Source: Candidatus Doudnabacteria bacterium
Lineage (GTDB): Bacteria; Patescibacteriota; Doudnabacteria; UBA920
Assembly (NCBI GenBank): GCA_031291995.1
Contig: JARLHZ010000025.1
Location: 91,965-155,964 of the forward strand
Direction: 5' to 3'
Length of the DNA stretch: 64,000 nt
Shown here: positions 1-64,000 of the stretch, one piece after another
Layout: each line of letters starts with the position of its first letter
Numbering within the stretch: position 1 is the stretch's first letter
Notes under the pieces: model-generated
Told to the model about the DNA's origin: nothing
Database searches by the model: none
The model's input: only the letters and a program-made list of their open reading frames with translations
Program-made: the position numbers and the translations under genes

Positions 1-402
1 CAAGACCGCGCAGCATCTTTCGAGTTTTGTACGACGTTGGTCGAACACGGTACTTCGTCCATATATTGCTAGGACAGTATTGCCTGGCAATAAAGGATGG
101 AAAACTCAAACTGCAGTTGTCGAAAAATTGGTTGGCAACCCTCAGCAGTTCTACAATCTCGACATCTGCGGACTCGCTAATTCCACGACCCACCCCAACC
201 GGTGGCAGCGCTGGCTGGTCAATGTGGCATACCTCTATATCATCTTGCGCTACGCCCCGTTCGCCCGCTGCGCCACTTCGCCGCTGTTGCCGCAGGGTGG
301 TACAGGGCGGTTTGCCAAATTTGCGAAGATCGTTAACCGGCGCATGCCTTTCGACCGCTAAGCCAAGCAGGCTGCGGGAGCCTCATCCTCGCGCACTTAA
401 AA

Positions 403-436
403 AGACAGGCGTCGCGCCCCTGTCTTTTCTTTTTGG
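403..436. terminator. Bidirectional intrinsic terminator between convergent frames
   Basis: GC-rich palindrome AGACAGG...CCTGTCT followed by TTTCTTTTT on plus and preceded by an A-run, directly after stop of 441..1244 (-). Confidence 0.5.
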
Positions 437-440
437 TCAT

Positions 441-1244
441 TTATTTTTCAGCTTTCTCCCACATGTACCAAAACCATTTGCGGTAGCTTTCGGCGAGATT
501 ATGACTGTGGAGGACGAAGACGACATCGCTGTCCTGAATTTTGCCGATTGAGATGCCGGTATAGGTTACCACGTAGTCGCCAAAAATATTTATAACAGAA
601 CCGGTGGAATAATCTTTGGGCAAAAAACGAAATTGCTTGGCAAAGTCGAGGCGTTTTTCAAAATCCGGTACCTGTTTCGGCACTTCGCTGTCGAACAACA
701 AATAATGTTTGATTTTTTCTTTTTTCATTCCGACAAAAAAAGCCTGACGCGCGGCTTCCAACCTCGGGTCTAGCCATTGGGCTTTGGCGCCGATGGTATA
801 AACAGGTTCTTTTACCCGGACAATATCACGCCAGACATTTTTTAGTCCTTCGTATCCGCGGTAGATATAGGCTTCCTCGGCCGCAAGCCGGTGGGCAAAT
901 TTATGTTTTAACTCGGGGAGGATTTTTTGCAGTTCGGTTTGCTTTTCCGACACCAACTCGGAAAGCTTGTCCGGGTCCACTGCGTTATAGAAATTTTGGG
1001 AGGACGAAAATATCTGGAAGACCAGTCCCTTGTCCTGCAGTCTTTGGATGGCGTCGTAGGCGTTACGCCGATAAATCTGCGCGCCAATGGCGATTGCTGA
1101 AATGCCGGATTCGCCTTTTTCTACCAGGAACTCGTAGATTTTAGCTTCATTTGGTGTTAGCCCTAAATTGTTTAGTATTTCTTGGTACATATTTAAATTT
1201 AATGTGGTAGTAATCGCTACCCTATGGTAGCCTTGGCCACTCAA
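441..1244 (-). CDS. TrmB-family (winged-helix) transcriptional regulator
   Basis: N-terminal wHTH segment LTPNEAKIYEFLVEKGESGISAIA typical of TrmB-like sugar-responsive regulators; 267 aa. Confidence 0.55.
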   Translation of the reverse strand: MSGQGYHRVAITTTLNLNMYQEILNNLGLTPNEAKIYEFLVEKGESGISAIAIGAQIYRRNAYDAIQRLQDKGLVFQIFSSSQNFYNAVDPDKLSELVSEKQTELQKILPELKHKFAHRLAAEEAYIYRGYEGLKNVWRDIVRVKEPVYTIGAKAQWLDPRLEAARQAFFVGMKKEKIKHYLLFDSEVPKQVPDFEKRLDFAKQFRFLPKDYSTGSVINIFGDYVVTYTGISIGKIQDSDVVFVLHSHNLAESYRKWFWYMWEKAEK

Positions 1245-1304
1245 TAGAGATATTATATGCTTTTGGGTCAGCCGTCAACAGGCGGTTATGACTGAAGGAG
1301 GACT

Positions 1305-1784
1305 GTGAAAAAACTGGCAGTTTTTGCTTTCCTGTTCATTCTGGTTGCCGACGCGCAGGTAAAAAAACAGGTCTTAGTCGGCGCTGGCGGTTCATTCCCG
1401 GATGTTGGCGAAGTTTCCCCGACAGTAGCGGCGGGAGGAGCGCTGATTTTTCCGCTCGGATCGAAATTATTTTTTCGTCCCGCGGCGGCATTCAGCCGGA
1501 ATTTTCCGCAGACCGGAAAGGCCGCGCGCCAAATTCAGGCGTTGCTGTTTGTTGGCGTAAAGGTGCGCCCCTTTTTGGCGATACTGGGAGGACGCGGCGA
1601 GACTTGGGTGTTTGTCGCGGGCAAGCCTGATGCCGTTCTGCCCATAACAACGATCTTGTCAGCGTGGTTTCCGTGGCCTCATGCCGATAATTGGAAAAAA
1701 CGTATCGGATTTTTTACGCCGGTGAGTCACACTTCAACAAAAAAGGGATGGGGGGCGGGTCTACAGGTCGGGTATACCTGGTAG
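1305..1784 (+). CDS. Exported hypothetical protein (signal peptide; C-terminal ...GYTW)
   Basis: N-terminal MKKLAVFAFLFILVADA signal-like segment; alternating hydrophobic pattern; terminal aromatic residue. Confidence 0.4.
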   Translation: MKKLAVFAFLFILVADAQVKKQVLVGAGGSFPDVGEVSPTVAAGGALIFPLGSKLFFRPAAAFSRNFPQTGKAARQIQALLFVGVKVRPFLAILGGRGETWVFVAGKPDAVLPITTILSAWFPWPHADNWKKRIGFFTPVSHTSTKKGWGAGLQVGYTW

Positions 1785-1814
1785 CAAAGAGGCGGACGCA
1801 ACAGCGCGGCCGCC

Positions 1815-2333
1815 TCAGATTTTTATATAATGTAACAGCAAGCTTCCACGCTTGTTTAGTTTTTTTTCAGAGATTAGTTTGAATTTTTTATTCAGATGAT
1901 TATCGTCGGCAAACAAACTAATACCCTGACCAAAGACTACCGGCTCGACGGTTAAATAAAGTTCATCCAGCAGATTATTTTTTAAACAAAAACTGTAAGT
2001 TTGTGCGCCGCCTAAGATAGCTATTAGCTTATAGCTTTTAGGTTTTAGGAGTTTTGACAGTTCTGTTTTATTTGGTTTGCAATACACCAGGTTTACTGTC
2101 CGCTGTCCGCTGTCTGCTGACCTGCTAATGACAATGCAATTGCGTTTGGATAAAGGTCCAATGGCGGTTTTGTATGTATTGTTGCCAACGATTATTGCGT
2201 CACATTTATCCAAAAGCGCGCGCATAAAGATTTTGTCCTCCTTACTGGTCCAGTCACTCATGTGGCTTTTATTGCGGGCAATTTTGCCGTCTAAAGTTAT
2301 GGCGGCGATGGCAATGTAACGGGGCTTAATCAT
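1815..2333 (-). CDS. RibD C-terminal / dihydrofolate-reductase-like reductase family protein
   Basis: ITLDGKIA...IVGNNTY motif pattern of RibD_C/DHFR-like fold; 172 aa. Confidence 0.6.
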   Translation of the reverse strand: MIKPRYIAIAAITLDGKIARNKSHMSDWTSKEDKIFMRALLDKCDAIIVGNNTYKTAIGPLSKRNCIVISRSADSGQRTVNLVYCKPNKTELSKLLKPKSYKLIAILGGAQTYSFCLKNNLLDELYLTVEPVVFGQGISLFADDNHLNKKFKLISEKKLNKRGSLLLHYIKI

Positions 2334-2372
2334 ATGTTATAATAAGCTTTCTATTATTAGTAAGATTATCAA

Positions 2373-3125
2373 ATGAATAACGATATGTCCCGCGGAGCGG
2401 GATCCGGCTCTGCCGGAAATGACAAGTTTGAAGGCCGGGAGCCTAAGTATTACGATATTTTTACGGGTTTGTTTGTGGCGATTCTGCTGGTTTCGGAAAT
2501 AACGTCTACTAAGCTAATTCAGGTCGGTTTTGTCCAAACCGCCGGTGCCATTATCTTGTTTCCAATATCGTATATTATGAGCGATATTTTAACCGAAGTC
2601 TATGGTTATGCCCGGGCCCGGCGCGTTATGTGGATCGGTTTTACCAGTTTGGTGCTAATGTCTTTGGTGCTAATCGCCGTGGAATATATGCCCTCTGCCC
2701 CGACTTGGCACAACCAGCAGGCTTATAATGTGATTTTGGGATTTGTCCCCCGGCTGTCGTTTGCCAGCATAGTAGCCTATTGGCTTGGTGGGTTTGCCAA
2801 CGATTTTACTTTGGCTAAAATGAAAATTTTAACCAAAGGCAAAATGTTGTGGAGCCGCACAATTGGTTCCACCGTAGTCGGCCAAGCGGTGGACTCGTTC
2901 TTGTTTATCGGCATCGCCTTTTACGGCCTTATTCCGACTCCGGTGGTTCTGCAAATTGCCTTCACACAGTATTTGTTAAAAGTCGCTTACGAAACAATAG
3001 CCACGCCAATTACTTATTACGTGGTTAACAAGCTTAAAAAAGGCGAAGGGTTGGATGTATTCGATTATAAGACCAACTTTAATCCGTTCCAATTTGGTGT
3101 GGGTGAGCAGGCAGATGCAAAATAA
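2373..3125 (+). CDS. Queuosine-precursor transporter, YhhQ/DUF165 (VUT) family membrane protein
   Basis: Polytopic membrane protein with LFPISYIMSDILTEVYGYARARRV block characteristic of YhhQ family. Confidence 0.65.
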   Translation: MNNDMSRGAGSGSAGNDKFEGREPKYYDIFTGLFVAILLVSEITSTKLIQVGFVQTAGAIILFPISYIMSDILTEVYGYARARRVMWIGFTSLVLMSLVLIAVEYMPSAPTWHNQQAYNVILGFVPRLSFASIVAYWLGGFANDFTLAKMKILTKGKMLWSRTIGSTVVGQAVDSFLFIGIAFYGLIPTPVVLQIAFTQYLLKVAYETIATPITYYVVNKLKKGEGLDVFDYKTNFNPFQFGVGEQADAK

Positions 3126-3287
3126 CCATCCGTGTCATTGCGGGCCTGCCTGCCGGTAGGCAGGGAGTGTCCACCGGAGGAGGATCTGCCTCAGGCACGA
3201 CATCCGACGAAGCAATCTTGTCAGGTAATAAAAAGATTGCTTCGTCAGCCAGATAAAGCCCTGGCCTACTCGCAATGACACATGGTG

Positions 3288-4025
3288 TTATTTTTTCTTC
3301 CGCTTAAACGCTTTAAAAAGCGGAGCGTATAAATCGGTTTTAGGGTGCATAACCAAATCGCGATAAGTATTCCGCGAAGTAAATTTAACAAAGGTAGCGC
3401 CGCGGATAATCAACAACGGGGTCTGTTCGTTACTCTCCCCCATCAGCATAACTCCGGCGGCGGTTAGCGCGTCCACGGTGTCGGTTTGGGTAATCTTGAG
3501 CTTCTGCCCAAAGACGTCGGGTTTGCCCCGCAAATCGTTCACCGGCTTTAGCCCATAAAAGCCAATACTCACCCCCATGGTTCCCCTCCTGAGCGGGATA
3601 GTATGGCTGTCGGTAATAATTACCGCCAGTTTTTTTATTTTATGTTTCTTTTGCAAATATTTGCAGAAAGTTTTGGCCGCCTGGTTAATATTTTTTGGCC
3701 ATAAAATGTAATAGTCCAGCGCGTTGCTGCGGTCTATGCCGGCGCTCGGAATTAAAGTGTGGTACTTGATGGTTAAAATAGCATACTGTCCCGGCACCTG
3801 GTTGCGTGGAATGTATTGCTCCGCCTCTTTCATTATGAGCTTATCTTTTTCCGGCAGGTCGCCAACTTTAACTTTTATGCACCGTCCCTGGTGGATAGCA
3901 AGAATTTTGGAAGTAATAAGCAAAACGTCCCCCTCTTTTAATTTGGGCAGGTGTTTGTCGAGCAGCTCAAACAAGTCGTCCTTGGGCGGAATAAACTTTC
4001 TAGTTTTTATGGGGAGGAAATGCAT
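3288..4025 (-). CDS. CofE-like gamma-glutamyl ligase family protein (F420-0:gamma-glutamyl ligase homologue)
   Basis: GDVLLITSKILAIHQGR ... ESNEQTPLLIIRG blocks matching the CofE fold family. Confidence 0.5.
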   Translation of the reverse strand: MHFLPIKTRKFIPPKDDLFELLDKHLPKLKEGDVLLITSKILAIHQGRCIKVKVGDLPEKDKLIMKEAEQYIPRNQVPGQYAILTIKYHTLIPSAGIDRSNALDYYILWPKNINQAAKTFCKYLQKKHKIKKLAVIITDSHTIPLRRGTMGVSIGFYGLKPVNDLRGKPDVFGQKLKITQTDTVDALTAAGVMLMGESNEQTPLLIIRGATFVKFTSRNTYRDLVMHPKTDLYAPLFKAFKRKKK

Positions 4026-4127
4026 AAAGTATAGTTTAGCAGATAAAGAGAATGAATATAAGATCCTTCTTGTAATAATCGTACCTTTGAATTATAATAA
4101 TGGTGGATATAATTCAAACAATTATAT

Positions 4128-4799
4128 TTGGCTAAATACAGATTAAGAAAAAAAGCAATAGAATTGCGGCTTAAGGGGATGAGCTACAATCAGATTAAAC
4201 CTCTGTTGGGAGTAAGTAAAAGCTCTCTTAGTTCATGGTTACAAGGCTACCCGCTTAGTGAAGAGCGGTTGAGGTCTCTACGGGATTTTAGCGAAATTCG
4301 GATAGAAAAATACCGAAATACAATGCAAGCTAAAAGGGAGAAACGTTTTGCCGAAACTTACAAGCAAGAGAAGATGAAGTATTTGCCTCTTTCTGAGAAG
4401 GAGCTGTTTGTGGCAGGACTGTTTCTTTATTGGGGCGAGGGGGTGAAAGGTTTAAAACGTTCTGTGGGGTTATACAATACAAATCCACAAATGATTAAAT
4501 TTGGTTTATTTTGGTATATTAAAATTTTAAAAATTCCGGCTGAAAAGATTAGGATAAAACTCCATCTTTATAGCGATATGAATATAAAAAAGGAGATGAA
4601 TTTTTGGAGCAAGGAATTAAAATTTCCTCTGTCTAGATTTTCCAACCCTTATATTAAAAATACAAAAAAAGCCGACATAAATAATAAAGGTGGATTTGGG
4701 CACGGAACTTGTGGCTTGTTGTTTAATGATGTTTTTTTAAAAGAAAGAATTTTGGCTGCAATCCAGGCTATTGCAGATTACTATGAAAATAGAATATAA
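4128..4799 (+). CDS. Hypothetical HTH-domain protein; weak LAGLIDADG-like motif (VAGLFLYWGEGVKG)
   Basis: N-terminal HTH-like segment (LRLKGMSYNQIKPLLGVSKSSLSSWL); internal G-rich motif loosely resembling LAGLIDADG; immediately upstream of a tRNA. Confidence 0.4.
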   Translation: MAKYRLRKKAIELRLKGMSYNQIKPLLGVSKSSLSSWLQGYPLSEERLRSLRDFSEIRIEKYRNTMQAKREKRFAETYKQEKMKYLPLSEKELFVAGLFLYWGEGVKGLKRSVGLYNTNPQMIKFGLFWYIKILKIPAEKIRIKLHLYSDMNIKKEMNFWSKELKFPLSRFSNPYIKNTKKADINNKGGFGHGTCGLLFNDVFLKERILAAIQAIADYYENRI

Positions 4800-4814
4800 T
4801 ATACTAAGTTTTAA

Positions 4815-4891
4815 GGGCGTGTAGCTCAGCTGGTTAGAGCATCTTGCTTATACCAAGAGGGTCCTAGGTCCGAATCCTAGCACGCCCACCA
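4815..4891 (+). tRNA. tRNA with anticodon UAU (Ile, decodes AUA), CCA encoded
   Basis: Cloverleaf read by hand: acceptor GGGCGTG/CACGCCC, D-arm GCTC-AGCTGGTTA-GAGC, anticodon stem TCTTG/CAAGA with loop CTTATAC, T-arm CTAGG-TCCGAAT-CCTAG, discriminator A, CCA. Confidence 0.7.
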
Positions 4892-4900
4892 TTAAATTTT

Positions 4901-5125
4901 ATGAATTGGTGTTTCGCAATAGTTAATGGAAAGTTATCGGAAATACATTTTGAAAAGGGCAAGCAGCCCAAGGTTTTTGGTCATTGTTATGTTCAGCCAA
5001 GCGAGTATAAAACCAAAAAGGAAAAGAATTGGATTAAAGAAGACATAAAACGTTTTCGATTTACATATAAAAAAGGGAAATATAAAGAAGTTGCTATTTC
5101 TAAAACAAAAACCCCGACTTCTTGA
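4901..5125 (+). CDS. Hypothetical small basic protein (74 aa)
   Basis: ORF ending 10 nt before a strong intrinsic terminator; no clear SD. Confidence 0.25.
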   Translation: MNWCFAIVNGKLSEIHFEKGKQPKVFGHCYVQPSEYKTKKEKNWIKEDIKRFRFTYKKGKYKEVAISKTKTPTS

Positions 5126-5140
5126 GTCGGGGTTTTTTGT
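5110..5140 (+). terminator. Rho-independent terminator
   Basis: CCCCGACT-TCTTG-AGTCGGGG hairpin followed by TTTTTTGTTT. Confidence 0.7.
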
Positions 5141-5246
5141 TTGGCTAAAAGCTAACCGCTATAAGCTAAATGTCGAAACGAATCCGTGGGATTTTTAAAA
5201 CAGCATAATTATGCTATAATCGGGCTAGATTCTTAACCCTTTATTT

Positions 5247-6986
5247 GTGACCAAATTAAAATTTTCCACGGCAGCATTTTTTTTGGCGGCGGCGTTTTTT
5301 ATTCTGCCAAAAATTGGGCTGGCGGAGACAATTAATAAGTTTAACAGCGCCATAACTATCAATCGTGATTCCAGCATTAGCGTGACCGAAACTATTGCTT
5401 ATGATTTTGCCGACGTGCCTCACCACGGCATTTACCGGGATATCCCCTACCGCTACCAGGCGCGCGGCGGGAATTACAATGTGAGGATTACCATTAAGGG
5501 TGTAACAGACGAGAATGGGCAACCATACCCCTACTCTACTTCCAAGTCAGGGGGCAATTTGGAAATAAAAATCGGCGACGCGAATACTTCTTTAACCGGC
5601 CCACATACTTATATAATTTATTACGATGTTGAGGGAGCCATTAATTATTTTAGCGATCACGACGAACTGTATTGGAACGCGACCGGTAATGGTTGGGCGG
5701 TTCCTATTGCCCAGTCGAATGCGGAAGTAAAATTGCCGGAAGTTGTTGATGCTAAATCGCCCGTTTTACAAAAAACTTGTTTTGCCGGTGAAGCTGGCTC
5801 AACCCGGGCTTGTCAGCAGGCTTTTTCTGATTCCGCCACCGGCGTTAGTACTATCGGTTTTGTCCAAAACGATCTTGGGCCAAATCAGGGTCTGACCGTG
5901 GTGGTCGGTTTTCCCAAAGGGTTGGTGACCCAGCCGACCTGGTGGCAGAAGCTTTTATGGATTTTGTCCGACAACTGGGGGCTGGGCTTGCCCGTGCTGG
6001 TATTTTTGTTAATGCTGTGGTTATGGCTCGGTAAAGGCCGAGACCCGGGCGGGTTTAGAACGATTATTGCGCAATACGACGCTCCGGCCGGGCTAACCCC
6101 GACCGAGGCGGGTACAGTGGTGGATGAGACCGCTGACAATAAAGATATTTCCGCGGAGATTATTAATTTGGCCGTACAGGGTTACATTAAAATCACCCGC
6201 CTGCAGACAAAAATCCTTGGCTTGTTTAACAGTGCCGACTATCAGCTGGATTTATTAAAGTCCGGTGATGATTTGCCGAATGATTTTGAGCGCCGCATGG
6301 TCAACGGGCTGTTTGGCGCCGAATCGACGGTGAAACTTTCCGAACTAAAAAATAAATTTTATGTGCATTTGGCGGGAATCCGCAAAGCCGTCTACCAAAG
6401 CGTGGTCGATAAGGGGTATTTTCCAAACAATCCGAACAATGTACGGGCCGCGTATATGGCCGGCGGATTTGCCGTGGGTTTTTTGGGATTTTGGGTCGGC
6501 ATGGCCACCCAGAATTTCTTTACCATCGGGGGCGCAATAGTCTCCGGAATAATTGTCATAATTTTTGGCTATTTTATGCCCAAACACACGGTCAAAGGCG
6601 CGGAGGCTAAACAGTATATTTTGGGTCTAAAATTATATCTGTCTGTGGCGGAGAAAGATCGCCTAAAGTTTTTTAACGCCCCGGCAGCCACTCCCGAACG
6701 ATTTGAAAAACTTTTACCTTATGCCATAGTCCTCGGGGTGGAAAATGAATGGGCCAAACAATTTGAAGGCGTCTACAATCAGCCGCCGCGTTGGTATTCA
6801 GATCCGTACGGAGGCACCTTTAATAGTGTGTTGTTTGTGGGAGCCATGCACGGGTTTTCCCAAAGCGCGGGTACGACCTTCTCTTCCCGTCCGAGCGGCG
6901 GGGGCGCAGGTGGCGGAGCGAGTGGCTTTGGCGGCGGGGGTTTCTCCGGCGGTGGCTTTGGCGGCGGCGGAGGCGGCGGGTGGTAA
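5247..6986 (+). CDS. DUF2207-like membrane protein with C-terminal glycine-rich tail
   Basis: GTG start; signal/TM, large extracytoplasmic domain, TM helices, C-terminal GGGAGGGASGFGGGGFSGGGFGGGGGGGW tail typical of DUF2207 architecture. Confidence 0.6.
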   Translation: MTKLKFSTAAFFLAAAFFILPKIGLAETINKFNSAITINRDSSISVTETIAYDFADVPHHGIYRDIPYRYQARGGNYNVRITIKGVTDENGQPYPYSTSKSGGNLEIKIGDANTSLTGPHTYIIYYDVEGAINYFSDHDELYWNATGNGWAVPIAQSNAEVKLPEVVDAKSPVLQKTCFAGEAGSTRACQQAFSDSATGVSTIGFVQNDLGPNQGLTVVVGFPKGLVTQPTWWQKLLWILSDNWGLGLPVLVFLLMLWLWLGKGRDPGGFRTIIAQYDAPAGLTPTEAGTVVDETADNKDISAEIINLAVQGYIKITRLQTKILGLFNSADYQLDLLKSGDDLPNDFERRMVNGLFGAESTVKLSELKNKFYVHLAGIRKAVYQSVVDKGYFPNNPNNVRAAYMAGGFAVGFLGFWVGMATQNFFTIGGAIVSGIIVIIFGYFMPKHTVKGAEAKQYILGLKLYLSVAEKDRLKFFNAPAATPERFEKLLPYAIVLGVENEWAKQFEGVYNQPPRWYSDPYGGTFNSVLFVGAMHGFSQSAGTTFSSRPSGGGAGGGASGFGGGGFSGGGFGGGGGGGW

Positions 6987-7075
6987 AAATTGATAAATCA
7001 AACAATAACTCCGACCCAATAGGACCGGAGTTAATGCAAATGTAGGGAACGGTCTAGACCGCTCCCTACCAAGGT

Positions 7076-9541
7076 TTAAATGATTGTCGCGCTTGCTACT
7101 TTGTCGTCTTCGTCCAGCCTCATGACTCTTACGCCTTGCGTAGCGCGGCCTAAGGTGGAAACGTTATTGAGCGGGGTGCGGATGGTTTGGCCGGACTTGG
7201 AAATAATTACCAAGTCGTGCTCCTCGGAATTATTAAGAATATACATGGAAACTATTTTTCCGGTCTTGGGTGTGACTTTTAATGTTTTTATCCCCGAGCC
7301 CCCGCGGTTCTGTACTTTATAGTATGCGGCTTCGGTTTTTTTGCCCAGGCCGTTTTCCGTGACAATCAGTACTTCCAAAGTCTTTACGTCAATACTCTTG
7401 CGGATTATGTCCATACTGATTATTTTGTCGTCCTTTTTCAGGCGCATCCCCGTAACGCCGCTGGCGTTGCGGCCCATGGGGCGCACGTCTTTTTCGCTAA
7501 AGCGGATGGCCTGGCCGTTTTCCGTGGACAGCATAACTTGGTCATCGCCGCCGGATGTTTCCACCCATTTGAGCTCATCGTCGCCTTTTAAGGAAATAGC
7601 AATCATTCCCGAGCGGCGGACTTTGCTGAATTCGTCTCGGCTGGTCTTTTTTATCAATCCATTCTTGGTGGACATCACCAAGAATTTGGCATCTTCTTTT
7701 TTTGAAAAAGTTAACACTGCCTGCGAAGTTTCACCGTTTTGCAGCTGCAGGAAATTGACCAGCGCTTGCCCCTTGCTGACGCGCGAGCCTTCGGGCAGTT
7801 CGTAAACTTTGGTCTGGAAGACCCGGCCTTTATTGGTAAAGAATAGAATATCGTCGTGGGTATTGGAAGAAATAAGTTTTTCGACAACATCCTCATCCTT
7901 CAGGGTTTGGCCGATTACCCCTTTGCCGCCGCGGCTTTGGGTTTTGTAGGTATCCGGCGCCAGGCGTTTGACGTAGCCGGACTTGGTGATGGTAATAATA
8001 ACATTGCTTTCCGGTATAAGGTCTTCCGCGGAGAAGCTGCCGATGGCATTTTTAACCACCGCGGTGCGGCGTTCGTCGCCAAAGCGTTCCTTCATGTCTT
8101 CCACCTCTTTTTTGATAATGCCCAAAATTTTCTTTTTGGACTGCAAAATGCCTTCCAGCTCGGCAATCAAAAGTTTCTTCTCTTTTAATTCGTCGTCGAT
8201 TTTCTTTCGTTCCAGCCCGGCCAGAGTTTGCAATCGCATTTCTAAAATCGCGTCGGCCTGAATTTCGGTCAGCTTAAATTTTTTGATTAAATTAGCCTTG
8301 GCTTCTTCCTTGGTTGGTGACTTGCGGATGGTATTGATAACTTCATCAATATGATCCAGGGCTTTTTTTAAGCCTTCCAGAATGTGGGCGCGTTCCTTGG
8401 CTTTTTTGAGCTCATACTCCGTGCGTTTGCGGACCACAATTTCGCGGTGTTCCAGATATTTTTCCAAAACCGTTTTCAGGTTCAAAACATGCGGTTCAAT
8501 GCCGTCCACCAGGGCCAGCATGTTCATGTGAAAAGTTTCCTGCAGCTGGGTGAAGGAAAAAAGCTGGTTGAGAATTTTATTGGGCAGACCGTCTTTTTTA
8601 ATGTCCACGACTATGCGCACGCCGTCTTTGTCGCTCTCGTCGCGCACGTCGCGGATACCTTCAATTTTTTTGTCGCGGACCAGTTCGGCGATTTTTTCCA
8701 AAAGCGTGGCTTTGTTCACGCGGTAAGGGATTTCATGCACCAAAATCTGGAAAGCGCCGCTTTTGGTTTCGGTAATTTCGGTTTTGGCGCGCATGACAAT
8801 GCTGCCCTTGCCGGTGGCGTAGGCGTTTTTAATGGCGGCAATGTCGTAAATTATTCCGCCCGTCGGGAAATCCGGACCGTGGACAAATTCCATTAGATCT
8901 TCGGTGGTAGCGTCCGGCTCCTCTATTAACTTAACTATGGCGTCGCAAATTTCGCTGAGGTTGTGCGGCGGAATGTCCGTAGCCATACCTACGGCAATAC
9001 CCAAAGTGCCGTTTAAAAGCAGGTTGGGCAGCTTGCCCGGCAACACAGCCGGCTCTTTGCGGGTGGCGTCGTAGTTGTCGCGCCAATCGACTGTTTCTTT
9101 GTCCAAGTCCAGTAGTATTTCTTCGGCCACGGCTGACATCCGCGCCTCGGTGTAACGCATGGCCGCGGCGCCGTCGCCGTCCATACTGCCAAAGTTTCCC
9201 TGGCCGTCAATTAACGGATACCGCAAAGAAAAAGTCTGAGCCATGTGGACCATGCTGTCGTAAACGGCAATGTCACCATGCGGGTGGTATTTACCAAGAA
9301 CATCCCCTACTACGGCCGCTGATTTGCGGAATTTGACGTTGTGGCGCAGCCCCATTTCGTGCATGGCGTACAAAATTCGCCGGTGCACGGGCTTAAGTCC
9401 GTCGCGAACATCGGGCAGGGCGCGGCTTACAATTACGCTCATGGCGTAATCCAGGTAAGACTCCTGCATTTCGGTCTGGATATCCCGGGCCAGAATTTTA
9501 CCGATATCGTTGCTTACGGGTTGTGATGAATCTTTGGGCAT
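7076..9541 (-). CDS. gyrA: DNA gyrase subunit A
   Basis: 821 aa; N-terminal [29 protein letters not shown], catalytic Tyr region, C-terminal beta-pinwheel repeats. Confidence 0.95.
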
Positions 9542-9644
9542 AAATAGTATTGAACAAAATTGACCAAAATTAAGTAAAAATAAATAAAATTGAGTTTAAC
9601 CAAAATTTTAATTAATTTTTGAAATTTTATTTAATTTTGGGCAA

Positions 9645-9848
9645 TTATTTCTGATAGTTGTCTCTTACGTCCTTAAATCCTTTGCCCAAACTTTGAAATA
9701 ATGTGGTGTCTTTGGGGACGTTTTTATAATAATGGGCGCTGACCACCCAAACGGCAATCATTACTATGACAATAACAACAGCCACGGTCCACATTATTCG
9801 GAACTTTTGTTCGGGGGATTTGTTACGAATATTGTTTAGGATTGACAT
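9645..9848 (-). CDS. Small single-pass membrane protein
   Basis: 67 aa ORF with one TM helix; TTGACA-containing promoter-like sequence upstream (9868-9910). Confidence 0.4.
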   Translation of the reverse strand: MSILNNIRNKSPEQKFRIMWTVAVVIVIVMIAVWVVSAHYYKNVPKDTTLFQSLGKGFKDVRDNYQK

Positions 9849-9910
9849 GATTTAAAAAATTTAAATAATTGACATAATTTAGGACGCACTATTTTTGTCA
9901 ATTTTGTCAA

Positions 9911-10537
9911 TCATCTTAACGGTTCTAATATGACAACTTTCGTCCCCTCTTCGGTCAGCTCTTTCCTTTTGATTGTCAGTTTTTCCATCTCTTCCTTTTT
10001 GCCTCCCATTTCTTTAACGAATTTTTCTATGCCGTCGAGGTCTAAAATCAAATCGGACATTTTGTAATGGGAAGGAATAACAATTTTCGGATCGACTTCA
10101 TTGACCACTTTACTGGCCGCGGAAGCGGAAAGTACGGTGTTGCCGCCCACGGGCAGGATTAAAATGTCGATGTCACCGAGCTCTTCCAGTTCTTCCTGCT
10201 TGAGATTAAAATCCTTGATGTGGGTAAGGTTTAAAATCCGAATGTCTTCACTTTCAATTAAAAAGGCCGTGACATATTTGTTTTCCTGTTTAAGAGGAAT
10301 GCCGGTTATGGTCACTCCTTTAACGTCGTATTCGCCCGGGTCGGTAACGTCAAAATGCTCGCCGGAAATCCCGGACGTGGCGGAATAAAGTTTGCTGTTT
10401 TTTTCGGCCAAAATTAAAATATCGGCCGCCCCCCGCGGGGCAACCAATCCGGAATCTTTATGGAACGGATCCGTGATAATTGTGGCTTCTTTGGTAGTGA
10501 TTTTAAAGGATGAAAGTCCGAAGTATTGTATCTGCAT
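9911..10537 (-). CDS. MBL-fold metallo-hydrolase (Lactamase_B_3-like)
   Basis: 208 aa; beta-lactamase-fold pattern of His/Asp-rich segments. Confidence 0.55.
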   Translation of the reverse strand: MQIQYFGLSSFKITTKEATIITDPFHKDSGLVAPRGAADILILAEKNSKLYSATSGISGEHFDVTDPGEYDVKGVTITGIPLKQENKYVTAFLIESEDIRILNLTHIKDFNLKQEELEELGDIDILILPVGGNTVLSASAASKVVNEVDPKIVIPSHYKMSDLILDLDGIEKFVKEMGGKKEEMEKLTIKRKELTEEGTKVVILEPLR

Positions 10538-10939
10538 TAAAGAGGTTTTAGGAGTTGGTTTAATTCCTAAATGTATAGTTTATGGCTTGTCTAAAAGCTA
10601 ATATCTAATACCTAAAACCTGAAATAATTATAGCTGATTTTAACCAAAAAGAAAAGGATTTTTTAACTGAATCTAACTAAAAAATCCGGCCAATTTAAGA
10701 GCTAATTTAACTGTATGCCAAGGCTTGCCAAATCTCAAAAATTACGCTAAGATATTAGTACTTATTTGGCGTAAAGCGCTATGTGCATAAATTATTAATC
10801 CCCAAATAAGTCTTAGGTAAGCGCTTTTTAACAATTAACCAAATGCAATAAGGTTTTTAATTGAGCAACGATTAGCCGTTGTTTTTATTTTACCCGCTAA
10901 TTATGTTCAATTTTACTTAATTTTATTTAATTTTGGTCA

Positions 10940-12133
10940 ATGAAAATTATTATGCCAGAAGAAAAAACTCAAGTTATTCCCGCCGGAGCAAGTACCGCCC
11001 AGACCATGGGTGATTTGCTCGGTACAGGTGTGGAAATTAAAGTGCTCAAAGCCGGCGACATGGTGGAAGGAAAACTCATCAGCGTCGGTAAAAACGAAGT
11101 CTACGTAGACCTGGAAGGTTACGGTATCGGCGTGGTCCGCGGCCGCGAACTTTATGACGACGAAGCCACGTTGTCGGCTCTCAAGCCGGGCGACCAGATT
11201 TTTGTTTCGGTCGTGGATCCGGAAAATAAAGACGGGATTGTTGAATTGTCCTTAAGGCAGGCCGGTCAGGAGCGGGTTTGGCAGACTTTGCGCGAAAAAA
11301 TGGAAAGCAAAGAAGTTGTCCGTACTAAAATTTTGGAAGCCAACAAGGGCGGGTTGATGGTGGAAATAAACAACGTGACCGGATTTTTGCCGGTATCCCA
11401 GTTATCCTTAGACCATTATCCCCGTGTGGAAGACGGCGACAAAAACCGCATTTTGGGCGTTTTGCAAAGCTACATCGGCCAGTTATTTGATGTGCAAATA
11501 ATTACCGCCGACGCCCAGGAAGAAAAGCTGATTGTCAGCGAGAAGGCCGTATTCGAAAAAGAAATGGAAAATAAGCTCGGCCAGCTGAAAATCGGCATGG
11601 TCGTGGAAGGTACGGTTACCGGCGTAGTAGATTTTGGAGCTTTTGTGAAGTTCGGCGAACTGGAAGGCCTGGTTCATATAAGCGAGCTGGCCTGGCAGAG
11701 AATCGACAACCCCAAGGACATAATTAAAGTCGGCCAGAAAGTGACGGCCAAAGTTATTTCCATAGACAAAGGCCGTGTGTCTTTGTCCATCAAGCAGCTG
11801 CAGGAAGACCCCTGGCTGGAGGCCGTAAAGAAATACCAAATCGGCCAGCTGGTTACTGGTAAGGTCAGCAAGATAATGCCGTTTGGCGTGTTTGTGGAGC
11901 TGGATAAAGACATACAAGGGCTTTGTCACGTCATGGAGCTGTCTCACCAGGCGGTAAAAAACCCCGAGGATATTTTAAAACCGGGCCAGGAAAAAGAGTT
12001 CAAAATTATTTCCATTGAACCCGGCGAACATCGCTTGGGCTTATCGTTAAAGGCGCTAACCCCCGAACCGGAAAAGGTTTCGGTGCCCGCCGCGGAACCG
12101 GCTGTTCAGGAAACACAGGAAGAAGCCAAATAA
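10940..12133 (+). CDS. rpsA: 30S ribosomal protein S1-like (four S1 RNA-binding domains)
   Basis: Repeated S1 motifs: GKLISVGKNEVYVDLEGYGIGVV, GTVTGVVDFGAFVKFG, GKVSKIMPFGVFVELD; 397 aa. Confidence 0.75.
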   Translation: MKIIMPEEKTQVIPAGASTAQTMGDLLGTGVEIKVLKAGDMVEGKLISVGKNEVYVDLEGYGIGVVRGRELYDDEATLSALKPGDQIFVSVVDPENKDGIVELSLRQAGQERVWQTLREKMESKEVVRTKILEANKGGLMVEINNVTGFLPVSQLSLDHYPRVEDGDKNRILGVLQSYIGQLFDVQIITADAQEEKLIVSEKAVFEKEMENKLGQLKIGMVVEGTVTGVVDFGAFVKFGELEGLVHISELAWQRIDNPKDIIKVGQKVTAKVISIDKGRVSLSIKQLQEDPWLEAVKKYQIGQLVTGKVSKIMPFGVFVELDKDIQGLCHVMELSHQAVKNPEDILKPGQEKEFKIISIEPGEHRLGLSLKALTPEPEKVSVPAAEPAVQETQEEAK

Positions 12134-12146
12134 TTCGGACAAAACA

Positions 12147-12180
12147 AAACCCCTCCCGCTAAATCGGGAGGGGTTTTAAT
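12147..12180. terminator. Bidirectional intrinsic terminator between rpsA (+) and 12186..12830 (-)
   Basis: AAAACCCCTCCCG-CTAAAT-CGGGAGGGGTTTT. Confidence 0.75.
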
Positions 12181-12185
12181 ATGGA

Positions 12186-12830
12186 CTAATGTTTTTGTTC
12201 GCCGTCTTTGGATTCCATGGATGTTTCGGAAGCGGCCGCCGCGGTTTCGGTTGGTTTTTTCAAGCACATAAGCAGGATGACAATCAGCAGGTAGCTTAAT
12301 ATCCAGGAGGCGCCCAGGGCAATAAGTGAAATTTTGTTTAAGTTGGATTCGCGAATTTCAATTTCTTTTAAGGATCGGCCAACTAAAGCAAATCCGGGGG
12401 TAGCGCCGCCAAATTTGGTGACTACAACCGCTTCGCGAACTCCCGGCTTGGGTTGCCAGGTAATCCGGTCTTCGCCATGGAGATTTACGTAGTCGCTGAC
12501 ACCGGCCGGCATGCTGGGGATTTTTCCGTCAAGCACTACGGAACTGCCGATGGGTGTTCCGGTCGCGGTATAAATAATCAGGAAGCTGGACAGAGTATTG
12601 GCCAAGTCCTGTGTCGGATTGGGGGATACAATTTGATCGGGAGTGGCATTGCCGCTGGACACGGCCGAAGCAATGTCTTCCGCCACCTGGATTTGCGGGT
12701 CGTTGGCCGACATGCGATAATTTTGTTGCACCGCCAGGTTAACAAATCCGCACAAAATTAAGGCCACCAATCCGAGCGGCAGCCACAGAATAAAACCCTT
12801 ATACCATTTGTTCTTATTTTGGAACATCAT
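12186..12830 (-). CDS. Hypothetical bitopic membrane protein
   Basis: N- and C-terminal TM helices flanking a soluble domain; 214 aa. Confidence 0.5.
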   Translation of the reverse strand: MMFQNKNKWYKGFILWLPLGLVALILCGFVNLAVQQNYRMSANDPQIQVAEDIASAVSSGNATPDQIVSPNPTQDLANTLSSFLIIYTATGTPIGSSVVLDGKIPSMPAGVSDYVNLHGEDRITWQPKPGVREAVVVTKFGGATPGFALVGRSLKEIEIRESNLNKISLIALGASWILSYLLIVILLMCLKKPTETAAAASETSMESKDGEQKH

Positions 12831-12993
12831 GTGATTATTCGATAATTATAAATACGCTTTTAAGTATACACCGACTTTGGCGGTTTGGCAAAGTCGGCGC
12901 AAAATAAATCAATATGTCCCGCCATAATGGCGGGACATATTATTCGCGCAAGATTAGTTATCTACAAGCAAAACGGCAACAATAATAATGTAT

Positions 12994-13245
12994 TTATATT
13001 TTGCCGCCCCGAATGGCTCTGACAATCCATATTAGTACAACGGCTCCGAATATCGCGACCAGGAAACTGTAAAGATTAAAACCACTAACTCCCCCCTGGC
13101 CGAACAGGCTCATAATAAATCCGCCCAATATTGCGCCCACTATGCCGAGAACAATATCCATAAGCAGTCCGTCCCGGCTGCCCATAATGCTTGAGGCAAT
13201 CCACCCGGCCAATGCGCCAAAGATAATCCAAATTATTATACCCAT
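12994..13245 (-). CDS. GlsB/YeaQ/YmgE-family stress-response membrane protein
   Basis: 83 aa; GALAGWIASSIMG ... GIVGAILGGFI glycine-zipper TM pattern of this family. Confidence 0.8.
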   Translation of the reverse strand: MGIIIWIIFGALAGWIASSIMGSRDGLLMDIVLGIVGAILGGFIMSLFGQGGVSGFNLYSFLVAIFGAVVLIWIVRAIRGGKI

Positions 13246-13277
13246 AAAAGTAAGTTTAGTTTTTAATATTGCGAAGG

Positions 13278-13637
13278 CTATTTTTGCTCTTGGTTATCCA
13301 GCTTGGCCGCGGCTTCCGGCGTTGAAACGGTTTTGCCCATTAAAAATAATTTTATAATTGCCATGGCAATGAGCCAATATACAAGCATTGCTAACAATGT
13401 GGTCCATTCAAAAAGGCTGCCATTTACATCGGTAATTTTAAATACGCTTAAGAACGGAGCGGCAAACGGATAGGTAATGCCGTAAACAAAGCCGGTAAAT
13501 CCGGCGTAAGGATTGGCGCCAAAAAGTTTGAGCAAAAAACGGAAAGCCAGCAGCGCTTCCAGAAGTCCGGCAATATACCAGACAATTTGCGTGCCGCGAT
13601 ACAAAGGCTTGGTGCTTGGTGAGTTATATGAGTCCAT
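13278..13637 (-). CDS. YggT-family membrane protein
   Basis: 119 aa; two TM segments with YggT-like organisation. Confidence 0.45.
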   Translation of the reverse strand: MDSYNSPSTKPLYRGTQIVWYIAGLLEALLAFRFLLKLFGANPYAGFTGFVYGITYPFAAPFLSVFKITDVNGSLFEWTTLLAMLVYWLIAMAIIKLFLMGKTVSTPEAAAKLDNQEQK

Positions 13638-13724
13638 GAGATTTATATTGTTTAATTTTTTTTAGGACATGCGCGATTCGTCTTTTATTAAATATTTAGA
13701 TGAAACGCGTAAGTCCTATTTTTC

Positions 13725-14417
13725 TTATATTTCGGTGCCAAACACCACCAGATTATCGCTGTAGTGTCCGGAAGTTTTATTCCATGTCCCGCTGCAGGTA
13801 ATAATTCTTAAACCCGGGTAGGAAATCGCGCCATAAATTGCCTGGGTTGGAAATCGGTTTTGCGGGAATTTGGCCAGCGAGTCCACGCGGTAAGTGACCA
13901 CAGAGCCGTCCGCGCGGGTAATAAAAATTTTATCTCCCGGTTTGATATATTGCAGGCTGGCAAAAATCGCGGGACCCGACGCCGAATCCAGATGGCCGAC
14001 AATTATTGCCGCCCCGTTTTGCCCGGGTTTGGCTCCGTAAACAAACCAACCTACCCCCATATTATTTTTTGGTACGGCAATAGTGTGGTCGGGGTTTAGC
14101 CCTAAGGGTTCAAACGGAGCGCTAAGTTTTAAGCTGGGGATGCTGAGCAGGCTTGGATCCGGCGCGTTGACTGTTAAAACCTGTGGCGCCGGATGCGGTA
14201 AGAAAGCGGCGCTGGCCGGAGCCTCTTTGGTGATGTTTAATTGCAAGACCGAATTACTGGCCGCCAAGGCAAGAACCCCGACAATTAATCCGATAAAAAT
14301 CGATCTTACCGCCCAAACTGTCCAGCTTCTTTTAGAGCCCAAGACGTTTTGAACCAGCAGGTTTTCCGGAATATTATTTTTTTGAGAAGACATAGGAGAT
14401 TTTTCGGCTGGTGACAA
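13725..14417 (-). CDS. Sortase (class F-like transpeptidase)
   Basis: N-terminal TM anchor; IIVGHLDS (catalytic His), GDKIFI, LRIITCSG (TLXTC-type Cys motif), conserved Arg region. Confidence 0.8.
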   Translation of the reverse strand: MSPAEKSPMSSQKNNIPENLLVQNVLGSKRSWTVWAVRSIFIGLIVGVLALAASNSVLQLNITKEAPASAAFLPHPAPQVLTVNAPDPSLLSIPSLKLSAPFEPLGLNPDHTIAVPKNNMGVGWFVYGAKPGQNGAAIIVGHLDSASGPAIFASLQYIKPGDKIFITRADGSVVTYRVDSLAKFPQNRFPTQAIYGAISYPGLRIITCSGTWNKTSGHYSDNLVVFGTEI

Positions 14418-14480
14418 ATAAACCGGTAAAACTTAACACCAGTATAATGAATAAGATTTCCTCGGAGCTCTGCTCCGGGG

Positions 14481-15587
14481 TTATAGCAACTCCTTTGCAA
14501 CCTGCAGTTCATACCTCGCAGCTCTGCTGCGGGGTAATTGATTTTCCGCCAGCACCAAATAATTGAATGTAGAATTTTGGCCATGGCCGGCTGCGACTCC
14601 CCCGGTTGGCATATTGACCGTAGATACTACCACGGGAGCCATTGCTCCAAGCATGATGACATTGGAGAAGGTTGCACCGTTAGGGCAGGCCACAACAAAT
14701 GTCGCCGGGTCGCTTCCGACGCTGGACGGAAAAAATACCGACGAGTTGAAAGTGCTGTTGTTGTTGGTAAAGTTGTTGGATCCCGGTAAGTTGGTGATGG
14801 CGCCATTGCGTAACAAGCTAAAACTAACCGTGCCGTTTTGGTTAGTGCTTGCGTTGGCGCAGCTGCCCGAAACGGATGTGCTTTGACCCGGGAGAGGACC
14901 GGATCCGAACGCAAATAAGTTAACGGCCGGCGAACCAATATTGGTTGCGGAGGTAATTGTGTTGCCATTGGAGCAGGCTGCCTTAAAAGTTGCCTTGCCG
15001 ACCCCGGCGTTTTGGGGAATCGTTACCGAGTAGGAAAAAGTCGCGGTTTGGGTAAGGTTAGCTGTGCCTAAGGCGTAGTTGTTGCCGAAACTGTTTAGAG
15101 TTAGTACAGCGGTTCCGATGCCGTTGGATGGGCCGCACAATCCGGAAAGGTTAAAAATTCCGCCCTGGCTGGGGGTATAAGCCGGTAAGCCAAAAGAAGA
15201 GCTGGCCGGAACCGCGAAAGTCAATGTGGGGGAGTTAATAGTATCGCCGGTCCGGTTGCAGGTAGCCACCAGTGTGGCTGAACCGGCGCCGTATGAAGAA
15301 GGAAATGTAATAGTGCCGGTAAATGATCCGTTTGTATCGGTAGTCATAACGGTCGGCAAAGTGGTGGATATCCCGTTTTGGATTAAGGCCAAGCTAATGG
15401 CGCTATAGCTTGCGGCGGTACCGCAGCTGCCGGAGATATTGGTAGTGCCGCCCGATACCGGATAGACAGTGCCGACATTTAACATAGCGTTCAAAGTCGC
15501 GGCTCCCGCCAACAGAGGCAGGAATAACAACATCGCGGAAATAAGTATGATTTTTTTACCCGCGAATCGGGAAATAAAATTTTTCAT
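14481..15587 (-). CDS. Exported S/T/N/G-rich repetitive surface protein
   Basis: Signal peptide MKNFISRFAGKKIILISAMLLFLPLLAGAA (start chosen at internal ATG 15587 rather than ORF-track 15668); low-complexity body; no LPXTG or TM at predicted C-terminus. Confidence 0.55.
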   Translation of the reverse strand: MKNFISRFAGKKIILISAMLLFLPLLAGAATLNAMLNVGTVYPVSGGTTNISGSCGTAASYSAISLALIQNGISTTLPTVMTTDTNGSFTGTITFPSSYGAGSATLVATCNRTGDTINSPTLTFAVPASSSFGLPAYTPSQGGIFNLSGLCGPSNGIGTAVLTLNSFGNNYALGTANLTQTATFSYSVTIPQNAGVGKATFKAACSNGNTITSATNIGSPAVNLFAFGSGPLPGQSTSVSGSCANASTNQNGTVSFSLLRNGAITNLPGSNNFTNNNSTFNSSVFFPSSVGSDPATFVVACPNGATFSNVIMLGAMAPVVVSTVNMPTGGVAAGHGQNSTFNYLVLAENQLPRSRAARYELQVAKELL

Positions 15588-15759
15588 ATAAAATATTAAA
15601 TTAAGTATTAATCTATGGTGGGAAAGTATTTGCGGATTTATGTCTGCCTGAGGAGTGATAGGATACATATCGCTAACATATCTAAGCCTGGTTTCGTTTA
15701 ATTTTTCCGCCCGGAATTTTTTTTAACAGATTGGGCAATCCAATAGAAAAGTATATTGT

Positions 15760-16065
15760 TTAAAGCACTCCCTCCGAAATTGACCGGGCAATGCGGTTAT
15801 CGGCCCGAAGTTTGTAGTAAACTTTTTGTCCGGCCTTTTCTTTAATAAGCATATTGGCCTGCTCTAAAATTTTTAAATGTTGGGATGCAAGCGGCAGGGA
15901 AATTTTTAGGATTTTCGCTATGTCGCCGACGCTGATTCTGGACTGCTTGCCCAGCATTTCAAAAATCCGGTAGCGGTTGGTATCGCCGAGAATTTTAAAA
16001 ATCGCTCTTTGGTCGGTACCATTAAACGCGTTTCGGATTTTGTCAATTTGTTTGTCAGTCAGCAT
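15760..16065 (-). CDS. ArsR/SmtB-family transcriptional regulator
   Basis: 101 aa; HTH NRYRIFEMLGKQSRISVGDIAKILKISLPLASQHLKILEQANML. Confidence 0.8.
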   Translation of the reverse strand: MLTDKQIDKIRNAFNGTDQRAIFKILGDTNRYRIFEMLGKQSRISVGDIAKILKISLPLASQHLKILEQANMLIKEKAGQKVYYKLRADNRIARSISEGVL

Positions 16066-16175
16066 ATTGTTTATTAGTTAATAATTTTAGATTCAAATTG
16101 AGCCCTTAATTTGTTTTCCAAACTCAAACCGGCCGGAGCGGGATTCCACCGCCTTCCGGCCCGGGCTCATCCGAG

Positions 16176-16196
16176 GAACAAATTATAAATTTGTTC
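16176..16196. promoter_or_regulatory. Perfect palindrome GAACAAATT-ATA-AATTTGTTC upstream of arsR-like gene (candidate operator)
   Basis: 9-bp perfect inverted repeat with 3-nt spacer about 110 bp upstream of the ArsR start. Confidence 0.4.
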
Positions 16197-16670
16197 TGGA
16201 TGACACCAAGGATGAAGATGATACTAAAACAAAGTTACTCTAACTTTTCGGTACTTAACCGACTATGGGTCTCACGCCTTTTTATTAAAAAAACCTGAGT
16301 TTTTAAAAATAAAAGGCGTAAGGCCTAAAGGCAGTTAAACCATTGCTTATTTATTTAGCCATTAACCTCATTTGCTATTTTAAGCCTACTCCCAATTAGT
16401 AAGGCTGTATATAGTGGTAACCTCAGTTATACACTTGTTACGAGCTTTTTGGCTCCTTTAAGGCCGAATTGGATGTTTAAATACTTAATTAACTGCTTAA
16501 CTCTGCAACTAAGTGCTTCTTTACGCTTAGGTCTGGCGTAAATGTTCTAATATTGGCTTTTGGCTGTATACACAATCCATTATTGAGCCTATGCTTACTT
16601 TAGAGACCCTGTTTTGAGGTCCAACGAATTTTAATTCATCCTGCTTTGCCAAAGGCAGAGAAAGGAAAAT

Positions 16671-16754
16671 ATGAACGAAGATCCAAAGCCCACGCCGGCC
16701 ACGCCGCCGACAACCACTACCGAAACCAAACCCGCGGCTCCCGCGGTTGTGTAA
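16671..16754 (+). CDS. Small Pro/Thr-rich peptide ORF (27 codons: MNEDPKPTPATPPTTTTETKPAAPAVV)
   Basis: ATG preceded by AGAGAAAGGAAAAT (purine-rich RBS) and followed by an intrinsic terminator. Confidence 0.35.
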   Translation: MNEDPKPTPATPPTTTTETKPAAPAVV

Positions 16755-16757
16755 ATT

Positions 16758-16786
16758 AAAGCCCCTGCTAGAGCAGGGGCTTTTTG
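16758..16786 (+). terminator. Rho-independent terminator
   Basis: AAAGCCCCTGC-TAGA-GCAGGGGCTTTTT. Confidence 0.75.
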
Positions 16787-16809
16787 CTTATTATTTATCA
16801 GCTAATTTT

Positions 16810-17031
16810 ATGAATAAACAAAGCACGTTAAATTTAGCCAGAGAAATTTTTAAAATCAGGATCAGTTCCGCCAACGAAGGCGACGAGCAGGACGACGAAG
16901 TTCATAAGATGAAAATCAGGGGCATTAAATCTTATGACCCTTCGGTTATAGAAAAATGGTATTTGGAAGCCATAAAAACGGCGGAAATAATTATAAACCT
17001 GGAAGAACAATATTTAACCGCACCGAGTTAA
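16810..17031 (+). CDS. Hypothetical acidic protein (73 aa; start moved to internal ATG)
   Basis: ORF-track start 16747 lies inside the upstream terminator; internal ATG at 16810 taken instead. Confidence 0.3.
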   Translation: MNKQSTLNLAREIFKIRISSANEGDEQDDEVHKMKIRGIKSYDPSVIEKWYLEAIKTAEIIINLEEQYLTAPS

Positions 17032-17184
17032 AAAAAGAGTTTTAAAAACTTCTTGTCAGTTAGGTTTATCTAGAAGCATTTTGATATTTTTGATAAATAT
17101 TAATATCTTGTTAAGTCTGGGCGACTTTGGCGGTTTGGCAAAGCCGGTGTATAATAGGTTGAGAATAATTAACACTTATAATTT

Positions 17185-17460
17185 ATGGACAACAATATGC
17201 CCGGCGGTGCCGTACCGAGCGCCGGAGCCGGTAAGAAATTTTTGGTTTGGGTGAGTATTCTATTGGGTGTAGCATTTTTTGTAATCGGCTATATTTATGT
17301 GACCCATTCCGCGGGGAGTTTGCCTTCGTTTTTCCCCGGATACTCGGCTGGGGCGGCCGGTATCCACGCAAAACATGCCATTGCCTCATTTGTGGTGGGC
17401 ATAGCCTGTTTTATTTACGGTTGGTTTGCCTCCGGGCCAAAAGCGCCGCCTTCTACCTAA
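17185..17460 (+). CDS. Small two-TM membrane protein
   Basis: 91 aa with two hydrophobic helices. Confidence 0.4.
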   Translation: MDNNMPGGAVPSAGAGKKFLVWVSILLGVAFFVIGYIYVTHSAGSLPSFFPGYSAGAAGIHAKHAIASFVVGIACFIYGWFASGPKAPPST

Positions 17461-18313
17461 AATATAATATTATAGAGGAAATCACGCCGGCGGAAAAACA
17501 ATAGACCGCGAACGGCGTGATTTTATTTGTGCGGAAATATTTCATCAGGAATTTTACCGACAGGTAGGCGGCGACGGCGGCGGACAAAGCGCCAATAACA
17601 GTTGGTCCAACCAAGCCGCGGTTTTGCGTGGCTAATAATTCGGGAAGCTTTAAAACCGCGGCCGCGCCGATAATTGGCGTGGCTAAAAGGAAACTAAACT
17701 TGGCCGCGTCCTCGTGGGATAAGCCGACAATAAGGCCGCCCGCCATGGTACTGCCGCTGCGGGAAAAACCCGGAATGAGCGCGATTATTTGCGCCAATCC
17801 GACTTTGACGGATTGCGCCCAGCTTAGTTGGCCCAGGCGCTGGTAGGCTTGGTTCTGGTTTTGATCCTCCGGCGCTTTTCGCCTTAACAGTTCGGCGCCG
17901 TACAGCATCAACCCATTCAAAATTAACACGAACGCGGCAATGCGCGCTGAAGCAAACAGCATTTGAATTTTGTCTTTCAGCAGCAAACCTAAAATTCCGG
18001 CCGGAATAGTGCCCACAACTAACAGCCAGCCTAAGCGGGAGTAATAATCATCCCTCCGGATTTGTCTTTGCGCTAAAGACCGGCCCAGTCCCTTAATAAT
18101 TTGCCACCAATCTTTCCAAAAAAATCCGAGCAGCACAAGAGCCGTGGCAAAATGCGTGGCTACCAGGAAAGTTAAAAAAAACGGCTCGCCCTGGTTTAAG
18201 TTCCAGTTAAGCAGTTTGGGTAATATTACGGTGTGACCCAGGCTGGAAATTGGAAATAATTCCGAAATCCCCTGCGCGAGCCCAATTAGGATAGCCTGAT
18301 AGTATGTAAGCAT
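17453..18313 (-). CDS. uppP: Undecaprenyl-diphosphate phosphatase (BacA/UppP)
   Basis: LIGLAQGISELFPISSLGHTV hallmark and second conserved block PGFSRSGSTMAGGL. Confidence 0.9.
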   Translation of the reverse strand: MLTYYQAILIGLAQGISELFPISSLGHTVILPKLLNWNLNQGEPFFLTFLVATHFATALVLLGFFWKDWWQIIKGLGRSLAQRQIRRDDYYSRLGWLLVVGTIPAGILGLLLKDKIQMLFASARIAAFVLILNGLMLYGAELLRRKAPEDQNQNQAYQRLGQLSWAQSVKVGLAQIIALIPGFSRSGSTMAGGLIVGLSHEDAAKFSFLLATPIIGAAAVLKLPELLATQNRGLVGPTVIGALSAAVAAYLSVKFLMKYFRTNKITPFAVYCFSAGVISSIILYFR

Positions 18314-18647
18314 TTATCCGCCATATTTTGCCCTAAATTGCGGGGCAAATTTAAAATATTTTAACTTAACGTTACATGTTAGTTTTGTATCTCAATCCGC
18401 AAAATTTTGGCGGATGAATTGATTATATCACGATTCCGATATAAATTTAAATGTTTTGATCGTATCAGTTCACAAGCCTGAGTGAGGACGAAAATCCTGC
18501 CGATTTTCCGCAGCTTGGGGACTCCTCGTTCATCCGCCTCCGGCGGATATCACAACTCCTCCCAATCCTCGCTGCGGAAAATCGCCAGTATTTCCGTCCT
18601 CCCGGGTTTGTTCTGCTCAAGATTGTGAACTGTTAATTTTGATCGGG

Positions 18648-20228
18648 TTATACAAATCCGGGGAAAAAGTCGGTTTTGATGCTGTTCTTGCCGACACCCA
18701 TGTCCGACAGGGTTTTTTCAAAAGCCGCGACCATGCCGTGCGGCCCCGAGAGGTAAAATTTTCGCTCCTTATAATCCGGAACCTGTTCGGCAATCATTTT
18801 AGCGTCAACCGGGCCGACGTGCCCCTGCCACTGTGGAGGGACTTGCGAGGCATCGGTTAAAGTATAAATAACTTTTAAACCCAAATTTTCGACGGCCCGG
18901 TCAAAAATATCCGTGTAGACCACTTCGGAAATATTTTTATTACTGTAAAACATGATAATATCCCTGGGTTGATTCGTGTCAACCAGATATTTTATCATGC
19001 TGCGAAACGGGGTTACGCCGATGCCGCCGGCAATGAACACGCTTTTTTCCGCGGATTTTTTGGGTAAAGTAAAATCCCCGGCTAGCTGGCCGGCCAATAT
19101 TTTGTCGCCCGGTTCCATAGCCAGCATGGATTGTTTGTAACTGCTCGCCGGTTCGTAAAATTTTACGCCCATAATAATTTCCCGTTCCGTCGGCGCGGAA
19201 GCGATGGTAAAATAACGCCGGTTGCCGCGGTTGTCGGTTTTGTCGTGTTCCAGGGTCCATTCAAAATACTGGCCCGCGCGGAAATTCATTGCGGTATCCG
19301 CGGCAAAAACAAAATCATAAATGGTCGGAGCCAGTTTAATTTTTTCTTTTAGTGTCAGAAGCAGCTTTTTTTTGGGGCTGACTATGTAGGCAAAGACATT
19401 CCCGGCCAAAAGTGAGAGTTCCGGTGTGGAATATACCGCGCCCAGGTGGATTTGCGGCGCGAACATAAAACCCACCAGGCCCCCGTAAATTATTTGCAGG
19501 GATTTGGTCGGGGGCGTGGTCAGCGGTTCGGTCAGCATGACAAAGGCGAAAAAGAACAAGGGCGAATCGACAATAATTTTTTGCAAAGATCCGGCCAGTG
19601 GCAAGCCGCGCGCCAAATCAAAGCCTAGAATGGTTACGGTCGCCGCGATAAAAAAGCTAAAGACTAAATCAAATCTCCTGATTTTTCTGACAATTAAAAC
19701 GCCGCCGGCAAACACGAACGGCAGCATCCATAAAGTGCCAACCCACCAGCTGGCCGATTGGTTGATGGTAATGGCGGTTAAGGCTACGGCAAACGCCGCG
19801 GGGTTAAAAATATGTTTGCGGTTTATTGCAAAAATATACTTTGAAGTTTCCGACCAGATCGCGGCCCACGCGACAAAACCGAAATAGGCGGCATCCAGGG
19901 TTTTAATGGGAGTTATAATCAAAGCCAAAATGAGCGCGGTAATATATACCGATTCCACATTGGTCGGAACTTTAAAAATCCAGGCGGAAACTACATTTAC
20001 TATCCAGCATAAAAGTGTAATAAAAAATACGGAGTAAACCAGGCCGACCGGATTGTAAGGTAGAATCCCGAGCAAGCTTAAGGCCACAGCCACAGCCAAA
20101 AGGCCGAGCAGGTAATAGAGAACCAGTCGGTACATGGTTATTTTATTCAGGAAGTTGTCGATGGAATTGAGCATGTGCGGTTCGATTGGCGGGGTGGATT
20201 TTATATATGTTCGGAAAGTATATGCCAA
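18648..20228 (-). CDS. Membrane oxidoreductase: RnfD/NqrB-like polytopic domain fused to FNR-type FAD/NAD(P)-binding reductase domain
   Basis: N-terminal about 300 aa membrane domain with HIFNPAAFA and FVMLTEPLTTPPT (RnfD/NqrB-like FNPA and LTDPVT-like blocks); C-terminal RRYFTIASAP (RxYS FAD motif) and FIAGGIGVTPF (NAD(P) GGxGxxP). Confidence 0.6.
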   Translation of the reverse strand: MAYTFRTYIKSTPPIEPHMLNSIDNFLNKITMYRLVLYYLLGLLAVAVALSLLGILPYNPVGLVYSVFFITLLCWIVNVVSAWIFKVPTNVESVYITALILALIITPIKTLDAAYFGFVAWAAIWSETSKYIFAINRKHIFNPAAFAVALTAITINQSASWWVGTLWMLPFVFAGGVLIVRKIRRFDLVFSFFIAATVTILGFDLARGLPLAGSLQKIIVDSPLFFFAFVMLTEPLTTPPTKSLQIIYGGLVGFMFAPQIHLGAVYSTPELSLLAGNVFAYIVSPKKKLLLTLKEKIKLAPTIYDFVFAADTAMNFRAGQYFEWTLEHDKTDNRGNRRYFTIASAPTEREIIMGVKFYEPASSYKQSMLAMEPGDKILAGQLAGDFTLPKKSAEKSVFIAGGIGVTPFRSMIKYLVDTNQPRDIIMFYSNKNISEVVYTDIFDRAVENLGLKVIYTLTDASQVPPQWQGHVGPVDAKMIAEQVPDYKERKFYLSGPHGMVAAFEKTLSDMGVGKNSIKTDFFPGFV

Positions 20229-20238
20229 ATGTGGCTTG

Positions 20239-20871
20239 TTAGGTTTTGGCCTGTGCCAAGGCCGCGGCCAGGGATTGTTGGAAGGCCTGGCTGGTGTCCG
20301 TTGCGCCCGATACTATGTCCACTGAAGCGGATTGCGCGGCTATGGCTTCCTGTTTTAAGTATGGCATGGCCTGGCCGTTGATATAGCGGGAAGTACTGCG
20401 GTCGCTTGGGTATTGCAAAAATATGACATCCGTAATTTTACCGCCCGAAACCGTGACTTTAACCTGGACATTTCCATAGTACGCGTCGGCCACGGTTCCC
20501 GTGTACTGGCCGTCTGTATATTGCCCTTTTGGAGCGGGAGCCGCGGTTAATGTGGGTGTTGGCTGCGGGGCGGGCGCCGGCTTGGCGGTTAATGTGGGCG
20601 TGGGTTGGGCCGCTTGGCTGGTCGGAGTTGGAGCTGTGGCCGTTGGCGAAGGTGATTGGCTGCGGCCGGCCGGATTGTCGGGCGGATTATTGGATATTGG
20701 CGTTTGGGTGGAAATATTTGAATTCGGAGCCGTTGAAGTTGGAACAATCGCCGCCGGAGAAGTGACGGAGACATCCGCAAAAGCACCGGGGTTTTGACCC
20801 AACCGGTTTTGATAAACGGCGTAAAATGCAAAGCCGCCGATAAAAATTAAAGAATAAATAAATTTTTTCAT
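20239..20871 (-). CDS. Exported FMN-binding-domain protein with Pro/Thr/Ala-rich linker
   Basis: N-terminal TM/signal, PT-rich spacer, C-terminal FMN_bind-like domain with flavinylation-type motif DIVSGATDTSQAF. Confidence 0.65.
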   Translation of the reverse strand: MKKFIYSLIFIGGFAFYAVYQNRLGQNPGAFADVSVTSPAAIVPTSTAPNSNISTQTPISNNPPDNPAGRSQSPSPTATAPTPTSQAAQPTPTLTAKPAPAPQPTPTLTAAPAPKGQYTDGQYTGTVADAYYGNVQVKVTVSGGKITDVIFLQYPSDRSTSRYINGQAMPYLKQEAIAAQSASVDIVSGATDTSQAFQQSLAAALAQAKT

Positions 20872-20877
20872 GGCTGA

Positions 20878-21411
20878 TTACTCGCTGTCGTCGTCATTGT
20901 TACGATCGTTGGCGCCGGTGTATTGGCCGTCTATCCAACCGGCTTCGTTTGAATTGATATTAATTTTGTACCAGCCGTTTTTTGTGGCGGTATAAGCATG
21001 GGTCTCTCCGGGATAAACTTTGCCGATAACCGTGCCTGATATTGATGGCTGGTCTCTGACATTTAAATAACCCGTTGGCGTATTGGATATTTTAATATAT
21101 TTTGGCGCCGTGGTCGCCGCTGGTAACGGTGTTGCCTCTGCCACAGGTGTTGGCGCGGCTGCCGGGCCGGTCGTTGTTGAGGATTTTGCGGCCGGAGGCT
21201 GGGGCGAAACTTCCACCAGCGGTTGAATTTGTGATTCCGGGGATTGGACTGCTGTCCCCAATCCGCTGTCTTTTCCCCGGACATTTTCTTGCGCTTCGAT
21301 GACTTGGCCGGCGTTGAACAGTTTTTTGCTGCCGATTACTAAAATTGCCAGTCCCAGGATGGCAAAAATTAATTTAAGCCATGGAAGTTTTTTGGTGCGA
21401 GTATTTTTCAT
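20878..21411 (-). CDS. Exported SH3b-domain protein
   Basis: Signal/TM, low-complexity linker, C-terminal GYLNVRDQPSISGTVIGKVYPGE...GWYKI...GWI SH3_3-like pattern. Confidence 0.55.
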   Translation of the reverse strand: MKNTRTKKLPWLKLIFAILGLAILVIGSKKLFNAGQVIEAQENVRGKDSGLGTAVQSPESQIQPLVEVSPQPPAAKSSTTTGPAAAPTPVAEATPLPAATTAPKYIKISNTPTGYLNVRDQPSISGTVIGKVYPGETHAYTATKNGWYKININSNEAGWIDGQYTGANDRNNDDDSE

Positions 21412-21455
21412 GATCTTTGAATTTTCAGCTCATTTCCGGCTCGGCAAATTTAAGA

Positions 21456-21860
21456 TTAACTTTGAGCCTGGGATAAAGCGGAGGCCAGGGATTGTTGAAA
21501 AGCCTGGCTGGTCGCCGTGGCGCCCGAAACCCCGTTAACCTGCGCGGTTTGCGCGGCAATGGCTTCCCGTTGCAGGTACGGCATGGCCTGGCCGTTAATG
21601 CTTCTGGAAGTGGAACGGTCGTTGGGATACTGTAAAAAATTTACCCCCGACACTTTGCCGCTCGCAATCGTAACCTGAACCTGGACATTGCCATAATAGG
21701 CGTTTGTCACACCGCCGGTGTAAACGCCATTTTTATAGCTGACATTGGCGTTGGCCGGAGTTATAGTTGGGGCGGTGACCAAATGACCGCCAAAGTGCTG
21801 GTAAAAAATCCCGATTAAAATGGCAATGGCTACCGCGCCGGATAAAAGTATTTTTTTCAT
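21456..21860 (-). CDS. Exported FMN-binding-domain protein
   Basis: Signal peptide plus FMN_bind-like domain; motif NGVSGATATSQAF. Confidence 0.65.
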   Translation of the reverse strand: MKKILLSGAVAIAILIGIFYQHFGGHLVTAPTITPANANVSYKNGVYTGGVTNAYYGNVQVQVTIASGKVSGVNFLQYPNDRSTSRSINGQAMPYLQREAIAAQTAQVNGVSGATATSQAFQQSLASALSQAQS

Positions 21861-21939
21861 AATGTGGTGGTATTTACGCTGATTATATATATATCAGCAT
21901 ACAAACACCACATGAAGTAATTATGAAGCGTAAAATTGG

Positions 21940-23343
21940 CTATTGCGCGGGAACCAATAATTCTAAATGGTAAATATTGTTGTTGCTGGAGTTTAAGCCC
22001 TGATTTTTAATAATCCCCCGGAAGGTATATTTTTGGCGCGCGGCCAGTCCGGCAATATTCTGGCCGGTAACGGGCAAATCATACGGTCCGACCGCCCCGG
22101 CGGATTCGTCGGATATTATGGAATAACCATTCTGCTGTTCCAAAACATAACCGGTAATGGTGACCGTCTGGCCCAGATAATTCCCCGCATGCCTGCTGAC
22201 AGCGCCGACGCTCAAGGCCGGCGTTCCGGGTTTGGATAAAATAATATCCAGCCCGTCCGGGATATTTAATTGTCCATCGGCCGCGCCCGGTTTACGGGTT
22301 ACTCCATATTGCCAAACAATTTTGCCGGTCTGCTTGTTAATGACTATGACCCGATGGTTTAAATCATCATTGGCCAAAATATTCCCGTTAGGCAGTTCAA
22401 TGGCCAGCGATGGATGGTTTAATTTTACGTCCCCGGCCTGCCCGCTGAATTTCCAAATAATTTTTCCCTGTCGGCTAACCTCCACGATTTGTCCGGGATT
22501 GCTGTAATCGGAAATTAAAATATTTCCGGCCCGAGTCAGTTGCGGATCGGACGGGTATTTAACGGGCAAAGGCATGGTAAACACCGGCTGCCAATTTTGG
22601 TCCAGTTCCAGCAGATTCCTGCCCACAATATTACTAATGAAGGTATGTCCGTTAGGCAGAGGCGTGTCGCCATTGGGCTTATCCAGTTGGCTCAGGCCAT
22701 TGCCGCATTTGCCCGTTATGCCGTATTGGCGCACAATATTTTTGCCGGGCGCGATTTCCAAAATCCGGCAATTTTTTATGTCCGCGACGGTAACGTCACC
22801 GTTCGGGAGGCGATATGCGTCGTCCGGAGTGTTCAAATATCCCGTCCCGGCGCCGGGGTGTCCTGCTGTGCCGTAAGACCAGGTGACCTGCTTGCTGGCA
22901 TAATTAATAATCTGAATAACGTGGTATTCTTCCAGGTTGACGATAATGGAGTTGCCGTTGTCGGTAAAGAATGAGTCGTCGGCGCCCAGGCCGGGTTTGG
23001 GAAGACTGAACCGGTATTGCCAAATAATTTTTTTATCCGGCGTGACTTCAATCAGCCGGTTGTTTCCGCGGTCAGCTATCAGGACATTGTAGCCGCCTAA
23101 GGCCGAGGCGTCCTGCGGTTCCCCCTGAATATCCAGAGTGGTTACTGGGACTGATGTCGCGGCGGGAAGTTCCTCGTCGCCGTCAGCCGTTGGATCCTGG
23201 GATTCTTTGTCGCCGTCGCTGGCTCCCGCGCGGGACTGGCTAAACAGGAATGTTTGGTGCCCGCCGCGGGCAAGCAGTACTGTCCCGCCAAATATGACGC
23301 AGGCAAGCCCAATTATTCCGATAATAATATAAAATTTTCGCAT
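21940..23343 (-). CDS. Membrane-anchored beta-propeller repeat protein (NHL/ASST-like repeats)
   Basis: N-terminal TM; at least five repeats of the pattern D..N.R(I/L).E....GK(I/V)(I/V)W(Q/K)(Y/F). Confidence 0.5.
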   Translation of the reverse strand: MRKFYIIIGIIGLACVIFGGTVLLARGGHQTFLFSQSRAGASDGDKESQDPTADGDEELPAATSVPVTTLDIQGEPQDASALGGYNVLIADRGNNRLIEVTPDKKIIWQYRFSLPKPGLGADDSFFTDNGNSIIVNLEEYHVIQIINYASKQVTWSYGTAGHPGAGTGYLNTPDDAYRLPNGDVTVADIKNCRILEIAPGKNIVRQYGITGKCGNGLSQLDKPNGDTPLPNGHTFISNIVGRNLLELDQNWQPVFTMPLPVKYPSDPQLTRAGNILISDYSNPGQIVEVSRQGKIIWKFSGQAGDVKLNHPSLAIELPNGNILANDDLNHRVIVINKQTGKIVWQYGVTRKPGAADGQLNIPDGLDIILSKPGTPALSVGAVSRHAGNYLGQTVTITGYVLEQQNGYSIISDESAGAVGPYDLPVTGQNIAGLAARQKYTFRGIIKNQGLNSSNNNIYHLELLVPAQ

Positions 23344-23353
23344 GCGGCTGAAA

Positions 23354-24376
23354 TTAAAAATTATTTAAAGCCGGCAGGTTTATGGCAATAGTGGTGCCCG
23401 AAGACAGCCGGCTTCTCACGGTTATAAAACCGCCGTGGCCGTCGATTATGGCTTTAACAATCGATAGGCCCAGGCCGGTTCCTTGGCCGTGCTTGGACTG
23501 GTCGGTTTGGTAAAAACGTTCAAAAATAAGCGGCAGGTCACTTTCCGCGATGCCGATTCCGGTATCGGTAATGCTGATTTCCGCCCGGTTTTTGCCGGCG
23601 TTTGCGCCAATCCGCACCCGACCGCCGGGTTTGTTGTATTTGATGGCATTTTCTATAACATTTCCCAAAGCGTGTTCCAGAAAATGGCTGTTACCCAAAA
23701 TTTTTACCGGCGCGATTTCCTCCACGCTTAATTCCACTTGGCGGCTGTGGGAATAATTTTGGAATTTTGCGGCCGTGCCGACTATTAGCTGTTGTAAATC
23801 CAGAGGTAAAAAGTTTTGCCTGAACGTTATGTCTTCGGCTTTGGATAAATCCAGGAGCTGGCTGCTTAAATGGGTCAGGTTGCCTATCTCTTCCAAAACG
23901 CTGTCCAGGGTGTTTTTGACTTCCGGAGCTGCCGGAGTTTTTTGCCGGAGCAGAACCTCAATGTCCGTACGCATTACGGCAAGCGGAGTGCGCAGCTCGT
24001 GCGAAGCATCGGCCACAAAACGTTTTTGGCCTTCCAGAGTTTGCTTGATGGGTTTTAAAGTGTAGCCGGCAAACGAGTAACTGCTGAAAGCGGCAATCAG
24101 CAGTATTGTCCCGTCAATCGCGACGAGCAGCCAGGCCAGCCGTTCATGGGAATCTTCCAAAAAATTTTCTTCCTGCCCGGGTTCCGCCCGGATGTATTCA
24201 TGGAAGGAACGCTGGATTTGTCTTGTGGAAACAATATAAAAACTGATGCTAAAAAGCGTGACGATTACCAAAATAATCGCCATGTACCACAAGGTCAGTT
24301 TTATCCGCGCCCGATGGAAGGCGTCAGAATTCCAGGCGGTAGCCCAGGCCCCGGACGGTTTGGAGGTTTTTACCAT
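23354..24376 (-). CDS. Sensor histidine kinase
   Basis: Two TM, H-box HELRTPLAVM, N/G boxes NAIKYNKPGG, DTGIGI, GTGLGLSIV. Confidence 0.85.
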   Translation of the reverse strand: MVKTSKPSGAWATAWNSDAFHRARIKLTLWYMAIILVIVTLFSISFYIVSTRQIQRSFHEYIRAEPGQEENFLEDSHERLAWLLVAIDGTILLIAAFSSYSFAGYTLKPIKQTLEGQKRFVADASHELRTPLAVMRTDIEVLLRQKTPAAPEVKNTLDSVLEEIGNLTHLSSQLLDLSKAEDITFRQNFLPLDLQQLIVGTAAKFQNYSHSRQVELSVEEIAPVKILGNSHFLEHALGNVIENAIKYNKPGGRVRIGANAGKNRAEISITDTGIGIAESDLPLIFERFYQTDQSKHGQGTGLGLSIVKAIIDGHGGFITVRSRLSSGTTIAINLPALNNF

Positions 24377-24992
24377 AGTCTCCCAGTTTCTTTCTTAAAT
24401 TTTTAATATGCACATCAACTACGTTGCTAAATGAATCAAAGGAGAAATCCCAAACCGCCGCCAGGATTTGGTCCCGGGATAAGACTTGTCCGGGATGGCG
24501 CATAAAATATTCCAGCAGGCGGAGTTCCCTTAAGGTCAGGTTTAGCGGCTGTCCGCCAAGGGTCAGCTGTTTTTTGGCGTTATTTAAAATGAGCGGCCCG
24601 ACCAATAACGATTCCGACTGGGAAGTTTGCGGGCGGCGGGACAGGGCGCGAATCCTCGCCAGGAGCTCGGTAAATTCAAACGGTTTTATCAGGTAGTCGT
24701 CGGCGCCCGAATCCAAGCCCAGCACTTTGTCTTCCGTGGTATCTCTGGATGTCAGCATTAAAACAGGCGTAATAATATTGTCCGCGCGCCAGGCGGCGCA
24801 AACCGCGACGCCGTTTTTCCCCGGCAACATGACGTCCAAAATAACCAAATCATAAATGTCACGGCGGGTTTTGAGCCGGCGTTCCCCCGATTCCCCGTCA
24901 AATAATAAGTCTACCGCGTAGTTTTCCTGCTCCAGCCCGCGCTTGAGGGAATTAGCCAGTTTTGTGTTGTCTTCTATTACCAGGATTTTCAT
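24324..24992 (-). CDS. OmpR-family response regulator
   Basis: Receiver domain (DLVILDVMLPGKNG) plus winged-helix output (LTLRELRLLEYFMRHPGQVLSRDQIL). Confidence 0.85.
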   Translation of the reverse strand: MKILVIEDNTKLANSLKRGLEQENYAVDLLFDGESGERRLKTRRDIYDLVILDVMLPGKNGVAVCAAWRADNIITPVLMLTSRDTTEDKVLGLDSGADDYLIKPFEFTELLARIRALSRRPQTSQSESLLVGPLILNNAKKQLTLGGQPLNLTLRELRLLEYFMRHPGQVLSRDQILAAVWDFSFDSFSNVVDVHIKNLRKKLGDYGKNLQTVRGLGYRLEF

Positions 24993-25100
24993 TGTAATTA
25001 TAATATTATTTTAACATGAAGCGCCCGTGAAGTCTTCCCATAGCCGCCATAAAAAATCGCCCCGCGGGATGATTGTGTAATGGCGGCGGCTTGCCGGCAA

Positions 25101-26585
25101 TTATTTAAGGCCAATGATTATTTTTTCGGCTCGCGCCCGGGAAAAATTGAAGGATTGCCAGGAATGGGCACTTTGGTTGTTTTCCATTTGCATAAATATG
25201 TCGGCGGCTAAAGCGGGCAGGGTGTCTCCCCGCTTGTCGTTTAACTCCGGCATTTCTAGCAGTCGCGAAATTTCCGGGGCGGCGTCGGCCGATAAGGAGT
25301 AAAAATATGTCCCATCCAGCCTGCCGGATTTAGCGAATTGCGCGATGTTTTTTCGCGCGATAAACGCTTCCGGGTTAAACAGGTTAAAGACCGCGAAAAA
25401 AGCCAGCATGGACAAAAATATGCCAAAAATGAACGGCCGTGTTTCCATCCCCCCAATAATTTTATACCCAAGCCACAAAAATACCGCCGCAAGCCAAATT
25501 ATAAAGGCTTGCACTAAAATTCGAAGCAGAGTAAAGCCGTAAGCCTGCTCATAAACACTCAACCTTAAAAAAGCCGATGCCATAATGACCAGGGTTAATA
25601 CTATCAAGCAATTGCTCAAAATTTTAAACCGGCTTGCGTGAGCCCCCGATTTTTTTTCTATATATTTTTCCGCGACAAATATTAGCGCGAAAGTCATTAG
25701 AGCGATAACAACCAATTCTCCAAACCCTTTATGCGCGTATTCCGCGTAGGTGTAGCCCAGCGCGGCAATGGCGCCGTGTCCGCCGAACAGGTAGCGAATT
25801 TGGAACAAGACGAACGCCAGGAACAATACATTCAGCGTTCCGAACAAAATCCCGCCCTCAATATTGCCGAGCACGTAGCCGGAAGTTTCTTCCGGATTCG
25901 GCGCTGTTTCTTTGGAAGTGCTGTTTTCCAAAACATAAACATAAGCCCCCAGCCAAATAAACGCGATAAAAACCGCCCACCAAATTTGGGCTACCGCATC
26001 CGGCGAAAGGTTTACGTTAAGTTTGAATAATCCGGACACAAAATGGTTAAAAGCCAGATCGGCCGAAGACATTAGCACCAAAAATAACAAAGCAATCGGC
26101 AGGGTAATTAAGATGCCCTTGGTAACCTGGGAAGCCTTCCGGTACTCGATTGCGCCTTTTCTCACCGCTAACATCTTTACAATACTGCCAAAAGATTTGC
26201 CCAATATTTTTAACGGCAAGAGAAATGCGGTTTTTAAATAATCGGAAAACAAGCAGCTTTTTATGTTCCGTCCTGCCAAGTGATGCGACAGCAATAACAA
26301 CAGGCCAAAGGTAATAATCAAATTCCAAAACAGCAAAAATCCGCTGTCGCGTACCGCTACCATGCCGGAAAAAAATACTATTGGCACAATATACCATAGC
26401 GCAATCTTATTATAGCTGACTTTAAACGCGCGGAGTAAACTGAACAACATCAGAAGAAGTAAACAAACATAAATAAAAAAAGAAATGCCGACCTGTTTTT
26501 GGAAAAAAAAATAATCGAATATTAATCCGAGCGCCAAAGCCGCTGCCGCCACTGACCACAGGTTTTTTGAAGATAATGTTTGCAT
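25101..26585 (-). CDS. Large polytopic membrane protein of unknown function
   Basis: 494 aa, more than 10 predicted TM helices; upstream and co-directional with the TCS pair. Confidence 0.5.
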   Translation of the reverse strand: MQTLSSKNLWSVAAAALALGLIFDYFFFQKQVGISFFIYVCLLLLMLFSLLRAFKVSYNKIALWYIVPIVFFSGMVAVRDSGFLLFWNLIITFGLLLLLSHHLAGRNIKSCLFSDYLKTAFLLPLKILGKSFGSIVKMLAVRKGAIEYRKASQVTKGILITLPIALLFLVLMSSADLAFNHFVSGLFKLNVNLSPDAVAQIWWAVFIAFIWLGAYVYVLENSTSKETAPNPEETSGYVLGNIEGGILFGTLNVLFLAFVLFQIRYLFGGHGAIAALGYTYAEYAHKGFGELVVIALMTFALIFVAEKYIEKKSGAHASRFKILSNCLIVLTLVIMASAFLRLSVYEQAYGFTLLRILVQAFIIWLAAVFLWLGYKIIGGMETRPFIFGIFLSMLAFFAVFNLFNPEAFIARKNIAQFAKSGRLDGTYFYSLSADAAPEISRLLEMPELNDKRGDTLPALAADIFMQMENNQSAHSWQSFNFSRARAEKIIIGLK

Positions 26586-26626
26586 ATATAAGCATTATAC
26601 GCCCCTAAGGAGCCCAAGTAAAACAT

Positions 26627-26650
26627 CAAAAAAACCACTCTGGGTGGTTT
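26627..26650 (-). terminator. Intrinsic terminator (minus strand)
   Basis: AACCAC-CCAGA-GTGGTT followed by TTTTTTT on the minus strand. Confidence 0.5.
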
Positions 26651-26913
26651 TAGAAATAGTAGATGATATTATTTTTCCGCGAGCACTTTAATTTTTTCCA
26701 GCATCTTGTTCCAGCCGGGGACGAAGTCGTTATAAAATTCTGCCGGAAAATCCACGTGCACAGAACCCCCCGGCTCATAGTAGTCGGCTAAATCTATTTT
26801 GGCTCAGCAATTGCGTTCTTCATTTTCGTTTTTAAATTTTGGAACTTTGAGGCACTTTTTTATAAAGAGTCCATTCTCGCTTGCTTGCGGGCTTATGCTT
26901 ACACCAAAAGCAG

Positions 26914-27882
26914 TTACGCTCCTATCTTCCAAATATTTTTTTCCAAAAATGCTTCTATGGTTTGCCTGTTTGCTTTATTTATTAAATTAGAATGTGAAAG
27001 CTTGTTTTGTTTTGCGTAATCTGCAAGAGTAACAATTTTTTTACCTTCCAAATAAGCCAGCCGTTTATGGTAACTATTAGTAAGCGCCTTCCCGACAATT
27101 CCTTCCATAATTACAGAAGCACCTTTTCGTTGGAATTCTTCAAAGGCGTCATAATATTTTCTTCTGTCAATAAATTTTATATTAATCGGGACAAAACCTT
27201 CTCTAATAAGAAGATAATTATTAATTACCCTGCCAATGCGCCCATTGCCGTCTATGAACGGATGAGTATATTCGAAACTTAGATGTAATTTTGCAATTCG
27301 TTTTATTATACTTTCGTGGCTCGCGGCATTGTATTCTTCAAACATTTTTTCCAGATGCGGTAAAATTTCTTTTGGTCCCGGGGCTATGTGGCTGCCGACG
27401 CGCACGTACTCGTCGTCTTTTCTAAACCGGCCGGCAATTTCGTCGCGAATGTTGGAAATTAACATTTTATGAAGCGATAAAATTACGTCTAGCGTTAATT
27501 CCTGTTCTTTGGATTTTTTTTCAATATATTCCACAACCCGCGCCAAATTTTTGGCTTCAAAAATTTCACGTTCGGAAATAAATCTGTCTAAGTCTATTTG
27601 TAAAAGTATTTTTTCCGTTTCGTCCAAAGTCAACGTGCTGTTTTCTATGGCATTGGAGTTATATACCTGTTCCGGCACTTCTGCTTCCGAGATAAGTTTT
27701 AGCAAGGCCCCTTTGCCTGTGGCGGCCTTATAATATCTTTCCCTAAGGTGATTTATTCGTTTATAGACATTTAATATCTTAGCCATATTAAAAGTATATA
27801 CATATTTCACGGTTTTGTCAACATAACCGTGAAAAATGTATAAAAATCTTAATTTTTCACGGTTTTGAACAAAAACCGCCAA
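26914..27882 (-). CDS. Fic-family protein (class II-like, with inhibitory motif)
   Basis: Active-site HPFIDGNGRIGR; upstream SNAIENST matches (S/T)xxxE(G/N) inhibitory motif. Confidence 0.85.
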   Translation of the reverse strand: MAVFVQNREKLRFLYIFHGYVDKTVKYVYTFNMAKILNVYKRINHLRERYYKAATGKGALLKLISEAEVPEQVYNSNAIENSTLTLDETEKILLQIDLDRFISEREIFEAKNLARVVEYIEKKSKEQELTLDVILSLHKMLISNIRDEIAGRFRKDDEYVRVGSHIAPGPKEILPHLEKMFEEYNAASHESIIKRIAKLHLSFEYTHPFIDGNGRIGRVINNYLLIREGFVPINIKFIDRRKYYDAFEEFQRKGASVIMEGIVGKALTNSYHKRLAYLEGKKIVTLADYAKQNKLSHSNLINKANRQTIEAFLEKNIWKIGA

Positions 27883-28147
27883 AAAGGCGATTTTTTAAGC
27901 GAAATTTTGTAATTTTTATTCAGATGCTCCATCCGTACTAATAAAACAACCCAGCCGTTAAAGAAATTTTCCTATGCGCCACTCTAATGTCAGTCATTTT
28001 GTTGTGGTTTAATTTGCGACGTAGAGCGAGTCCGGCTGCTTGCAGCCGAGCGAGCCGAGGAGCTAATACAGGTTCCTCCGAGGAGCCTTTATTTTTTATC
28101 TGGTTCGTGCGGTATACAAGCAAACTGGGAAAATAGATATTAAAAAA

Positions 28148-29484
28148 CAATGGGTCATGTCCCATAACTGTTAAAAATCCCAAATCTTCGCTACAATAAA
28201 AACAAAAGCAGTAAAAACAAACAAAAATCAAAAGTTATGAAGCTAAAACCTTTAACGGCTCTCCAGGTTATTGATCTGGTGCCGGATAGTATTTTAGACG
28301 CTTTAAGCCAAGAAAGCGGTGTTGATTTTGGCGTAAAGAAATTGCAAGGGAAAGTCCTGTTTAAGCTAATCATCTACTCTTTTCTTAGCTCCAAGCAAGT
28401 TTCGCTTCGCATACTGGAGGCCATTTACAATTCTGAAAAATTTAAAGCTTTGTTTAATATCCCCTTTACCGCGGTAACCAGGAAAGCCACTTATGCCGCT
28501 TTTAGTTTCAGGCTGAAGAACATAGACTACCGCTACTTTGAAAAAATTTTTAATTATTTGATCACCTCAACTTCGGTTCAAGACGTATTTTTTAATTCCC
28601 AAAAAATTAACCTTCGTAAAATCGACTCCACCATGCTCAGTCTTTCCAGCAAGCTGCTGTCCTTCGGCACGCACACCAGCGGCGGGCAGAATAACCTTAA
28701 AGTTACCCTGGAACTCACCGGCGGTATACCGGTGAACTTCATTCTGTTTAAAGATCAGCGATACTTAGCGGAAGAACTCGCCCTGCCGGAAGCGGTTAAG
28801 CGCCAGACGATAAAAAAGGCTTTAAATATTGCCATTTTTGACAGAGGGATTAAAAAAGTCAGTAGCTATTTGGATTTTAGCGAACAAAAGATATCCTTCA
28901 TCTCCAGACTGCAAAACCATAAAAATTTTAAGGTTGTAAAAGTCAATTCTCTCGGCGTCAACCATACGGCTACCCTTGAGTTGATTTCAGACAAAGTTAT
29001 CAGCTTTACCGGCAAACCAACCTTAGGAGTTACAGCAAAGAGTCAAAAATTTAACCGCTTTCGTGTGGTAACCGCGAAAAGTAAAGCTACGGGGCAAGTC
29101 ATCAGGTTTATCAGCAACATAAATTTTCTTACCGCGACGGAAATTACTGAACTTTACAAATCCCGATGGGAAATAGAAACCTTTTTTAAGTTTATTAAAC
29201 AGGAACTGAATTTTAAACACTTCCTCTCCAGGGACGAGAATGGGATTAAGGCTATGGTTTTTTTGACTATGATCACTGCCATATTGCTGACGCTCTACAA
29301 AAAAGTTAATAATTTAAGCGGCTGGGCTGTTGTCAAAATCAAATTCATGGATGAGCTTGAAGTTTGGCTTATGAAAACCTGGCATCAGGAAATGGCTCCG
29401 GCATTTTTACCCTTTTCATCATCACCCTACCCAAGTTTAAGCGGTTAATCAGGATTTTTAACAGTTATGGTCATGTCCCCATTG
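28148..29484 (+). mobile_element. IS4-family insertion sequence (about 1.34 kb) with about 33-bp terminal inverted repeats
   Basis: Left CAATGGGTCATGTCCCATAACTGTTAAAAATCC (28148-28180) vs reverse complement of right end CAATGGGGACATGACCATAACTGTTAAAAATCC (29452-29484); single DDE_Tnp_1 transposase inside. Confidence 0.8.
28237..29448 (+). CDS. IS4-family DDE transposase
   Basis: C-terminal YKSRWEIETFFKFIKQ hallmark of DDE_Tnp_1 (IS4/IS5-type) transposases; 403 aa. Confidence 0.8.
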   Translation: MKLKPLTALQVIDLVPDSILDALSQESGVDFGVKKLQGKVLFKLIIYSFLSSKQVSLRILEAIYNSEKFKALFNIPFTAVTRKATYAAFSFRLKNIDYRYFEKIFNYLITSTSVQDVFFNSQKINLRKIDSTMLSLSSKLLSFGTHTSGGQNNLKVTLELTGGIPVNFILFKDQRYLAEELALPEAVKRQTIKKALNIAIFDRGIKKVSSYLDFSEQKISFISRLQNHKNFKVVKVNSLGVNHTATLELISDKVISFTGKPTLGVTAKSQKFNRFRVVTAKSKATGQVIRFISNINFLTATEITELYKSRWEIETFFKFIKQELNFKHFLSRDENGIKAMVFLTMITAILLTLYKKVNNLSGWAVVKIKFMDELEVWLMKTWHQEMAPAFLPFSSSPYPSLSG

Positions 29485-29487
29485 TTT

Positions 29488-30027
29488 CATATACTTGGGC
29501 TATGTCTTTTTTCTTTGGGTAATTCCTCTGACAGTTTCCTAATTTTGCGGGCCCAAAATTTGGGATTAAGCCTAATTTTAGTTATATCCGCCTACATTGT
29601 TTATAACCTCGTTTATGCCCTGGCCTCAACGCCTGCCGGAATAATAGCTGATAAAATCGGGACGAAAAAAGTTTTCATTACGGGGATTATTATTTTCGCT
29701 CTGGCGTACTTAGGCTTTGCGCTGGATAAATACGGCAGCCTGGTCTGGCTGCTGTTTGGAGTTTATGGGTTCTATATTGCCCTAACCGACGGCGTCTCCA
29801 AAGCCATGATTGGCTCCTTAATTCCAAAGGAAGAAGCGGGAACGGCCTATGGGGTATTAACTACCGTGACCAGCGTGTTTACCTTAGCGGCGTCAGTGAT
29901 AGGCGGATTTCTGTGGTCGGCAGTTTCTCCGTCCGCGACTTTTATATTTGCCGTTGTTTGCGCAGTTCTTTCACTAATAGTATTTGCCAGTATTAAGACT
30001 AATAGCTTCATCAAAATTTCATCTTGA
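29488..30027 (+). pseudogene. MFS transporter fragment (about 6-TM C-terminal half only)
   Basis: ORF-track start 29467 lies inside the IS4 right inverted repeat; remaining sequence (LGNSSDSFLILRAQNLG..., six TM) looks like half of a 12-TM MFS protein; no N-terminal half upstream of the IS. Confidence 0.45.
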
Positions 30028-30044
30028 GGCTTTAACTTGAACCT

Positions 30045-30719
30045 ATGAGAATTTTAATCGTCGAAGATCAGGAAAAGCTGGCAAAGAGCCTGAAAAAAGG
30101 TCTAGAGCAAAAAGGCTACGTGGCTGACTATCTTTTGGATGGGGAGTCTGCGCAGCGAAGAATTGAAATGAAAGCCGACGATTACGACGCCGTTATTCTT
30201 GATGTTATGTTGCCCAAAAGGAATGGCGTGGACGTATGTAAAAGCTGGCGCAGCCAAAATATCACCATTCCTGTCTTGATGCTAACCGCTAGGGATACAA
30301 TGGCCGACAAAGTGACGGGGCTTGATTGCGGTGCTGATGATTACTTGGTAAAGCCTTTTGGCTACGAGGAACTTTTGGCCAGGCTCAGAGCTTTGTTGCG
30401 CCGGCCCAGGCAAGCCTTACAAACAGACTTAACTGTTGGGGATTTAAAATTAGACTCTGCAAAAAAGCAGATTACCTGTCATGGCAGGACACTTTCTTTA
30501 ACCGCAAAAGAGTTTGTCCTGCTGCAATATTTTATGCGCAATCCTAATTTGGTTTTAAGCAAGGAACAAATCTTACAGCACGTTTGGAACTACGACTCCA
30601 GTGCTTTTTCCAACATCGTGGATGCCCATATCAAGAATTTACGCAAGAAATTAAACAAGGTTCAATATGACCACGTTCTCCAAACGGTTCGGGGCATGGG
30701 CTACAGCCTTAAGACTTAA
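30045..30719 (+). CDS. OmpR-family response regulator (paralog of 24324..24992)
   Basis: MRILIVEDQEKLAKSLKKGLEQKGY... closely parallels the other RR; receiver plus wHTH. Confidence 0.85.
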   Translation: MRILIVEDQEKLAKSLKKGLEQKGYVADYLLDGESAQRRIEMKADDYDAVILDVMLPKRNGVDVCKSWRSQNITIPVLMLTARDTMADKVTGLDCGADDYLVKPFGYEELLARLRALLRRPRQALQTDLTVGDLKLDSAKKQITCHGRTLSLTAKEFVLLQYFMRNPNLVLSKEQILQHVWNYDSSAFSNIVDAHIKNLRKKLNKVQYDHVLQTVRGMGYSLKT

Positions 30720-31674
30720 CCCTTTCCAGCAAGCCCGTATTAAGCTGACCGCATCTTACATTTTTATGTTGGCAGTGATCTTATGCGTGTTCAGTTTCAG
30801 CCTTTATTATTCACTGGCAAAAAATTTAAGGGAAGATTTTGAAAGTGAAACCGCAGTCCAGCAGGTTCGCCATGAACTGGTCGAGTCGGCCTTAGACCAT
30901 ATCCAAACAACCATAGTTTTTGTAGATATAGGGGTGTTGCTGCTGTTTAGCTCTTTGGCTTACGTTTTGGCGGGCAAAACATTAAAGCCTATTGAACTGG
31001 CTTTAGACGCCCAAAAGCAATTCAGCGCCGATGCTTCCCATGAGTTCCGGACCCCGCTGTCAATCATAAAAAACGAACTGGAAGTTGCGTTGCAAAGCGA
31101 CCATATAGATGCCAAAGCCTTGATTCGAAGTAACCTCGAAGAGGTTAATCACATGTCCTCAATGGTTGACCAGCTTTTAAAATTATCCCGCAGCGAAAAT
31201 CACAAAAACGGTTTTAAAATGGCTCCGGTCAAATTAACGGAAATTGTTAAGTCATCTGTTACCACAATGCAAAAACTTGCCCAAATTAAGGATATAAAGC
31301 TGAGCTTAGAGACAGTCGAACAGGGTGATATATCGGGCAGCTTTGGCGCGTTACAGGAAGTGGTATTAAATTTATTACAGAACGCCATTGATTACACGCC
31401 AGAGGGCGGCTCTGTTAAGGTAGCAGTAAAAGCCACCGGAAAATTCCAGGAGCTGACAATCCAGGATACCGGCATCGGCATCGAAGCCAAGGACCTCCCT
31501 CATATATTTGAACGTTTTTACAAAGCTGATAACGCAAGAAGTTTACGATCCAACAGTTCCGGCCTCGGTCTTTCCATTGTCTATGATATCGTTCAAAGAC
31601 ACGGAGCTAAAGTTTTTGTCAGCAGTACGCCGGACAAAGGTACTTTGGTAACGTTAATTTTCCCATTATTGTGA
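30667..31674 (+). CDS. Sensor histidine kinase (paralog of 23354..24376)
   Basis: H-box HEFRTPLSII, DTGIGI, GLGLSIV; two TM. Confidence 0.85.
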   Translation: MTTFSKRFGAWATALRLNPFQQARIKLTASYIFMLAVILCVFSFSLYYSLAKNLREDFESETAVQQVRHELVESALDHIQTTIVFVDIGVLLLFSSLAYVLAGKTLKPIELALDAQKQFSADASHEFRTPLSIIKNELEVALQSDHIDAKALIRSNLEEVNHMSSMVDQLLKLSRSENHKNGFKMAPVKLTEIVKSSVTTMQKLAQIKDIKLSLETVEQGDISGSFGALQEVVLNLLQNAIDYTPEGGSVKVAVKATGKFQELTIQDTGIGIEAKDLPHIFERFYKADNARSLRSNSSGLGLSIVYDIVQRHGAKVFVSSTPDKGTLVTLIFPLL

Positions 31675-31813
31675 TAGCTTGTGGATAAATTTTCAAATTC
31701 TTTACCTTAGGTTGCTTAAACAAGGAGTATTTCCTTTCGTCCGTTCACGGTTATTTCATTCCCGCTCGTTAAGCTATATTCAGGTATAGAAAATTAACTC
31801 AAGAAAGGAATTA

Positions 31814-32179
31814 TTGATGGAAATAAACAAAAAATACGCCGCGCTGCTTTCTGTCGGCGCGTTGATCGGGACTGTTGGCGTAGTTGCCCTCCAGACTCAC
31901 GCTCAACAAGCTGTCAGCCAGCCTGTTGTCCAAAAGCAGCCAGCTACCCAAACTGCGGCACCTAGCCCGACTGCCACCGTTGATAAGGTTACGCCCCAGG
32001 ATACGGATAACATCCAAGACCCTGGCGGCGTGGAAAAGCCTGACGCTCCCGCTACTCAGGTCAAGGGAACGGAAACAGAAACCAATGACGGACAAGGTAG
32101 CGATAAGGATACATCTCCAGACAATGGCAGTAGTGATCAAGGAGAAACCAACGCCACTACTCCAGCAGCAACCAAATAA
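31814..32179 (+). CDS. Exported low-complexity protein
   Basis: Signal peptide then Q/T/P/D-rich sequence. Confidence 0.4.
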   Translation: MMEINKKYAALLSVGALIGTVGVVALQTHAQQAVSQPVVQKQPATQTAAPSPTATVDKVTPQDTDNIQDPGGVEKPDAPATQVKGTETETNDGQGSDKDTSPDNGSSDQGETNATTPAATK

Positions 32180-32202
32180 TCATTAACTATCAAACACGCG
32201 CC

Positions 32203-32240
32203 ACTCACCCCGGCGTGTGTTTGCTTTTGTGGTGACTCTT
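32203..32240 (+). terminator. Intrinsic terminator
   Basis: ACACGCGCC...GGCGTGTGT hairpin followed by TTGCTTTTGT. Confidence 0.45.
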
Positions 32241-32305
32241 TGCAAGCAAAAATTCACGAAATTTTCATCTGGAAAAATTATCCTTAACTAATAGGATAAC
32301 ATATA

Positions 32306-33475
32306 ATGTATAACTTTCGGCCACCTGAAATAAAAATAGAAACAACTAAGCGTTTCCCCTGGCTTTGGGTAATTTTCAAGTATCTAAAATATCCGGCTCT
32401 GGCTTTGGTTGCGCTGGTTGTTATAGGCGCGTTATTTGTTAAATTTGATACTTCAGCCGCAGCGGAAATGACTGACAAATACCTACGTCCGAGCTTTGGC
32501 GATAGCCGAATTATTTTTTTAGAAAAAATCTTCTTTAATTTATCCGATAAAGCGACTAAGGTTGTCTACGATTTTAAAAAACCTTTAGCCCCGCAGTTTT
32601 TAAGTTCAACCGCGGATACTAACATACCAACATCGCTTGACCTCAAACCAATCCCCCCAAATCCGGCCTTTACGCCATTACCCGAAGAAGGTGTATGGCA
32701 TAATATCCCTCTAAATATATTTCCAAACAAGGAAGTGATAGCCTACTCTTTTGTCAGACCTGATTCAAGTAGGTCTTTTGCAATAGTCTCGGTCGTTAAG
32801 ATCGACACCTCCGCGCTTACTTTAGGAAGCGTAGCTGGAATCTATGAGCCGGGTGGTAAGGTGGGAAAACACGGAACCGGCCAAGTACCAAAAAGTATTA
32901 TACAAAGCGGCGGTCTTGTTGCTGCCTTTGACGGAGGCTTCCAGTATCGTGATGGGGCCTATGGAATGATTGTAGGCAAGACCACTTATTTGCCGTTAAA
33001 GAACGATTTAGGCACGGTTGTTGGCTATTCTGACGGGACGTTTAAAATATTTGATTACACCGGGCAGGATCTAGGCAGTAATACAACTTTCGTGCGCCAA
33101 AACGGGCCAATGCTCATTGAAAACGGCGACATAACTGTGACCAATGCCGACAGCCAAAAAGTTTGGGGCAGAGTTGTCGGCGGGACAGATACTTTTACCT
33201 GGCGTTCAGGAATTGGCATAACCCAGAAAGGCGAGTTAATTTTTGCAGCCGGAAATAATTTAAGCCCACAGACTTTAGCGCAGGCTTTAAGCGCAGCTGG
33301 CGCAGTCAACGCCATCCAGTTGGATATCAACCCTCATTGGGTACGCTTTAATATTTTTAACTCTACGGGTTCCGGCCAATATGATTCTGCTCCACTAAAT
33401 AAAGACATGCAGGACGGGTCAAAGGAGTACTTGAACGGTTACCAAAAAGATTTTTTCTATGTCTACAAAAAATAA
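32306..33475 (+). CDS. Phosphodiester glycosidase-like (DUF2233/NAGPA) exported protein
   Basis: N-terminal TM; C-terminal SGIGITQKGELIFAAGNNLSPQTLAQALSAAGAVNAIQLD resembling DUF2233 domain. Confidence 0.45.
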   Translation: MYNFRPPEIKIETTKRFPWLWVIFKYLKYPALALVALVVIGALFVKFDTSAAAEMTDKYLRPSFGDSRIIFLEKIFFNLSDKATKVVYDFKKPLAPQFLSSTADTNIPTSLDLKPIPPNPAFTPLPEEGVWHNIPLNIFPNKEVIAYSFVRPDSSRSFAIVSVVKIDTSALTLGSVAGIYEPGGKVGKHGTGQVPKSIIQSGGLVAAFDGGFQYRDGAYGMIVGKTTYLPLKNDLGTVVGYSDGTFKIFDYTGQDLGSNTTFVRQNGPMLIENGDITVTNADSQKVWGRVVGGTDTFTWRSGIGITQKGELIFAAGNNLSPQTLAQALSAAGAVNAIQLDINPHWVRFNIFNSTGSGQYDSAPLNKDMQDGSKEYLNGYQKDFFYVYKK

Positions 33476-34058
33476 AATTCTTATTGGGTTAGGGGTTTGT
33501 CTAATTGCTTTAATGCTGGGCTCTATTTTCATTCAGCACAAACATCCACAACAAAAAAATATCGTTAAAGCCGAAGCGCTAAAACCAGTTCCAATACCAA
33601 CCGCACTTGATCCTAACTTTTTAACTCAAGTCAACGAGTGCTTTATCCCGACCGCCGCTGTTTACGGCTATGATTTACGCATTACTTCCGGCTTTCGCAG
33701 TTTGGCAGAGCAAAATGCCATATATGATTCGGGACGAACAGTAAATGGCCATATTGTCACTTGGGCTGAGCCGGGTAAAAGCCTCCATAATTACGGCTTT
33801 GCCGTTGATGTCGTCGACCGATTGAGAGGATATAATATTGATTTTGATAAGCTGGCAAAGATCGGCATATATTGCGGGCTTGAACAGGTTGATCCCCCTC
33901 ACTTCGAACACAGAGCCGGTCTGTCTACTGCTGACTTTGAAGCAGGCAAAAGACCTCCGCCTTTGACTTTACCCTGCACAGTAATGGACGAACGTTATAA
34001 GGCCAATCAGTCGCTGACACTTAAGGACTTACAGGCTTGCGGCGTGCCTAAGTTCTAA
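33459..34058 (+). CDS. M15-family D-Ala-D-Ala carboxypeptidase-like peptidase (VanY-like)
   Basis: SGFRSLAEQNAIY ... SLHNYGFAVDV zinc-binding motifs (H-x6-D / H) of peptidase M15. Confidence 0.75.
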   Translation: MSTKNKILIGLGVCLIALMLGSIFIQHKHPQQKNIVKAEALKPVPIPTALDPNFLTQVNECFIPTAAVYGYDLRITSGFRSLAEQNAIYDSGRTVNGHIVTWAEPGKSLHNYGFAVDVVDRLRGYNIDFDKLAKIGIYCGLEQVDPPHFEHRAGLSTADFEAGKRPPPLTLPCTVMDERYKANQSLTLKDLQACGVPKF

Positions 34059-34119
34059 TAGTTAAACAGAATCGCAACTCAGGGCAGAAAAGTGTTAGAA
34101 TGAATATAATAGACACTTT

Positions 34120-35265
34120 ATGAAGAAGCCTTTGTGCCCACTAACAATTATTTTTTTACTAGCTGCGGGATGCAGTTCCGCTGCAACGCAAACTTTTAAC
34201 AACTCCGCTCCGGCTGCAAATAATACCAACACGGCATCAACCCTCACTGCCGCTAAAAGCTGCCCGCCAGGTTTTGTTAAAGTTCCGGGTAGCACTGTCT
34301 ACCATACCCCAGATTTTTGCATCATGAAATACGAGGCCAAAGCCGCGCTAATTTCCAACCCTGCTGTCGGCCTAGAGCCCAAACTGGGCGATCCCTGCTC
34401 TGGGCAGAGCAACGGGCACGCGTACGGAACTTATAAAAACAACGGCGTGGGATGCGCTACGACTGCCAAGAATAACAAGCAGGTAGTTTCCACGGCTTCC
34501 GGCTTTCCTATTGCCTACATCCCTGAAACAGCCAACGGATCAGATAACGTCAAAAGTTATTGTCAGCAGATGGGCTGGCACTTAATCACTAATCCTGAAT
34601 GGATGACTATCGCACGAAATGTTGAACAGGTGGCGGCAAACTGGTGTAATGCCGATGGCACTAGTTGCGGCGCTATGCCGGGAACGCTAGGTAAAATTTT
34701 GGCTAACGGGCACAACAATGCTCAACCGGCCGCCGCGCTCGTCGCGTCGGCTAATGACAGCCAAGCTTGCTTTGGCACGGCAACAGATGGTTCAAATACC
34801 TGCGACGGAACAAATTCTCAAAAACGGACATTAACCTTAAGTAATGGAGAGGTCTTGTGGGACTTTGCCGGCAATGTCTGGCAGTGGGTAGACGGTAGCG
34901 TACTTCGGAAGGATGAGCCCCAATCGAAAAGCAACGGCAAGCTTGATATTGGTTGGCTGTCCAGCGAGTTTGCACCCGGACCGGGGGCGCTTCTAAGCGT
35001 GATTACGGGTAACGGCCAGGGACCATCGTTAGGGTATGATTCATTCCGGCCGTCCAACCCGGCCTGGAATTCAAATAACGGTGTAGGCCGAATTTTTCAT
35101 TACAGCAGCGCCAGTGAAACTAACACCACGGTTTACGGCTTTATCCGGGGAGGTCAATGGGACCATGGCGCCGTTGACGGAGCCTTTAGCATGCACCTAA
35201 CGCCAGTCCCTGACAAAACCAATATTGACGATGTGGGTTTCCGGTGTGCGGCCCCGTTACAATAA
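34120..35265 (+). CDS. Lipoprotein with FGE-sulfatase (SUMF1/DUF323) domain
   Basis: Lipobox LLAAGC; C-terminal GNVWQWVDG ... RGGQWDHG ... GFRCA blocks characteristic of formylglycine-generating-enzyme-like domain. Confidence 0.65.
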   Translation: MKKPLCPLTIIFLLAAGCSSAATQTFNNSAPAANNTNTASTLTAAKSCPPGFVKVPGSTVYHTPDFCIMKYEAKAALISNPAVGLEPKLGDPCSGQSNGHAYGTYKNNGVGCATTAKNNKQVVSTASGFPIAYIPETANGSDNVKSYCQQMGWHLITNPEWMTIARNVEQVAANWCNADGTSCGAMPGTLGKILANGHNNAQPAAALVASANDSQACFGTATDGSNTCDGTNSQKRTLTLSNGEVLWDFAGNVWQWVDGSVLRKDEPQSKSNGKLDIGWLSSEFAPGPGALLSVITGNGQGPSLGYDSFRPSNPAWNSNNGVGRIFHYSSASETNTTVYGFIRGGQWDHGAVDGAFSMHLTPVPDKTNIDDVGFRCAAPLQ

Positions 35266-35341
35266 TCTCCCAGATAAATTTATAAATAATTAATGGCGGA
35301 AAGACCACCTTGGTAATTCCACCAAAAAGGATAAACTGTTA

Positions 35342-36160
35342 ATGGATACAATTAATAGCGTGGCAGGAACCAGTGCTCCTTCCGTGGCCAAACAACTGTT
35401 TAATAAAGTGCCGGAAGTGACCATATATTTCTGGCTAATCAAAGTTTTATGTACTACCGTTGGCGAGACTTTTTCTGATTTTCTTGACGGCAAATTTAAC
35501 TTGGGTACCGCCAACTTGGCGTACATCTTTGGCGGCTTGCTCCTGATCGTTTTGTTTTTTCAGTTTAAGAAAAAGAAGTATGTGCCAGGGATATATTGGC
35601 TGGCAGTTGTTTTGGTCAGCGTTGTAGGCACTTTGATAACAGACAACCTCACTGATAATTTGGGGATTTCGCTGGTTACGACTACGGTTGTCTTTAGCAT
35701 AGTATTGGCCGCAGTGTTTGCCATTTGGTACTCGATGGAAAAAACCTTGTCCATTGAATCCATTAACACCTTCGGCAGGGAAGCCTTTTATTGGCTGGCT
35801 ATTTTATTCACCTTTGCTCTTGGTACAGCCTCCGGTGACCTGATTGCCGAAAAGTTCGCTTTGGGCTATCTGATTTCCGCCGCCATTATTTTCGGCGCAA
35901 TCCTTCTTATCTCCGCAGGGCATTTTTGGATGAAGATGAGCAAGGTGTTGGCATTCTGGCTGATTTATATCCTAACCAGACCCCTCGGAGCTTCTCTTGG
36001 CGATTTATTGTCGCAAGCTAAAACCGACGGCGGTTTGGGACTTGGGCCTACGATGACCAGCGCGATTTTTCTGCTAGCTATTTTAGCGCTCGTCACCTAC
36101 CTGGCAATTACCAAAAAGGACGTCACGCCTCAAGAAAAAGTATTAGCGGAGCAAAATTAA
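35342..36160 (+). CDS. Polytopic membrane protein, paralog A (internally duplicated)
   Basis: PEVTIYFWLIKVLCTTVGETFSDFL and later SINTFGREAFYWLAILFTFALGTASGDL repeat; paralogous to 38244..39020. Confidence 0.5.
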   Translation: MDTINSVAGTSAPSVAKQLFNKVPEVTIYFWLIKVLCTTVGETFSDFLDGKFNLGTANLAYIFGGLLLIVLFFQFKKKKYVPGIYWLAVVLVSVVGTLITDNLTDNLGISLVTTTVVFSIVLAAVFAIWYSMEKTLSIESINTFGREAFYWLAILFTFALGTASGDLIAEKFALGYLISAAIIFGAILLISAGHFWMKMSKVLAFWLIYILTRPLGASLGDLLSQAKTDGGLGLGPTMTSAIFLLAILALVTYLAITKKDVTPQEKVLAEQN

Positions 36161-36186
36161 ATTAAGCCAATAATAACCTTAAATAT

Positions 36187-36471
36187 ATGAACAAATTACA
36201 ACTTACAGAACAATTAGGAGCTAAACTTGGGATTGCTCACAGCGAGGCAGAGCGATTTTTAAATTCCTTAACGGGCATGATCTATGAAATACTTAGGGGC
36301 GGTGATAAGGTTAATATTTCCGGCTTCGGCCAATTCAGCGTTTCCCACCGCGCTCCCCGTATTGGTGTAAACCCGCGGAACCCCTCACAAAAAATTACTA
36401 TTCCCGAACTGAATACTCCGAAGTTTAAGGCCGGGGAGGCATTTAAGGAAGCGATCAAATTGAGGCAATAA
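36187..36471 (+). CDS. HU/IHF-family DNA-binding protein
   Basis: 94 aa; ISGFGQFSVSHRAPRIGVNPRNP arm motif. Confidence 0.85.
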   Translation: MNKLQLTEQLGAKLGIAHSEAERFLNSLTGMIYEILRGGDKVNISGFGQFSVSHRAPRIGVNPRNPSQKITIPELNTPKFKAGEAFKEAIKLRQ

Positions 36472-36496
36472 CCCACTCCGGAACCAAATATTCCTT

Positions 36497-37033
36497 ATGA
36501 AACTATGGATATGGATAGTTGTAACTTTATTATTCCAAGAACTTATTTCCACCAATGCTGTCTTATTGGAGGCTTTTCAGAAACATTATAATATTTGGAT
36601 TATCCACGGAATATTCTTGGCCACCACCGCTATTGGGATTATTGTCGGCTACTGGCTGGGACAGTGGGTGCAGAAAACTTTCCATAACAACAAAGTAGTC
36701 TCCTATATTCAAAAATTGGCTAAAAGAACCGAGCGTTTTATGGGAAGAAATGGCACACGGCTTTCATTGGTTTTCTTGTCTATAATAGACTTTAATTTTA
36801 TGGATTCGTTTTTGTCAGCGTGGCTGGATGTATCTTTCTGGGAAATTTTTATTTTCCTGTTTATTGGTAACTTGTTATGGTATGTTTCCCAGTGGATAAT
36901 CATTCTGGGCGTTAACACTTACGTCCGCAATCCAATTCAGGCCTTGTATGTAATAATTGGCCTGTCTGTGGTTCTGACAATTATTTTTAAATTGATTAGC
37001 AATAAAGTCTTAAAAAGAAAAAAGTCGGATTAA
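36497..37033 (+). CDS. Hypothetical membrane protein
   Basis: 178 aa, four TM. Confidence 0.4.
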   Translation: MKLWIWIVVTLLFQELISTNAVLLEAFQKHYNIWIIHGIFLATTAIGIIVGYWLGQWVQKTFHNNKVVSYIQKLAKRTERFMGRNGTRLSLVFLSIIDFNFMDSFLSAWLDVSFWEIFIFLFIGNLLWYVSQWIIILGVNTYVRNPIQALYVIIGLSVVLTIIFKLISNKVLKRKKSD

Positions 37034-37680
37034 TGCGAAATATACTCTCAACTTATAAATCTTTCTTCACCAAACCGCGACGGCGCTCTCTCTATGTAGC
37101 CTTTTTCATTTTGGCTTTGAGCCTAATCTTCCAATACTACGCTGGCGCTTACTCAGCCCACGTAGCCACTCAGTATGTCGGCGATCTACTTCTTGACCAC
37201 TTACCAATAGTCAACCTTAATCTTATTATCGTAGAGGGGGCGCTTTGGGCGATTTTATTTAGCGCAATTCTCATACTAGCCAAACCTAAGTATATAATTT
37301 TCACTTTAAAAGCTGTGGCGGTGTTCCTGGCGCTGCGGGCTATTTTTGTTGCAGTAACGCACTTGGGGATTTACCCAGGCCAGATAGTGCCGGGCCCCGG
37401 ACCTTTTGATTCGCTGTATACGGCCTTGGGGCTGCAAACGGGTTATTTCTTTTCCGCCCATACGGGATTACCGCTGCTCATGGCCCTGATCTTTTGGGAA
37501 GAACGGCTGTGGCGTTTTATCTACCTTGCGGCATCGGCAATTTTTGCCATCTCAGTGCTACTGGCCCATGTGCACTATTCCATAGATGTTTTAGCAGCTC
37601 CTCTTATGACTTACAGTATTTTTAAGTTTGCTGAATATATGTTCCAGGAGGACTTCAATTTAACAAAGACAAAAATTTGA
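37033..37680 (+). CDS. PAP2-like membrane phosphatase (divergent)
   Basis: FSAHTGLPLL and LLAHVHYSIDV resembling PAP2 motifs 2 and 3. Confidence 0.45.
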   Translation: MRNILSTYKSFFTKPRRRSLYVAFFILALSLIFQYYAGAYSAHVATQYVGDLLLDHLPIVNLNLIIVEGALWAILFSAILILAKPKYIIFTLKAVAVFLALRAIFVAVTHLGIYPGQIVPGPGPFDSLYTALGLQTGYFFSAHTGLPLLMALIFWEERLWRFIYLAASAIFAISVLLAHVHYSIDVLAAPLMTYSIFKFAEYMFQEDFNLTKTKI

Positions 37681-37749
37681 AAAAAGCGGTATATTTATTA
37701 ATCCGCTAATTCGTATAAATTAAATATCTTTCTAGAAAGGAGCTTTGGT

Positions 37750-38247
37750 TTGAACGCCCTAATTATTTTTTCCGCCCAATATTTATATCTGCTCGTAATT
37801 GCTATAACGGCCGTTTGCTTTTTTATAATCCCCAAAGACCAAAAGAGAAACTTCGGACTTTTGCTGATTATCGCCCTGCCCTGTATCTATCTGATTTCAA
37901 AGGTGGCTGCAAATTTTTACTTTGATCCTCGGCCGTTTGTAGTCGGCCACTTTGCTCCTCTTATTCCACATGCTCCTGACAACGGTTTTCCATCTGACCA
38001 CGTCCTGCTTACCAGCGCCATATCTTCCGTGGTTTTTGCATACAACAAAAAAGTAAGCGCTGTACTTTGGGCACTTACAATTATTGTGGGACTGGCCAGG
38101 ATCCTTGTCGGCGTTCATCACCTTATTGATATTGCTGGAGCAATTACTATTTCTATCCTGGTAACTGCCGTTATAGACTACCTTCTAAAAAAGCAAAAAG
38201 TTTTCATTTACAGATACAAAACATTGACTGGGAGGATTATTCTATGA
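37750..38247 (+). CDS. PAP2-family phosphatase (BcrC-like)
   Basis: FPSDHV (PSGH) and ARILVGVHHLIDI (SRxxxxxHxxxD) motifs. Confidence 0.7.
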   Translation: MNALIIFSAQYLYLLVIAITAVCFFIIPKDQKRNFGLLLIIALPCIYLISKVAANFYFDPRPFVVGHFAPLIPHAPDNGFPSDHVLLTSAISSVVFAYNKKVSAVLWALTIIVGLARILVGVHHLIDIAGAITISILVTAVIDYLLKKQKVFIYRYKTLTGRIIL

Positions 38248-39020
38248 ACAAACCCTTAATCACAAAAGTTCCGGAAATTACGGCTTACTTCTGGATCATC
38301 AAAGTCTTAACTACCGGCATGGGAGAAACCACCTCGGACTACCTGGTCCGCCAGATCAACCCAGTAATCGCCGTCGCTCTTGGTTTTATTGGCTTGGTCA
38401 TTGCGCTTATGCTGCAATTTTCGGCTCGCCGGTATGTAACATGGATTTACTGGTTAGCAGTTATTATGGTTGCGGTTTTCGGCACCATGGCTGCTGATGT
38501 TTTGCATATTGTTTTAGGCATTCCATACCTTGTGTCTGCCATATTCTTTACCATTGTGCTGGTTATTATCTTCGCGGTCTGGTACAAAAGTGAAAATACT
38601 TTATCCATCCACAGCATTAACACCACTCGCCGTGAAGTATTTTACTGGGCCACGGTGCTGACTACATTTGCGCTGGGAACAGCAGTGGGCGATATGACCG
38701 CGACAACCATGCACCTGGGCTACTTCTCATCGGGCGTATTATTTTTATTCCTAATTGCAGTAGTCACCGCTGCTCACTATATTGCCAAAGCTATCTTAGG
38801 CGCCGAACATCGCCGCATGAGTTCAAATGCGGTTTTAGCCTTCTGGTTAGCCTATATCTTAACCCGGCCCTTAGGCGCTTCATTTGCGGATTGGATCGGC
38901 GTGCCGGCCAGCAGGAGCGGCCTTGGATGGGGCACTGGGCCAGTCAGCTTGGTCTTATTGGTTATTATAATTTGTTTCGTAGGCTATCTGACCGTCAGCC
39001 GTAAGGATGTTAAAAGCTAG
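38244..39020 (+). CDS. Polytopic membrane protein, paralog B
   Basis: VPEITAYFWIIKVLTTGMGETTSDYL and SINTTRREVFYWATVLTTFALGTAVGDM; same architecture as 35342..36160. Confidence 0.5.
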   Translation: MNKPLITKVPEITAYFWIIKVLTTGMGETTSDYLVRQINPVIAVALGFIGLVIALMLQFSARRYVTWIYWLAVIMVAVFGTMAADVLHIVLGIPYLVSAIFFTIVLVIIFAVWYKSENTLSIHSINTTRREVFYWATVLTTFALGTAVGDMTATTMHLGYFSSGVLFLFLIAVVTAAHYIAKAILGAEHRRMSSNAVLAFWLAYILTRPLGASFADWIGVPASRSGLGWGTGPVSLVLLVIIICFVGYLTVSRKDVKS

Positions 39021-39029
39021 TATGATATC

Positions 39030-39653
39030 TTATGCATTCCTGCACGCGTCAAACAGCGGCACTATATTATGAAAGTGCTGTGCTATTAGTCCATTAATAA
39101 AGCAGGGTATTGCATCATGTGCCGGAATAAAGGCCGCGGCTCCTATACCAGCTACCGCTACCACCAGAGTTAATACATTAGTGCGAATAAATTCCAAACT
39201 TGCCACGTCCGACGTCTGTTTTTGCTGAAATAAGTTATTTACCAGTGGCACCAAGTTCATAAAGAAAGCTCCCATTGGCAGGATTATTAAAATAAATGGA
39301 GCCAGTCCTAGGTGGCCGGCAAGAATATGCTGGCCGATAAAGTTATTAGCGGGGAAGTGAAATAAAGTTCCCAGCATAGCCGCCAAAACCAAAAGAGTGA
39401 AAGGCACCAGCATGGCAACTCCCCATAACGCCAATTTGAATTGCAAAGATGATTTTTCCATAAAATCTTTAATGTTAATTATGAGGACGCTGATAAAAAA
39501 GTCCGGCAGGACGCGGAGCCAGGTTTTTACCAGACCGTAATCTTTTATTAGCTCGTCAAATGTCTGCCGCATTTCCAGACCGTGCTGCTTCTGGAAATCC
39601 ATAGGGTAGAAGTTTATCAGTAGGCTATAGATTTTTTGTGGAAGTTTTTCCAT
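39030..39653 (-). CDS. Hypothetical membrane protein (downstream partner of PadR gene)
   Basis: 207 aa; four to five TM. Confidence 0.45.
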   Translation of the reverse strand: MEKLPQKIYSLLINFYPMDFQKQHGLEMRQTFDELIKDYGLVKTWLRVLPDFFISVLIINIKDFMEKSSLQFKLALWGVAMLVPFTLLVLAAMLGTLFHFPANNFIGQHILAGHLGLAPFILIILPMGAFFMNLVPLVNNLFQQKQTSDVASLEFIRTNVLTLVVAVAGIGAAAFIPAHDAIPCFINGLIAQHFHNIVPLFDACRNA

Positions 39654-39660
39654 ATAAAGT

Positions 39661-40008
39661 TTAGACCTTAATTGACGGCATCAACTCCAATTTCTTGGCC
39701 ACCTTTATTGCAGACTGATAACGCTCCAATTCCCCGCCTATGGCCTTAGTACCCAGCTTCGTGATGCGGTAATATTTCCGGCGTTCTTCATCCTTGGCGT
39801 GGCCGTCAGCTTCTTCTACCAACTTATCTTTAAGCATTCGCTGGATGCTGCCGTATAGAGTGCCGGGACCCATCTTTATTTTGTTTTGGCTGTCTTCAAC
39901 CACCTGCTTCATAATGCCGTAGCCGTGTAGGTCTTGGCGTGATAAAGCCAAAAGAATATAAAATACCGCTGGAGTTAAGTTTTCAGATTGGTCATTAATG
40001 TTGTTCAT
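39661..40008 (-). CDS. PadR-family transcriptional regulator
   Basis: YILLALSRQDLHGYGIMKQV...GPGTLYGSIQRMLKDKLVE...RKYYRITKLG. Confidence 0.8.
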   Translation of the reverse strand: MNNINDQSENLTPAVFYILLALSRQDLHGYGIMKQVVEDSQNKIKMGPGTLYGSIQRMLKDKLVEEADGHAKDEERRKYYRITKLGTKAIGGELERYQSAIKVAKKLELMPSIKV

Positions 40009-40094
40009 ACATATAGTATATATCCGCTACGGATATATGTCAAGAGTTGGAGTTCGTGGTATTCTTACATTAAGATACTTAAAATTTATCTTAC

Positions 40095-40385
40095 ATGAAT
40101 TCAATAATAAAAAAACCTAGTGCATGGATTCCTATAGCATTATCAGTTATTGTTATTGGCTTGTGGGTGTTTGCTTTTTCATTTGGTGCTACTCCTAGTC
40201 GGCAACCAGACGAGGGCACAGCGGCTCACCTCTTCCAAATTTGGTTAGTTTTAGAAGTGTTGCTGTTAGGCTTCTTTGCTGTTAAGTGGCTGCCCAAGAT
40301 GCCAAAGCAAGCTGTTTGGGTTTTGGCCATACAAATTATCTTAGTGCTCGCGGGATGTTTCCCCGTTTACTACTTCAAGCTATAA
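40095..40385 (+). CDS. Small membrane protein
   Basis: 96 aa, three TM. Confidence 0.4.
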   Translation: MNSIIKKPSAWIPIALSVIVIGLWVFAFSFGATPSRQPDEGTAAHLFQIWLVLEVLLLGFFAVKWLPKMPKQAVWVLAIQIILVLAGCFPVYYFKL

Positions 40386-40386
40386 C

Positions 40387-40899
40387 TTGGTATTTGCAAA
40401 AATAATTATGAAGTTAGCCTTAATCATAATCGGATCAGCTTTGGCCAGCGTGGCAATTATCTCCTACCTACTGAATTTATTTGTCCGCAAAGCTTTAAAG
40501 AATGATAATGACCTTCTCGCCCGAACACTGGTCGGACTTTTAACTCTGCAATTCATCCTAGGAATGTTGGCTAATTTATTCGTCAAAATTCCCGATACCC
40601 AGGCTTATGACGTTTGGCACCACCTGGGGCCGATAGAATTCCACTCCATAAATGCGTTGGTGCTCGTTATCCTCTCGGTTATTTTTCTTGTCCGCGCCGT
40701 CAAAAATAGCAGCTCCGTAATTATTGCAACAATTTCTCTAATCAGTATACTAATAGCCACCTACAGCGGTATTGCCTTCGTTCTAACCGGGCAAGCTAAC
40801 GCGTACTCATTTATTATGTCGATGGGCTTTATCGTAGCGTTCTTGCTTTATGCCCGGAAAGGATTTTCTAACTTTAAAGCTTCCTCAAAGTTAGTTTAA
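40387..40899 (+). CDS. Membrane protein
   Basis: 170 aa, four TM; 1-nt gap from previous gene. Confidence 0.4.
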   Translation: MVFAKIIMKLALIIIGSALASVAIISYLLNLFVRKALKNDNDLLARTLVGLLTLQFILGMLANLFVKIPDTQAYDVWHHLGPIEFHSINALVLVILSVIFLVRAVKNSSSVIIATISLISILIATYSGIAFVLTGQANAYSFIMSMGFIVAFLLYARKGFSNFKASSKLV

Positions 40900-40916
40900 A
40901 ATTAAACAACAACTTT

Positions 40917-41270
40917 ATGATCAAAACTGAAATAAAAGATAATATTTTGCATCTTTATGTGGAAGGCGCTGACAAAATTTGGGCTTTTAAAAGCCAGCTT
41001 AGTATCCCGCTTAAGCACATCACCGGCATAAGACTAGACGAAGAGATTGTTAATAAATGGTGGCGCGGTTTAAAACTGCCCGGTGTTAACATTCCTTATG
41101 TTATTACGGCAGGCACTTTTTACCATGACGGCAAAAGGATATTTTGGGACATTCATCACCCAAAGCAGGCCATCATTCTTTCCCTGGCAGATGAAAAATA
41201 TAGCGAGCTTGTTATTGAAGTGGAAAATCCTGAAATGTTTATGCAAGAAATTCAGCAAGCCATTAAATAG
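40917..41270 (+). CDS. Hypothetical protein
   Basis: 117 aa soluble ORF. Confidence 0.35.
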   Translation: MIKTEIKDNILHLYVEGADKIWAFKSQLSIPLKHITGIRLDEEIVNKWWRGLKLPGVNIPYVITAGTFYHDGKRIFWDIHHPKQAIILSLADEKYSELVIEVENPEMFMQEIQQAIK

Positions 41271-41293
41271 ATTAAGCTTGAAATTAAGTTTTT

Positions 41294-41569
41294 ATGATCC
41301 TAAAAAATAAAGCGCTAATAATCGTAATATCCTTAGCCCTTCTGCTAGTTGTCATTTTTGGCATTTACGAAATGTACGTAACAGACAAAGCCCATAAAAC
41401 TTTTGAGAACTATTATGCTTTTAGGGGATGTACCCAGTTAATTAGCAGAACAGCGGATTCCGGATTATGCAAAACTGACTCCGGTCAAACCATTAAGATC
41501 GTCAAATTTAACAATCAGTGGTATCTCGACGGCGACCTGCCGATGTGCTGGAATAATATTTGCTTTTAA
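41294..41569 (+). CDS. Hypothetical exported/anchored protein
   Basis: 91 aa; N-terminal TM. Confidence 0.35.
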   Translation: MILKNKALIIVISLALLLVVIFGIYEMYVTDKAHKTFENYYAFRGCTQLISRTADSGLCKTDSGQTIKIVKFNNQWYLDGDLPMCWNNICF

Positions 41570-41572
41570 TTT

Positions 41573-42166
41573 ATGCCAAGTATTTACACGATAATTGCAT
41601 ACTGGTCATGGATTGCCATACTTTTAGTGTGGCTGCCCGGTTATTTTACAGGCAAACGCACGATTAGAAGACCAAACCCGATTCGCCGGGTCATAGCCTA
41701 TGCTTTACTTATTGCCGGCTACATGTTTTTGTTTTCCCATTCAGGGTCTGGTTCTGCGGCGGAAGCATTCTTGGGCATTCCCAGTATTCAGATTACGCCG
41801 GACACGGCTATTTTTGGGATAATAGGACTCGCGATTGATTTAGTTGCGATTGCCTTCGCGATTTGGGCAAGGATTACTCTTGGCAGCAACTGGTCAAATG
41901 CTATAGCTTTAAAAGAAAATCATGAGTTGGTACAGAAAGGCCCTTACGGGATAGTGCACCACCCTATTTATACCGGCTTATTGTTTGCGGCGTTTGGTAC
42001 GGCTATGACTATTGGCCGGCTGACGGATTATATTGGTATTATTTGTATCCTTGTCGCGGTTCTTATCCGCATCCACGACGAAGACGTTCTAATGGCCGAG
42101 CAGTTTCCGGAATCTCATTCGGCTTATCGGCAACAAACCAAGAAGCTGGTTCCGTTTATTTGGTAA
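41573..42166 (+). CDS. ICMT/PEMT-family membrane methyltransferase
   Basis: GPYGIVHHPIYTGLLFAAFG block typical of isoprenylcysteine carboxyl methyltransferase-like proteins. Confidence 0.65.
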   Translation: MPSIYTIIAYWSWIAILLVWLPGYFTGKRTIRRPNPIRRVIAYALLIAGYMFLFSHSGSGSAAEAFLGIPSIQITPDTAIFGIIGLAIDLVAIAFAIWARITLGSNWSNAIALKENHELVQKGPYGIVHHPIYTGLLFAAFGTAMTIGRLTDYIGIICILVAVLIRIHDEDVLMAEQFPESHSAYRQQTKKLVPFIW

Positions 42167-42191
42167 AAATATAATACTCTATCGCGCACCT

Positions 42192-42596
42192 ATGAACAAA
42201 GCAAAAAATGTAGATGAATACATTACTAGAACCCCAAAGGAAGGGCAAGGCAAGCTGAAACAGCTTCGTGCGCTTATCAAAAAGATTGCTCCGGATGCGG
42301 AAGAACGAATCAGTTACGGGATGCCATTCTACGATTACAAAGGGCGGCTGGTTTATTTTGCCGCCATGCGAGGGTATATTGGACTTTACATTCCTCCGCC
42401 CATAATTGCCGATCATGCTAAGGAATTAAAGATATACGTGACCACCAAGTCCGCAATACACTTACCTCCTACAAAACTTCCCTTCGCTCTTATCAAAAAG
42501 AAAAAGAAAAAGGGTCAGGAGCAATTATCCCGAAATGCGCAAATCAAAAAATACCCTTGCGGGTATTTTTTACATGCAACCGTTCTTAACGGCTAA
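42192..42596 (+). CDS. DUF1801 (YdhG-like) domain protein
   Basis: ISYGMPFYDYKGRLVYFAAMRGYIGLY pattern; C-terminus runs through the terminator hairpin. Confidence 0.55.
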   Translation: MNKAKNVDEYITRTPKEGQGKLKQLRALIKKIAPDAEERISYGMPFYDYKGRLVYFAAMRGYIGLYIPPPIIADHAKELKIYVTTKSAIHLPPTKLPFALIKKKKKKGQEQLSRNAQIKKYPCGYFLHATVLNG

Positions 42597-42697
42597 ATAG
42601 TGATTAGAAAAGCTTAAACATTACTGCTTAAACGTACAACACCTAATGTTCACGTCACAAATTGTTTCAAGAAGCGCTAATTTTCGAAAAAATTAAC
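42566..42697. repeat. Direct repeat copy A (about 132 bp), preceded by intrinsic-terminator hairpin ATACCCTTGCGGGTAT
   Basis: TTTTTACATGC...TTAACGGCTAAATAGTGATTAGAAA...ATTACTGC...ACAACACC.AATGT...GCTAATTTTCGAAAAAATTAAC shared with 43866..43999. Confidence 0.8.
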
Positions 42698-42704
42698 TTA
42701 CTTT

Positions 42705-43751
42705 TTAATTTGTAGGTTTTTCTACTCTGTCGACCATAAATTTGACCGCCTCATTGGTATTTGTTGATTCGATAATAATATTTGGGTGTTTGGTTTGGAA
42801 TACTCGATAAATTTCGTCTACAAAAGCTTGTCCGACCGTCGGTACCTTATCGTAGTCAAAAACAATATGTCTAAATTTTTCAAGACCAGTCAGCACTCTC
42901 CTAGCTTGAGATCTCGAAACATAAATCGTCCCCATGGTATAAAGTTTTACCTGGACTTTAGTCTTGTCAAAATTTGGTTCATTCGGATCGGATGAAAAAG
43001 CTTTAAAGGTATCGCTTAAATGTTTTGTAGTATCTAGCGATATTTTAAAGGTAACGCGGGTGCCCTTTTTCAGACGCGGCAGTTCTCCAACAAAAATATC
43101 GGGAATGAGGTTATCTATCCTAAGCCGAAACTCAAAGCTTTCCAAGCTAAAAACATCTGCGACCTTGGAAGTGAAAAAAATCCCTTCGCCTGAATGAGCC
43201 TGTGGCTCAGTGGTAGTTTTTCCTTTCAGTAAATCTTGGATAGCTTCCAGTTCCGATTTTAGTCCGCGTTTTCTCATGACATTTTTAAATACGCCTACAC
43301 CAAAATCACTCACAACAAAGCAGAGGTTATTGTCTTCTTTTGCAACCTCAATTTCTATAAATTTTGACTTGGAATGTTCAATTGCATTATTTAGCATTTC
43401 AGAAAAAGCGTAATCAAAAATGCTGCGAATGCTTTCTTCAGCTTTAACGATGAACGGCAAGCGTCGGTTAATATCATTTAAAACCTCGTGTTCTTTTAAG
43501 GAGCTATTGCTGAGACGCAGTTTGATTTTATTGCCCAAGCTTTCCTGTGCCTCATCCTGTTTTCCTGGCAACACATAAAACGTGTTGGTGGTCTGACCTA
43601 CCCTCACGATCTTTCCTTCTTGGGCTAGACTGTTCAGCACTCTGCTCACATACTGCCTGGAGTACTGATTCTTTAAGGCTGTTACGGTATCACTGGTTTT
43701 AAGCCGTTTTTTCTCCTCTATTAGCCTTAATATGGTCTTTTTTATATCCAT
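42705..43751 (-). CDS. wHTH - GHKL (histidine-kinase-like) ATPase - DUF4325/STAS-like domain protein
   Basis: N-terminal wHTH; N-box LNNAIEHSKSK and G-box VSDFGVGV; C-terminal HIVFDYDKVPTVGQAFVDEIYRVF resembling DUF4325. Confidence 0.6.
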   Translation of the reverse strand: MDIKKTILRLIEEKKRLKTSDTVTALKNQYSRQYVSRVLNSLAQEGKIVRVGQTTNTFYVLPGKQDEAQESLGNKIKLRLSNSSLKEHEVLNDINRRLPFIVKAEESIRSIFDYAFSEMLNNAIEHSKSKFIEIEVAKEDNNLCFVVSDFGVGVFKNVMRKRGLKSELEAIQDLLKGKTTTEPQAHSGEGIFFTSKVADVFSLESFEFRLRIDNLIPDIFVGELPRLKKGTRVTFKISLDTTKHLSDTFKAFSSDPNEPNFDKTKVQVKLYTMGTIYVSRSQARRVLTGLEKFRHIVFDYDKVPTVGQAFVDEIYRVFQTKHPNIIIESTNTNEAVKFMVDRVEKPTN

Positions 43752-43755
43752 ATAT

Positions 43756-43828
43756 CTTGTAAACTAGTTAAATATTCTTGTAAACTAATTGTAAACCATA
43801 ATTTAAATCTTGTCAACCCGTTGTAAAC
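43756..43828. promoter_or_regulatory. Five iterated TTGT(A/C)AAC motifs immediately upstream of 42705..43751
   Basis: Copies at 43757, 43778, 43789, 43809 (TTGTCAAC) and 43821. Confidence 0.5.
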
Positions 43829-43865
43829 TTGCGCTCAGACATCAAAAAAACCACCCGTGAGGGTG

Positions 43866-43999
43866 GTTTTTACATGCGATTTTAACCTTTAACGGCTAAA
43901 TAGTGATTAGAAATAGTTAAGCATTACTGCCTAACAGCACAACACCGAATGTAATGCGTCAAAGTTGATTCAAGAACGCTAATTTTCGAAAAAATTAAC
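43866..43999. repeat. Direct repeat copy B (about 134 bp), preceded by terminator hairpin AACCACCCGTGAGGGTGGTT
   Basis: Aligned by eye to copy A, roughly 80% identity. Confidence 0.8.
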
Positions 44000-44227
44000 G
44001 ACGACCTATGGAATGTACACCAACAGTAACTTCGAAAAGTTACAGGATGTATATTTTATTCCTTAGAAAGGAGGTGTTACCGAGCCAACTTGACGCAATT
44101 TAACACTGTGTCAACAATAGGAATAATTTTTAATCTGCTACCTGTATTTTAACGCTGAACCAAACTTATGGCAAGGCCGCACCACGCTTGGCTTAGTGCC
44201 AGTAGTATGCTCTGGCTAATAAAACAA

Positions 44228-44258
44228 AAACAGCCCTGCAAGAGAGCTGTTTTTTGAA
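44228..44258. terminator. Bidirectional terminator hairpin
   Basis: AAAAACAGCCCTGCAAGAGAGCTGTTTTTTG. Confidence 0.55.
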
Positions 44259-44295
44259 ATTATTGTTGCACCCTCGTAAGGATGATTTTAACACA

Positions 44296-44631
44296 CTATT
44301 GTGGCATACTTTCCAACTTCATAAACTCTTCAAAGGGAATATCCTTACCACCGACAGCAATAACAGCATCGGAAACAGTATTCATACCCGAGCCTCCTAC
44401 CCACTCCTCGCCGACAATCTTGCCCATAACTTTTGCTTTTAATCTTTCAAAATCACCATCGCTTAACGGAGCCTCTTGGCTATTAGTTCGTGATCCATTA
44501 TTAACTTTAAACTTTAGCACAACATTTATAGGTTGTTTTTGCTTTTCTGCGTCTTCCAAACTCAATACCTCGGCTTGATAATCAACAACTGCTTCCGGAG
44601 GAGTTTGTAAGGTACCCATTTCTTTAGACAC
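44296..44631 (-). CDS. Hypothetical protein; annotated start lies inside IS3 terminal repeat
   Basis: 111 aa; first codons ATGTCTAAAGAAATGGGTACC coincide with the IS3 right-end inverted repeat. Confidence 0.3.
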   Translation of the reverse strand: MSKEMGTLQTPPEAVVDYQAEVLSLEDAEKQKQPINVVLKFKVNNGSRTNSQEAPLSDGDFERLKAKVMGKIVGEEWVGGSGMNTVSDAVIAVGGKDIPFEEFMKLESMPQ

Positions 44632-44651
44632 CTTGTAAGCGGTTTTTTAGG

Positions 44652-45491
44652 TTAAGTTAATGATACTTGATTTCGCTGCCGGTCGGCAAATGCTGACGGC
44701 GGCATTTTTAATGATGTGTGGATTCTGTAGTGATTGTAGCTATGGATAAGGAGGTAGATTTCGGCGGTCAGTTCCCCTAAGGTCTTAAACCTCCCCGGAT
44801 CACCTAAGTCAGTTTTAAACTTACCATAGAACGATTCCTGGTAGCCGTTTTCCCAAGGGCTGGATTTACGACTCATGGAAATTGTAATGCCGGCTTGTTC
44901 TGCAAGCCCGCAGTAAGTTTGAGACTTGTATTCCTGTCCTTGGTCGGAATGCAGGTATTTGGCGGCTGGGTGTTTTTCTAAAGCGTCAATTAAAGCCAGT
45001 AAAATTAACTGGCTGCTATGCGCGGTCCAGACTGACCAGCCGACAACCTCTCTGGTAAATAAATCTATTATCGTCGCCAGATAAACAAACCGGCCGTGGA
45101 ATGGTATGTAGGTAAAGTCACTGACCCAGACAATGCCTTCATGTTCAGGGAACGGAATCAGCAATAACCAATTCTGGTAGGGTGCGACAATTTGTCCTAA
45201 ATCCCGCTTCTTTGTTAGCTTTTTACCCCTCCTACGATAAGGCTTAATGCCAAACAGCTTCATGACGCGCCGGACTCTTTTTTTGTTTACTCCCAATACC
45301 GGAGCTAATCGTTTGTGGCCATAGCTTGGGTGGTCATGGAGGGTTTGTTCAATGCGGATTTTAAGAAGCCAGTCTTTTTGAGGAAGTGCCGGTTCGTAAT
45401 ACAGGCTGGCCCTACTGACTCCCAGACTTTTAGCCAATTCGGTCTTAGTCGGATTTTCAAGGTGCATAGACTCAGCCAGCTCCTTAACCAA
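44652..45491 (-). CDS. IS3-family transposase OrfB (rve/DDE integrase domain)
   Basis: 279 aa; DDE integrase-fold region (WVSDFTYIPF... HSDQGQEY...). Confidence 0.8.
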   Translation of the reverse strand: MVKELAESMHLENPTKTELAKSLGVSRASLYYEPALPQKDWLLKIRIEQTLHDHPSYGHKRLAPVLGVNKKRVRRVMKLFGIKPYRRRGKKLTKKRDLGQIVAPYQNWLLLIPFPEHEGIVWVSDFTYIPFHGRFVYLATIIDLFTREVVGWSVWTAHSSQLILLALIDALEKHPAAKYLHSDQGQEYKSQTYCGLAEQAGITISMSRKSSPWENGYQESFYGKFKTDLGDPGRFKTLGELTAEIYLLIHSYNHYRIHTSLKMPPSAFADRQRNQVSLT

Positions 45492-45750
45492 GTTCCTTTT
45501 TTTCCGCCAATGACAGTTTGACTGTCAGTCGGCCGATAATCTCGTGCAGGGTTTGGTTCTCCCGCTTTAGTCGGGACAGTTCAATCACCGAGGGCGGCGC
45601 GGTAACTCCCTTGGCTATCCAGCCGTAGATAGTCTGGGTGGACAAGCCATGTTCCTCGGCGGCTTGGGTGACACTGACGCCTTCTTCCTTAATGCGTTTT
45701 AAAATTTGCTGTTTGACTTCCAGGCTGACTTTGTATTTGCCTTTGGGCAT
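45484..45750 (-). CDS. IS3-family transposase OrfA (HTH)
   Basis: 88 aa HTH plus leucine-zipper-like; overlaps orfB by 8 nt around GGAAAAAAAG (minus strand, plus-strand 45496-45504). Confidence 0.8.
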   Translation of the reverse strand: MPKGKYKVSLEVKQQILKRIKEEGVSVTQAAEEHGLSTQTIYGWIAKGVTAPPSVIELSRLKRENQTLHEIIGRLTVKLSLAEKKELG

Positions 45751-45814
45751 AGTTAGAAATTCCTTTCTAACCTAATTATACCTCAGACTAAGTGTCTTAA
45801 ATTTGGGGTACCGG

Positions 45815-47005
45815 TCATAATTTGGTTTGATATTGTTTGTGAGTAGCGCGTTTCCATTCCATTTCTACTTGATATTTTCTGGATTGCAGAATATTTTGAT
45901 GTTCGTCTTGAGTAAAATGCACCTGGCCATTTTTGTCTACGCCAAAATGCTCCAGATAAATATCGTAATCGGACAAATAAAAGTCTGGTTTATATTGTCT
46001 GTATTCGCTATTGGAAGTTTTGTACTTATACGGAGCTTCGTATTGGTAATTAACGCCGTTAACACATAAAAAGTTGGCAACCATTACTTCCTGCTGGCTT
46101 TTTACCAATTCTTTTTTTAAAGTAAGATTCTGCTTGGTTTTAACATATTTATAATAGTCATCCAGATTTTTAAAGCCGGGCTTTAAAATTACCGGCTTAA
46201 AATAATAAGCAAAGTATTCCACTGCCCGCTGTAGATAGCTAGGGTTTTTTAGTAGCAAGCTAAATTGTTCGTCAAGAAAATTTTGTCTGGCTGTACTGCT
46301 AGGAAAAGCCAGATCCGGCCTTTGGTCAAGAGCTTTGCCAATAACTGACAAGCCAAAGCTATGGAAAGTTTGGGCTTTAACGCTGTTTTCCCCGAATTTT
46401 TTACTTATCCTATCGGCCAATTCTTCTACGGCCCTGCCGGTAAAAGACAAAAGCAAAATATCTTCCGGTTTAATTTTTACCCGCTCCAAGATGTATGCTA
46501 ATTTGCCCATTATGGTAGTTGTCTTGCCGGTGCCTGCGCCAGCTACTAATAATGTGTTGTCTTCGTCCGAAGCAATGGCCGTAACTTGGTCCTTGTTATT
46601 TTGGATTTGTTTCGCGCTTAGTATTTGCTTAATGGTAGACGATTCACGCTGAACAAAGTTTTCGTTAAATTTGTCAATAAACAGTTCCCTGCCTTTGTTA
46701 TAAAAGTCCGCAAAGTCGGTAACCAGTTTTTTAAATTGATCCCGCGTTTTAACTTTATACAATAACGGACTGAACATTTCGGCCAGATATTGATATTTGG
46801 TTTTCCACAACCGATATTGTCGATTGCTAATATACCAATTTTGCCTGCTTAAGCCGTTAAATTCGCCCAAGGCGTTCTTAAACTCCGGCTCGTGCTTCTT
46901 TAAGGCTAATAACAAATTAAGCGAGCGCCTATTTTTTAGGAACTCGCTAAATTCATAGGCTCCAAATATTAAAATGGCAATTATTAATACGGAAAAAAAT
47001 AACAT
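45815..47005 (-). pseudogene. UvrD/PcrA-like helicase N-terminal fragment, apparently truncated by the IS3 insertion
   Basis: Walker A LLVAGAGTGKTTTIMGK but only about 250 aa after it and no motifs IV-VI; its TGA stop is the terminal TCA/TGA of the IS3 end. Confidence 0.5.
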
Positions 47006-47018
47006 AAATATTTACATT

Positions 47019-47300
47019 CTAAATCTTTTCAGTATGTTTGCATTTTGGATAGCTTGTACAACCATAAAATTCTCCAAACTTGCCGGAACGTATTTGCATT
47101 GGACTGCCGCAAGCAGAGCAAATTTTGTCAGTCGAGTTTTCCGAAACCGTACCATTTTTTAATTTATTCTTGCGTTTTAAATAGTCTAAAAAATCCGGTG
47201 CTAATTCGGCAATAATATAAAAAACAGCCAAAACAATTAGCCAAGGCCAAAAAGTTTTTAACACCGACCAAAATATATTACCAACAAAATCAGGTTGCAT
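47019..47300 (-). CDS. Small membrane protein with topoisomerase-type C4 zinc ribbon
   Basis: N-terminal TM then CSACGSPMQIRSGKFGEFYGCTSYPKC (zf-C4_Topoisom-like). Confidence 0.5.
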   Translation of the reverse strand: MQPDFVGNIFWSVLKTFWPWLIVLAVFYIIAELAPDFLDYLKRKNKLKNGTVSENSTDKICSACGSPMQIRSGKFGEFYGCTSYPKCKHTEKI

Positions 47301-47599
47301 AAGTCACCTTAATTAATTGCTCGGCCAATTGTTCCTTTAGCCCGTCTTCTTCCACTTCCATTCTTATTTCGTCCTCTAAATCTTCAAGTGGCATAGGTTT
47401 TAACTACTTGATCTACCTTTTCCGGTTGTAATTATTTCCAAGGCTAAATAAGGCCCAAATGAAACCAACCAGGGTTAAGAAAACCGCGAGCCCTTTATGC
47501 CCGGTTTTAAAAAGAGCGTATATTAAGCAACAAAATGCTACAAAAAGTATGAAGTCTAACATTGGAGAATAATTACAATTTTAATGGCACAAAAGCCTT

Positions 47600-47935
47600 C
47601 TATTTGCCTCTGTTTTTTACTTCATAAATTTCCCAGGCATAATCAAATGGAAGAAGTGAGCATAAATAATTTCCGTCTTTGTCTTTGGGCGTATATTCAT
47701 CAACAATATCCAAAATTGCGCTTTGCTCTTCTTCGGTAAGTTCTCGGCCAACTATTTCCTCCAACTCAAGAAATTGCTCGTCTATAATTCCAATATTCCC
47801 CTCTATCCTCTGGTCTTCGTCCGAAGCCTGCTTCTGCGCCACTTTGTGTTCTTCCATAACCACCCAAAATACATCCTCAAGACTCATTTTGGGAAGCATG
47901 GTATCACTCGCAAATTTTTGTGCTTTGTTCTTCAT
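47600..47935 (-). CDS. Hypothetical acidic protein (111 aa)
   Basis: Co-directional with the downstream defence-like block; no recognisable motif. Confidence 0.4.
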   Translation of the reverse strand: MKNKAQKFASDTMLPKMSLEDVFWVVMEEHKVAQKQASDEDQRIEGNIGIIDEQFLELEEIVGRELTEEEQSAILDIVDEYTPKDKDGNYLCSLLPFDYAWEIYEVKNRGK

Positions 47936-47948
47936 ATTTTTTATAATT

Positions 47949-48251
47949 TTAATTTGGCAGTCTGCCTTCTTTTTCTCTTATAGGATAGGTTTCGGACTTT
48001 AAACAGCGGTTTATAATATTGTCCATATGCCAGTAAGTATTGCCGTTATAATCAAAGTAAACATTTTTTGTTGAGTAAAAATTTGCTTCGTAGCCGTAAG
48101 TATCTATATGGTTTGCTAAAGCTAAAAATAAGTTATTATCAACATTTTCCTGGACTATATACTCATGCGGCCAAGTCTTTGCGTAGTTCACCGCAAATAT
48201 CCACTTGGAGTTTTCTATAAATTGTTTTACAGCGTCTGGAAATTGCTTCAT
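47949..48251 (-). CDS. Hypothetical protein (100 aa)
   Basis: 13-nt spacing from previous gene; no recognisable motif. Confidence 0.4.
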   Translation of the reverse strand: MKQFPDAVKQFIENSKWIFAVNYAKTWPHEYIVQENVDNNLFLALANHIDTYGYEANFYSTKNVYFDYNGNTYWHMDNIINRCLKSETYPIREKEGRLPN

Positions 48252-48277
48252 CCAAATTTTTCTTTACTAATCAATTA

Positions 48278-49291
48278 TTATGCTTGGCTTTCGTATGACT
48301 TATGGACGGCAGCAATCACCTCAGGCAATGATTCAGCTGCTATGGTAAAATCCCATCCGCCGCCTTTATCTATGGCCATTCCTTTGGGCAGCTGGCCGCC
48401 AATTGCCCAGGTCCAACCCCAAATTTCACGAGAACCTTCGCCGTACTGAACAAAAATTTTAGACCTGTTTTCACTCCGGCGCAATGATACGAACCCGTTT
48501 TTTAAAGTATACCGGTAGATATCATCGCCAAACCCGTTCACAGTGGTTAAAAATTTACCAAGTACGCTGCCTTTTTCTGGAGCATTGGTCGAGGCCAAAA
48601 AGTCTGACAACTTTTCTGCACGAACTTCGCTCGACCTATGTGAAACGCCAATATTCTTCTTAGTCTCAACTCCGAATAACTTTGGAATCATTATTTCATA
48701 TTCGTTAAACTTGTAATAATCAAGTTGTATTGCGTATATGTCAAACTGGCTGTTTCGGTTGACATAGATAATTAAATCTTTTAACCTATCTTCCATTTCG
48801 TCCATTAATATTACAAATTTAAGATTACCCTCAAATAGATTGCGGCGCATTGCTTCTAAAAGCTCGTCTGTTTTTTCTTCATCAAGACTAAAAAATTCCG
48901 TAACCTTCTGTTTAAAACTCAAATTAAATTTTATCTCGACTTCCTCATCTAAAAGATGAATAAATTCGTTAAAATCACCTTGGTGTTTCCAAAGAGCCGC
49001 TCCATAATCAAGTGCTTGGGCAACTACCGTCCTTTTGTCCGGATTTTTAAATAGTTTGGTTTCCACAATATAAATATCTCCGTCCTTATCTATCGCCAAA
49101 GCATCGATCGACCCGGACTCTGTTGGAAACTCACGCGCAGCAACAAAGAGATGCTTGTCTTCTTCAATTTCATATACTGGAATTGACTCTGGATTTTGAT
49201 GGATATAATTTTGAAGGTAATCTTCCTTTTCAAAATTAGATTTGTCTATTTTTTTGGCGTTCATACCGCCTTGGGAAACAATAATACTCAT
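48278..49291 (-). CDS. Hypothetical protein with N-terminal PD-(D/E)XK-like (Hjc/NucS-like) motif
   Basis: GSIDALAIDKDGDIYIVETKL (D...D/E-x-K arrangement) near residue 60-80; C-terminal domain unassigned. Confidence 0.45.
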   Translation of the reverse strand: MSIIVSQGGMNAKKIDKSNFEKEDYLQNYIHQNPESIPVYEIEEDKHLFVAAREFPTESGSIDALAIDKDGDIYIVETKLFKNPDKRTVVAQALDYGAALWKHQGDFNEFIHLLDEEVEIKFNLSFKQKVTEFFSLDEEKTDELLEAMRRNLFEGNLKFVILMDEMEDRLKDLIIYVNRNSQFDIYAIQLDYYKFNEYEIMIPKLFGVETKKNIGVSHRSSEVRAEKLSDFLASTNAPEKGSVLGKFLTTVNGFGDDIYRYTLKNGFVSLRRSENRSKIFVQYGEGSREIWGWTWAIGGQLPKGMAIDKGGGWDFTIAAESLPEVIAAVHKSYESQA

Positions 49292-49382
49292 ACATTATCT
49301 ATTAATTGTGAATTTAATATTTACGCCAATGGCTATAGTTGATCCCGTCTTCTAAATCTTCATATTCAACGGACATAGGGTA

Positions 49383-50120
49383 TTATTTTTCTACTGCTTG
49401 GGCTTTGGCCCTATATTGGCAAAATTCACATTCAAGATTGGATTCGGGCAAATCGGATAGGTTTAAGCAATCGTAAATATTAAAAATTGTTTGCTCTACC
49501 CAAGAGTCACTGCCGGTATAAGGGATTAGTTTGGCATCAAATTCCAGTACGCCGTTAAAACCTGCTCTGTCTTTCTTTCCATTCACGTAAAAAAAGTAGC
49601 CGGTATTGGAAACTTTTAGGCCATTTTGCCTTAACAACCACTGGTAGACTTCCATTTGCCTGCGGTAGGAGTTGTGCCATTTGGCGTCAGTTAGTTCTAC
49701 TTCGCCCTCCTTGCTGGTGGCCTTGTAATCCACCACAATATATTCTCCCGCCGAATTTTTCCACAAATCATCTATGGCCCCATAAACTAGCATATTGATT
49801 TTTTTGTGGAGGCACTGCACGCCTGTAAAGTTATGCCGCCACTGGTCCAAAAGTTCATGAGCCACAGGAACAGCGTCCAGGCCGTAAGTTTCCATAAGCG
49901 GATGTTTGGTTCCGTTGGCGCGGTATACATCAAACTCTTTTTTTAGCAAAGCGTCCACAGCCACATTCAAAGTAAATGCTGGGCCAGATGGCCTGGAAAT
50001 CCCCAACCGCCGGTCCATATAAAAACAGCGCGGACAATCCAAAAACATATCAATCTTTGATCGGCTCAATTTAAAAGGTTTATCAGACGCAGGGTTGTAC
50101 AAATTGTTTATTCTAGGCAT
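49383..50120 (-). CDS. Cas4-like / RecB-family PD-(D/E)XK nuclease with four-cysteine cluster
   Basis: N-terminal CPRCFY and C-terminal CEFCQY cysteine pairs; GAIDDL, IVVDYKAT and QMEVYQWL (QhxxY) nuclease motifs. Confidence 0.6.
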   Translation of the reverse strand: MPRINNLYNPASDKPFKLSRSKIDMFLDCPRCFYMDRRLGISRPSGPAFTLNVAVDALLKKEFDVYRANGTKHPLMETYGLDAVPVAHELLDQWRHNFTGVQCLHKKINMLVYGAIDDLWKNSAGEYIVVDYKATSKEGEVELTDAKWHNSYRRQMEVYQWLLRQNGLKVSNTGYFFYVNGKKDRAGFNGVLEFDAKLIPYTGSDSWVEQTIFNIYDCLNLSDLPESNLECEFCQYRAKAQAVEK

Positions 50121-50180
50121 TTACTTTCCTTAAAATTTTCATAAATTTAACAATACTTAATGGGTTATATCCCCCACCGC

Positions 50181-51344
50181 TTATTCGGTTTTATTGGTAT
50201 GGGAAAGCTCTTCAAACTTAGCAGCCATTGTAGGGTTGCCGCGCGTTAGTCTTTTGATTGTCAAATCTTCTGCTTTATCATTAGCGAGACGGAGATTATT
50301 TTCAGACGATAAGAGAGCCTCTTTGGTTTTCTGAAGATGGTCTATGGTTTTGTCAATTTCATCGATTGCTGTTTTAAAACGGTTAGAAGCAATCTGGTAA
50401 TTTTTAGAAAAGCCCTCTTTAAATTTATTAATATTGTCCTCAAAGTTTGTGATGTCAACATTTTGGTTCCTCACCAAAGCAAGCTCGGCTTTGTATTTAA
50501 GTGAATTCATGGCCGAGTTGCGCAGCAGGGTTATCATTGGGATAAAAAATTGTGGGCGGACCACATACATTTTGGGATGTTTATGGGATACATCAACAAT
50601 GCCGGTATTATATAGTTCATTTTCGGCTTCCAAAAGCGTAACAAGGACGGCGTATTCGCACTTCTTCTCTGTCCGATCTTTATCAAGCTCGCGTAAAAAA
50701 TCTTCATTTTTGTGTTTTGTAGCGGTTTCGTCGCCTTCATTTTTCATCTCAAACATAATAGAAATGATTTCATTGCCGACCTCATCATTTTCGCGATAAA
50801 TGTAATCACCCTTACTGCCGGATTTTGTATTGTTGTCTTTTTCGAAATACGCATTCTGAAAACCGGTCGCGCGAAGCTTGTTAAACTCGGTTTCGCAGTG
50901 CTGTTCAAGGGTTTCGCCAACCATCTTCGTTGAGAGTTTAAGCTTCATATCCTTACGGAAAGCAATTTCGTCGTCCTTCATCTTTATAATGTCGTCCTTG
51001 GTCCTGAGTTCGGCGGCAAGTTCGTCACGTTCTTTCGCAACTTTATTGACCGCTTCTGTGACTGCGAGTTTTTTCTCTATTTCTGCATTACTGTTTTTTG
51101 ATTTTATTTCGGCTAATTCAGCTTCCTTCTTCGCAATGTCCTTTTGCAATGCATTTGTAATATTTGCCTCTGCAAGTTTAACAGCAGTTTCTTTATTTTT
51201 TTCCAACATTTCTATACGCTCATGCAGTTCTTTTTCAAACTCATGATTGCGGACTTGCTTCAAAATATCGGCAAATCCTGCTTCGTCGACTTTAAAAGCT
51301 TTTTTACAATGTGGACATATAATTTCATTCATATTTTTGAACAT
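50181..51344 (-). CDS. DUF2130-like coiled-coil protein with N-terminal CxxC
   Basis: [36 protein letters not shown] start and long coiled-coil. Confidence 0.5.
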
Positions 51345-51359
51345 TAATTTTGCAACATC

Positions 51360-54323
51360 CTATATGCTCATTTTATTAAGTACGTGCTCAAACACGCGCT
51401 CTTGCACAAACTTTTTTAATTCCGGATTTTGGTCGAGTTTTTGGTACAGACTAAAATGATTATCCAATACTCCAACAAGCTCGTCCTGAAAGAGTTGGTC
51501 AAATTTTAACTTGGCTGCGTCTTTGCTGTTATTTTTTACGGAGCCTTTTAATACATGGTTATTTACCAAACGCGAACTTAAATCGTTTAAAATTACCCGG
51601 TCGCCGTCGTTAAAATTTGTTCCGTAGCGCTCATTAATTTCTTTAATGATTCTTGAAAGAGGGTCTATTGCCGCCTCGGCAATACGGCCTTCCCCTCCCC
51701 CGCCCATAGGATAAATAATTCCCTCTGTATTGTCTAATTGTATATTTACCTTGCCCTTGTTCTCAATCCTGTAAGTTTCCATATCTATTGCATCCAATAC
51801 CTCCACCGGCAACGGATTTTCCCGCTTAGGCGATTTTTTGATTAAAAATTTTAAAAAGATGAACAGCTTTTCCAGTTGTGGATCTTTAAAAGTAATTATT
51901 TGGGAAATAAAGGCATACTTTTTTAAATATTCCGCAACCGTGGTTTTAAAGCTTTCCATTTCTTCTTCTGTCAGGTTCTCGTCATTTATCCTGGCTACCA
52001 CATTGTCAATAATATGGTTAAGTTTATCCGGCGTTGCTCCACCCAAGTATTCTTCAGTAAACCCATTGATTTCAAAGTCGGTAAAAAATTTAAACCCACG
52101 CACTTCGCGTTCCAAATTGTGCAAAATGTTCGGGTCCGTCGCTTCAGACAGCACCGTGGTAGTGTAATACGGTTGGAAAGCTTCTTTAATGTCGTCCGTC
52201 TCATTTACGAAATCCAAAACAAAAGTTTCGTCTTTGCCGTACGTAGTTCTGTTTAAACGCGAAAGTGTTTGAACCGCTCTAACATCGCTGAGTTTTTTGT
52301 CCACATACATAACCGTTAGCATAGGCTGGTCAAAACCGGTTTGAAATTTTTCCGCCACAATCAAAAATTTATTTTCGTCCTTCTTAAATTCTTCAGCCGT
52401 TTGGCTTTCCGGGACTTTATTCATTTGACCTTCGGTATATTCCAGTTTTGTATCCACGTCTTTTACAGTGCCCGAAAAAGCCACCAAGGCTTTATGATTG
52501 TAGCCTTTTTCTTTAAGGTATTTATCAAAAGCAATTTTGTAACGAACCGCGTGCAAACGGGACTTTGTAACCACCATTGCTTTTGCGCGTCCCGCAATGA
52601 GTAATGCAATTTTTTCTTCAAAATGTTCCACCATAATAGCCGTTTTTTTATCAATGGCATGCTCATGGCGCTCTACATAGCCAATCATAAGCCTTTGGGC
52701 TTTTTTCTTATCAAATTCCGGGTCGTCTTCTATTTTTTTGAGTAAGCCAAAATAAGTTTCGTAAGTGGTGTAGTTTTTTAGCACATCCAAAATAAACTTT
52801 TCTTCTATGGCCTGCTTCATGGAATACAAAGAAAACGGAATAAATTTACCGGTAACCGCGTCCTTGTCTCCAAATAGTTCCAACGTCTTCTGCTTTGGCG
52901 TGGCGGTAAAAGCAAAAAATGAAAGGTTCGGGGAACTGACCTTTCTAGCCTTCATGCGCTCAATAATTTGGTCTTCAACTGTTTTAAAAACATGCTCTTC
53001 TTTTTCGGCTTGCTTTTCGGCTTCATCTAAAGTTAATACCTGACGTAAATCCGCCGCGGACTCCCCGGACTGTGAAGAATGCGCTTCGTCTATAATTACC
53101 GCAAATTTTTTTCCTTCAACTTTTTCTATTGTCTCTACAATAACCGGGAATTTCTGCAAAGTGCTTGTTAGTATTCTAACCCCGGTTTCCAAGCCCTCGC
53201 GCAGTTCGGCGGATGTTTCCACGTGCTTAACCAAACCTTTAACCTGGCTAAAATCTGTTACCGTATTAGAAAGTTGCCTGTCTAAAACCCGGCGGTCAGT
53301 TACTACAATAACGCCGTCAAATACATTTTTATTGGAATCGTCATGAAGTTCTGCAAGACGGTGCGCCACCCAGGCAATGGTATTGCTTTTGCCGGACCCG
53401 GCGCTATGTTGAATTAAATAATTTTTGCCGGTTCCATTTGCCTGCGCGTCTACAACAATTCTCTTTACGGTTTCTAATTGATGATACCGTGGAAAGATTA
53501 ATTTTTCTTCCTTTTTCTTTTTGCCGTTCTTGTCTTCTTTTTCTTCCGTCACTTCCTGAATGAAATTGCCTATTAAATCAAACACACTGTCCTTGGAAAA
53601 AATATCTTCCCACAAATAATGCGTTTTGTATTTTCCTTCCGGCGCTTCCGGATTTTTAGATGAGTTTTTGTCGCCTTTATTAAATGGCAAGAAAACCGTG
53701 GAAAGACCCGAAAGCCGGGTGGTCATAAACGCCAAGTCTGTATCTACCGCAAAATGAGTAAAGCAGCGCTTAAAAGATAAAAGTTTTTCTTTATTGTCGC
53801 GGTCGGTTTTATATTGTGATATGGCGTTAATAACATTTTGCCCGGTAAACTGATTTTTAAGCTCTATTGTAAACACCGGTAAGCCATTTACAAAAATAAC
53901 CATATCTATGGAATTTTCATTCTTGCCACTATATTTAACCTGCCTCATAACACTTAAAATATTCCCGGCATAATCGGCAACCGTCTCCGGGTTCCTGTCA
54001 TTCTGCGGTTTAAAATAAGCAAGCTTAACCCGCACTCCCCTGTCTGTAATGCCCTCACGAAGCACGCTTAACAAACCACGCGAACTAATTTCTTCATCCA
54101 CCCGAGCCAAAAACCTCTCCGCGACATCTTCCCCATACTGCTCAACCAGCTTCTCCCAAGCCTCATTTTGAGTCTCCAAAACAAACTCCAAAACCAGCTC
54201 TGCATCCATACAGAGCTCTTTATTAAAAGTTGAATTTAATCTAGATTTATACTTATGAAGCTTTATCAGCTCCTGCTCTATAAATTCCTCAAAACCCGAT
54301 TCTTTAGTGTTAGATTTTGTCAT
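51360..54323 (-). CDS. hsdR: Type I restriction enzyme R subunit
   Basis: 987 aa; Walker A HSAGSGKSNT, DEAH box VIIDEAHSSQ, helicase C-terminal motifs, N-terminal nuclease region. Confidence 0.9.
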   Translation of the reverse strand: MTKSNTKESGFEEFIEQELIKLHKYKSRLNSTFNKELCMDAELVLEFVLETQNEAWEKLVEQYGEDVAERFLARVDEEISSRGLLSVLREGITDRGVRVKLAYFKPQNDRNPETVADYAGNILSVMRQVKYSGKNENSIDMVIFVNGLPVFTIELKNQFTGQNVINAISQYKTDRDNKEKLLSFKRCFTHFAVDTDLAFMTTRLSGLSTVFLPFNKGDKNSSKNPEAPEGKYKTHYLWEDIFSKDSVFDLIGNFIQEVTEEKEDKNGKKKKEEKLIFPRYHQLETVKRIVVDAQANGTGKNYLIQHSAGSGKSNTIAWVAHRLAELHDDSNKNVFDGVIVVTDRRVLDRQLSNTVTDFSQVKGLVKHVETSAELREGLETGVRILTSTLQKFPVIVETIEKVEGKKFAVIIDEAHSSQSGESAADLRQVLTLDEAEKQAEKEEHVFKTVEDQIIERMKARKVSSPNLSFFAFTATPKQKTLELFGDKDAVTGKFIPFSLYSMKQAIEEKFILDVLKNYTTYETYFGLLKKIEDDPEFDKKKAQRLMIGYVERHEHAIDKKTAIMVEHFEEKIALLIAGRAKAMVVTKSRLHAVRYKIAFDKYLKEKGYNHKALVAFSGTVKDVDTKLEYTEGQMNKVPESQTAEEFKKDENKFLIVAEKFQTGFDQPMLTVMYVDKKLSDVRAVQTLSRLNRTTYGKDETFVLDFVNETDDIKEAFQPYYTTTVLSEATDPNILHNLEREVRGFKFFTDFEINGFTEEYLGGATPDKLNHIIDNVVARINDENLTEEEMESFKTTVAEYLKKYAFISQIITFKDPQLEKLFIFLKFLIKKSPKRENPLPVEVLDAIDMETYRIENKGKVNIQLDNTEGIIYPMGGGGEGRIAEAAIDPLSRIIKEINERYGTNFNDGDRVILNDLSSRLVNNHVLKGSVKNNSKDAAKLKFDQLFQDELVGVLDNHFSLYQKLDQNPELKKFVQERVFEHVLNKMSI

Positions 54324-54433
54324 AATCTTATAAAATACTTATAACGGTTACATAAGAAAGGCCTATATTTATTGCATTTTTTTGATAATTTTTCTAAAAT
54401 TGGTTTAACTTGTTACATAAGATAGTTTAAAAA

Positions 54434-54462
54434 TTGACAGGCGGGATACATTCGTTTACAAT
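54434..54462 (+). promoter_or_regulatory. Consensus sigma70-type promoter TTGACA-N17-TACAAT (plus strand)
   Basis: TTGACA 54434-54439, 17-nt spacer, TACAAT 54457-54462; AGGTG RBS and ATG at 54482 follow. Confidence 0.45.
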
Positions 54463-54541
54463 AGGTATATGCAGGTGCTTGATGGCCATTGAGCCATTAA
54501 GTATGCGGGCATACATTGAATGTATACCCCGCAGGCCTGCT

Positions 54542-55207
54542 TTATCTCCATTTTACTCTCCATTCGTTGAACCGGCTATTGCCCACGGCAAGCCGGATTT
54601 TTTGTACCTCCGTAGCTAATCGGCCTTTTATTTTATCGGAACCTTTATAAACCGAACTGCCAAGCAAAACATCAGCCATTTGAACTAATAATACGCCATG
54701 GCTGTCCACTTGCAAAACATCCCACAGCTGAGGAACAACTGCCGGAAGTGTAGAAATAGAATGGGTCGGTGCCTTTTTTGGCTGCCTTAAATAATCCGCG
54801 ATTAAGGTTGTCTTTTCTTCAGCTTTTAAATTTTTTTGAAGCAGCATTTTAATATAACGCAAATAACATTCCCAGGATTCCAAATAGTCTTTCGGCGCCT
54901 GGAATTTAACGTCATTTAAGTCTACAAAAAAAGAACAAAATCTCCAATTGGGTTCGTTTAACAAAATTTTCAAACAATTTAAATAATAAGGCAGAGATTT
55001 TTGCGTAACGGAGGTAAATTTAAATTCAACCCTACTACTGTCTTTTTTTAGCGCGTTGCATAACCCTTCATACTCGCTATGAAGCGCGGTAATAAGTTTG
55101 TCCGGGAACGAATGGACAATCGCGCCCACCGCAAAATACCTTACAGCCCGATTCTGCACATTAAGCGTACCCGACTCATCCAAAAAACAAAAAGTTGGTT
55201 TAATCAT
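54542..55207 (-). CDS. DUF3800-like protein
   Basis: N-terminal CFLDESGT (DESG start typical of DUF3800); 221 aa; embedded between hsdS and hsdR. Confidence 0.5.
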   Translation of the reverse strand: MIKPTFCFLDESGTLNVQNRAVRYFAVGAIVHSFPDKLITALHSEYEGLCNALKKDSSRVEFKFTSVTQKSLPYYLNCLKILLNEPNWRFCSFFVDLNDVKFQAPKDYLESWECYLRYIKMLLQKNLKAEEKTTLIADYLRQPKKAPTHSISTLPAVVPQLWDVLQVDSHGVLLVQMADVLLGSSVYKGSDKIKGRLATEVQKIRLAVGNSRFNEWRVKWR

Positions 55208-56521
55208 TTATACTTTCACTTTCCCCGTAACCACATTGGAAATTAGGGAAGATTTAAATTTGTTTAATAATTCAATTGATTTTTCTGTTTTTTCTAAAAT
55301 AGCATTAAATGTTGAAATTTTTTCATCTAAGAACTTAATAATTAAATTTTGTTCGTCTTTGCTTGGATAAATCATTTCCAACGAACTTAAGTCAAAAGGA
55401 GTGATTGCTGGGTAGCCAATGCCTTTTGAATTAAGAATGACTTGACTAATAAATCTATCGGACTGTAAGTAATAAAAAAGGTATTTTGGCAATAAGTTTT
55501 TACCAGGAGTTAATACGGCAAAACCAGTAGATGCAATAGTATTTGTATCGAGTTTATCAAAATAAGCAATGGCCTTTAAGTAAGTTCTAACTGTAGCGAT
55601 TATTGAATCGCCAACACTCACAACTCTACGAGCCCTACTTGGTGCTTTTTCAAAAGTAATTTCATTTTCTATATTTGACGCCTCTTCTCCATCCACAGAC
55701 CCAATGTCAAAATATTTAAAAGAGAAGTCGGGATCTGTGTTCTCTGAAAGAGATTTTTTATTCATTTGGGAGACTCTTTTTATTTTTTCAATATTCCATC
55801 CTTTCGGAATTTTGCCAATCCATTCGACATCGCTTTCAACATACTCAGCTTTTGGGTCAAGGCCTTTTGACACGGCATTATTAATAACAGCCGTGCGTTT
55901 TTCGCGCAGGAGTTCTATTAACTTTTGCTTTTTTTCAATAATTTGGTCAATGGTTGCAATTTTTTCGTCGAGATAATTTGCAATTTTTTCTTGCTCATTA
56001 ATATTTGGGATTAATGTTGGCAAATATTTAAAATTGCTAAAATCTAGCGTTTGTCTAACCCCTCCACCCATCCCATAATAAACTTTCTGAATGTCGTAGG
56101 CGTGAAATAAATAGTAGGTGAATTTTGAGTTTAATTTTTCACTCAATTGCAACGCTAAATAAGCTGAAGTAATTATACCTGGCTCATCAAAGTTCATATA
56201 GCCGACTCTTAAACTTTTTTTGTCATTTTGTAAGTCAGTCAGACGAAATACAATATTCCCTTTATTTATAACTTGATAAGTATTGAATGATTCTGGTAGT
56301 AATCCCTCGTTTGAGTCGATATCTTTTTGAATTATTTTACCATAGCTTAATGATAAGAGATTATTACATTTTCCCTCAATATTATTTTGTTCATTTTCAA
56401 AAGCGACTGATCGCAAGGGTGTTACATCCCAATCTTTAGGAATTTTGCCAATCCACTCAACGCCCGAGTTTTTGTATTCGGGATATTTTTTATATTCTTT
56501 TTTTAGCTGTAATTTAGGCAT
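55208..56521 (-). CDS. hsdS: Type I restriction-modification specificity subunit (two target-recognition domains)
   Basis: 437 aa; two TRDs separated by conserved helical spacer (IDQIIEKKQKLIELLREKR) and C-terminal repeat of the same. Confidence 0.85.
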   Translation of the reverse strand: MPKLQLKKEYKKYPEYKNSGVEWIGKIPKDWDVTPLRSVAFENEQNNIEGKCNNLLSLSYGKIIQKDIDSNEGLLPESFNTYQVINKGNIVFRLTDLQNDKKSLRVGYMNFDEPGIITSAYLALQLSEKLNSKFTYYLFHAYDIQKVYYGMGGGVRQTLDFSNFKYLPTLIPNINEQEKIANYLDEKIATIDQIIEKKQKLIELLREKRTAVINNAVSKGLDPKAEYVESDVEWIGKIPKGWNIEKIKRVSQMNKKSLSENTDPDFSFKYFDIGSVDGEEASNIENEITFEKAPSRARRVVSVGDSIIATVRTYLKAIAYFDKLDTNTIASTGFAVLTPGKNLLPKYLFYYLQSDRFISQVILNSKGIGYPAITPFDLSSLEMIYPSKDEQNLIIKFLDEKISTFNAILEKTEKSIELLNKFKSSLISNVVTGKVKV

Positions 56522-57732
56522 ATTTGTAAATATTGTGGAAAACGGTACGGGGTCAAGACATTTTGTGATTGAGCCTGTGGAAAAGTTTCCATTAAGGGAT
56601 TAAAGAGGTTGTCCAGGATTAACATCGGAAAGCGGCAGATCTGGTCGGCATTGTATATGCCAAGAGAGTCAAGTTTTTCTTTAGGCGACATTCCGTTCAT
56701 GCCAATACCGTCAGAGGCGCGACGGTTGTAGTAAAAATTCCAGTACTGTCCTTCTATCAGAAAATCGGAGTTACTGTTAATGTGTTCCCCCCTGGGGCAG
56801 TAAAATTCTTCGTCGTCGATCCTGTGCGTCCGTTCCACCAGGTTGTTCTTCCACTTTGCTCCGCCTGTCCACTCGGCCGCGGCTCCCAGCGGCTTTAACT
56901 GTTCGTTCCAATCCGCAAGCTTCCTCTCTGAAGCGGAAAAGAATTCCGCGCCGCCGTCCATTCGCGTGTTAATATTGTTTTGTATGTTATGGGCTCTCAG
57001 CCAGAGAATTACGGTTTGTAAAAACTTTAATCCATAAAAAGAACTTAAGGTATACGACCAGGCCAAGAATCTGGTTTTGGTCTTGGCGTCAACAATCGTC
57101 CATTGGTATTTGGGCAGAGCAAGCTTTTGGCTTTTAAACTTCTGATAAATTTCTTTCGGCAAAGCGTGTTGGTCTAAAATTTCCTTGGTATCGTACTGTA
57201 ATTGCTCAAATGCCCCAATTTCCGCATAGTTGTACAAGGCCCTGCGTTCCCCGTTAACGGTCCTAATCTTTTTCCCTTTTAGCCCCAGTCTTTTGTAAAC
57301 TCCCTTGATTTTGGAAAAAGTAAAGGCCTCCATGTCCAGCCCGGCTATTTTAAAATGCTTGTAGAGGCGTTTAAAGCCGTAGTTTAATTTCAAATGTTTC
57401 TCTGTGATGGTTTTTTCGGTATTTTCGTCAGCCGTCCGCTTGTTGGTCTTGGGCCTTCTGGACTCAAACTTTAAAAATTCAAACAGCTTTAAATCATCAG
57501 TTTTAATCTTTTCGTTGCAGGACAGCAGGCAAAGGACTTTAGAGTCAGACTGATTTTTACAAAGTTTAATAATTTCATTAACGGTATTTTTATGGCAGCC
57601 GATATCCCGGGCAATGTCTTTTTGGGGGATGTGGTCGGCAAAGTAATGGCGGGCGATTTTCAGCCGGGTGATGATCGGCCCTTCGGTTTTGCAATTGTCC
57701 TTGTAACTCATTACAATACTTTTACAGGTCAT
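56503..57732 (-). CDS. DDE (rve-type) transposase, IS481/IS30-like single-ORF
   Basis: N-terminal HTH; WTIVDAK, RMDGGAEF, NLVERTHRIDDEEF = D,D,E catalytic triad spacing; stop overlaps hsdS start by 19 nt. Confidence 0.65.
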   Translation of the reverse strand: MTCKSIVMSYKDNCKTEGPIITRLKIARHYFADHIPQKDIARDIGCHKNTVNEIIKLCKNQSDSKVLCLLSCNEKIKTDDLKLFEFLKFESRRPKTNKRTADENTEKTITEKHLKLNYGFKRLYKHFKIAGLDMEAFTFSKIKGVYKRLGLKGKKIRTVNGERRALYNYAEIGAFEQLQYDTKEILDQHALPKEIYQKFKSQKLALPKYQWTIVDAKTKTRFLAWSYTLSSFYGLKFLQTVILWLRAHNIQNNINTRMDGGAEFFSASERKLADWNEQLKPLGAAAEWTGGAKWKNNLVERTHRIDDEEFYCPRGEHINSNSDFLIEGQYWNFYYNRRASDGIGMNGMSPKEKLDSLGIYNADQICRFPMLILDNLFNPLMETFPQAQSQNVLTPYRFPQYLQICLNYS

Positions 57733-57787
57733 TGTCGTATTCTGTTTTAGTTATTACTCGTAACTAAATTATACGGCAATGGCTTGT

Positions 57788-57982
57788 TTAATTTTCAGCC
57801 GGAGCTGATCCGCCTGTGGCGGAAATGTGAAGGCCTTTATCGACTTTAAAGGTTTTAAGGTATTTGAGGTAATGACGCTGTCTTTTCCTTACTTTTCCCA
57901 AAAACCGCTTAAATTCTACCTTGGCGGCGATCACATTATGTATTGTATCCTCTATTAATATTGTGGAAAACAAGCTTGACAA
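57788..57982 (-). CDS. Hypothetical small protein (64 aa)
   Basis: ORF only; between transposase and NYN gene. Confidence 0.2.
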   Translation of the reverse strand: MSSLFSTILIEDTIHNVIAAKVEFKRFLGKVRKRQRHYLKYLKTFKVDKGLHISATGGSAPAEN

Positions 57983-58069
57983 ACGTTCATATAATAGTTA
58001 AAATAGAAACGATCGAAAGATCACGAACTCTATAGCTTAAGGGCTCCGCAAGGAGTCCTTTTTGCATGG

Positions 58070-58834
58070 TTATGAACCAGCTGGTTTTGGACCATCCATT
58101 TCTCTGTTCCAACAAATAAAATTTTTAATTTTCTGAATATCGTAAATAAACAAGCCTTGTGAGGTTAGAGACGCTAATTCACTGGCCACTCTTCGAGGAG
58201 TGGAAAAAATAAAGACCTTTTTACCATTTTGGAGCAACTGCTCAATAGGCCCCGCAAAATCGCTGTCTCCGCTCCAAAGCACGAAACAATCCGCTTCCTT
58301 TTTCTCAAAAGCAAGCATCATGTCCCGGCCAATTTCTACATCAAAATTGCATTTGCGATCTTCAATAAAGTAAGTCCCGAGTTTGTTTAACTCTCCCAGT
58401 TGCGCGTTTAGGTACTCAACCACTTCAACCTTTAACCGCCTTAAAAGCGAAGGCCGAATAAAACTTTTAAGGATATCAGTAGATGACGGAGAAATACTGG
58501 AGACATCAATAGACTTTTGCATAATTTTTACAGGTTTTGTAATACAGCCAGGTCCAAAAGCCTTAGTAAGGTCCTTATTTTCGTGTTCAGACTCTTTATC
58601 GCCAATTAAAGTACCGTTATAAATCTTAATTTCCTTGACAGCGCCAAAGGAGTCAAAAAACTGTTTGACCCTAAAAGGCTCTACATGCCAACCCAACTTA
58701 TCGGCCCACGGTCTAACATTGGCAAAATCGATATAAATTTTCGTAGAAACGCTTAAAAGCGTATCCATCTCGGAAATTCTTTCCGGGAACATTTGCGCAA
58801 GTAAGTCAATTTTTACCGTTTTGGCTTTAAACAT
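58070..58834 (-). CDS. NYN-domain (LabA/PIN-like) protein
   Basis: YIDFANV ... ADCFVLWSGDSDFAGPIEQLLQNGKKVFIFS matching NYN acidic-residue pattern. Confidence 0.75.
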   Translation of the reverse strand: MFKAKTVKIDLLAQMFPERISEMDTLLSVSTKIYIDFANVRPWADKLGWHVEPFRVKQFFDSFGAVKEIKIYNGTLIGDKESEHENKDLTKAFGPGCITKPVKIMQKSIDVSSISPSSTDILKSFIRPSLLRRLKVEVVEYLNAQLGELNKLGTYFIEDRKCNFDVEIGRDMMLAFEKKEADCFVLWSGDSDFAGPIEQLLQNGKKVFIFSTPRRVASELASLTSQGLFIYDIQKIKNFICWNREMDGPKPAGS

Positions 58835-59001
58835 AATAATGTGCTATTAGTAATGGCTGGCAATAATAACTTGGAATATGCTATGGTGTCCCTCCGGAGA
58901 ATCCGGAACTTAAGCTGTAAATAACCATTTTCCTAGACGCCGCCATTCTTGAATACCTAAGGGGATGTGATTCCTTGTCGCCCTCCCCTTTTTTATTTAT
59001 A

Positions 59002-60996
59002 TTATAGCTGCTTTAATAAATCCAATAGCTCGTTTTCCACCTTTTCTATATCTGTCTCTATGGCTTCAAGACTCCTTGGGGCTTCGTATTTGTAGAAGTG
59101 GCGGGTAAAGGGAATTTCGTAGCCGACAATACCAACTTTGCCGTCTTTGTGGTCGACTATCGATGTGTTTATCCAGACATCAGGAACGTAAGGCTTAACC
59201 TCTTTTTCAAAATATTGTTTAATGTCCATTTCGTAAGGCACATTTTCATAGTCGCGCAGTTCGCTGTCGGGTTCTATATTACCGTCTTTGTCGGTGCATA
59301 TAACAGCATTTTCATCACGCTCGCCCAGAGCATCTACAACAATTTTAATAATTGTAGCGCTTTTTTTAAGATGTTTAAAATACGTTTGTATTTTTTGGAC
59401 AAACAATTCCCTACTGTTTATGGGAGCTTTAAAATCCTTGGCTAACTGGCCAAAAATAGTAATAACTTCCTCCATTTCTTTGGCTGGAAGTTTTTTAAAG
59501 GCGTTTTCGTGTGATATTTTGTCCAGGGAGTCTTTAGTAACTTCAAACTTAAGCTTTAGCGGCCGTTCAATAGTTATTTGTCTGTAAGCAAAATCCGTGG
59601 TTATAAAGATTTTAGAGAATTCACCCTCCTCGTACTTTTCGTATAGCTCAACAATTTTCTTTTTAGACTCCGCGTCTATTTCATGTCTCTTACTACCAAG
59701 ACTTTTCCGAGTTTTTTTAAAAAACGTACGGCCGTCTATAAGTTGAACTTTGCCTTTTCTTTCCTTAGATTTTCTGTTGGTAACAAACCATAGGTAAGTG
59801 TTTATGCCTGTGTTATAAAAAAGTTGGTCCGGCAATGCTACAATGGCTTCCAATAAGTCTTTTTCCAGTATCCACCTGCGGATTTCGCTTTCGCCACTTC
59901 CGGCGTCTCCGGTAAACAGTGGAGAACCATTATGAACAATAGCTATGCGGGAGCCACCGTCTTTTTCCGGTTTCATTTTGGAAATAAGGTGCTGTAAAAA
60001 CAAAAGCTGGCCATCGGAAATACGGGGCGTACCCGCGCCAAACCTGCCGGCGTAACCGCGGGCGGCTTCGCGTTCTACAGAGTCTTTGTCTTTTTTCCAG
60101 TCAACCCCATAGGGTGGATTGGAAAGCCCGTAGTCGAAAACCTCGCCAAAAAATTGGTCGTTGGCAAGCGTGCTCGCTTTGGAATGGTCTTTCTCTCCGC
60201 CGCGAATAAGGTCAGGGTCGTCACCCTTTATAAGCATGTCGGACTTAGCCATGGCGTAGGTAATGGAGTTTAACTCTTGACCGTAGAGAAAGATATCGGC
60301 CTCCTTGTTAATTTTAGTAAGAATGTAATCTTTAGACACACTTAACATTCCACCGGTGCCGCACGCAGGATCATATATTTTTTTAATAACATGGGGTTTT
60401 TGAAGATCCTTAATGTCCGGTGAAAAAAGCAATTCAGTCATAAGTTCTATTACATCGCGCGGGGTGTAGTGTTCTCCGGCAGTTTCATTGGACATTTCAG
60501 AAAATTTGCGGAGCAACTCTTCAAAAATATGCCCCATTTGGTAGTTGTCCACCTTGGAAGGATGAAAAGCAACGCCGTTTAATATTTGAATAATTTCGAA
60601 TAATAAATTTCCGCCTTCTAATCTCTCTAGCTGTTTGTTAAAATCAAACTTTTCAAAAATATCCTGAATATTTTTGCTATAACCGTTTATATACTGCTTA
60701 AAGTTTTTTGCCAAATGTTTTGGTTCGCCAAGGATCGTTTTAAAATCATAATCGGAAATATTATAAAAAGCCGTGCCCGAAGTTTTTTTAAGAATTGGGT
60801 CCAGATCGTTTATTTTGCCTTTGTATTCGTTGTACTTTTCCAAAACTTTTGGTTTTGTATCCGCGAGAATAGAATCCAGGCGTTTTAAGACCACCAGCGG
60901 AAGTATTACGTCCTGGTATTCGTGCTGTTTCCAACCTCCGCGCAAGATATCGGCAATATTCGAGATCATTGATGTTTTTTGGCTAAAATTTTCCAT
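59002..60996 (-). CDS. hsdM: Type I restriction-modification DNA methyltransferase subunit
   Basis: HsdM_N-like start, GEHYTPRDVIELM, motif I IYDPACGTGGML, motif IV NPPYG; 664 aa with C-terminal extension. Confidence 0.9.
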   Translation of the reverse strand: MENFSQKTSMISNIADILRGGWKQHEYQDVILPLVVLKRLDSILADTKPKVLEKYNEYKGKINDLDPILKKTSGTAFYNISDYDFKTILGEPKHLAKNFKQYINGYSKNIQDIFEKFDFNKQLERLEGGNLLFEIIQILNGVAFHPSKVDNYQMGHIFEELLRKFSEMSNETAGEHYTPRDVIELMTELLFSPDIKDLQKPHVIKKIYDPACGTGGMLSVSKDYILTKINKEADIFLYGQELNSITYAMAKSDMLIKGDDPDLIRGGEKDHSKASTLANDQFFGEVFDYGLSNPPYGVDWKKDKDSVEREAARGYAGRFGAGTPRISDGQLLFLQHLISKMKPEKDGGSRIAIVHNGSPLFTGDAGSGESEIRRWILEKDLLEAIVALPDQLFYNTGINTYLWFVTNRKSKERKGKVQLIDGRTFFKKTRKSLGSKRHEIDAESKKKIVELYEKYEEGEFSKIFITTDFAYRQITIERPLKLKFEVTKDSLDKISHENAFKKLPAKEMEEVITIFGQLAKDFKAPINSRELFVQKIQTYFKHLKKSATIIKIVVDALGERDENAVICTDKDGNIEPDSELRDYENVPYEMDIKQYFEKEVKPYVPDVWINTSIVDHKDGKVGIVGYEIPFTRHFYKYEAPRSLEAIETDIEKVENELLDLLKQL

Positions 60997-61008
60997 ATTT
61001 AGATTTTG

Positions 61009-62145
61009 TTATTTGGTAAAGAGGTCAATATATTTTGTTAAGTAGAATATCCTGTCTTTTTTAAAACCCGTTTTTTCGGAAAATAAACCAAGTCTTTCAA
61101 AATCAGTGGCAATAGCTGATGCAGTTGGGAATGTAACAGAAAGCATGGACTCAATATCTCTAATAGTTACCACAGGCTGGGAAAATAACAGCCTTAACAG
61201 CTCTTTGCCCAGTTTTTGGCGTTTAACGCCCATACCTGTTTCAATCGCGTTTTCGTATTTTTTGCGAAGATCAATAATTTTTTCCAAGGTTTCTCTTGAG
61301 CCTTTGGCGGTTTCCAAAACGCCCGTAAGAAAAAACCGTATCCATTGCTCTATGTCGTTGCTTTCACGAACGCGCGAAAGGCCATCGTAATATTGCGGAC
61401 GATGTTTTTCAAAAAAATCAGATATATACAAAGTAGGCTTTTGTATAATACCTAGACTTACCAAATGCAGAGTAATTAATAGCCTGCCTACACGCCCATT
61501 GCCGTCTAAGAATGGGTGAATTGTTTCAAACTGGTAATGCGAAATTGCAATTTTAATTAAGTCCGGAATATCAATATTTTTGTTGTGCCAAAATTTTTCC
61601 AGGTCGCTAAGTAATTCTGCAAGTTCTTCGTGATGCGGCGGAATAAATACGGCATCCTTTAAAGTTGCGCCGCCCAGCCAATTTTGGCTTTTGCGTATTT
61701 CGCCCGGCATTTTGGAAAAACCCCGAACGCTTGAAAGCAAAACTTTGTGAGTATCTTTTACCAACCGCATTGAAAGAGGCAGCTTTTCCAATTCTTTGAT
61801 GGAATAATTTATGGCTTTAACGTAATTTTGTACCTCTTCCCAGTCATCTCGTTTTTCGGGCTTAATTTCAAGCTGCGGCAATAGAGCTTCGTCTAATTTT
61901 GTGCGAGTTCCCTCTATTTTGCTGGAAACTGTAGCTTCTTTGGCAATGTGCATTTTTATAAAAAAGTCCACATCGGGGATAAGTTTGGAAAAAGCATTAA
62001 GTTCTCCAAGATAGCGCATGGCATCCGAAAGCAGCAGATTAATGCGTTTGTCTGCCCATTCAAAGTTAGTATTTACAACAGAAGGTTGGAAACTCTTATA
62101 TCCAAGCTGTTGTTTGTATGTTCCTGCCTTATATTTATATGCCAT
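61009..62145 (-). CDS. Fic-family protein with C-terminal wHTH-like region
   Basis: [12 protein letters not shown] active-site motif; SSKIEGTRT inhibitory-type motif; 13 nt upstream of hsdM, same strand. Confidence 0.85.
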
Positions 62146-62257
62146 AGGCCAAGTATAGCACGTAATATAGTCTTGTCAAATTAAATATTTAGGCTTTAAC
62201 CTTTAATATAGTAATAATGAATTAAAACTCAATTTACAATTCCCCCCAAAGCTTACC

Positions 62258-62289
62258 ATATCAAAAGCCCCGGCTTTTGTACGGGGCTT
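62258..62289 (-). terminator. Intrinsic terminator (minus strand)
   Basis: AAGCCCCG-loop-CGGGGCTT followed on the minus strand by TTTTGAT. Confidence 0.5.
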
Positions 62290-62928
62290 GAGAAATTGGC
62301 TTTCAAAGGAAAACGAGATTTGGGTTTACTCGCAAGCCGGGGGGAAGGTTACAGCTTTTATTTTTGATTCCTCAGGCAGCCTACCGCCTTTGAAATGGAC
62401 TGGCGTCCAACCCGACGCCGCTTGTCCAATACACTCAGCAAGACAATTGCCTCTGCAGAAGTTTTGTCTCACTTTGTTGAATGTAGGGTGATTGCAGTTT
62501 ATTTGCACCCGCTTTAAGAACAATACCTTTAATTAAGGTTCCGGGAACCGCCTTACTCCACCCTATTGTGTTTCGGGCATGCGTTACTTCTTGTTCTATG
62601 AGAAGTTGTTCCGCCATTTCCTATGAAAGCCGACACTAAATAAGACGTGTGCGGAAATTTTTTGTTACATTTTTCCTAAAGCTTCTTCGGTTTCAAACAT
62701 TCCAATATAGGTGTGCTTTTGCGCTTCAAAAGCGGCAAAAAGTTCCGTTTCCGCCAGCGGCACTCCCCGCTACGCGACAAAAAGCTCGACAAAAAGGGGT
62801 CTGGAGCTATTATTTAAAATTCGATAGGAGAGTTTAAATCAGGTAGCGTCAAAGCGTCGGAACCCCGACGCAGGCTGGTCGGGGCTGGTTGAACTCCGAC
62901 GTTCCAGATAAAGCCCTGGAAGTCGGAG

Positions 62929-62963
62929 CAGGCCGATGACCTACTCCTTACCATGGAGTTGCT
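62929..62963 (-). repeat. Partial duplicate (about 35 nt) of the tRNA-Thr D-loop/anticodon-arm region
   Basis: GATGACCTACTCCTTACCATGGAGTTGCTCTACCA identical to 63101-63135 inside the tRNA. Confidence 0.8.
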
Positions 62964-63074
62964 CTACCAACCCCGACGCCCCTTTGGGGGTCGGGGCTCC
63001 GACCTTTGACGCCGCGAGGTTAAAGCTGGCAGCGTCAAAGCGTCGGAGCTGAGCAACCAATAAAAAAATTTTCC

Positions 63075-63150
63075 TGGAGCCGTTGATCGGAATTGAACCG
63101 ATGACCTACTCCTTACCATGGAGTTGCTCTACCAGCTGAGCTACAACGGC
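63075..63150 (-). tRNA. tRNA-Thr (anticodon GGU), CCA encoded
   Basis: Minus-strand cloverleaf: acceptor GCCGTTG/CAACGGC, D-arm GCTC-AGCTGGTA-GAGC, anticodon arm ACTCC-ATGGTAA-GGAGT, T-arm ATCGG-TTCAATT-CCGAT, discriminator U, CCA. Confidence 0.8.
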
Positions 63151-63174
63151 ACTAAGAAAATTTTTTTATTAACA

Positions 63175-63963
63175 TCAGCCAATTAAATTTGAGGCTTGGC
63201 CCATGGCTTGGGCTTTTTGGGTTTGGCCGGCTTTTTGGTAGGCGGCGCTGGCCGCGGAGTAGTATTTGGCCGAGGGCTCGAGGGAGGCCGCTTTTTCAAA
63301 GTTTACGGCGGCTTCCTGGGCGTTCCCGTCCTGTTCCAGGCACAGGCCTAGGTTATAATAGCGGTTTGGCTGGGTGGAATCAAGTGCCAGGGAAGCCTTG
63401 TAACTTTCGGCCGCTTTATGGAAATTTTTAAGCTGATAGTGGCAAAAGGCCAGCCGCGCGTGGTAATCGGGATTGGCCGGGCGGTGGTTGGTTAAATAAA
63501 TATAGACATCGGAAGCGTCGCTAAAATTTTCCCGGGAAATATAAAATTTTCCCAAAGCGTCGTAATGGTCAAAGTTAGCCGGCTGAAGTTTGATGTTATT
63601 GAGGTAGTATTGTTCATTGCGAACCTCGCTGGTCGTAAGCGGTTTTGGCGGAGCCGGTTTGGCCGCGCCGGTAAATTTATCGCCAAAGATTTTTTTCATC
63701 TGATAGCCGGTAACGGAATGCGGCCTGAGGTCTTTGGCTTCGAGCACAAAATTCCACAGTTTCTTTAGCCACAGCCGGAGTGTGCTGCGGATTTTGGAAA
63801 GTTCGATAACCGGCAGGCCTTTGGCCGCCAATTTTTGGCCGGATGACGCTTCCGCGCTGCCGCTTTGGCCCGCGGCGGCTTCGGGTAGTCTGCGGATAAT
63901 AATCAACAGCATCCCTAACACCGCCAGAATGAAAATTATATTGGGAATAATTTGGTAAGACAA
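63175..63963 (-). CDS. Membrane-anchored TPR-repeat protein
   Basis: N-terminal TM; C-terminal TPR-like repeats (YYNLGLCLEQDGNAQEAAVNFEKA...). Confidence 0.6.
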   Translation of the reverse strand: MSYQIIPNIIFILAVLGMLLIIIRRLPEAAAGQSGSAEASSGQKLAAKGLPVIELSKIRSTLRLWLKKLWNFVLEAKDLRPHSVTGYQMKKIFGDKFTGAAKPAPPKPLTTSEVRNEQYYLNNIKLQPANFDHYDALGKFYISRENFSDASDVYIYLTNHRPANPDYHARLAFCHYQLKNFHKAAESYKASLALDSTQPNRYYNLGLCLEQDGNAQEAAVNFEKAASLEPSAKYYSAASAAYQKAGQTQKAQAMGQASNLIG

Positions 63964-64000
63964 GGAAGTAGAATTGACAAAATTTAAAAAATTGACATAA

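Follow-up and report, generated by a model that had tools for sequence, protein, structure and literature searches.

The cassette described here lies on the minus strand of a 64-kb stretch of DNA, the window, from Candidatus Doudnabacteria (Patescibacteria), and its features are collected in Table 1. We defined it as an operon by short intergenic distances and conserved gene order; consensus scans of positions 17300-26900 for promoters and terminators gave counts no better than those in shuffled sequence. A two-component system heads the cassette, and the gene for an NHL-repeat propeller comes next in the same gene string, separated by 10 bp from the kinase gene before it and by 79 bp from the first FMN_bind gene behind it. 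The four ORFs downstream, encoding two FMN_bind carriers with an SH3b-type protein between them and a fusion protein, were all recovered where a previous sequence-only reading had placed them.

Table 1. Genes, domains and motifs of the cassette (positions in the window; residues of the fusion protein in the 508-aa numbering).
Feature	Position	Strand	Remark
Two-component system heading the cassette	23354-24992	-	
OmpR-type response regulator	24324-24992	-	
HisKA/HATPase_c kinase	23354-24376	-	two TM segments
NHL-repeat beta-propeller protein	21940-23343	-	467 aa, N-terminally anchored
FMN_bind-1, short-tether carrier	21456-21860	-	134 aa; FMN_bind E 2.9e-10 (Pfam)
Codon of predicted flavinylated Thr115, FMN_bind-1	21516-21518	-	
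SH3b (SH3_3) protein	20878-21411	-	177 aa; SH3_3 E 2.4e-11 (Pfam)
FMN_bind-2, long-tether carrier	20239-20871	-	210 aa; FMN_bind E 1.9e-10 (Pfam)
Codon of predicted flavinylated Thr191, FMN_bind-2	20299-20301	-	
Spacer between FMN_bind-2 and fusion genes	20175-20238		64 bp; 240-aa apbE there in close relatives
Longest ORF of fusion gene	18648-20228	-	526 aa from TTG 20228
Fusion gene, NqrB/RnfD-like membrane subunit + FNR-type FAD/NAD(P)H reductase	18648-20174	-	508 aa from ATG 20174 (most likely start)
NqrB/RnfD-like polytopic membrane domain	19371-20174	-	about residues 1-268
FNPA, membrane domain	19797-19808	-	residues 123-126
TEPLTT, membrane domain	19515-19532	-	residues 215-220
Cytoplasmic FNR-type module	18651-19370	-	about residues 269-508
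RRYFTIAS, FAD-binding barrel	19206-19220	-	positions span RRYFT
GGIGVTP, NAD(P)H-binding domain	19008-19028	-	residues 383-389

We analyzed the two halves of the fusion protein by profile searches and structure prediction. The membrane half matched the Pfam family NQR2_RnfD_RnfE at residues 168-282 (27.5 bits, E 2.5e-6), a marginal match that lies 0.2 bits under the gathering threshold of 27.7 bits and extends over no more than the final third of the model. The AF2 model of the protein has a pLDDT of 86.2, and it is on this predicted structure that membership of the membrane domain in the NqrB/RnfD fold family rests. Taken with the presence of FNPA and TEPLTT, the profile match and the predicted fold bear out the RnfD/NqrB-like character that had been proposed for this domain. 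The proposed FNR-type reductase module was likewise recovered, with an NAD_binding_1 match at residues 398-504 (57.4 bits), the GGIGVTP motif and NqrF as its best sequence match among solved structures. The FAD-motif block claimed as RxYS is present, but it reads RRYFTIAS, an R-x-[F/Y]-[S/T] variant. Furthermore, the 526-aa ORF originally described does exist; however, its TTG start was dropped, because homologues are 495-508 aa long and keep a conserved MLxxIDNFLNxIT N-terminus, and the gene most likely starts at the downstream ATG.

The membrane domain differs from RnfD in the distance from FNPA to the conserved C-terminal block, which is about 30 residues in the fusion compared to about 100 in RnfD and is thus some 70 residues shorter. 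No [ST]GA[ST] flavinylation motif was found in the membrane domain of the fusion; the motif was absent from 90 of 90 fusion ORFs and present in 1 of 36 aligned homologues. The membrane domain has thus lost the flavinylation loop of the NqrB/RnfD family. The fusion protein contains a single Cys, its FNR module includes no ferredoxin or Fe-S domain, and the protein has no Fe-S site. The single Cys and the missing [ST]GA[ST] motif in the fusion ORFs match the loss of the flavinylation site reported for the RnfD-like domain of NQR/RNF-like systems (PMC10979944).

Both FMN_bind carriers begin with MKK followed by a hydrophobic segment, and a K/R-rich N-terminus ahead of a hydrophobic segment is shared by the two carriers, the SH3b protein and the upstream propeller. 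In FMN_bind-1, ~15 aa of linker separate the N-terminal anchor from the FMN_bind domain, which carries NGVSGAT. The FMN_bind domain of FMN_bind-2 carries DIVSGAT and is joined to an N-terminal anchor or signal by ~90 aa of linker rich in Pro, Thr, Ser, Ala and Gln. The flavinylation-type motif segments are DIVSGATDTSQAF in FMN_bind-2 and NGVSGATATSQAF in FMN_bind-1, and among window ORFs of at least 70 aa the pattern [DN]xx[ST]GA[ST] occurs in these two carriers only. When aligned with SaFMN3-D2 (8p2a; E 4.4e-13 for FMN_bind-1 and 8.2e-15 for FMN_bind-2), the SGAT threonine of both carriers falls on Thr72, the residue that bears the FMN phosphoester in the crystal, as anticipated when the two proteins were described as flavinylated neighbours of the fusion gene. 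The motif was present in 92 of 93 FMN_bind ORFs of related loci. The short- and long-tether forms of the carrier make up separate orthologous clades, and the same dimorphism was found again in Levyibacteriota-type loci; two lineages have divided the carrier role between short- and long-tether paralogues. Most lineages have one carrier, on a long flexible tether.

The SH3b assignment of the protein encoded between the carriers was upheld by its Pfam match. It is anchored by a TM segment at the N-terminus and ends in a bacterial SH3 domain, with a linker rich in Pro, Ala and Thr in between, and the position of its gene between both FMN_bind genes is conserved in the Doudnabacteria-like clade. 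The upstream two-component system also occurs at the related loci L002, L003, L006 and L010. The NHL propeller resembles the NHL domain of TRIM71 (E 3.9e-10), is found in some relatives only (missing from L005, L006 and L010) and is an accessory component. We considered it as a terminal redox enzyme and dropped that idea, as its similarity is to NHL repeats only and it belongs to a large Patescibacteria family (1848 matches). No acceptor enzyme, metal transporter or quinone-related gene was found in the cassette, and neighbourhood clustering of 86 loci, in which a conserved acceptor was sought, returned no redox enzyme. The recurrent neighbours were MacB/HlyD-type exporters, ECF sigma factors, two-component systems and DUF5666, at 7-21 loci each.

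We then compared the locus with the published flavinylation-associated systems. Flavinylation-associated clusters are those with an ApbE, FMN_bind, DUF3570 or DUF2271 gene with a signal peptide or lipidation site, and the NQR/RNF-like system within them combines an N-terminal PF03116 and a C-terminal PF00175 domain no more than five genes from a signal-peptide-bearing FMN_bind (Méheust et al., 2021, eLife 10:e66878, PMC8238504). The locus has PF03116-type and PF00175 domains in one protein and two FMN_bind genes with signal-like N-termini, one and three genes upstream of the fusion gene. It also shows the traits described by Huang et al. (2024), namely an RnfD-like domain that has lost its flavinylation site and a membrane-anchored NqrC/RnfG-like partner with an ApbE-type motif (DIVSGAT and NGVSGAT). 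An apbE gene in the cluster, which is typical of the system and not part of its definition, is missing. Thus, the locus falls within the published NQR/RNF-like system as an unremarkable member, and its architecture is not new. At least 7999 homologues share the length of the fusion, and of the first 600 pattern matches in genomes that represent species, 594 encoded a relative, so that at least 594 species-level genomes, mostly of Patescibacteria and Chloroflexota, carry the architecture. In the literature searched, only two bioinformatic papers mention the class and none characterises any member experimentally.

The gene tables of L002-L006 place apbE after FMN_bind-2 and ahead of the fusion gene, a position that the sequence-only reading could not have seen. 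By blastn, window position 20238 lies opposite position 4400 of L006 and position 20159 opposite 5165, such that 78 bp at this junction in the window correspond to 765 bp in L006. apbE is therefore cleanly absent from a site that it holds in close relatives, whose fusion proteins are 79-81% identical. As had been stated before, there is no ApbE in the window: PF02424 was not found in a Pfam scan of essentially every ORF of at least 150 aa in the 64 kb, nor did an ApbE HMM, built from 78 cluster-encoded ApbE ORFs, match any ORF of at least 70 aa. A relocated apbE of this metagenome-assembled genome was not among the best 120 of at least 8000 matches to the ApbE of L006 in a collection of 5.8 billion proteins, a divergent copy or one on another contig being possible. 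Given that apbE lies within 3.5 kb in 60 of 64 species-level loci (about 94%; FMN_bind in 61 of 64), these observations are what would be expected if the cassette were decaying, with apbE deleted, the carriers no longer flavinylated and the module out of work. We consider this improbable. All cassette ORFs are intact and their SGAT motifs preserved, and the fusion gene and both carrier genes have diverged far less at non-synonymous than at synonymous sites, the latter being saturated (pN 0.11-0.26 vs pS ~0.7), including in the comparison with L010, which has no apbE either. Moreover, L010, L064 and L070 all lack apbE yet keep their FMN_bind genes, and an unbootstrapped NJ tree does not group the window locus with L010 as its sister. 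This suggests that a gene nearly always kept in the cluster has been lost repeatedly without carrier decay, and that its loss is tolerated, a pattern in keeping with a second ApbE that acts in trans. With no apbE in the cluster, flavinylation here would depend on an ApbE encoded elsewhere in the genome.

The earlier proposal of a minimal flavin-based transmembrane electron-transfer module is thus supported, for a class that Méheust et al. (2021) and Huang et al. (2024) had already defined. We put the probability that the locus is an NQR/RNF-like system of Candidatus Doudnabacteria and works in the following way at roughly 0.75, and we infer the donor, direction, cofactors and acceptor of electron transfer alike. 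NAD(P)H would reduce FAD on the cytoplasmic side, and electrons would cross the membrane via the NqrB/RnfD-like domain, probably through a flavin bound non-covalently in the pocket that is occupied by FMN or riboflavin in NqrB, as modelled for the Ktedonobacter complex of the NQR/RNF-like system (Huang et al., 2024, PMC10979944). They would next reach FMN covalently bound to a carrier docked at the outer face, which would then hand them to an extracytoplasmic acceptor. The short-tether carrier would act at the membrane subunit, while the long-tether carrier may relay electrons outward through the wall, to which the SH3b protein would anchor the assembly; the two-component system is a candidate for control of cassette expression. 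Since the organism is expected to have neither a respiratory chain nor quinones, such a module could provide an electron sink that regenerates NAD(P)+, or it could act as a reductase outside the cell, for instance for iron.

The same hardware might instead work as an assimilatory metal (Fe3+) reductase that feeds a transporter rather than as a general electron sink. We regard this as unlikely, since no metal transporter lies in or near the cassette within the window and the genes that recur most often around the 86 loci encode MacB-type ABC exporters, HlyD-like proteins, ECF sigma factors and two-component systems rather than metal transporters. That the locus is a fragment of a canonical ion-pumping complex, in which a true RnfD/NqrB works with RnfA/B/C/E/G or NqrA/C/D/E/F, would fit the homology and fold match to RnfD/NqrB and NqrF, as well as the names that NCBI gives to some homologues, such as 'RnfABCDGE type electron transport complex subunit D'. 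However, no RnfA/E, RnfB, RnfC or NqrA/D/E was found among window ORFs of at least 150 aa or in the gene tables of relatives, the flavinylated loop is deleted, the NqrF-like part has no 2Fe-2S domain, and thousands of genomes keep the fusion architecture at a constant length of about 505-510 aa, all of which makes such a fragment very improbable. We give the least credence of all to inward flow, from an external donor via the carriers to NAD(P)+, and to a membrane domain that is mainly a transporter regulated by the FNR domain, for which the relation of the NqrB/RnfD fold to Amt and urea channels could be invoked.

The outward-directed module may also have been elaborated in some lineages. In this extension, which we hold to be doubtful, a wall-spanning, quinone-free flavin relay would have grown from the two-subunit module in Doudnabacteria-like Patescibacteria and independently in Levyibacteriota-type lineages, with the short-tether carrier docking on the membrane subunit and passing electrons to another carrier, which has a Pro/Thr-rich tether of ~90-130 residues and is positioned by the SH3b wall-binding protein. 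If so, an episymbiont without a respiratory chain could rid itself of NAD(P)H electrons by handing them to an external acceptor or a host surface, and the repeated loss of apbE from the cluster could mean that flavins are loaded in trans or in another way.

The main value of the analysis is the correct filing of the locus as an NQR/RNF-like module, neither a partial Rnf complex nor a new invention. Such modules are among the few candidate routes for transmembrane transfer of NAD(P)H electrons in Patescibacteria, a group in which respiratory chains and quinones are expected to be missing. The comparative details (tethers, carrier split and apbE losses) leave the picture of the family unchanged, and they could guide the choice of a system for a first biochemical reconstitution.

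With the published NQR/RNF-like clusters the locus shares the fusion design, an adjacent membrane-anchored FMN_bind partner bearing SGAT, the loss of the NqrB/RnfD flavinylation Thr and a host from a group, CPR/Patescibacteria, on the published list. Whereas those clusters were described as having 'only two apparent subunits' and usually contain apbE, this one has two carrier paralogues, one on a short and one on a long Pro/Thr-rich tether, shares its operon with genes for an SH3b protein, an NHL propeller and a two-component system, and is without apbE. In Na+-NQR and Rnf the path is semicircular and ion-pumping, and in Na+-NQR an Fe-S centre in NqrD/E makes the transmembrane step; in contrast, electron flow here is presumed one-way and outward, and the locus has no NqrA/D/E or RnfA/B/C/E subunits, no Fe-S centres, no covalent FMN site in its RnfD-like domain and no evident quinone or ferredoxin site. 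Flavin-based extracellular electron transfer in Listeria monocytogenes (Ndh2, EetA/B, PplA, FmnB) is similar in that a monoderm cell passes NADH electrons to surface-tethered FMN_bind proteins flavinylated by an ApbE-type enzyme. However, the Listeria pathway runs through a type-II NADH dehydrogenase, a demethylmenaquinone pool and EetA/B, whereas scans of the 64-kb window found no type-II NADH dehydrogenase, EetA/EetB or quinone (DMK) synthesis genes, and a single fusion would link NAD(P)H to the carrier without a quinone. The closest solved relatives of both carrier domains are SaFMN3 and CbFMN4 (Tong et al., 2023; PDB 8P2A/8P2B), whose flavinylated Thr72 and contact residues G70 and T74 are conserved in the carriers; there, three or four domains are arranged in tandem per chain, whereas here two single-domain proteins differ in tether length. 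Finally, NOX/FRE-type and MsrQ-like/PepSY-like reductases fused to PF00175 also join a membrane conduit to a cytoplasmic FNR module using NAD(P)H, but their conduits are di-haem helical bundles, whereas the conduit predicted here is a haem-free NqrB/RnfD fold that presumably employs flavins.

The four genes described in the sequence-only reading were all recovered where it had placed them, on the minus strand. The fusion protein matched Pfam NAD_binding_1 (57.4 bits) and, just under the gathering score of 27.7, NQR2_RnfD_RnfE (27.5 bits, E 2.5e-6), and its C-terminal half matched FNR-type reductases including NqrF (NCBIfam). All motifs quoted in that reading were present, but the FAD block reads RRYFTIAS and is not a strict RxYS. 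Because fusion homologues are 495-508 aa long and share the N-terminus MLxxIDNFLNxIT, the gene most likely starts at the ATG at 20174, which would yield a product of 508 aa. Across window ORFs of 70 aa or more, the motif [DN]xx[ST]GA[ST] was confined to the two FMN_bind proteins.

Features of the cassette and of the rest of the window (window coordinates)
Feature	Position	Strand	Basis or detail
Fusion ORF, 526 aa	18648-20228	-	ORF call
FMN_bind ORF, 210 aa	20239-20871	-	ORF call, Pfam FMN_bind
SH3_3 ORF, 177 aa	20878-21411	-	ORF call, Pfam SH3_3
FMN_bind ORF, 134 aa	21456-21860	-	ORF call, Pfam FMN_bind
DDE transposase	28237-29448		
Truncated MFS gene	29467-30027		
Second two-component system	30045-31674		
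NAGPA	32306-33475		
DUF347-repeat membrane protein	35342-36160	+	four repeats
VTT	36497-37033		
PAP2_C	37033-37680		
DUF347-repeat membrane protein	38244-39020	+	four repeats
RibD_C/DHFR-like reductase	1815-2333	-	
Vut_1 putative vitamin uptake transporter	2373-3125	+	
F420-0:gamma-glutamyl-ligase-like (CofE-type) protein	3288-4025	-	
tRNA-Ile	4815-4891	+	anticodon TAT (UAU)
Sortase gene	13725-14417	-	
395-aa protein gene	14481-15668	-	
hsdR	51360-54323		
Gene listed with DUF3800-V motif	54542-55207	-	
hsdS	55208-56521		
Unassigned ORF, 409 aa	56503-57732		
Gene listed with DUF3800-V motif	58070-58834	-	
Rfam DUF3800-V RNA motif	58852-58947	+	57.7 bits (gathering score 37.4)
hsdM	59002-60996		
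Fic gene	61009-62145		

On its own, the sequence evidence for kinship of the membrane domain with NqrB/RnfD is thin. The Pfam match spans only model positions 175-285 of 296, and a profile of 19 N-terminal domains returned a single match among PDB sequences, RnfD of Azotobacter vinelandii (8ahx_D, E 0.0019), in which TDPVTSP aligned with TEPLTTP of the fusion protein. Profile searching thus did not show the domain to be unrelated to RnfD/NqrB, and the relationship proposed earlier stands. With one cysteine only, the fusion protein has no Fe-S site. Furthermore, since none of 90 orthologous fusion ORFs carries [ST]GA[ST] and RnfD has ~70 more residues between FNPA and the conserved C-terminal block, the flavinylated loop of the RnfD family is gone.

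The closest solved structure to both FMN_bind domains was SaFMN3-D2 (8p2a; E 4.4e-13 for the 134-aa and 8.2e-15 for the 210-aa protein). VSGATATS and VSGATDTS of these carriers aligned with VSGATYTS of 8p2a, in whose crystal Thr72 of this motif bears FMN bound covalently through its phosphate (PMC10339131). The residues aligned with Thr72 are Thr115 in the 134-aa carrier and Thr191 in the 210-aa carrier, so that the flavinylated threonine anticipated from the sequence is retained in both. Both carriers, the SH3b (SH3_3-domain) protein and the upstream NHL-repeat propeller start with a K/R-rich N-terminus followed by a hydrophobic segment, which fits proteins held on the outside of the membrane by an N-terminal anchor, like NqrC/RnfG. 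Short and long carriers form separate orthologous clades, with linkers between anchor and domain of 15-20 aa in the short form and of 84-132 Pro/Thr/Ser/Ala/Gln-rich residues in the long form; loci with a single carrier usually encode the long-tethered one. A similar pair was found in an independent set, the Levyibacteriota-type loci L033, L064 and L068 (short-tether FMN_bind of 145-147 aa, long-tether of 186-193 aa), where apbE lies between the two genes in L033 and L068 and is missing in L064.

Relatives with fusion proteins of 78-81% identity to that of the window have the gene order response regulator, histidine kinase, NHL propeller, FMN_bind (~135 aa), SH3b, FMN_bind (~205-250 aa), apbE (240 aa) and fusion gene, with the propeller and apbE present in only some of them. 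In Peregrinibacteria (L009/L012, 9985-11552), a lineage with just 62% identity in the fusion protein, the genes for a propeller homologue of 365 aa and an SH3_3 protein of 134 aa are found on the other strand, immediately downstream of the fusion gene. Propeller and SH3b thus accompany the module outside the Doudnabacteria-like clade as well.

In line with the sequence-only reading, no ApbE was found in the window, nor any other Rnf/Nqr subunit. In three related loci (L002, L005, L006) apbE follows the long-tether carrier gene and precedes the fusion gene; the corresponding flanks are 765 bp apart in L006 but 78 bp in the window, where the spacer between these two genes is 64 bp. Using HMMs built for this analysis, we scanned 64 species-level loci for which 3 kb or more upstream was available. 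Within 3.5 kb of the fusion gene, FMN_bind was present in 61 of the 64 and ApbE in 60 (directly upstream in 50), and only 4/64 lacked ApbE within 10 kb. The other close apbE-less locus, L010 (P0008), is not sister to the window in a neighbour-joining tree computed without bootstrap, which, together with L064, suggests that apbE was lost repeatedly. The cassette itself is not decaying: every ORF is intact, and pN is 0.11-0.26 versus a saturated pS of ~0.7 in the genes for the fusion protein and the carriers.

In L010 and L002, PAP2_C, NAGPA, an unassigned gene, VTT-domain and GT2 genes follow the cassette on the same strand. In the window (26914-38247) these families are on the other strand, upstream of the response-regulator gene that opens the cassette and 7-13 kb from it; between the cassette and the NAGPA/VTT/PAP2_C genes lie DUF4153, a Fic gene, a DDE transposase, a truncated MFS gene and a second two-component system. 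This looks like an IS-associated inversion adjoining the cassette. Two paralogous DUF347-repeat membrane proteins flank the VTT/PAP2_C/PAP2 genes.

Elsewhere in the window, a cofactor-related cluster (1815-4025) might be relevant to flavin or deazaflavin supply. A tRNA-Ile with a UAU anticodon, uncommon in bacteria, would be able to decode AUA directly, without a lysidine-modified CAU tRNA. The sortase gene lies directly downstream of the gene for a secreted-type, repetitive, Ser/Thr/Gly/Asn-rich protein, whose sole match was a weak one to the Nis1 family and which may be a sortase substrate. A DUF3800-V RNA motif lies between an NYN-domain gene and hsdM within a type I restriction-modification locus that also includes a DUF3800 protein, on the strand opposite to all genes of that locus.

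Domain composition, fold, predicted location of the parts, conserved flavinylation threonines and tight ApbE linkage across the family are established here. On such a scaffold, NAD(P)H would reduce the cytoplasmic FAD, electrons would traverse the membrane in the NqrB/RnfD-like domain, probably by way of a non-covalent flavin, they would arrive at the covalent FMN of a carrier docked outside, and a last step would pass them to an external acceptor. Outward flow from NAD(P)H appears thermodynamically reasonable, since SaFMN3 has a measured potential of -184 mV and reacts with O2 (PMC10339131). Judged solely by tether length and conserved gene order, the short-tether carrier would act at the membrane site and the long-tether carrier as outward relay, with SH3b as wall anchor. 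Neighbourhood clustering of 86 loci yielded no acceptor candidate, the only recurrent neighbours being MacB/HlyD-type exporters, ECF sigma factors, two-component systems and DUF5666; Nramp genes were near two loci, and the propeller, a widespread Patescibacteria protein, has no recognisable redox domain. In five loci (L022, 5958-8363, and four others), fused glucose-6-phosphate dehydrogenase/6-phosphogluconate dehydrogenase genes lie no more than 6 kb from the fusion gene, and pentose-phosphate genes follow it in L008 (10721-17536); these neighbours could hint at NADPH as electron donor.

The propeller of the window is 100% identical to the NCBI protein P4L74_04410 of a Candidatus Doudnabacteria bacterium, and the nearest species-level genome to the window is likewise a Doudnabacteria bin. 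The protein collection holds at least 7999 fusion homologues of equal length, and 594 of the first 600 pattern matches in species-representative genomes, from Patescibacteria classes and Chloroflexota, encoded a relative. The earlier interpretation as a minimal flavin-based transmembrane electron-transfer module is supported, and its architecture has already been described: flavinylation-associated clusters encoding a protein with N-terminal PF03116 and C-terminal PF00175 were termed 'NQR/RNF-like systems', were found above all in Actinobacteria and the candidate phyla radiation, and were proposed to transfer electrons one way, from NAD(P)H to the outside (Méheust et al., 2021, eLife 10:e66878, PMC8238504). 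Beyond this paper and Huang et al. (2024), a full-text literature search found the name in no further paper, and no experimental characterisation. The window system belongs to this published class, which is defined by bioinformatics alone, and so offers little that is new; of continuing interest are the class itself, the short/long tether dimorphism of the carriers and the unusual absence of apbE from the cluster. For the modelled complex of Ktedonobacter racemifer, the NqrB/RnfD-like subunit has likewise lost its flavinylation site, and the NqrC/RnfG-like partner was proposed to extend its covalent FMN into the pocket where the membrane subunit holds flavin non-covalently (Huang et al., 2024, PMC10979944).

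Follow-up and report, generated by a model that had tools for sequence, protein, structure and literature searches.

A single gene for a protein with winged-helix (wHTH), GHKL ATPase and DUF4325 domains lies between two direct repeats in DNA of Candidatus Doudnabacteria, which raises the question of what these repeats are and how they came to flank the gene. A first, sequence-only reading of this DNA offered two answers: the repeats could be att-like boundaries of a small mobile cassette, or duplicated RNA elements. Here the whole surrounding stretch of 64 kb, referred to as the window, was analysed together with related loci (L numbers) from other genomes and metagenomes.

Extent and identity of the repeats

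Copy A, located by blastn and nhmmer at 42546-42697 (minus strand), aligned with positions 43846-43999 of copy B (43846-44076, minus strand) at 79% identity over 159 columns (~155 nt; blastn E = 4e-32), in agreement with the identity of about 80% given in the sequence-only reading. Both programs found exactly two repeats in the window, and these bracket the single wHTH-GHKL-DUF4325 gene. The end of copy B, previously set at 43999, had to be moved by 77 nt to 44076 according to the match to the trailer profile described below. The copies share an identical block of 23 nt (42675-42697 in copy A, 43977-43999 in copy B), an identical block of 25 nt, hereafter the core (42586-42610 and 43889-43913), and a third identical block, GCATGTAAAAA. 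Read as RNA from the minus strand, the core is UUUCUAAUCACUAUUUAGCCGUUAA in both copies. An identical core in direct repeats at both ends, as in att-type sites, is present at this locus. Each repeat is joined to a hairpin, as had been described: ATACCCTTGCGGGTAT (ATACCC-TTGC-GGGTAT; 42552-42567) in copy A, recognised from the sequence and the RNA fold, and ACCACCCGTGAGGGTGGT (43850-43867) in copy B, recognised from the sequence. Each hairpin is set between an A-run and a T-run, and both are therefore bidirectional terminators.

The repeats match the 16S rRNA 3′ trailer

A search for further copies, which the sequence-only reading had proposed, returned homologues in other genomes, many of them adjacent to 16S. 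In reference genomes the core 20-mer occurred at seven places; at five of them, in Doudnabacteria and Saccharibacteria, the 3′ end of a 16S gene immediately precedes the match. Eleven of the 27 metagenome matches adjoined 16S, and at least seven were orphans that started at CACCTCCTTTCT. Both repeats match the DNA directly 3′ of the 16S genes of other genomes, and this homology identifies them as copies of the 16S 3′ external transcribed spacer (the trailer). They are thus not specific to the cassette, contrary to the earlier view of its boundaries. The native trailer begins at the 16S 3′ end and closes with an intrinsic terminator, because the 16S gene is unlinked to the 23S gene (L004, L007), and it is found after unlinked 16S rRNA genes in many Patescibacteria. 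Trailers were detected with an nhmmer profile, not with a calibrated covariance model, and most were retrieved by an exact core match, so that the invariance of the core in the alignments arises partly by construction. The repeats fell into no Rfam family at either gathering or permissive thresholds. Phe_leader, the best sub-threshold match (29 bits against a threshold of 55), was rejected, its score being driven by the terminator, like those of the other sub-threshold matches.

Copy B is a full-length orphan trailer (profile positions 1-229; nhmmer E = 7e-55). Read along the minus strand, it opens with the 12 nt at the 3′ end of 16S rRNA (CACCTCCTTTCT; 44076-44065), followed by hairpin 1 (~44051-44015, placed by alignment to 16S-linked trailers), hairpin 2 (43999-43977), the core (43913-43889) and the terminator (43867-43850). 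Copy A is a partial trailer that covers profile positions 80-220 only (nhmmer E = 3e-27); its hairpin 2, GUUAAUUUU-UUCG-AAAAUUAGC, has a UUCG tetraloop and lies at 42675-42697 on the minus strand. The nearest relative of copy A is a 16S-linked trailer in L045 (88.5% identity), and for copy B an identity of 85% was obtained with trailers in L003 and L023. Since each copy is nearer to foreign trailers than to the other copy (79%), the two are likely to be of independent origin.

Neither copy lies directly 3′ of a 16S gene within the window. No SSU rRNA was found anywhere in the 64 kb, and the 3′-terminal 12 nt of 16S alone precede copy B. In a walk along the source contig for a 16S gene, the assemblies recovered via one window protein ended at about window position 62967. 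The upstream flank of copy B (the P-arm; 44077-44177, minus strand) is itself conserved. It contains a sigma-70-like TTGCCA-17-TAAAAT (44174-44169 and 44151-44146, promoter scan) and is 80% identical to positions 3846-3962 of L037. Within it, GGCTCGGTAA abuts CACCTCC directly, and a stretch of 26-28 nt from GGCTCGGTAA into CACCTCCTTTCTAAGG is identical between the window and L017. As to a 16S remnant or leader upstream of copy B, no similarity to the leaders of L007 or L010 was found, and the complement of the 25-nt core is absent from the rest of the window.

Trailer structure and predicted pairing with the 16S leader

It had been suggested that each repeat reads on the minus strand as an RNA ending in a terminator, and the repeat element is indeed a structured RNA of this kind. 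The trailer folds into two hairpins that covary and are capped by UUCG or GNRA loops. In the trailer alignment, 96.7% of the cells paired, as compared with 34-49% when the partners were slid; base changes on both sides were found in 17 of 28 pairs, and none of 500 shuffles reached the observed pairing values. Hairpin 2, which corresponds to helix 5 of the 24-sequence alignment, had changes on both sides in eight of its ten pairs. The secondary structure of the trailer is therefore conserved and supported by covariation. In the native trailer, the anti-Shine-Dalgarno sequence is hidden in a UCCUU/AAGGA hairpin.

The 16S leader of L007, the sole locus that included the leader in this test, contains a sequence that complements the core at 24 of its 25 positions and lies beside a boxA-like GTTCTTTAACA. 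The calculated energy of the core-leader duplex was -56.7 kcal/mol, versus -39.8 ± 4.6 kcal/mol for shuffles. According to this model, the core and the 16S leader of L007 would form a pre-16S processing helix.

Gene islands at trailers

Other cargo occupies the trailers of L038 and L004, and those of L033 and L022 are empty. L038 matches these empty-site relatives as far as the core. Past the core lies an island of 4.2 kb, which carries AbiE genes and an integrase remnant; it is followed by the 5′ part of a diverged trailer and a core-like sequence, beyond which the native 3′ end of the trailer returns, together with the Fur-ZIP-RRM genes. The junctions of the island, as judged against L033 and L022, fall at the shared core, and the partial second trailer copies in L004 and L042 also start at the core. 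Of 37 non-redundant trailer loci, 10 carried tyrosine integrases of one family, with mutual identities of 35-62%, and all integrases at trailer loci are encoded on the trailer strand. The 16S trailer thus seems to be a hot spot for the insertion of integrase-carrying gene islands. From the adjacency of the genes and one comparison of occupied with empty sites, we infer that the integrase may be specific for the core.

For the window itself, the idea of att-like boundaries stands in part. It gains from the related loci, namely the junctions of L038 relative to L033 and L022 and the integrase family. On the other hand, Pfam and tblastn searches found no integrase in the 64-kb window, and a search via DUF1801 homologues, among which conserved synteny was absent, found no empty site with a single repeat for the GHKL cassette, a configuration that the sequence-only reading had proposed to look for; the empty sites belong to other cargo. 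The left edge of copy A corresponds to trailer position 80, not to the core, and the cassette is therefore without clean att junctions. Furthermore, Acidobacteria-type orphan trailers occur in a genome of which the own 16S-23S spacer is unrelated (L005), so that a simple model in which attB is the host trailer fails to explain these orphans. The exact core was absent from viral contigs, where one weak 17-mer match (13 bits) was found; these scans gave no support to a phage nature of the element. The literature searches gave no account of integration at the 3′ end of 16S.

The GHKL gene and its putative operator

The gene (42705-43751, minus strand) encodes a protein of 348 aa, in which Pfam recognised DUF4325, a STAS-like domain (4e-08), HATPase_c_2 (7e-07) and HATPase_c (5e-06), with weak winged-helix matches at the N-terminus. 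An NCBI entry from Candidatus Doudnabacteria matches the protein at 100%. The GHKL-DUF4325 combination gave more than 6,600 matches and is very common in bacteria of the candidate phyla radiation (CPR), so the architecture is not rare. PADLOC, NCBIfam and PDB sequence searches returned no family or solved structure for the protein, and a literature search found nothing on the function of DUF4325.

In five of the six closest contexts (protein identity 76-100%), namely the window, L009, L014, L017 and L018, the GHKL gene adjoins trailer-derived sequence; the order in L017 is integrase-GHKL-orphan trailer. In the sixth, L010, 750 nt separate the gene from a 16S gene upstream of it; the trailer of this 16S gene has diverged and was undetected by the trailer profile. 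The neighbouring genes differ in each of the six contexts. The GHKL gene thus appears to be a recurrent passenger of trailer islands. Homologues of the gene in L012 and L053 adjoin tRNA genes. In L042, a MerR-type protein of 242 aa weakly resembles the GHKL domain (E = 0.007), and this protein may tentatively be viewed as a 'split GHKL + DUF4325' version.

The window contained nine TTGTMAAC motifs (5.6 expected), and five of them cluster upstream of the GHKL gene, at 43757, 43778, 43789, 43810 and 43821, in one orientation and with a spacing of 21/11/21/11; the array ends 5 nt from the ATG. This count confirms the five TTGT(A/C)AAC motifs described before. On the minus strand they form five GTT(T/G)ACAA direct repeats (43828-43821, 43817-43810, 43796-43789, 43785-43778 and 43764-43757) in the promoter/operator region (43752-43845, minus strand). 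The promoter scan placed the -35 hexamer TTGACA at 43816-43811 and the -10 hexamer TACAAT at 43793-43788, also on the minus strand. The array is real, and the -35 and -10 hexamers themselves account for two of its five supposed iterons. The array is retained in L009, L010, L012, L017 and L018, and the distant orthologue in L053 has another motif, CTAACATAGA, which is present in 5-6 copies and arranged in the same way. Clustered and phased repeats of the same orientation over a promoter, conserved in orthologues, are what is expected of an operator. The wHTH would bind the five phased repeats, which span both promoter hexamers (-35 and -10), the start of transcription and the ribosome-binding region. 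The conservation of the array and the layout in L053 lend support to the autoregulation by the protein's own wHTH that had been proposed, and the gene is probably autorepressed.

Copy A begins 7 nt past the GHKL stop codon and so would serve as the 3′UTR and terminator of the GHKL mRNA. The convergent DUF1801 gene (42192-42596, plus strand) is homologous to its relatives up to residue 103 (nt 42500), and its final ~31 codons run into the copy A terminator, which would end this gene as well. On the other side, the copy B terminator would shield the GHKL promoter from upstream transcription.

Origin of the locus

We explain the locus best as follows. Islands with one tyrosine-integrase family would insert at the trailer core, and each insertion would leave trailer sequence on both flanks. 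The window locus would be a decayed trailer-island array, consisting of the full orphan copy B with its arm, the GHKL passenger and the partial copy A, from which the integrase is gone. As a whole, that is, with the trailer copies, the insertion at the core, the decayed array and the operator, this explanation is reasonably probable. A more far-reaching version, which as a whole is speculative and doubtful, takes the trailer core as the attachment site of a dedicated Patescibacteria tyrosine-integrase family with relatives in an Acidobacteria contig. One att arm would then be a promoter-equipped, 16S-less 'mini rRNA operon' in which the 16S 3′ end, the trailer and the terminator accompany a leader-like strand, and the orphan trailers (copy B, GHKL 3′UTR) would be transcribed and pair with the pre-16S leader, coupling island or GHKL expression to ribosome maturation.

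It is unlikely, yet conceivable, that orphan trailers are working small RNAs to which the link with islands is secondary. Copy B would give an RNA of ~300 nt from its own promoter, copy A would be the GHKL 3′UTR, and the pairing of the core with the pre-16S leader, or an action with the GHKL protein, would tune ribosome maturation. Several orphan types begin at one RNA-domain boundary, CACC, and the orphan hairpins are kept by compensatory changes, but this conserved structure could come from recent 16S-linked ancestors. The window and L037 have the promoter-like TTGCCA-17-TAAAAT conserved, Acidobacteria-type copies have TTGACA-17-TAATGT and a boxA-like sequence, and a leader-like strand, GGCTAAATAGTGATT, is kept in L017, whereas the complementary leader is absent from the window and the left edges of partial copies vary (80, 101, 144, 151), like recombination scars and not like genes.

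If a terminator module had been duplicated in tandem or gene-converted locally within this genome, with no mobile element, this would account for direct repeats 1.3 kb apart, for their identical 23-nt and 25-nt blocks and for a window with no integrase. Such an origin is quite improbable, since copies A and B are each nearer to trailers of foreign genomes than to each other, L004, L038 and L042 have the same trailer-gene-trailer layout around unrelated cargo, and GHKL moves with trailer sequence into differing genomic contexts. An integron-like array with the repeats as attC sites is suggested by single-gene cassettes between structured repeats of ~150 nt, by the three copies within 5 kb in L042, and by the likeness, as judged by eye, of the repeat ends to GTTRRRY and RYYYAAC, each with a single mismatch. 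However, no IntI-type integrase was found by Pfam or tblastn, the repeats are homologous to an rRNA trailer, and the covariation-supported fold consists of several local hairpins, not of one long imperfect attC hairpin, which makes an integron very improbable. We give as little credence to the 16S-less junction of copy B being an assembly chimera. Misassembly of rRNA regions is frequent in metagenome-assembled genomes, but an independent Logan assembly (5 samples) was identical from the GHKL gene to the IS3 boundary, the non-16S flank GGCTCGGTAA|CACCTCC is common to L017, L037 and other orphans, and an overlap of 12 bases is too short for a k-mer join.

Implications

The genomes of most CPR bacteria are small and as a rule contain one rRNA operon, and to our knowledge information on the mobile elements of these bacteria is sparse. 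If integrase-borne islands land preferentially at the trailer, this would help to explain why 16S lies apart from 23S and beside variable accessory genes, and it would account for the conservation of the spacer across classes and for metagenome assemblies breaking at the 16S trailer. An orphan CACCTCCTTTCT followed by a trailer would then be a simple marker for islands and their cargo in CPR metagenomes. The common, uncharacterised wHTH-GHKL-DUF4325 proteins would sit at island borders, by 16S trailers or tRNA genes, which would point to a role in mobile-element biology, and the gene offers a predicted autoregulatory operator that can be tested.

Comparison with known systems

The GHKL protein resembles the SpoIIAB/SpoIIAA partner-switching pair, an anti-sigma kinase and its STAS antagonist, in having HATPase_c_2 and the STAS-like DUF4325, and it gave a weak match to TIGR01925 (spIIAB) with scores far below the family cut-offs. 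Here, however, both domains are fused with the wHTH in one protein, and the gene has no sigma factor partner. Like integron attC cassettes, the locus is a short single-gene unit between structured repeats of similar size, but it differs in the lack of IntI, in the fold and in the homology to an rRNA spacer. The 3′ETS-leuZ of E. coli is a small RNA from a transcribed spacer; the trailer copies are likewise spacer-derived, end in an intrinsic terminator and could in principle pair in trans. The trailer is comparable to the leader-spacer processing helix of rRNA (RNase III stem, boxA antitermination), as it lies directly 3′ of 16S, complements the leader by a boxA-like sequence (L007) and has covarying hairpins. 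It differs from this system in that the trailer closes with a terminator and in that the window copies have neither a 16S gene nor a leader partner.

Tyrosine integrases insert genomic islands at the 3′ ends of tRNA and tmRNA genes, as in the tandem ssrA islands of Dehalococcoides. In comparison with these, the target here is the 16S rRNA trailer, the repeated segment is up to ~230 nt of structured RNA with a terminator, element-borne copies may carry the 16S 3′ end and a promoter-like arm, and the window copy has no integrase. The two systems are alike in the direct repeats of the 3′ part of the target on the flanks, the tandem arrays, the integrase beside the repeat, the cargo of defence, toxin-antitoxin and regulator genes, and the GHKL homologues that lie beside tRNA genes (L012, L053).

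The two repeats and the 16S rRNA trailer

The direct repeats that the sequence-only reading had placed around the GHKL gene are real. Between copy A (42546-42697) and copy B (43846-43999 as first aligned to copy A), both read on the minus strand, identity is 79% across 159 aligned columns (blastn E 4e-32), and no further copy of the repeat occurs in the 64-kb window. The minus-strand end of each copy is a G+C-rich hairpin with an A-run on one side and a T-run on the other; the terminator hairpin claimed for each repeat is present in both and, by its flanking runs, would act as a bidirectional intrinsic terminator.

Reference genomes were scanned with a 20-mer taken from the 25-nt block common to copies A and B (the core), and seven matching places were found. 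Five of them lay directly 3' of GGATCACCTCCTTTCT (two Doudnabacteria and three Saccharibacteria), and in these five loci the Rfam 16S rRNA end falls exactly at GGATCACCTCCTTTCT. No 23S gene follows the 16S gene in L004 (~7 kb downstream seen) or L007 (~1 kb seen), which indicates that these are unlinked 16S genes and that the element is their terminator-ended 3' trailer. The same pattern was matched by 27 metagenome contigs, 11 of which were 16S-adjacent and at least seven of which carried orphans, whose first bases are the final 12 nt of 16S, CACCTCCTTTCT, but which have no 16S gene upstream. Since most trailers were retrieved by exact core match, the invariance of the core is partly built in. 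A profile of the trailers matched copy B over its full length (44076-43827, E 7e-55), showing that copy B is 77 nt longer than had been claimed and starts with the 16S 3' end, and matched copy A at profile positions 80-220 only; the left edge of this partial copy does not coincide with the core. There is no 16S gene anywhere in the 64-kb window. Copies A and B can be identified almost with certainty as orphan 16S rRNA 3' trailers. The upstream flank of copy B (44077-44177) shows 80% identity to the flank of another orphan (L037) and contains a promoter-like TTGCCA-17-TAAAAT, and the junction of GGCTCGGTAA with CACCTCC at copy B is identical in L017.

A Doudnabacteria 16S gene in L006 (1-2199) was detected in several Rfam segments, with a 260-aa ORF (686-1468) in one stretch between them. 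Insertions in 16S genes of CPR bacteria are known, and the broken gene of L006 fits this.

Structure of the trailer

An alignment of 24 trailers was used to compare predicted pairs with slid partners and with 500 shuffles. Standard pairs occupied 96.7% of cells, as against 34-49% when the partners were slid, both-side changes were seen in 17 of 28 pairs, and none of the 500 shuffles attained the observed values. As judged from this alignment, the trailer is a structured RNA, with a predicted UCCUU/AAGGA hairpin sequestering the anti-Shine-Dalgarno sequence, a pair of long hairpins whose loops are UUCG or GNRA, and the terminator. A 16S leader is included at one locus only, L007; it contains the reverse complement of the core (24 of 25 pairs) adjoining a boxA-like GTTCTTTAACA, and the conserved trailer GGUGUUGUAC is paired with another segment of the leader. 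This pairing suggests that the core is the 3' strand of a pre-16S processing helix. No strand complementary to the core was found in the window. The orphan downstream of the integrase and GHKL genes in L017 (2380-2650) retains a leader-like strand, GGCTAAATAGTGATT, which complements the canonical core better than it does L017's own diverged core; in the predicted fold, the GGCTAAATAGTGATT helix closes the whole element.

Islands and integrases at trailer loci

The clearest case of an island between trailer copies is L038. Its 16S-linked trailer is identical to those of its empty-site relatives, L022 and L033, until the core and divergent after it, where a 4.2-kb island with AbiE genes and an integrase remnant follows. 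On the 3' side of the island are a diverged 16S end with the 5' part of a trailer and then a core-like sequence, beyond which the 3' end of the native trailer returns, together with the Fur-ZIP-RRM genes. The identity up to the core and the native 3' end after it place the island junctions at the core. L004 has the order 16S, trailer, 348-aa gene, partial trailer starting at the core, helicase gene and the usual downstream genes, and in L042 three copies, one a full orphan and the others partial, lie within 5 kb and are separated by small sets of genes.

Tyrosine integrases are present at 10 of 37 non-redundant trailer loci, all ten on the trailer strand, with mutual identity of 35-62%. In L030, for example, the integrase comes after the 16S gene and its trailer; in L034, L027 and L005/L008 it comes before the orphan. 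Further genes at trailer loci encode a Zeta toxin, a Schlafen/AlbA_2 protein, a NucS-like nuclease and a ParB-N protein, a cargo typical of islands.

A+T-rich orphan trailers in G+C-rich contigs were found in L020, L027, L034 and L005/L008, the last on the 'Bryobacterales' contig CAVOPN010000013.1 (L005 6196-6900, L008 1077-5901). Upstream of each are a tyrosine-integrase 3' end, a promoter-like TTGACA-17-TAATGT, a boxA-like sequence (compared with E. coli boxA, GCTCTTTAACAATTTATCAGA), a short hairpin and CACCTCCTTTCT; such units look like an rRNA operon minus its 16S. The 'Bryobacterales' host's own 16S-23S spacer has no relation to its orphan trailers.

The GHKL gene and its promoter

The single gene between copies A and B (42705-43751, minus strand) encodes a protein with DUF4325, HATPase_c_2/HATPase_c and weak N-terminal winged-helix matches, which has a counterpart of 100% identity in a Candidatus Doudnabacteria MAG and belongs to a family that is very large in CPR bacteria. 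Neighbouring genes differ in each of the six closest contexts (76-100% identity), and the gene appears to travel with the trailer, as trailer-derived sequence lies beside it in five of the six: on either side in the window, 83 nt upstream in L009, as a full orphan ~100 nt downstream in L014, in the order integrase, GHKL, orphan in L017, and as a 48-nt 5' remnant upstream in L018. The sixth, L010, has a 16S gene 750 nt upstream, whose own trailer diverges after ~70 nt and was missed by the profile. Two more distant homologues, L012 and L053, adjoin tRNA genes, another classic island border; in L053 tRNA-Asn lies 36 nt past the GHKL stop codon.

Between two trailer copies of L042 (1842-2899), a 242-aa MerR-type HTH protein with GHKL-like N and G boxes and weak similarity to the window GHKL protein (E 0.007) is followed by a separate 105-aa DUF4325 protein. 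These two proteins may correspond to the window gene split in two.

The five TTGT(A/C)AAC motifs reported in the GHKL promoter were found at 43757-43828 in one orientation with spacing of 21/11/21/11 bp, and only nine occur in the whole 64-kb window. The best sigma-70-like site, TTGACA-17-TACAAT (43816-43788), has its -35 and -10 hexamers inside two of the five repeats; the other three sit, respectively, upstream of the -35, at the predicted start of transcription and immediately ahead of the ATG. The array is kept in L009, L010, L012, L017 and L018. In L053 (5830-6003), a Saccharimonadia orthologue with 59% protein identity, five or six copies of CTAACATAGA replace GTTTACAA in the same layout, overlapping -35 TTGACA and -10 TAAAAT. 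A motif that varies with the protein lineage in a constant layout is the pattern expected of an autoregulatory operator, and the array is a candidate for such an operator of the GHKL gene.

Surroundings and origin of the cassette

The genes at 44296-63150 comprise IS3 (44652-45750), a truncated UvrD gene, PD-(D/E)XK nuclease, DUF2130, type I restriction-modification (HsdR/S/M), DUF3800, NYN and Fic, with tRNA-Thr (63075-63150) near the end; independent assemblies break at ~44635 and ~62967, and the stretch as a whole is a strain-variable island of the defence type. On the other side, homology of the DUF1801 gene to relatives ends at residue 103 (nt 42500), after which the frame reads into the copy A terminator; its last ~31 codons (42501-42596) have no counterpart in homologues (115-120 aa) and cross the terminator hairpin. 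A breakpoint near 42500 is likely, and the surroundings of the cassette fit an island.

A DUF3800-V RNA (Rfam RF02964, 57.7 bits; threshold 37.4) lies at 58852-58947 (plus strand) in the restriction-modification cluster, between the NYN gene and hsdM, with the genes on the other strand; the DUF3800 gene is at 54542-55207. A tRNA-Ile with anticodon TAT (UAU), uncommon in bacteria, was found at 4815-4891 (plus strand).

Two adjacent copies could have originated by recent local duplication. However, copies A and B are closer to trailers of other genomes (88.5% and 85%, respectively) than to each other, which argues against this origin. The most likely explanation, which we consider moderately probable overall, is that islands inserted at the trailer core and left trailer copies around the GHKL gene, and that the locus would then have decayed. 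The suggestion that the repeats are att-like boundaries of a mobile cassette thus stands in part: it is supported by the core junctions of L038 relative to its empty-site relatives, whereas the 64-kb window contains no integrase and no empty site was found for the exact GHKL cassette. The simple insertion model does not explain the 'Bryobacterales'-type orphans. No description of site-specific islands at the 16S trailer was found in the searchable literature. Islands that integrate site-specifically at RNA-gene 3' ends are a known kind; those proposed here would be a variant in which the target is the 16S trailer.

Follow-up and report, generated by a model that had tools for sequence, protein, structure and literature searches.

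The stretch of DNA analysed here, called the window throughout, covers 64,000 nucleotides of the genome of an uncultured Candidatus Doudnabacteria bacterium. At the locus in question, a complete insertion sequence (IS) is flanked on one side by the 5′ part of a helicase gene and on the other by the 3′ part of a different gene, all on the minus strand, and two small ORFs lie upstream of the helicase fragment (Table 1).

Table 1. Features of the IS and its surroundings, in window coordinates
Feature	Position	Strand	Basis or remarks
Terminator-like hairpin after the gene fragment	44226..44254	-	Predicted
3′ fragment (last 102 codons and stop) of an unrelated gene of the P0123/P0124 family	44296..44605	-	In-frame fusion to an IS-encoded start gives the 107/111-aa ORF
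Right inverted repeat (IRR)	44606..44655	-	Ends ...AAGGTGTCTAAAGAAATGGGTACCTTACA; outward-reading ATG 44617-44619, SD-like AAGGTG 44629-44634
orfB, 279 aa, DDE (rve) catalytic domain	44652-45491	-	PF00665, E 8e-22; +1 frame relative to orfA
orfA, 88 aa, helix-turn-helix	45484-45750	-	PF01527 HTH_Tnp_1, E 3e-9; matches positions 1-79 of the NCBIfam IS3 model
Probable recoding site: A7G run, read as A AAA AAG in the orfA frame	45496..45503	-	Frame analysis; conserved in L006-L010
Predicted RNA hairpin abutting the A run on its 5′ side	45503..45536	-	-18 kcal/mol, z -5.2
Left inverted repeat (IRL)	45768..45817	-	Upstream of orfA; begins TGACCGGTACCCCAAATTTAAGACAC; its initial TGA (45815-45817) serves as stop codon of the helicase ORF
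5′ fragment of a helicase IV-like SF1 helicase gene, codons 1-396	45818..47005	-	Profile matches; aligns to residues 1-396 of L005
93-aa protein: N-terminal hydrophobic helix and topoisomerase-type C4 Zn ribbon	47019-47300	-	PF01396, E 1e-14
34-codon acidic ORF, possibly coding	47290-47394	-	11-nt overlap with the Zn-ribbon gene; no family match

The element occupies 44606–45817 and is a complete IS3-family IS of 1212 bp. Its limits follow from alignment of the window with five related copies from Doudnabacteria MAGs (L006–L010), whose OrfB proteins are 82–90% identical to that of the window element. Homology begins exactly at TGACCGGTACCCC (45817, minus strand) and stops exactly at GGGTACCTTACA (44606), and outside the TG...CA ends all five copies diverge exactly from the window element. 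The terminal inverted repeats are imperfect, with a score of 37 against 18.8 ± 4.5 for random window pairs (6 of 2000 such pairs reach 37), and the IS3 transposase model NF033516 of NCBIfam scores 205.8 bits against a cut-off of 160. An earlier, sequence-only reading of this DNA had proposed an IS3 element with matching inverted-repeat ends, and the divergence points, the repeat score and the transposase profiles all bear this out. GC content is 45–53% within the IS and 33–41% in its flanks. The window holds one copy; the species-representative genome collection used here does not include the source MAG, and the closest copy in it is 90% identical.

Among the features that mark the IS3 family, the element has a DDE transposase with an rve core, a helix-turn-helix orfA upstream of orfB, and imperfect TG...CA inverted repeats, but it lacks an orfB in the -1 frame and a target-site duplication of 3–4 bp. 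The missing -1 frame does not exclude IS3 membership, because the published IS1447 group shares the +1 exception, and the element adds an unnamed member to a known family.

On the left of the IS, the helicase ORF (45815–47005 including its stop, 396 aa) carries UvrD-helicase/AAA_19 domains (PF00580, E 2.6e-23), a Walker A motif (GAGTGKT, residues 156–162) and an N-terminal hydrophobic helix. Motif II (DExQD) and UvrD_C are absent from this ORF and from the whole window, and a tblastn search of the 64 kb for the 3′ half of the gene returned a single match, the Zn ribbon of the unrelated 93-aa protein. IS and helicase are on the same strand, so the TGA at the left end of the IS closes the 5′ half at once. 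Eleven homologues run on past residue 396 as ‘..TKL-IETFSYE..’, and none ends at this position. Domains, homologues and IS boundary therefore agree with the earlier proposal of a Walker A-bearing helicase that lacks its C-terminal half and stops on the first three bases of the IS, and the insertional truncation stands.

The best NCBIfam match of the fragment is helicase IV (NF008276), at 95.3 bits, far below the equivalog cut-off of 543. Likeness to HelD lies in the UvrD-helicase N-terminal domain with Walker A and in the source annotations of the homologues (‘DNA helicase-4’), and it extends to the C-terminal topoisomerase-type Zn ribbon, since the other half of the protein, described below, has both UvrD_C and Zn_ribbon_Top1; unlike HelD, the CPR proteins carry an additional N-terminus of ~130 aa with a hydrophobic helix. 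Identification as Gabija GajB was considered and rejected: PADLOC gave only generic UvrD-core matches (E 1e-14 to 1e-6), spread over many GajB models, and GajA models matched none of the eight neighbouring proteins scanned.

On the right of the IS lies an ORF of 111 aa (44296–44631). Its GTG start (44631) and the ATG start used by NCBI (44619), from which a 107-aa ‘hypothetical protein’ is annotated, are both inside the IS. A word-index search with the 111-aa ORF found no homologues, but alignment of the native portion matched residues 274–369 of a 376-aa protein (P0123, E 1e-8) and a 123-aa protein (P0124, E 3e-7), with homology to about 100 C-terminal residues of each; a conserved F[IL]SGATP segment that would lie upstream is missing from the fragment. 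Judged by these alignments, the native part of the ORF is a 5′-truncated fragment of a gene other than the helicase, and the earlier suspicion that its start is an artefact of the IS was correct. A 1162-aa protein with Ig-like repeats (P0122) was rejected as a relative, as the match covers only 26 residues of repeat sequence.

The missing half of the helicase appears on another contig of the same submission. MDR3643308.1 (P0126; 431 aa) contains motif II, UvrD_C and Zn_ribbon_Top1, and its N-terminus reads MGTLH-IETFSFEF, in which MGTLH is encoded by the right end of the IS (the 107-aa protein starts with the same MGTL) and the helicase resumes from position 397. Residues 6–222 of this protein align to 397–613 of the relative L005, just as the window fragment aligns to the first 396. 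The window fragment and P0126 are 73% and 78% identical to L005, and 57% and 60% identical to L001, and the 822-aa protein obtained by joining them gives one continuous HSP, junction included, against proteins called as single ORFs. By alignment, then, the two are complementary halves of one helicase, and the gene so split is probably inactive. Accessions MDR3642868, MDR3642871 and MDR3643308 are from the same submission and bear the same species label, and from this numbering we infer a single genome as the source of the two halves. With an accession index of ~1320, close to the largest size expected of a Doudnabacteria proteome, MDR3643308.1 could be from a sister MAG of the same batch. Deduced from the protein, the bases next to the IS at its junction would be ‘Y ATH GAR’, codon 397 with an extra T or C in front, a sequence that fits neither a 3–4-bp repeat of TTA nor the single A that a 1-nt duplication would give.

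The boundaries of the IS, the reading frames, the truncation point and the foreign right flank are direct observations, and the account that we consider very probable is an IS insertion at codon 396/397 with flanks that were exchanged secondarily. The 1212-bp element would have entered between codons 396 and 397 of a helicase IV-like gene of ~820 codons, the intact product having a membrane helix in its N-terminal part, then a UvrD/Rep SF1 core, and a topoisomerase-type Zn ribbon at its C-terminal end. The right end of the IS (SD-like AAGGTG, 9 nt, ATG GGT ACC TTA CA) would open a new ORF into the downstream DNA. Because the 3′ half of the helicase follows an IS right end on a different contig, at least two IS copies with exchanged flanks have to be supposed; these would be present in the genome or population, with the flanks swapped either by homologous recombination between the copies or by the path of the assembler through the repeat, two routes that only the reads could tell apart. 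The window IS has no target duplication (its flanks are TTA and AAC, or ATTA and AACT at 4 nt). This absence is by itself weak evidence, because a duplication is missing at all six copies of the type (the window copy and L006–L010); among ~40 more distant relatives, seven have one. Flanks of the identical copies L006–L008 were also cross-matched in search of recombination, with no matching pairs. Of the original interpretation, truncation of the helicase by an IS is thus retained, while a simple insertion in this contig is not, given flanks from two genes and no duplication.

The exchange may be wholly an assembly artefact, with a simple insertion in the real helicase gene, a second IS in a P0123-like gene, and a 266-kb contig (that of the window) that took the wrong exit from the repeat; we regard this as a serious possibility, at a little under even chances. 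The IS acts as a branch point in the read graph, as repeats do, and an independent Logan contig found in six samples ends exactly 30 nt (k-1) inside it. The 3′ half is on a separate contig of 24 kb, with an ORF that starts 14 nt from the IS end (as deduced from the protein alone), as if the contig began in the repeat overlap, and matched flanks are lacking at most IS copies in metagenome-assembled genomes. However, unresolved repeats of 1.2 kb usually break assemblies rather than being passed through, the copies L006–L008 from long-read MAGs also lack matched flanks, so that unmatched flanks are not purely an effect of assembly, and the inferred helicase junctions are likewise without a clean duplication.

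An IS-mediated adjacent deletion is improbable. Here the DNA from the 3′ half of the helicase up to the middle of the next gene would have been lost, and MDR3643308.1 would derive from a sister strain or MAG still carrying the ancestral insertion. This would fit a window without the helicase 3′ half and two truncated genes on the same strand, and accession numbering is no proof of a shared genome, but MDR3643308.1 has the same species label and accession block, and its identities to outgroups match those of the 5′ half. A one-step insertion, with the 5′ fragment and the 111-aa ORF as one gene restored by removing the IS and its duplication, can be dismissed: deletion of the IS with 0–5 nt, the check that had been proposed, does leave a long frame at 1 and 4 nt (398 + 101/102 codons), but one frame in three is open by chance, the product would be a chance chimera of unrelated genes, the flanks ATTA and AACT hold no 3–4-bp direct repeat, the downstream 102 codons match another protein family instead of the IETFSYE... 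found in every helicase homologue, and the true continuation is present on another contig.

A second peculiarity concerns the element itself, in the relation of its two transposase genes. As called, orfA and orfB overlap by 8 nt, and the orfB frame is open from about 45524. The heptamer A AAA AAG (45496–45502) is indeed in the orfA frame, as the sequence-only reading had it, but the frame of orfB, counted from that of orfA, is +1 and not -1, so classical -1 frameshifting at the heptamer cannot give OrfAB. Loss of one A from the A7 run, on the other hand, would join orfA and orfB into one frame. A natural pair illustrates this, with L037 (A7) encoding a single fused ORF and its sister L011 (A8) a split one. 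Among IS3 relatives from CPR bacteria, the +1 layout with A7–A9 runs is monophyletic, and it is kept in sets of 3, 3 and 5 OrfB-identical copies with DNA identities of 99.6–100%. The run is A7 in the window element and A6 in L009. None of 200 shuffled sequences folds as well as the hairpin predicted directly upstream of the run, and a hairpin is predicted at the same place in L006, L009 and L010; an Rfam scan for known frameshift elements gave no match.

The favoured route to the OrfAB transposase is RNA polymerase slippage with loss of one A from the A7 run, the upstream hairpin assisting as in IS1447, and we put the chances of this for the window IS at about even. In most systems, transcriptional slippage works poorly on runs of only six or seven A’s, and OrfAB may instead come from a ribosomal shift of -2 or +1. 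That the element uses classical -1 ribosomal frameshifting, with the +1 layout a homopolymer sequencing error, is very unlikely: the heptamer does sit in the orfA frame, and the exact motif is followed by an orfB at -1 in 57 of 81 related elements, but run length and spacing are alike in six independent copies, three of them identical (though the run of L009 is given as A6), a whole clade is defined by the +1 layout, and the -1 frame contains no catalytic domain and in L009 meets a stop after two codons. The window IS thus probably does without -1 ribosomal frameshifting.

The closest published parallel in layout is the IS1447/IS120 subgroup of the IS3 family, from Clostridium thermocellum (Liu et al. 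2018, PMC6211511). In IS1447, seven A’s are enough for slippage, a stem-loop lies upstream, and an A8 construct served as the in-frame control (PMC6211511). Shared with IS1447 are the helix-turn-helix orfA, the DDE/rve orfB at +1, a run of A7–A9 that ends orfA (seven A’s in the window element, six in L009), and a stem-loop directly upstream; the comparison is one of layout features. IS1447 makes a transcript one A shorter that encodes an in-frame OrfAB, as is proposed here for the window IS. IS1447 has 5′-TA termini and inverted repeats of 48–49 bp (PMC6211511) and makes duplications of 3–4 bp, whereas the window IS has 5′-TG...CA ends, repeats of roughly 30–45 bp, and a type without duplications at six copies. 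The IS1447 group is found in Firmicutes, and the window IS in Patescibacteria (CPR). With the classical elements IS911, IS3 and IS150, the window IS shares a length of 1.2 kb, TG...CA ends, a helix-turn-helix OrfA and DDE OrfB, A AAA AAG in the orfA frame, and an NCBIfam IS3 score above the cut-off; unlike them it has orfB at +1, and this copy lacks a 3-bp target duplication.

A broader and more doubtful reading is that the element belongs to a widespread IS3 subclade of CPR/Patescibacteria in which -1 frameshifting has been replaced by hairpin-assisted slippage with loss of one A on A6–A7 runs. If true, the IS1447 mechanism would extend to hosts other than Firmicutes and to runs shorter than the usual threshold. 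As a lesser point, its ends, with TGA on the left and SD plus ATG on the right, would enable it to divide a host gene into one ORF with a clean stop and another with a fresh start, as seen at the helicase and once more at the 111-aa ORF. A coherent CPR clade with a +1 orfB behind A7–A9 runs would in any case offer natural variants with which to find the shortest homopolymer that supports slippage.

The consequences for annotation are more immediate. None of the 396-aa, 431-aa and 107-aa ORFs is a native gene, and their starts and stops are IS sequence: a single gene split by the IS accounts for the two entries named ‘UvrD-helicase domain-containing protein’ (396 and 431 aa), and in the 107-aa ‘hypothetical protein’ the IS is fused to a fragment of a different gene. 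For genome quality, the locus flags a possible rearrangement or mis-join in the contig. As a gene disruption the case is ordinary apart from two twists, the location of the other half of the gene elsewhere and the unusual frameshift layout, and it leaves current concepts unchanged.

Upstream of the helicase fragment, the 93-aa Zn-ribbon gene is a separate gene, and PF01396 confirms the mini-protein that had been noted there. The acidic ORF that overlaps it by 11 nt had also been recognised, but with coordinates (47296–47397) that need correction to those in Table 1. No synteny of the small upstream ORFs or the 111-aa ORF was found with the loci of the helicase relatives L001–L005. In the Candidatus Doudnabacteria genome, the helicase gene borders a type I restriction/defence island.

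The 396-aa open reading frame (ORF), identical to NCBI MDR3642871.1 ('UvrD-helicase domain-containing protein') on a 266,756-bp contig of a Candidatus Doudnabacteria MAG, is the 5′ half of a helicase gene cut by an IS3 element. Its stop codon, TGA at 45815-45817, is the first three bases of the IS, as the sequence-only reading had held. Past its final residues (..YQTKL), all 11 aligned homologues run on with IETFSYE.., then motif II (DEFQD) and beyond; none stops at residue 396, which upholds the proposed insertional truncation. Queried with a relative's 3′ part, tblastn showed this part to be absent from the whole 64 kb, including downstream of the IS, and the sole match was the Zn ribbon of a separate 93-aa protein. 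The finding holds, and its core interpretation is correct; as an IS disruption it is ordinary, and public annotation already shows it as three odd CDSs. The present analysis locates the other gene half, flags the contig as rearranged or mis-joined at the IS repeat, and places the IS in a +1-frame, A-run IS3 subclade common in CPR (Patescibacteria) genomes.

The IS edges were set by alignment with five copies from other Doudnabacteria MAGs (L006-L010), whose OrfB proteins are 82-90% identical to that of the window. On the minus strand, similarity starts exactly at TGACCGGTACCCC (45817) and stops exactly at GGGTACCTTACA (44606), and the flanks are unrelated directly beyond. The element is therefore 1212 bp long with TG...CA ends, in agreement with the coordinates first given. 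The terminal inverted repeats, also claimed from sequence, are imperfect and score 37, well above random window pairs (18.8 +/- 4.5; 37 was reached by 6/2000). The orfB product passes the NCBIfam IS3-transposase cut-off (205.8 bits against 160), GC content is 45-53% compared with 33-41% in the surroundings, and the window holds this one copy. The right end (44617-44634) bears an outward-reading ATG (AAATGGGTACC) with an SD-like AAGGTG ahead. This ATG is conserved in the right inverted repeat of many relatives (e.g. L006-L009, L017, L026, L033, L083), and NCBI calls two different downstream fragments from it, MGTLQ... and MGTLH.... In some relatives the outer end is a perfect outward -35 hexamer, TTGACA.

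Features of the window and of the helicase relatives
Feature	Sequence	Position	Strand	Description
Terminator-like hairpin	window	44226-44254	minus	after 102-codon gene fragment
Native gene fragment past IS	window	44296-44604	minus	102 codons + stop codon
orfB	window	44652-45491	minus	rve DDE core
orfA	window	45484-45750	minus	HTH_Tnp_1 protein
Helicase ORF	window	45815-47005	minus	UvrD-helicase N-terminal + AAA_19 domains, Walker A
PDC-S11-like candidate-defence protein	window	48278-49291	minus	
Cas4-like PD-(D/E)XK nuclease	window	49383-50120	minus	
DUF2130	window	50181-51344	minus	
HsdR	window	51360-54323	minus	type I restriction, 987 aa
DUF3800	window	54542-55207	minus	
HsdS	window	55208-56521	minus	
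Helicase	L001	1381-3774		in-frame TAA, codon 548; same in L001-L003, contigs of different samples
Helicase	L004	5035-6540		diverges near codon 470 into antisense DegT gene
Helicase	L005	1997-3835		in-frame stop, codon 431

A profile built on the 3′ half of two helicase relatives recovered P0126 (MDR3643308.1), a 431-aa protein with UvrD_C and Zn_ribbon_Top1 domains, labelled Candidatus Doudnabacteria and encoded on a 23,983-bp contig. It begins MGTLH-IETFSFEF..., and the IS right end (ATG GGT ACC TTA CA) encodes exactly MGTL plus two bases of the fifth codon; the window's 107/111-aa ORF shares this start (MGTLQ...). The two halves are perfectly complementary on the relative L005, with window residues 1-396 aligning to 1-396 and P0126 residues 6-222 to 397-613, and their divergence agrees (73% and 78% identity to L005; 57% and 60% to L001). 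Joined, they form an 822-aa sequence that gives one HSP spanning the junction against proteins called as single ORFs. Because MDR3642868, MDR3642871 and MDR3643308 lie in a single accession block, one MAG is the probable source of both halves, with a same-batch sister MAG as a less likely alternative. The independent short-read Logan contig L088 (SRR23300978), which occurs in six runs, matches window 45788-47405 without a difference and ends exactly 30 nt (k-1, k=31) into the IS, as is typical where a repeat joins at least two left flanks in the reads. It also breaks without visible reason at 47405, in the upstream small-ORF region, possibly from strain variation.

What follows the IS right end belongs to another gene. 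The 111-aa ORF there does draw its start from the IS, as suspected, since the right end encodes its first residues (MGTLQ...). No word-index homologues of the native 102-codon fragment were found, but HMMER, run in full against 1.8 billion representatives, matched it in the 376-aa P0123 to residues 274-369 (E 1e-8) and in the 123-aa P0124 to residues 31-121 (E 3e-7). Both proteins have a conserved F[IL]SGATP...PMS segment just upstream of the point where IS and fragment meet, and the fragment is therefore a 5′-truncated piece of a different gene. Removing the IS together with 1 or 4 nt in silico opens a 500-codon frame; the long frame anticipated for such a deletion thus appears, but it joins two unrelated genes instead of restoring the helicase, and we rejected it as a chance in-frame fusion. 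The 102-aa fragment (window 44296-44604; L086:611-1741; L087:424-1554) is a small uncharacterised domain with a conserved ...PFEEF C-terminus and no Pfam match; it makes up a 123-aa protein as well as the C-terminus of one of 376 aa, which is encoded behind an XRE-type HTH gene.

The IS went in between helicase codons 396 and 397, in the orientation of the gene, and at least one further copy entered the P0123-like gene; the present order of helicase 5′ fragment, IS and foreign fragment then arose secondarily. Homologous recombination between IS copies and an assembler's path through the IS repeat are about equally likely routes. Less likely is a real deletion, with the other helicase half surviving in a sister strain only. 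The 3-4 bp target duplication sought at the window IS is missing, the flanks being TTA (45818-45820) and AAC (44603-44605), both on the minus strand. Such a duplication is missing at all six copies of this type (window and L006-L010), among them three identical ones in a long-read MAG; in more distant relatives, duplications of 3-4 bp are seen at 7 of ~40 copies, where chance would give about 0.6. The start of P0126 implies that the right flank reads 'Y ATH GAR', codon 397 with a single additional T or C; this fits neither a duplicated TTA nor the A that a 1-nt duplication would leave. CTTCTT lies directly past the right end of four unrelated IS copies in three different genomes (L006, L058, L069, L072), which could be target preference or chance.

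The A AAA AAG heptamer does lie in the orfA frame as claimed, but the rve-bearing frame is +1 to orfA; slipping by -1 gives a frame that lacks the catalytic domain and that in L009 stops after two codons. A AAA AAG in the classical -1 arrangement is found in 57 of 81 related loci (L006-L085, CPR genomes), and a +1 orfB behind A7-A9 runs in one monophyletic group (window, L006-L011, L014, L016, L040, L052-L055, L077-L081). Sets of 3, 3 and 5 OrfB-identical copies (99.6-100% DNA identity) retain the +1 layout, which marks it as functional rather than decayed. Within the -1 clade, the sporadic +1 loci L043 (A6) and L050 (frame call doubtful) look like mutated copies or artefacts. Loss of one A fuses the frames, since L037 (A7, L037:295-301) has orfA and orfB as a single 356-aa ORF whereas its sister L011 has A8 (L011:2967-2974); the fusion in L037 reflects either a transposase that is naturally constitutive or a nanopore homopolymer error. 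A stable predicted hairpin abuts the 5′ side of the A run (the two together at 45496-45536; hairpin -18 kcal/mol, z -5.2, 0/200 shuffles). Judged by the sequence, a -2 ribosomal slip on the A7 run would also re-pair and is a possible alternative. In IS1447 of Clostridium thermocellum, orfB requires a +1 shift, cloned transcripts had altered A counts, seven A's were enough, a stem-loop lies ahead of the run, and the in-frame control was an A8 construct (PMC6211511). The window IS shares this anatomy (+1 orfB, A run, upstream hairpin) but has TG termini, shorter inverted repeats and a host from another phylum.

Each of the four closest helicase homologues, the window copy included, is disrupted differently; in the window copy the cause is the IS. 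Among reconstructions of a full-length relative the best is L001 (about 797 codons overall), with 547 codons, an in-frame TAA, and 245 codons that finish with UvrD_C and a topoisomerase-type Zn ribbon. Such varied breakage would fit rapid turnover of an accessory, defence-island gene. The helicase in L004 likewise follows an HsdR gene. Helicase residues 269-359 (45927-46199), a YKPDFYL...YLEHFG segment inserted in the helicase core and kept in all homologues, match the C-terminal part of the PADLOC candidate PDC-S68 (E 3e-16).

The 93-aa protein (47019-47300, minus strand) has the topoisomerase-type Zn ribbon (E 1e-14) and hydrophobic N-terminus ascribed to it; it is a separate gene, and no copy was found ahead of the helicase in relatives. 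The 34-codon acidic candidate ORF, on this strand too, overlaps it by 11 nt as described, but lies at 47290-47394 rather than 47296-47397. Farther upstream of the helicase is a defence-type island on the same strand (48278-57732). Downstream of the gene fragment, also on this strand, a 348-aa protein (42705-43751) combines a histidine-kinase-like ATPase domain with STAS-like DUF4325.

Follow-up and report, generated by a model that had tools for sequence, protein, structure and literature searches.

Five co-directional genes downstream of hsdR in a Candidatus Doudnabacteria defence island are best explained as a mosaic

The five genes that follow hsdR in a metagenome-assembled genome of Candidatus Doudnabacteria (Patescibacteria) probably form a defence-island mosaic, made up of three separately inherited units that happen to be co-directional. 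A preliminary description of this DNA had proposed one operon-like, unnamed five-gene defence system; that reading fails because the genes are not co-conserved and because one of them, p337, falls into a candidate class that already has a name. On the whole we regard the block as an unexceptional mosaic of defence-island genes that offers a few leads.

Results

The block and its setting

We analyzed a window of 64 kb, in which the block and the genes next to it are arranged as follows:

47413-47562, minus strand, 49-aa hydrophobic ORF with two predicted membrane helices
47600-47935, minus strand, p111, acidic small protein (111 aa), part of it homologous to a phage head-module protein
47949-48251, minus strand, p100, small protein (100 aa) of an uncharacterised family that lacks a Pfam model
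48278-49291, minus strand, p337, PDC-S11-type nuclease (337 aa)
49383-50120, minus strand, RecB/Cas4-type nuclease (245 aa), Pfam PDDEXK_1
50181-51344, minus strand, DUF2130 protein (387 aa)
51360-54323, minus strand, hsdR, Type I restriction subunit (987 aa), PADLOC REase_I with E 1e-42
54542-55207, minus strand, DUF3800 gene within the Type I RM operon, matching PADLOC PDC-M04A
55208-56521, minus strand, hsdS, Methylase_S
56503-57732, minus strand, p409, embedded in the Type I RM operon
58070-58834, minus strand, NYN gene, embedded in the Type I RM operon
59002-60996, minus strand, hsdM, HsdM_N and N6_Mtase

Read from the sequence, the five block genes, DUF2130 to p111, are all co-directional, and the gaps between them, in order from hsdR, are 15, 60, 91, 26 and 13 nt, in agreement with the short spacings described before; with the 383-aa DUF2130 start that gene callers prefer, the gap between hsdR and DUF2130 is 27 nt. 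Three further metagenome contigs carry identical copies of the block (100% identity, i.e., the same population), while comparison with the diverged relative L084 gave dN/dS values of 0.055 (nuclease) and 0.052 (p111), and a pN of 0.12 against a pS of 0.80 for p100. Because of these identical copies and low ratios, the five genes are real coding sequences. A scan for sigma-70 promoters and intrinsic terminators (46900-54600) returned site counts equal to those of shuffled sequence, and is therefore uninformative on operon structure.

The canonical genes of the Type I RM operon end with hsdR (HSDR_N, ResIII and T1R_D3-like families in the precomputed annotation), which lies directly upstream of DUF2130, and the system is complete, with hsdM, hsdS and hsdR all found. 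The preliminary description had placed the block in an island and had noted the absence of a CRISPR array; we confirmed the island, which comprises Type I RM, Fic and NYN genes, IS3 and a boundary marked by a tRNA, and no array was detected within the 64-kb window (TRF, Rfam). No cas-like families were detected among the gene products scanned around the block by Pfam, PADLOC and other profile searches. Each of the motifs quoted for the block proteins was found in the sequence. In Pfam, DUF2130 and PDDEXK_1 were matched above threshold, and p337, p100 and p111 had no match. As to the proposal of an unnamed system, p337 matches the named candidate class PDC-S11; the DUF2130 protein is without a PADLOC model.

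The DUF2130 protein

The first block protein matches Pfam DUF2130 (PF09903) at profile positions 4-254 of 255 (E 1.9e-87, 293.3 bits against a gathering threshold of 26.7). It has an N-terminal CPxC knuckle (CPHC, residues 10-13), a coiled coil that falls short of those of its relatives by ~20-90 residues, and a C-terminal PD-(D/E)XK core (D180...E199-M-K201), in which D180, E199 and K201 are invariant from Patescibacteria to Proteobacteria and Firmicutes; identity between the patescibacterial proteins and those of Proteobacteria or Firmicutes is 55-62%. The family has been assigned to the PD-(D/E)XK superfamily, with unknown function (PMC3424549), and the window protein belongs there as a coiled-coil protein of PD-(D/E)XK nuclease fold. 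A PDB sequence search returned no real relatives, PHROGs gave only weak matches of unknown function, and the PADLOC version searched has no DUF2130 model.

In other genomes, DUF2130 follows hsdR at a distance of 17 nt (L183), GmrSD/HNH genes at 4-8 nt (L175-178 and L181-182) and T5orf172 at 8 nt (L169-174), the last being a pair that occurs in many contexts; a zinc-ribbon helicase lies upstream of it in L179. On an Enterobacter plasmid it stands 3 nt behind an OLD-type endonuclease gene in a methylase/helicase island, and in Ralstonia and Lactococcus it is adjoined by AAA or TrlF ATPases. This position, directly behind restriction/ATPase-nuclease genes, is not described in the literature that we found. 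By tblastn at fixed thresholds, the nuclease, p337, p100 and p111 were found in 0 of 19 DUF2130 loci. Judging from these neighbourhoods, DUF2130 is to be grouped with the restriction genes upstream and not with the four genes downstream. In L181, DUF2130 is followed by a gene for a DUF2779 protein; BLASTP detected no similarity between this protein and the 245-aa nuclease family, and the locus is therefore not a recurrence of the DUF2130-nuclease pair.

The 245-aa RecB/Cas4-type nuclease

The second protein matches PDDEXK_1 (PF12705) at positions 2-244 of 247 (E 4.6e-13, 50.1 bits against a gathering threshold of 22). It contains the motifs CPRC (29-32), CEFC (231-234), GAIDDL, VVDYK and QMEVY, and D117, D131, K133, Q155 and Y159 are invariant, as are the four cysteines, C29, C32, C231 and C234, a 2+2 set that at the level of sequence would suit Fe-S and zinc alike. 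The RecB-type motifs behind its earlier designation as Cas4-like are present; the Cas4 models remain below cut-off (TIGR00372, 29.7 versus 65 bits; PF01930, 18.9 versus 22.7). A PDB search with the family profile returned no real relatives, i.e., no solved structure is detectable by sequence.

The family is present in at least 594 species and is stand-alone; 75 genome loci had no conserved neighbour, and no neighbour cluster occurred in more than 8 of the 75. The immediate neighbours of these orthologues are mostly housekeeping or DNA-repair genes, including those for tRNA synthetases, gyrase, PolA, UDG, Ogt, TruB and HhH-GPD glycosylases, which makes the label of "stand-alone effector" doubtful. 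In tblastn searches of 80 genome loci, no DUF2130, p337, p100, p111 or hsdR was detected at a distance of 10 kb or less from the orthologous nuclease gene. PHROGs returned a phrog of unknown function (E 6e-16) and weak exonuclease and Cas4 phrogs. The notion that the block consists of ordinary phage recombination genes is unsupported: tblastn detected the nuclease in none of 50,697 GenBank phages, and it is present on only six viral contigs.

p337, a member of a candidate defence class

The motif quoted for p337, IDALAIDKDGDIYIVETK, is present. In the model (pLDDT 63.6, moderate), the conserved N-terminal ~215 residues adopt a NucS/restriction-endonuclease fold with E54, D63 and E77-x-K79, matching NucS, FokI, nicking and restriction endonucleases, Shedu and Can2. 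Within the family, the N-domains are 70-78% identical and the C-terminus is variable; in the window protein the C-terminal region is short and divergent. Pfam and PHROGs searches gave no match. p337 matches PADLOC PDC-S11 with an E-value of 2.2e-16, over its N-terminal half only and in a library that sets no curated cut-off, and all 26 of the 26 family members searched (p337 and 25 relatives) match PDLC04916 (best E 1e-21). PDC-S11 is a single-gene "guilt-by-embedding" candidate, one of 145 predicted PDC systems (Payne et al. 2024, 10.1101/2024.01.29.577857). Since it is a candidate class only, membership is silent on mechanism.

The neighbours of p337 vary, with serine recombinases, integrases and DNA methylases abundant among them. 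Neither DUF2130 nor p111 was found in any of the 80 metagenome and 11 viral p337 loci, and p100 was found in five of them. In 8 of the 80 metagenome loci, p337 has a Cas4-like gene no more than 8 kb away, compared with roughly 1-2% expected by chance for two independently placed single-copy genes in a ~1-Mb genome.

Conservation of the block in related loci

Neighbourhood conservation of the five genes, as implied by the single-operon proposal, was not borne out: the genes were not co-conserved in ~190 related loci (80 nuclease, 91 p337 and 19 DUF2130), as judged by tblastn at fixed thresholds, which very diverged analogues would escape. One related genome, L084, keeps the order Cas4-like nuclease, p337, p100, p111, with the nuclease 92% identical. 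Homology between the window and L084 begins at 50084, inside the 5' end of the nuclease gene, and ends at ~47364, so that a synteny breakpoint separates DUF2130 from the nuclease. Upstream of it, DUF2130 and the Type I RM genes are replaced in L084 by unrelated genes (an integrase, an SNF2 helicase, a Type ISP methylase-nuclease and an 861-aa protein). We considered the nuclease gene as a possible integration target because L084 has a second, diverged 5' fragment of it, which is located within a 3-kb insertion and not at an element end.

These data bear on an alternative that we regard as unlikely, namely that the Cas4-like nuclease, p337, p100 and p111, perhaps with the 49-aa membrane peptide, are a module that docks behind any restriction system; the Cas4-like enzyme would then process restriction-made ends and p337 would add a second cut. 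It is favoured by the order kept in L084 while both flanks differ, and by the strong purifying selection on the nuclease, p100 and p111. Moreover, contexts were read for six nuclease relatives of at least 68% identity, and in four of them a restriction system precedes the nuclease at short distance and in the same orientation: Type I in the window, Type ISP in L084, Type ISP-like in L085 and Type III in L204. A NucS-fold nuclease lies downstream in three of these four. On this small sample, some functional connection of restriction with the Cas4-like enzyme and a further nuclease is conceivable. The eight loci in which a Cas4-like gene accompanies p337 are also in favour of the module. However, L084 has a gene with a FokI domain interposed between those for the nuclease and p337; in the eight loci with both genes the two are never adjacent, and distance, intervening genes and strand vary; and p337 was found in 0 of 80 nuclease loci. 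In addition, between the window and L084, p337 has diverged far beyond its neighbours (pN 0.25 and 0.55, versus 0.06-0.12), which suggests allele replacement, and synteny in two genomes may be plain vertical inheritance.

The small proteins

p100 carries the motif WPHEY...YW...INRC and is encoded downstream of p337 in 5 of the 53 p337 loci that have a downstream gene (p111, in 0 of 53), which points to a facultative partner of p337. Its fold was confidently predicted and has no match among solved structures; a limited pattern search detected no p100 relative on viral contigs. Neither p100 nor p111 has a PHROGs match. p111 is strongly acidic, as had been noted (pI 4.38; 26 D+E versus 13 K+R), and is 82% identical to its counterpart in L084. 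Over residues ~40-110 it shares homology with the conserved domain of a 266-aa viral protein (54-62% identity, E 1e-23 to 1e-27) whose gene lies in the portal/major-head interval of five viral contigs; a scaffold role is assigned to this phage protein from gene order alone, and tblastn detected it in none of 50,697 GenBank phages. A peptide nearly identical to the 49-aa ORF is encoded at the matching place in L084, and the ORF is possibly a sixth gene of the shared block.

Two further readings bear on p111. According to one, which we consider quite improbable, p337, p100 and p111 would be a small patescibacterial module that senses phages or interferes with their assembly and, separately, DUF2130 could be a widespread, uncatalogued accessory nuclease of restriction systems. 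p111, as a free-standing copy of the conserved domain of the scaffold-position protein, would bind the major head or portal protein of the phage and would either disrupt the assembly of heads or signal infection to the PDC-S11 nuclease, with p100 serving as adaptor or regulator.

According to the other, for which we see little likelihood, p100, p111 and the 49-aa peptide are a remnant or cargo of a phage or satellite, not host defence, with p111 as a leftover or hijacked head-assembly piece. The similarity of p111 to the protein of the portal/major-head interval would fit, as would the terminase-like, excisionase-like and amidase genes adjoining L085 and the frequent location of p337 relatives beside recombinases and phage-type methylases, 11 of them on viral contigs. 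Yet the surroundings of the block in the window contain no further structural, integrase or replication genes, p100 lacked a viral-contig relative in the limited pattern search, and p111 is a free-standing 111-aa gene under strong purifying selection in two diverged genomes, which indicates retained function rather than decay.

Finally, that all five genes act together downstream of hsdR as one new multi-nuclease anti-phage operon, as their shared strand, gaps of 13-91 nt, three nuclease-fold proteins in a row, defence-island setting and identical arrangement on the three further contigs (100%, same population) might suggest, is highly implausible in view of the missing co-conservation in ~190 related loci, the synteny breakpoint between DUF2130 and the nuclease, the many other partners of DUF2130 and the cataloguing of p337 as a single-gene candidate.

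Discussion

In the mosaic that we favour, the first unit would be the Type I RM operon with its nested NYN, p409 and DUF3800 genes and with DUF2130 trailing. The DUF2130 family is very highly conserved, travels between phyla and recurs at a spacing of a few nucleotides after restriction or ATPase-nuclease genes, where it may be an accessory or independent DNA-cleaving effector beside whichever restriction enzyme precedes it. The second unit would be the stand-alone RecB/Cas4-type nuclease, its N- and C-termini presumably stapled together by the four invariant cysteines. As a member of a widespread family that seems to need no fixed partner, it is likely to be a DNA-end-processing or repair exonuclease, which may incidentally degrade restricted DNA and which, in this lineage, borders a site of restriction-system exchange. 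The third unit would be p337, the PDC-S11 member, in which a NucS/restriction-fold catalytic domain is joined to a fast-evolving C-terminal domain. We infer a DNA endonuclease whose C-terminal domain would set target or trigger specificity, with p100 as an optional partner and p111 as a lineage-specific add-on that probably descends from a protein of phage head assembly. Domains, catalytic residues, folds, contexts and the lack of co-conservation are observed; the biochemical activities and anti-phage roles given here are what we infer from them.

Several observations count against the mosaic. All five genes point the same way, the gaps are short and no terminator is convincing, which makes co-transcription from the RM promoter possible; a restriction system lies upstream in four of six close nuclease relatives, with a NucS-fold nuclease downstream in three; and a Cas4-like gene is near p337 more often (8 of 80 loci) than the ~1-2% expected.

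The main value of the block is as a caution against over-reading gene order, since even tightly spaced, co-directional defence-island genes may have been inserted independently. It also yields three leads, none of which alone overturns current understanding: (i) DUF2130, a phylum-crossing nuclease-fold protein behind restriction/ATPase-nuclease genes that is missing from the PADLOC version searched; (ii) a very large, stand-alone Cas4-type nuclease family (CxxC...CxxC), common in Patescibacteria and without a solved or studied member; and (iii) a host-encoded part of a phage head-assembly protein that adjoins a candidate defence nuclease.

Comparison with known systems

Phage satellites are known to encode scaffold-mimicking proteins, e.g., SaPI CpmB. 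p111 resembles these in that it is small, stands on its own and shares homology with part of a scaffold-position phage protein; it differs in that no satellite genes lie nearby and that the scaffold role of the phage protein is deduced from gene order alone.

The 245-aa nuclease shares with the Cas4/AddB/RecB nuclease domain the D, D-x-K and QxxxY residues and a set of four invariant cysteines divided between the two termini. However, the cysteines of Cas4 and AddB follow a 1+3 pattern, whereas those of the 245-aa nuclease are arranged 2+2 (CxxC...CxxC), and, unlike Cas4, it has no CRISPR array in its window and belongs to a family of mostly housekeeping context.

p337 differs from NucS and from restriction catalytic domains (FokI, N.BspD6I), scoring 22 bits against a NucS equivalog cut-off of 216 and lacking the NucS N-terminal domain. 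With PDC-S11 it shares a similar family length (~350-380 aa) and a variable neighbourhood rich in RM and mobile-element genes, as predicted for a single-gene candidate, but the match is limited to profile positions 13-193 of 358, the nuclease half.

The DUF2130 protein matches the RmuC-like/DUF2130 family (PF09903, COG4487) over its full length, with a coiled coil followed by a PD-(D/E)XK core, and is similar in build to RmuC itself. Compared with the Type I RM-embedded genes of Payne et al. 2024, DUF2130 is located after hsdR, not between hsd genes, and is not among the PADLOC candidates; the likeness lies in the nested NYN, p409 and DUF3800 genes, which together with the trailing DUF2130 occupy one strand.

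Layout of the gene block

Behind hsdR lie the five co-directional genes reported in the preliminary description, all of them minus-strand ORFs:

51360-54323: hsdR, 987 aa, directly upstream of the DUF2130 gene
50181-51344, minus strand: DUF2130 gene, 387 aa
49383-50120, minus strand: RecB/Cas4-type nuclease gene, 245 aa
48278-49291, minus strand: p337, encoding a 337-aa protein
47949-48251, minus strand: p100, encoding a 100-aa protein
47600-47935, minus strand: p111, encoding a 111-aa protein

Read from the sequence, the intergenic gaps from hsdR to p111 are, in order, 15, 60, 91, 26 and 13 nt. The motifs previously quoted for these proteins were all found in them, the acidity of p111 was confirmed (pI 4.38) and, as first read, the 64-kb window holds no CRISPR array. 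Exact copies of p337 and the DUF2130 protein are named by NCBI from a Candidatus Doudnabacteria MAG (266,756-bp contig), and the gene order of the block is repeated on three metagenome contigs, each 100% identical. When the block was scanned for consensus promoters and terminators, sites were no more frequent than in shuffled sequence.

The idea that these genes constitute a single, unnamed defence operon was not supported, as their co-conservation as neighbours is absent from the nuclease, p337 and DUF2130 loci sampled. We consider the block to be probably a mosaic of three units. The first would be the Type I RM operon, with accessory genes nested in it and the nuclease-fold DUF2130 protein encoded at its tail; the second would be a RecB/Cas4-type nuclease that stands alone and most likely serves in DNA-end processing or repair; and the third would comprise an endonuclease of the PDC-S11 type (a PADLOC single-gene phage defence candidate class), with p100 as an optional partner and p111 as a lineage-specific gene derived from phage. 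The activities named here are those predicted from invariant catalytic residues and folds.

The RecB/Cas4-type nuclease

The 245-aa nuclease scores above the PDDEXK_1 threshold and below the Cas4 cut-offs of both Pfam and NCBIfam. Across 18 relatives, D117, D131, K133, Q155 and Y159 are invariant, as are four cysteines (CxxC...CxxC), a set that would be compatible with iron-sulfur or zinc, between which sequence cannot discriminate; no related solved structure was detectable by sequence. The family is very large, with at least 8000 significant matches (the best 120 listed share 60-68% identity, save a few closer), and is carried by at least 594 species genomes. Tblastn searches of 80 genome loci, with 10-kb flanks, placed none of DUF2130, p337, p100, p111 and hsdR near the nuclease, and clustering of the five flanking genes on each side revealed no family recurring in more than 8 of 75 loci. 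The 145 immediate neighbours are mainly housekeeping or DNA repair genes (tRNA synthetases, gyrase, PolA, UDG, Ogt, TruB); the relative at locus L208 has a housekeeping setting, between two HhH-GPD glycosylases.

Six nuclease relatives at 68% identity or more, the window included, were read for context. A restriction system lies close upstream, on the same strand, in four of them:

Window: Type I
L084: Type ISP
L085: Type ISP-like
L204: Type III Mod and Res

Downstream, a NucS-fold nuclease is found in three of these four loci. On this small sample of six, two explanations fit: restriction systems may, in this lineage, insert preferentially beside the nuclease gene, or the genes may be loosely linked in function. 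L204 encodes, at 3929-10827, Type III Mod, Res, a Cas4-like nuclease (70% identity), a YhcG_C/NucS_C nuclease and an HNH protein, and fragments of a 3-dmu-9_3-mt gene surround this block, as though it had inserted there.

A partially matching locus

The one partial match to the block is L084 (genome GCA_003151625.1), in which the order is nuclease (92% identity), an inserted FokI-domain gene, a p337 relative (58% identity over the N-domain), p100 (80%) and p111 (82%). Nucleotide homology with the window starts at 50084, within the nuclease gene, and continues past p111 to about 47364, taking in a conserved 49-aa hydrophobic ORF. Upstream, where the window has the Type I RM genes and DUF2130, L084 encodes an integrase, an SNF2 helicase, a Type ISP enzyme and an 861-aa protein, which puts a breakpoint between DUF2130 and the nuclease. 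Comparison of the window with L084 indicates strong purifying selection on the nuclease (dN/dS 0.055), p111 (0.052) and p100 (pN 0.12 vs pS 0.80), while p337 is far more diverged (pN 0.25 in the N-domain, 0.55 in the C-domain). The order shared with L084 is what a four-gene unit, running from the nuclease through p111, would leave, a reading that we regard as rather unlikely given the many nuclease loci that have none of the other three genes nearby.

Relative to the window, L084 has a 3-kb insertion (14168-17279) that holds an AAA_21 ATPase, DUF4276, a Peptidase_S66 gene and the diverged 5' portion (residues 1-66) of another Cas4-like gene. Direct repeats of about 32 bp border it, and both map to window 47364-47395.

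p337, p100 and p111

The preliminary description placed the block in no named system. In profile searches p111 has no family match, and p337, which lacks a Pfam match, matches the catalogued candidate class PDC-S11 (E 2e-16), as do all 26 family members tested. The PDC set comprises 145 candidate systems, which were identified because their genes lie embedded within BREX, DISARM or Type I RM systems (bioRxiv 10.1101/2024.01.29.577857). Across the p337 family, the N-terminal ~215 residues share 70-78% identity, with E54, D63, E77 and K79 invariant, and the C-terminal third is variable.

Neither DUF2130 nor p111 occurs in any of 80 metagenome p337 loci; eight of them have a Cas4-like gene no more than 8 kb away, never adjacent and with varying strand and spacing. 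Of the 53 loci in which the gene next after p337 was called, 5 have p100 in that place. The neighbourhood repeatedly features serine recombinases, integrases, ParB-methylases, DUF2779 proteins and hsdM; eleven viral-contig p337 loci added nothing further on co-occurrence. The p100 family is uncharacterised (529 cluster representatives at E<=1e-3), and H29, Y73, W74 and R82 are invariant in it. Occasional DUF6508 or HD-domain fusions of this family do not account for p100.

Residues ~40-110 of p111 share 54-62% identity (E 1e-23 to 1e-27) with the best-conserved part of a 266-aa phage protein, the gene for which occupies, in five IMG/VR viral contigs (L186, at 5557-6357, and L215-L218), the usual scaffold position, with the portal gene on one side and the major head protein gene on the other. 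In L186 these two genes are at 2569-4491 (portal) and 6375-7403 (major head protein). On account of this identity, p111 is, at the level of sequence, a partial copy, encoded by the host, of a phage protein in scaffold position. Such a gene would suit a phage or satellite remnant making up the downstream part of the block, an explanation that we consider improbable. A further ORF follows p111:

47413-47562, minus strand: hydrophobic ORF, 49 aa (MLDFILFVAFCCLIYALF...), downstream of p111

A nearly identical ORF occupies the corresponding position in L084, and the product is probably a genuine small membrane protein that ORF lists with a 60-aa cut-off overlook.

The DUF2130 protein

The DUF2130 protein is a full-length Pfam match (E 1.9e-87) to a family placed in the PD-(D/E)XK superfamily, without known function (PMC3424549). 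In an alignment of relatives from Patescibacteria, Proteobacteria and Firmicutes, an N-terminal CPxC and D180...E199-M-K201 are invariant, and the window copy has a shorter coiled coil than these relatives. Identity is 76-87% to relatives in many Patescibacteria lineages and 55-62% to plasmid-borne ones (Bradyrhizobium, Ralstonia, Lactococcus, Enterobacter). A gap of 3-17 nt separates DUF2130 from the preceding gene across the following contexts:

L183: hsdR
L175-178, L181-182: GmrSD/HNH
L169-174: T5orf172, the pair seen in several differing contexts
L179: helicase with zinc ribbon
Enterobacter plasmid: OLD-type endonuclease, within a methylase/helicase island

AAA or TrlF ATPases adjoin DUF2130 in further loci, and the contexts in L167 and L212 appear neutral. 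An original five-gene system, which the co-directional layout in the window might suggest, is very doubtful, with none of the nuclease, p337, p100 and p111 found in 19 DUF2130 loci.

In L169-L174, a T5orf172/MUG113 protein (240 aa) is followed after 8 nt by DUF2130, and the collection index lists the pair in 31 blocks. The recurrence of this identical pair across differing genomic contexts suggests a mobile cassette.

Other features of the island

56503-57732, minus strand: p409, 409 aa, within the Type I RM operon, flanked by NYN and hsdS
62830-62969 and 63016-63134: tRNA-Thr duplication, next to the Fic gene

The p409 protein, which has no match in Pfam, PHROGs or NCBIfam, is a further gene embedded in the Type I RM operon without an assigned family. 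Rfam detects a DUF3800-V RNA at 58852-58947 on the plus strand (57.7 bits; gathering score 37.4). It occupies the spacer that separates hsdM from the NYN gene, in the opposite orientation to every RM gene, and the DUF3800 gene is 3.6 kb away. A 37-nt portion of tRNA-Thr (100% identity) and an adjoining 32-nt stretch are duplicated ~165-186 nt away, in what resembles an att-type scar marking the edge of the island. Direct repeats at 42586-42697 and 43889-43999 (a 64-nt match at 86% identity and a 23-nt one at 100%) enclose a 348-aa HATPase_c/DUF4325 gene, and this flanking suggests a single-gene cassette insertion. The minus strand of 44652-47300 encodes a 93-aa topoisomerase-type zinc-ribbon protein, then a 396-aa helicase IV/UvrD-like protein that has the N-terminal helicase part only and is weakly similar to PADLOC PDC-S68 and GajB. 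Since the end of this gene adjoins an IS3-family element (orfA 45484-45750, orfB 44652-45491), the IS has probably interrupted a defence helicase gene here.

Comparison with known systems

The analysis provides three leads: DUF2130 recurs behind restriction or ATPase-nuclease genes, the nuclease family with the CxxC...CxxC set is very large and unstudied, and p111 resembles a phage head-assembly protein. The families themselves are already known or catalogued, and their arrangement is a typical defence-island patchwork.
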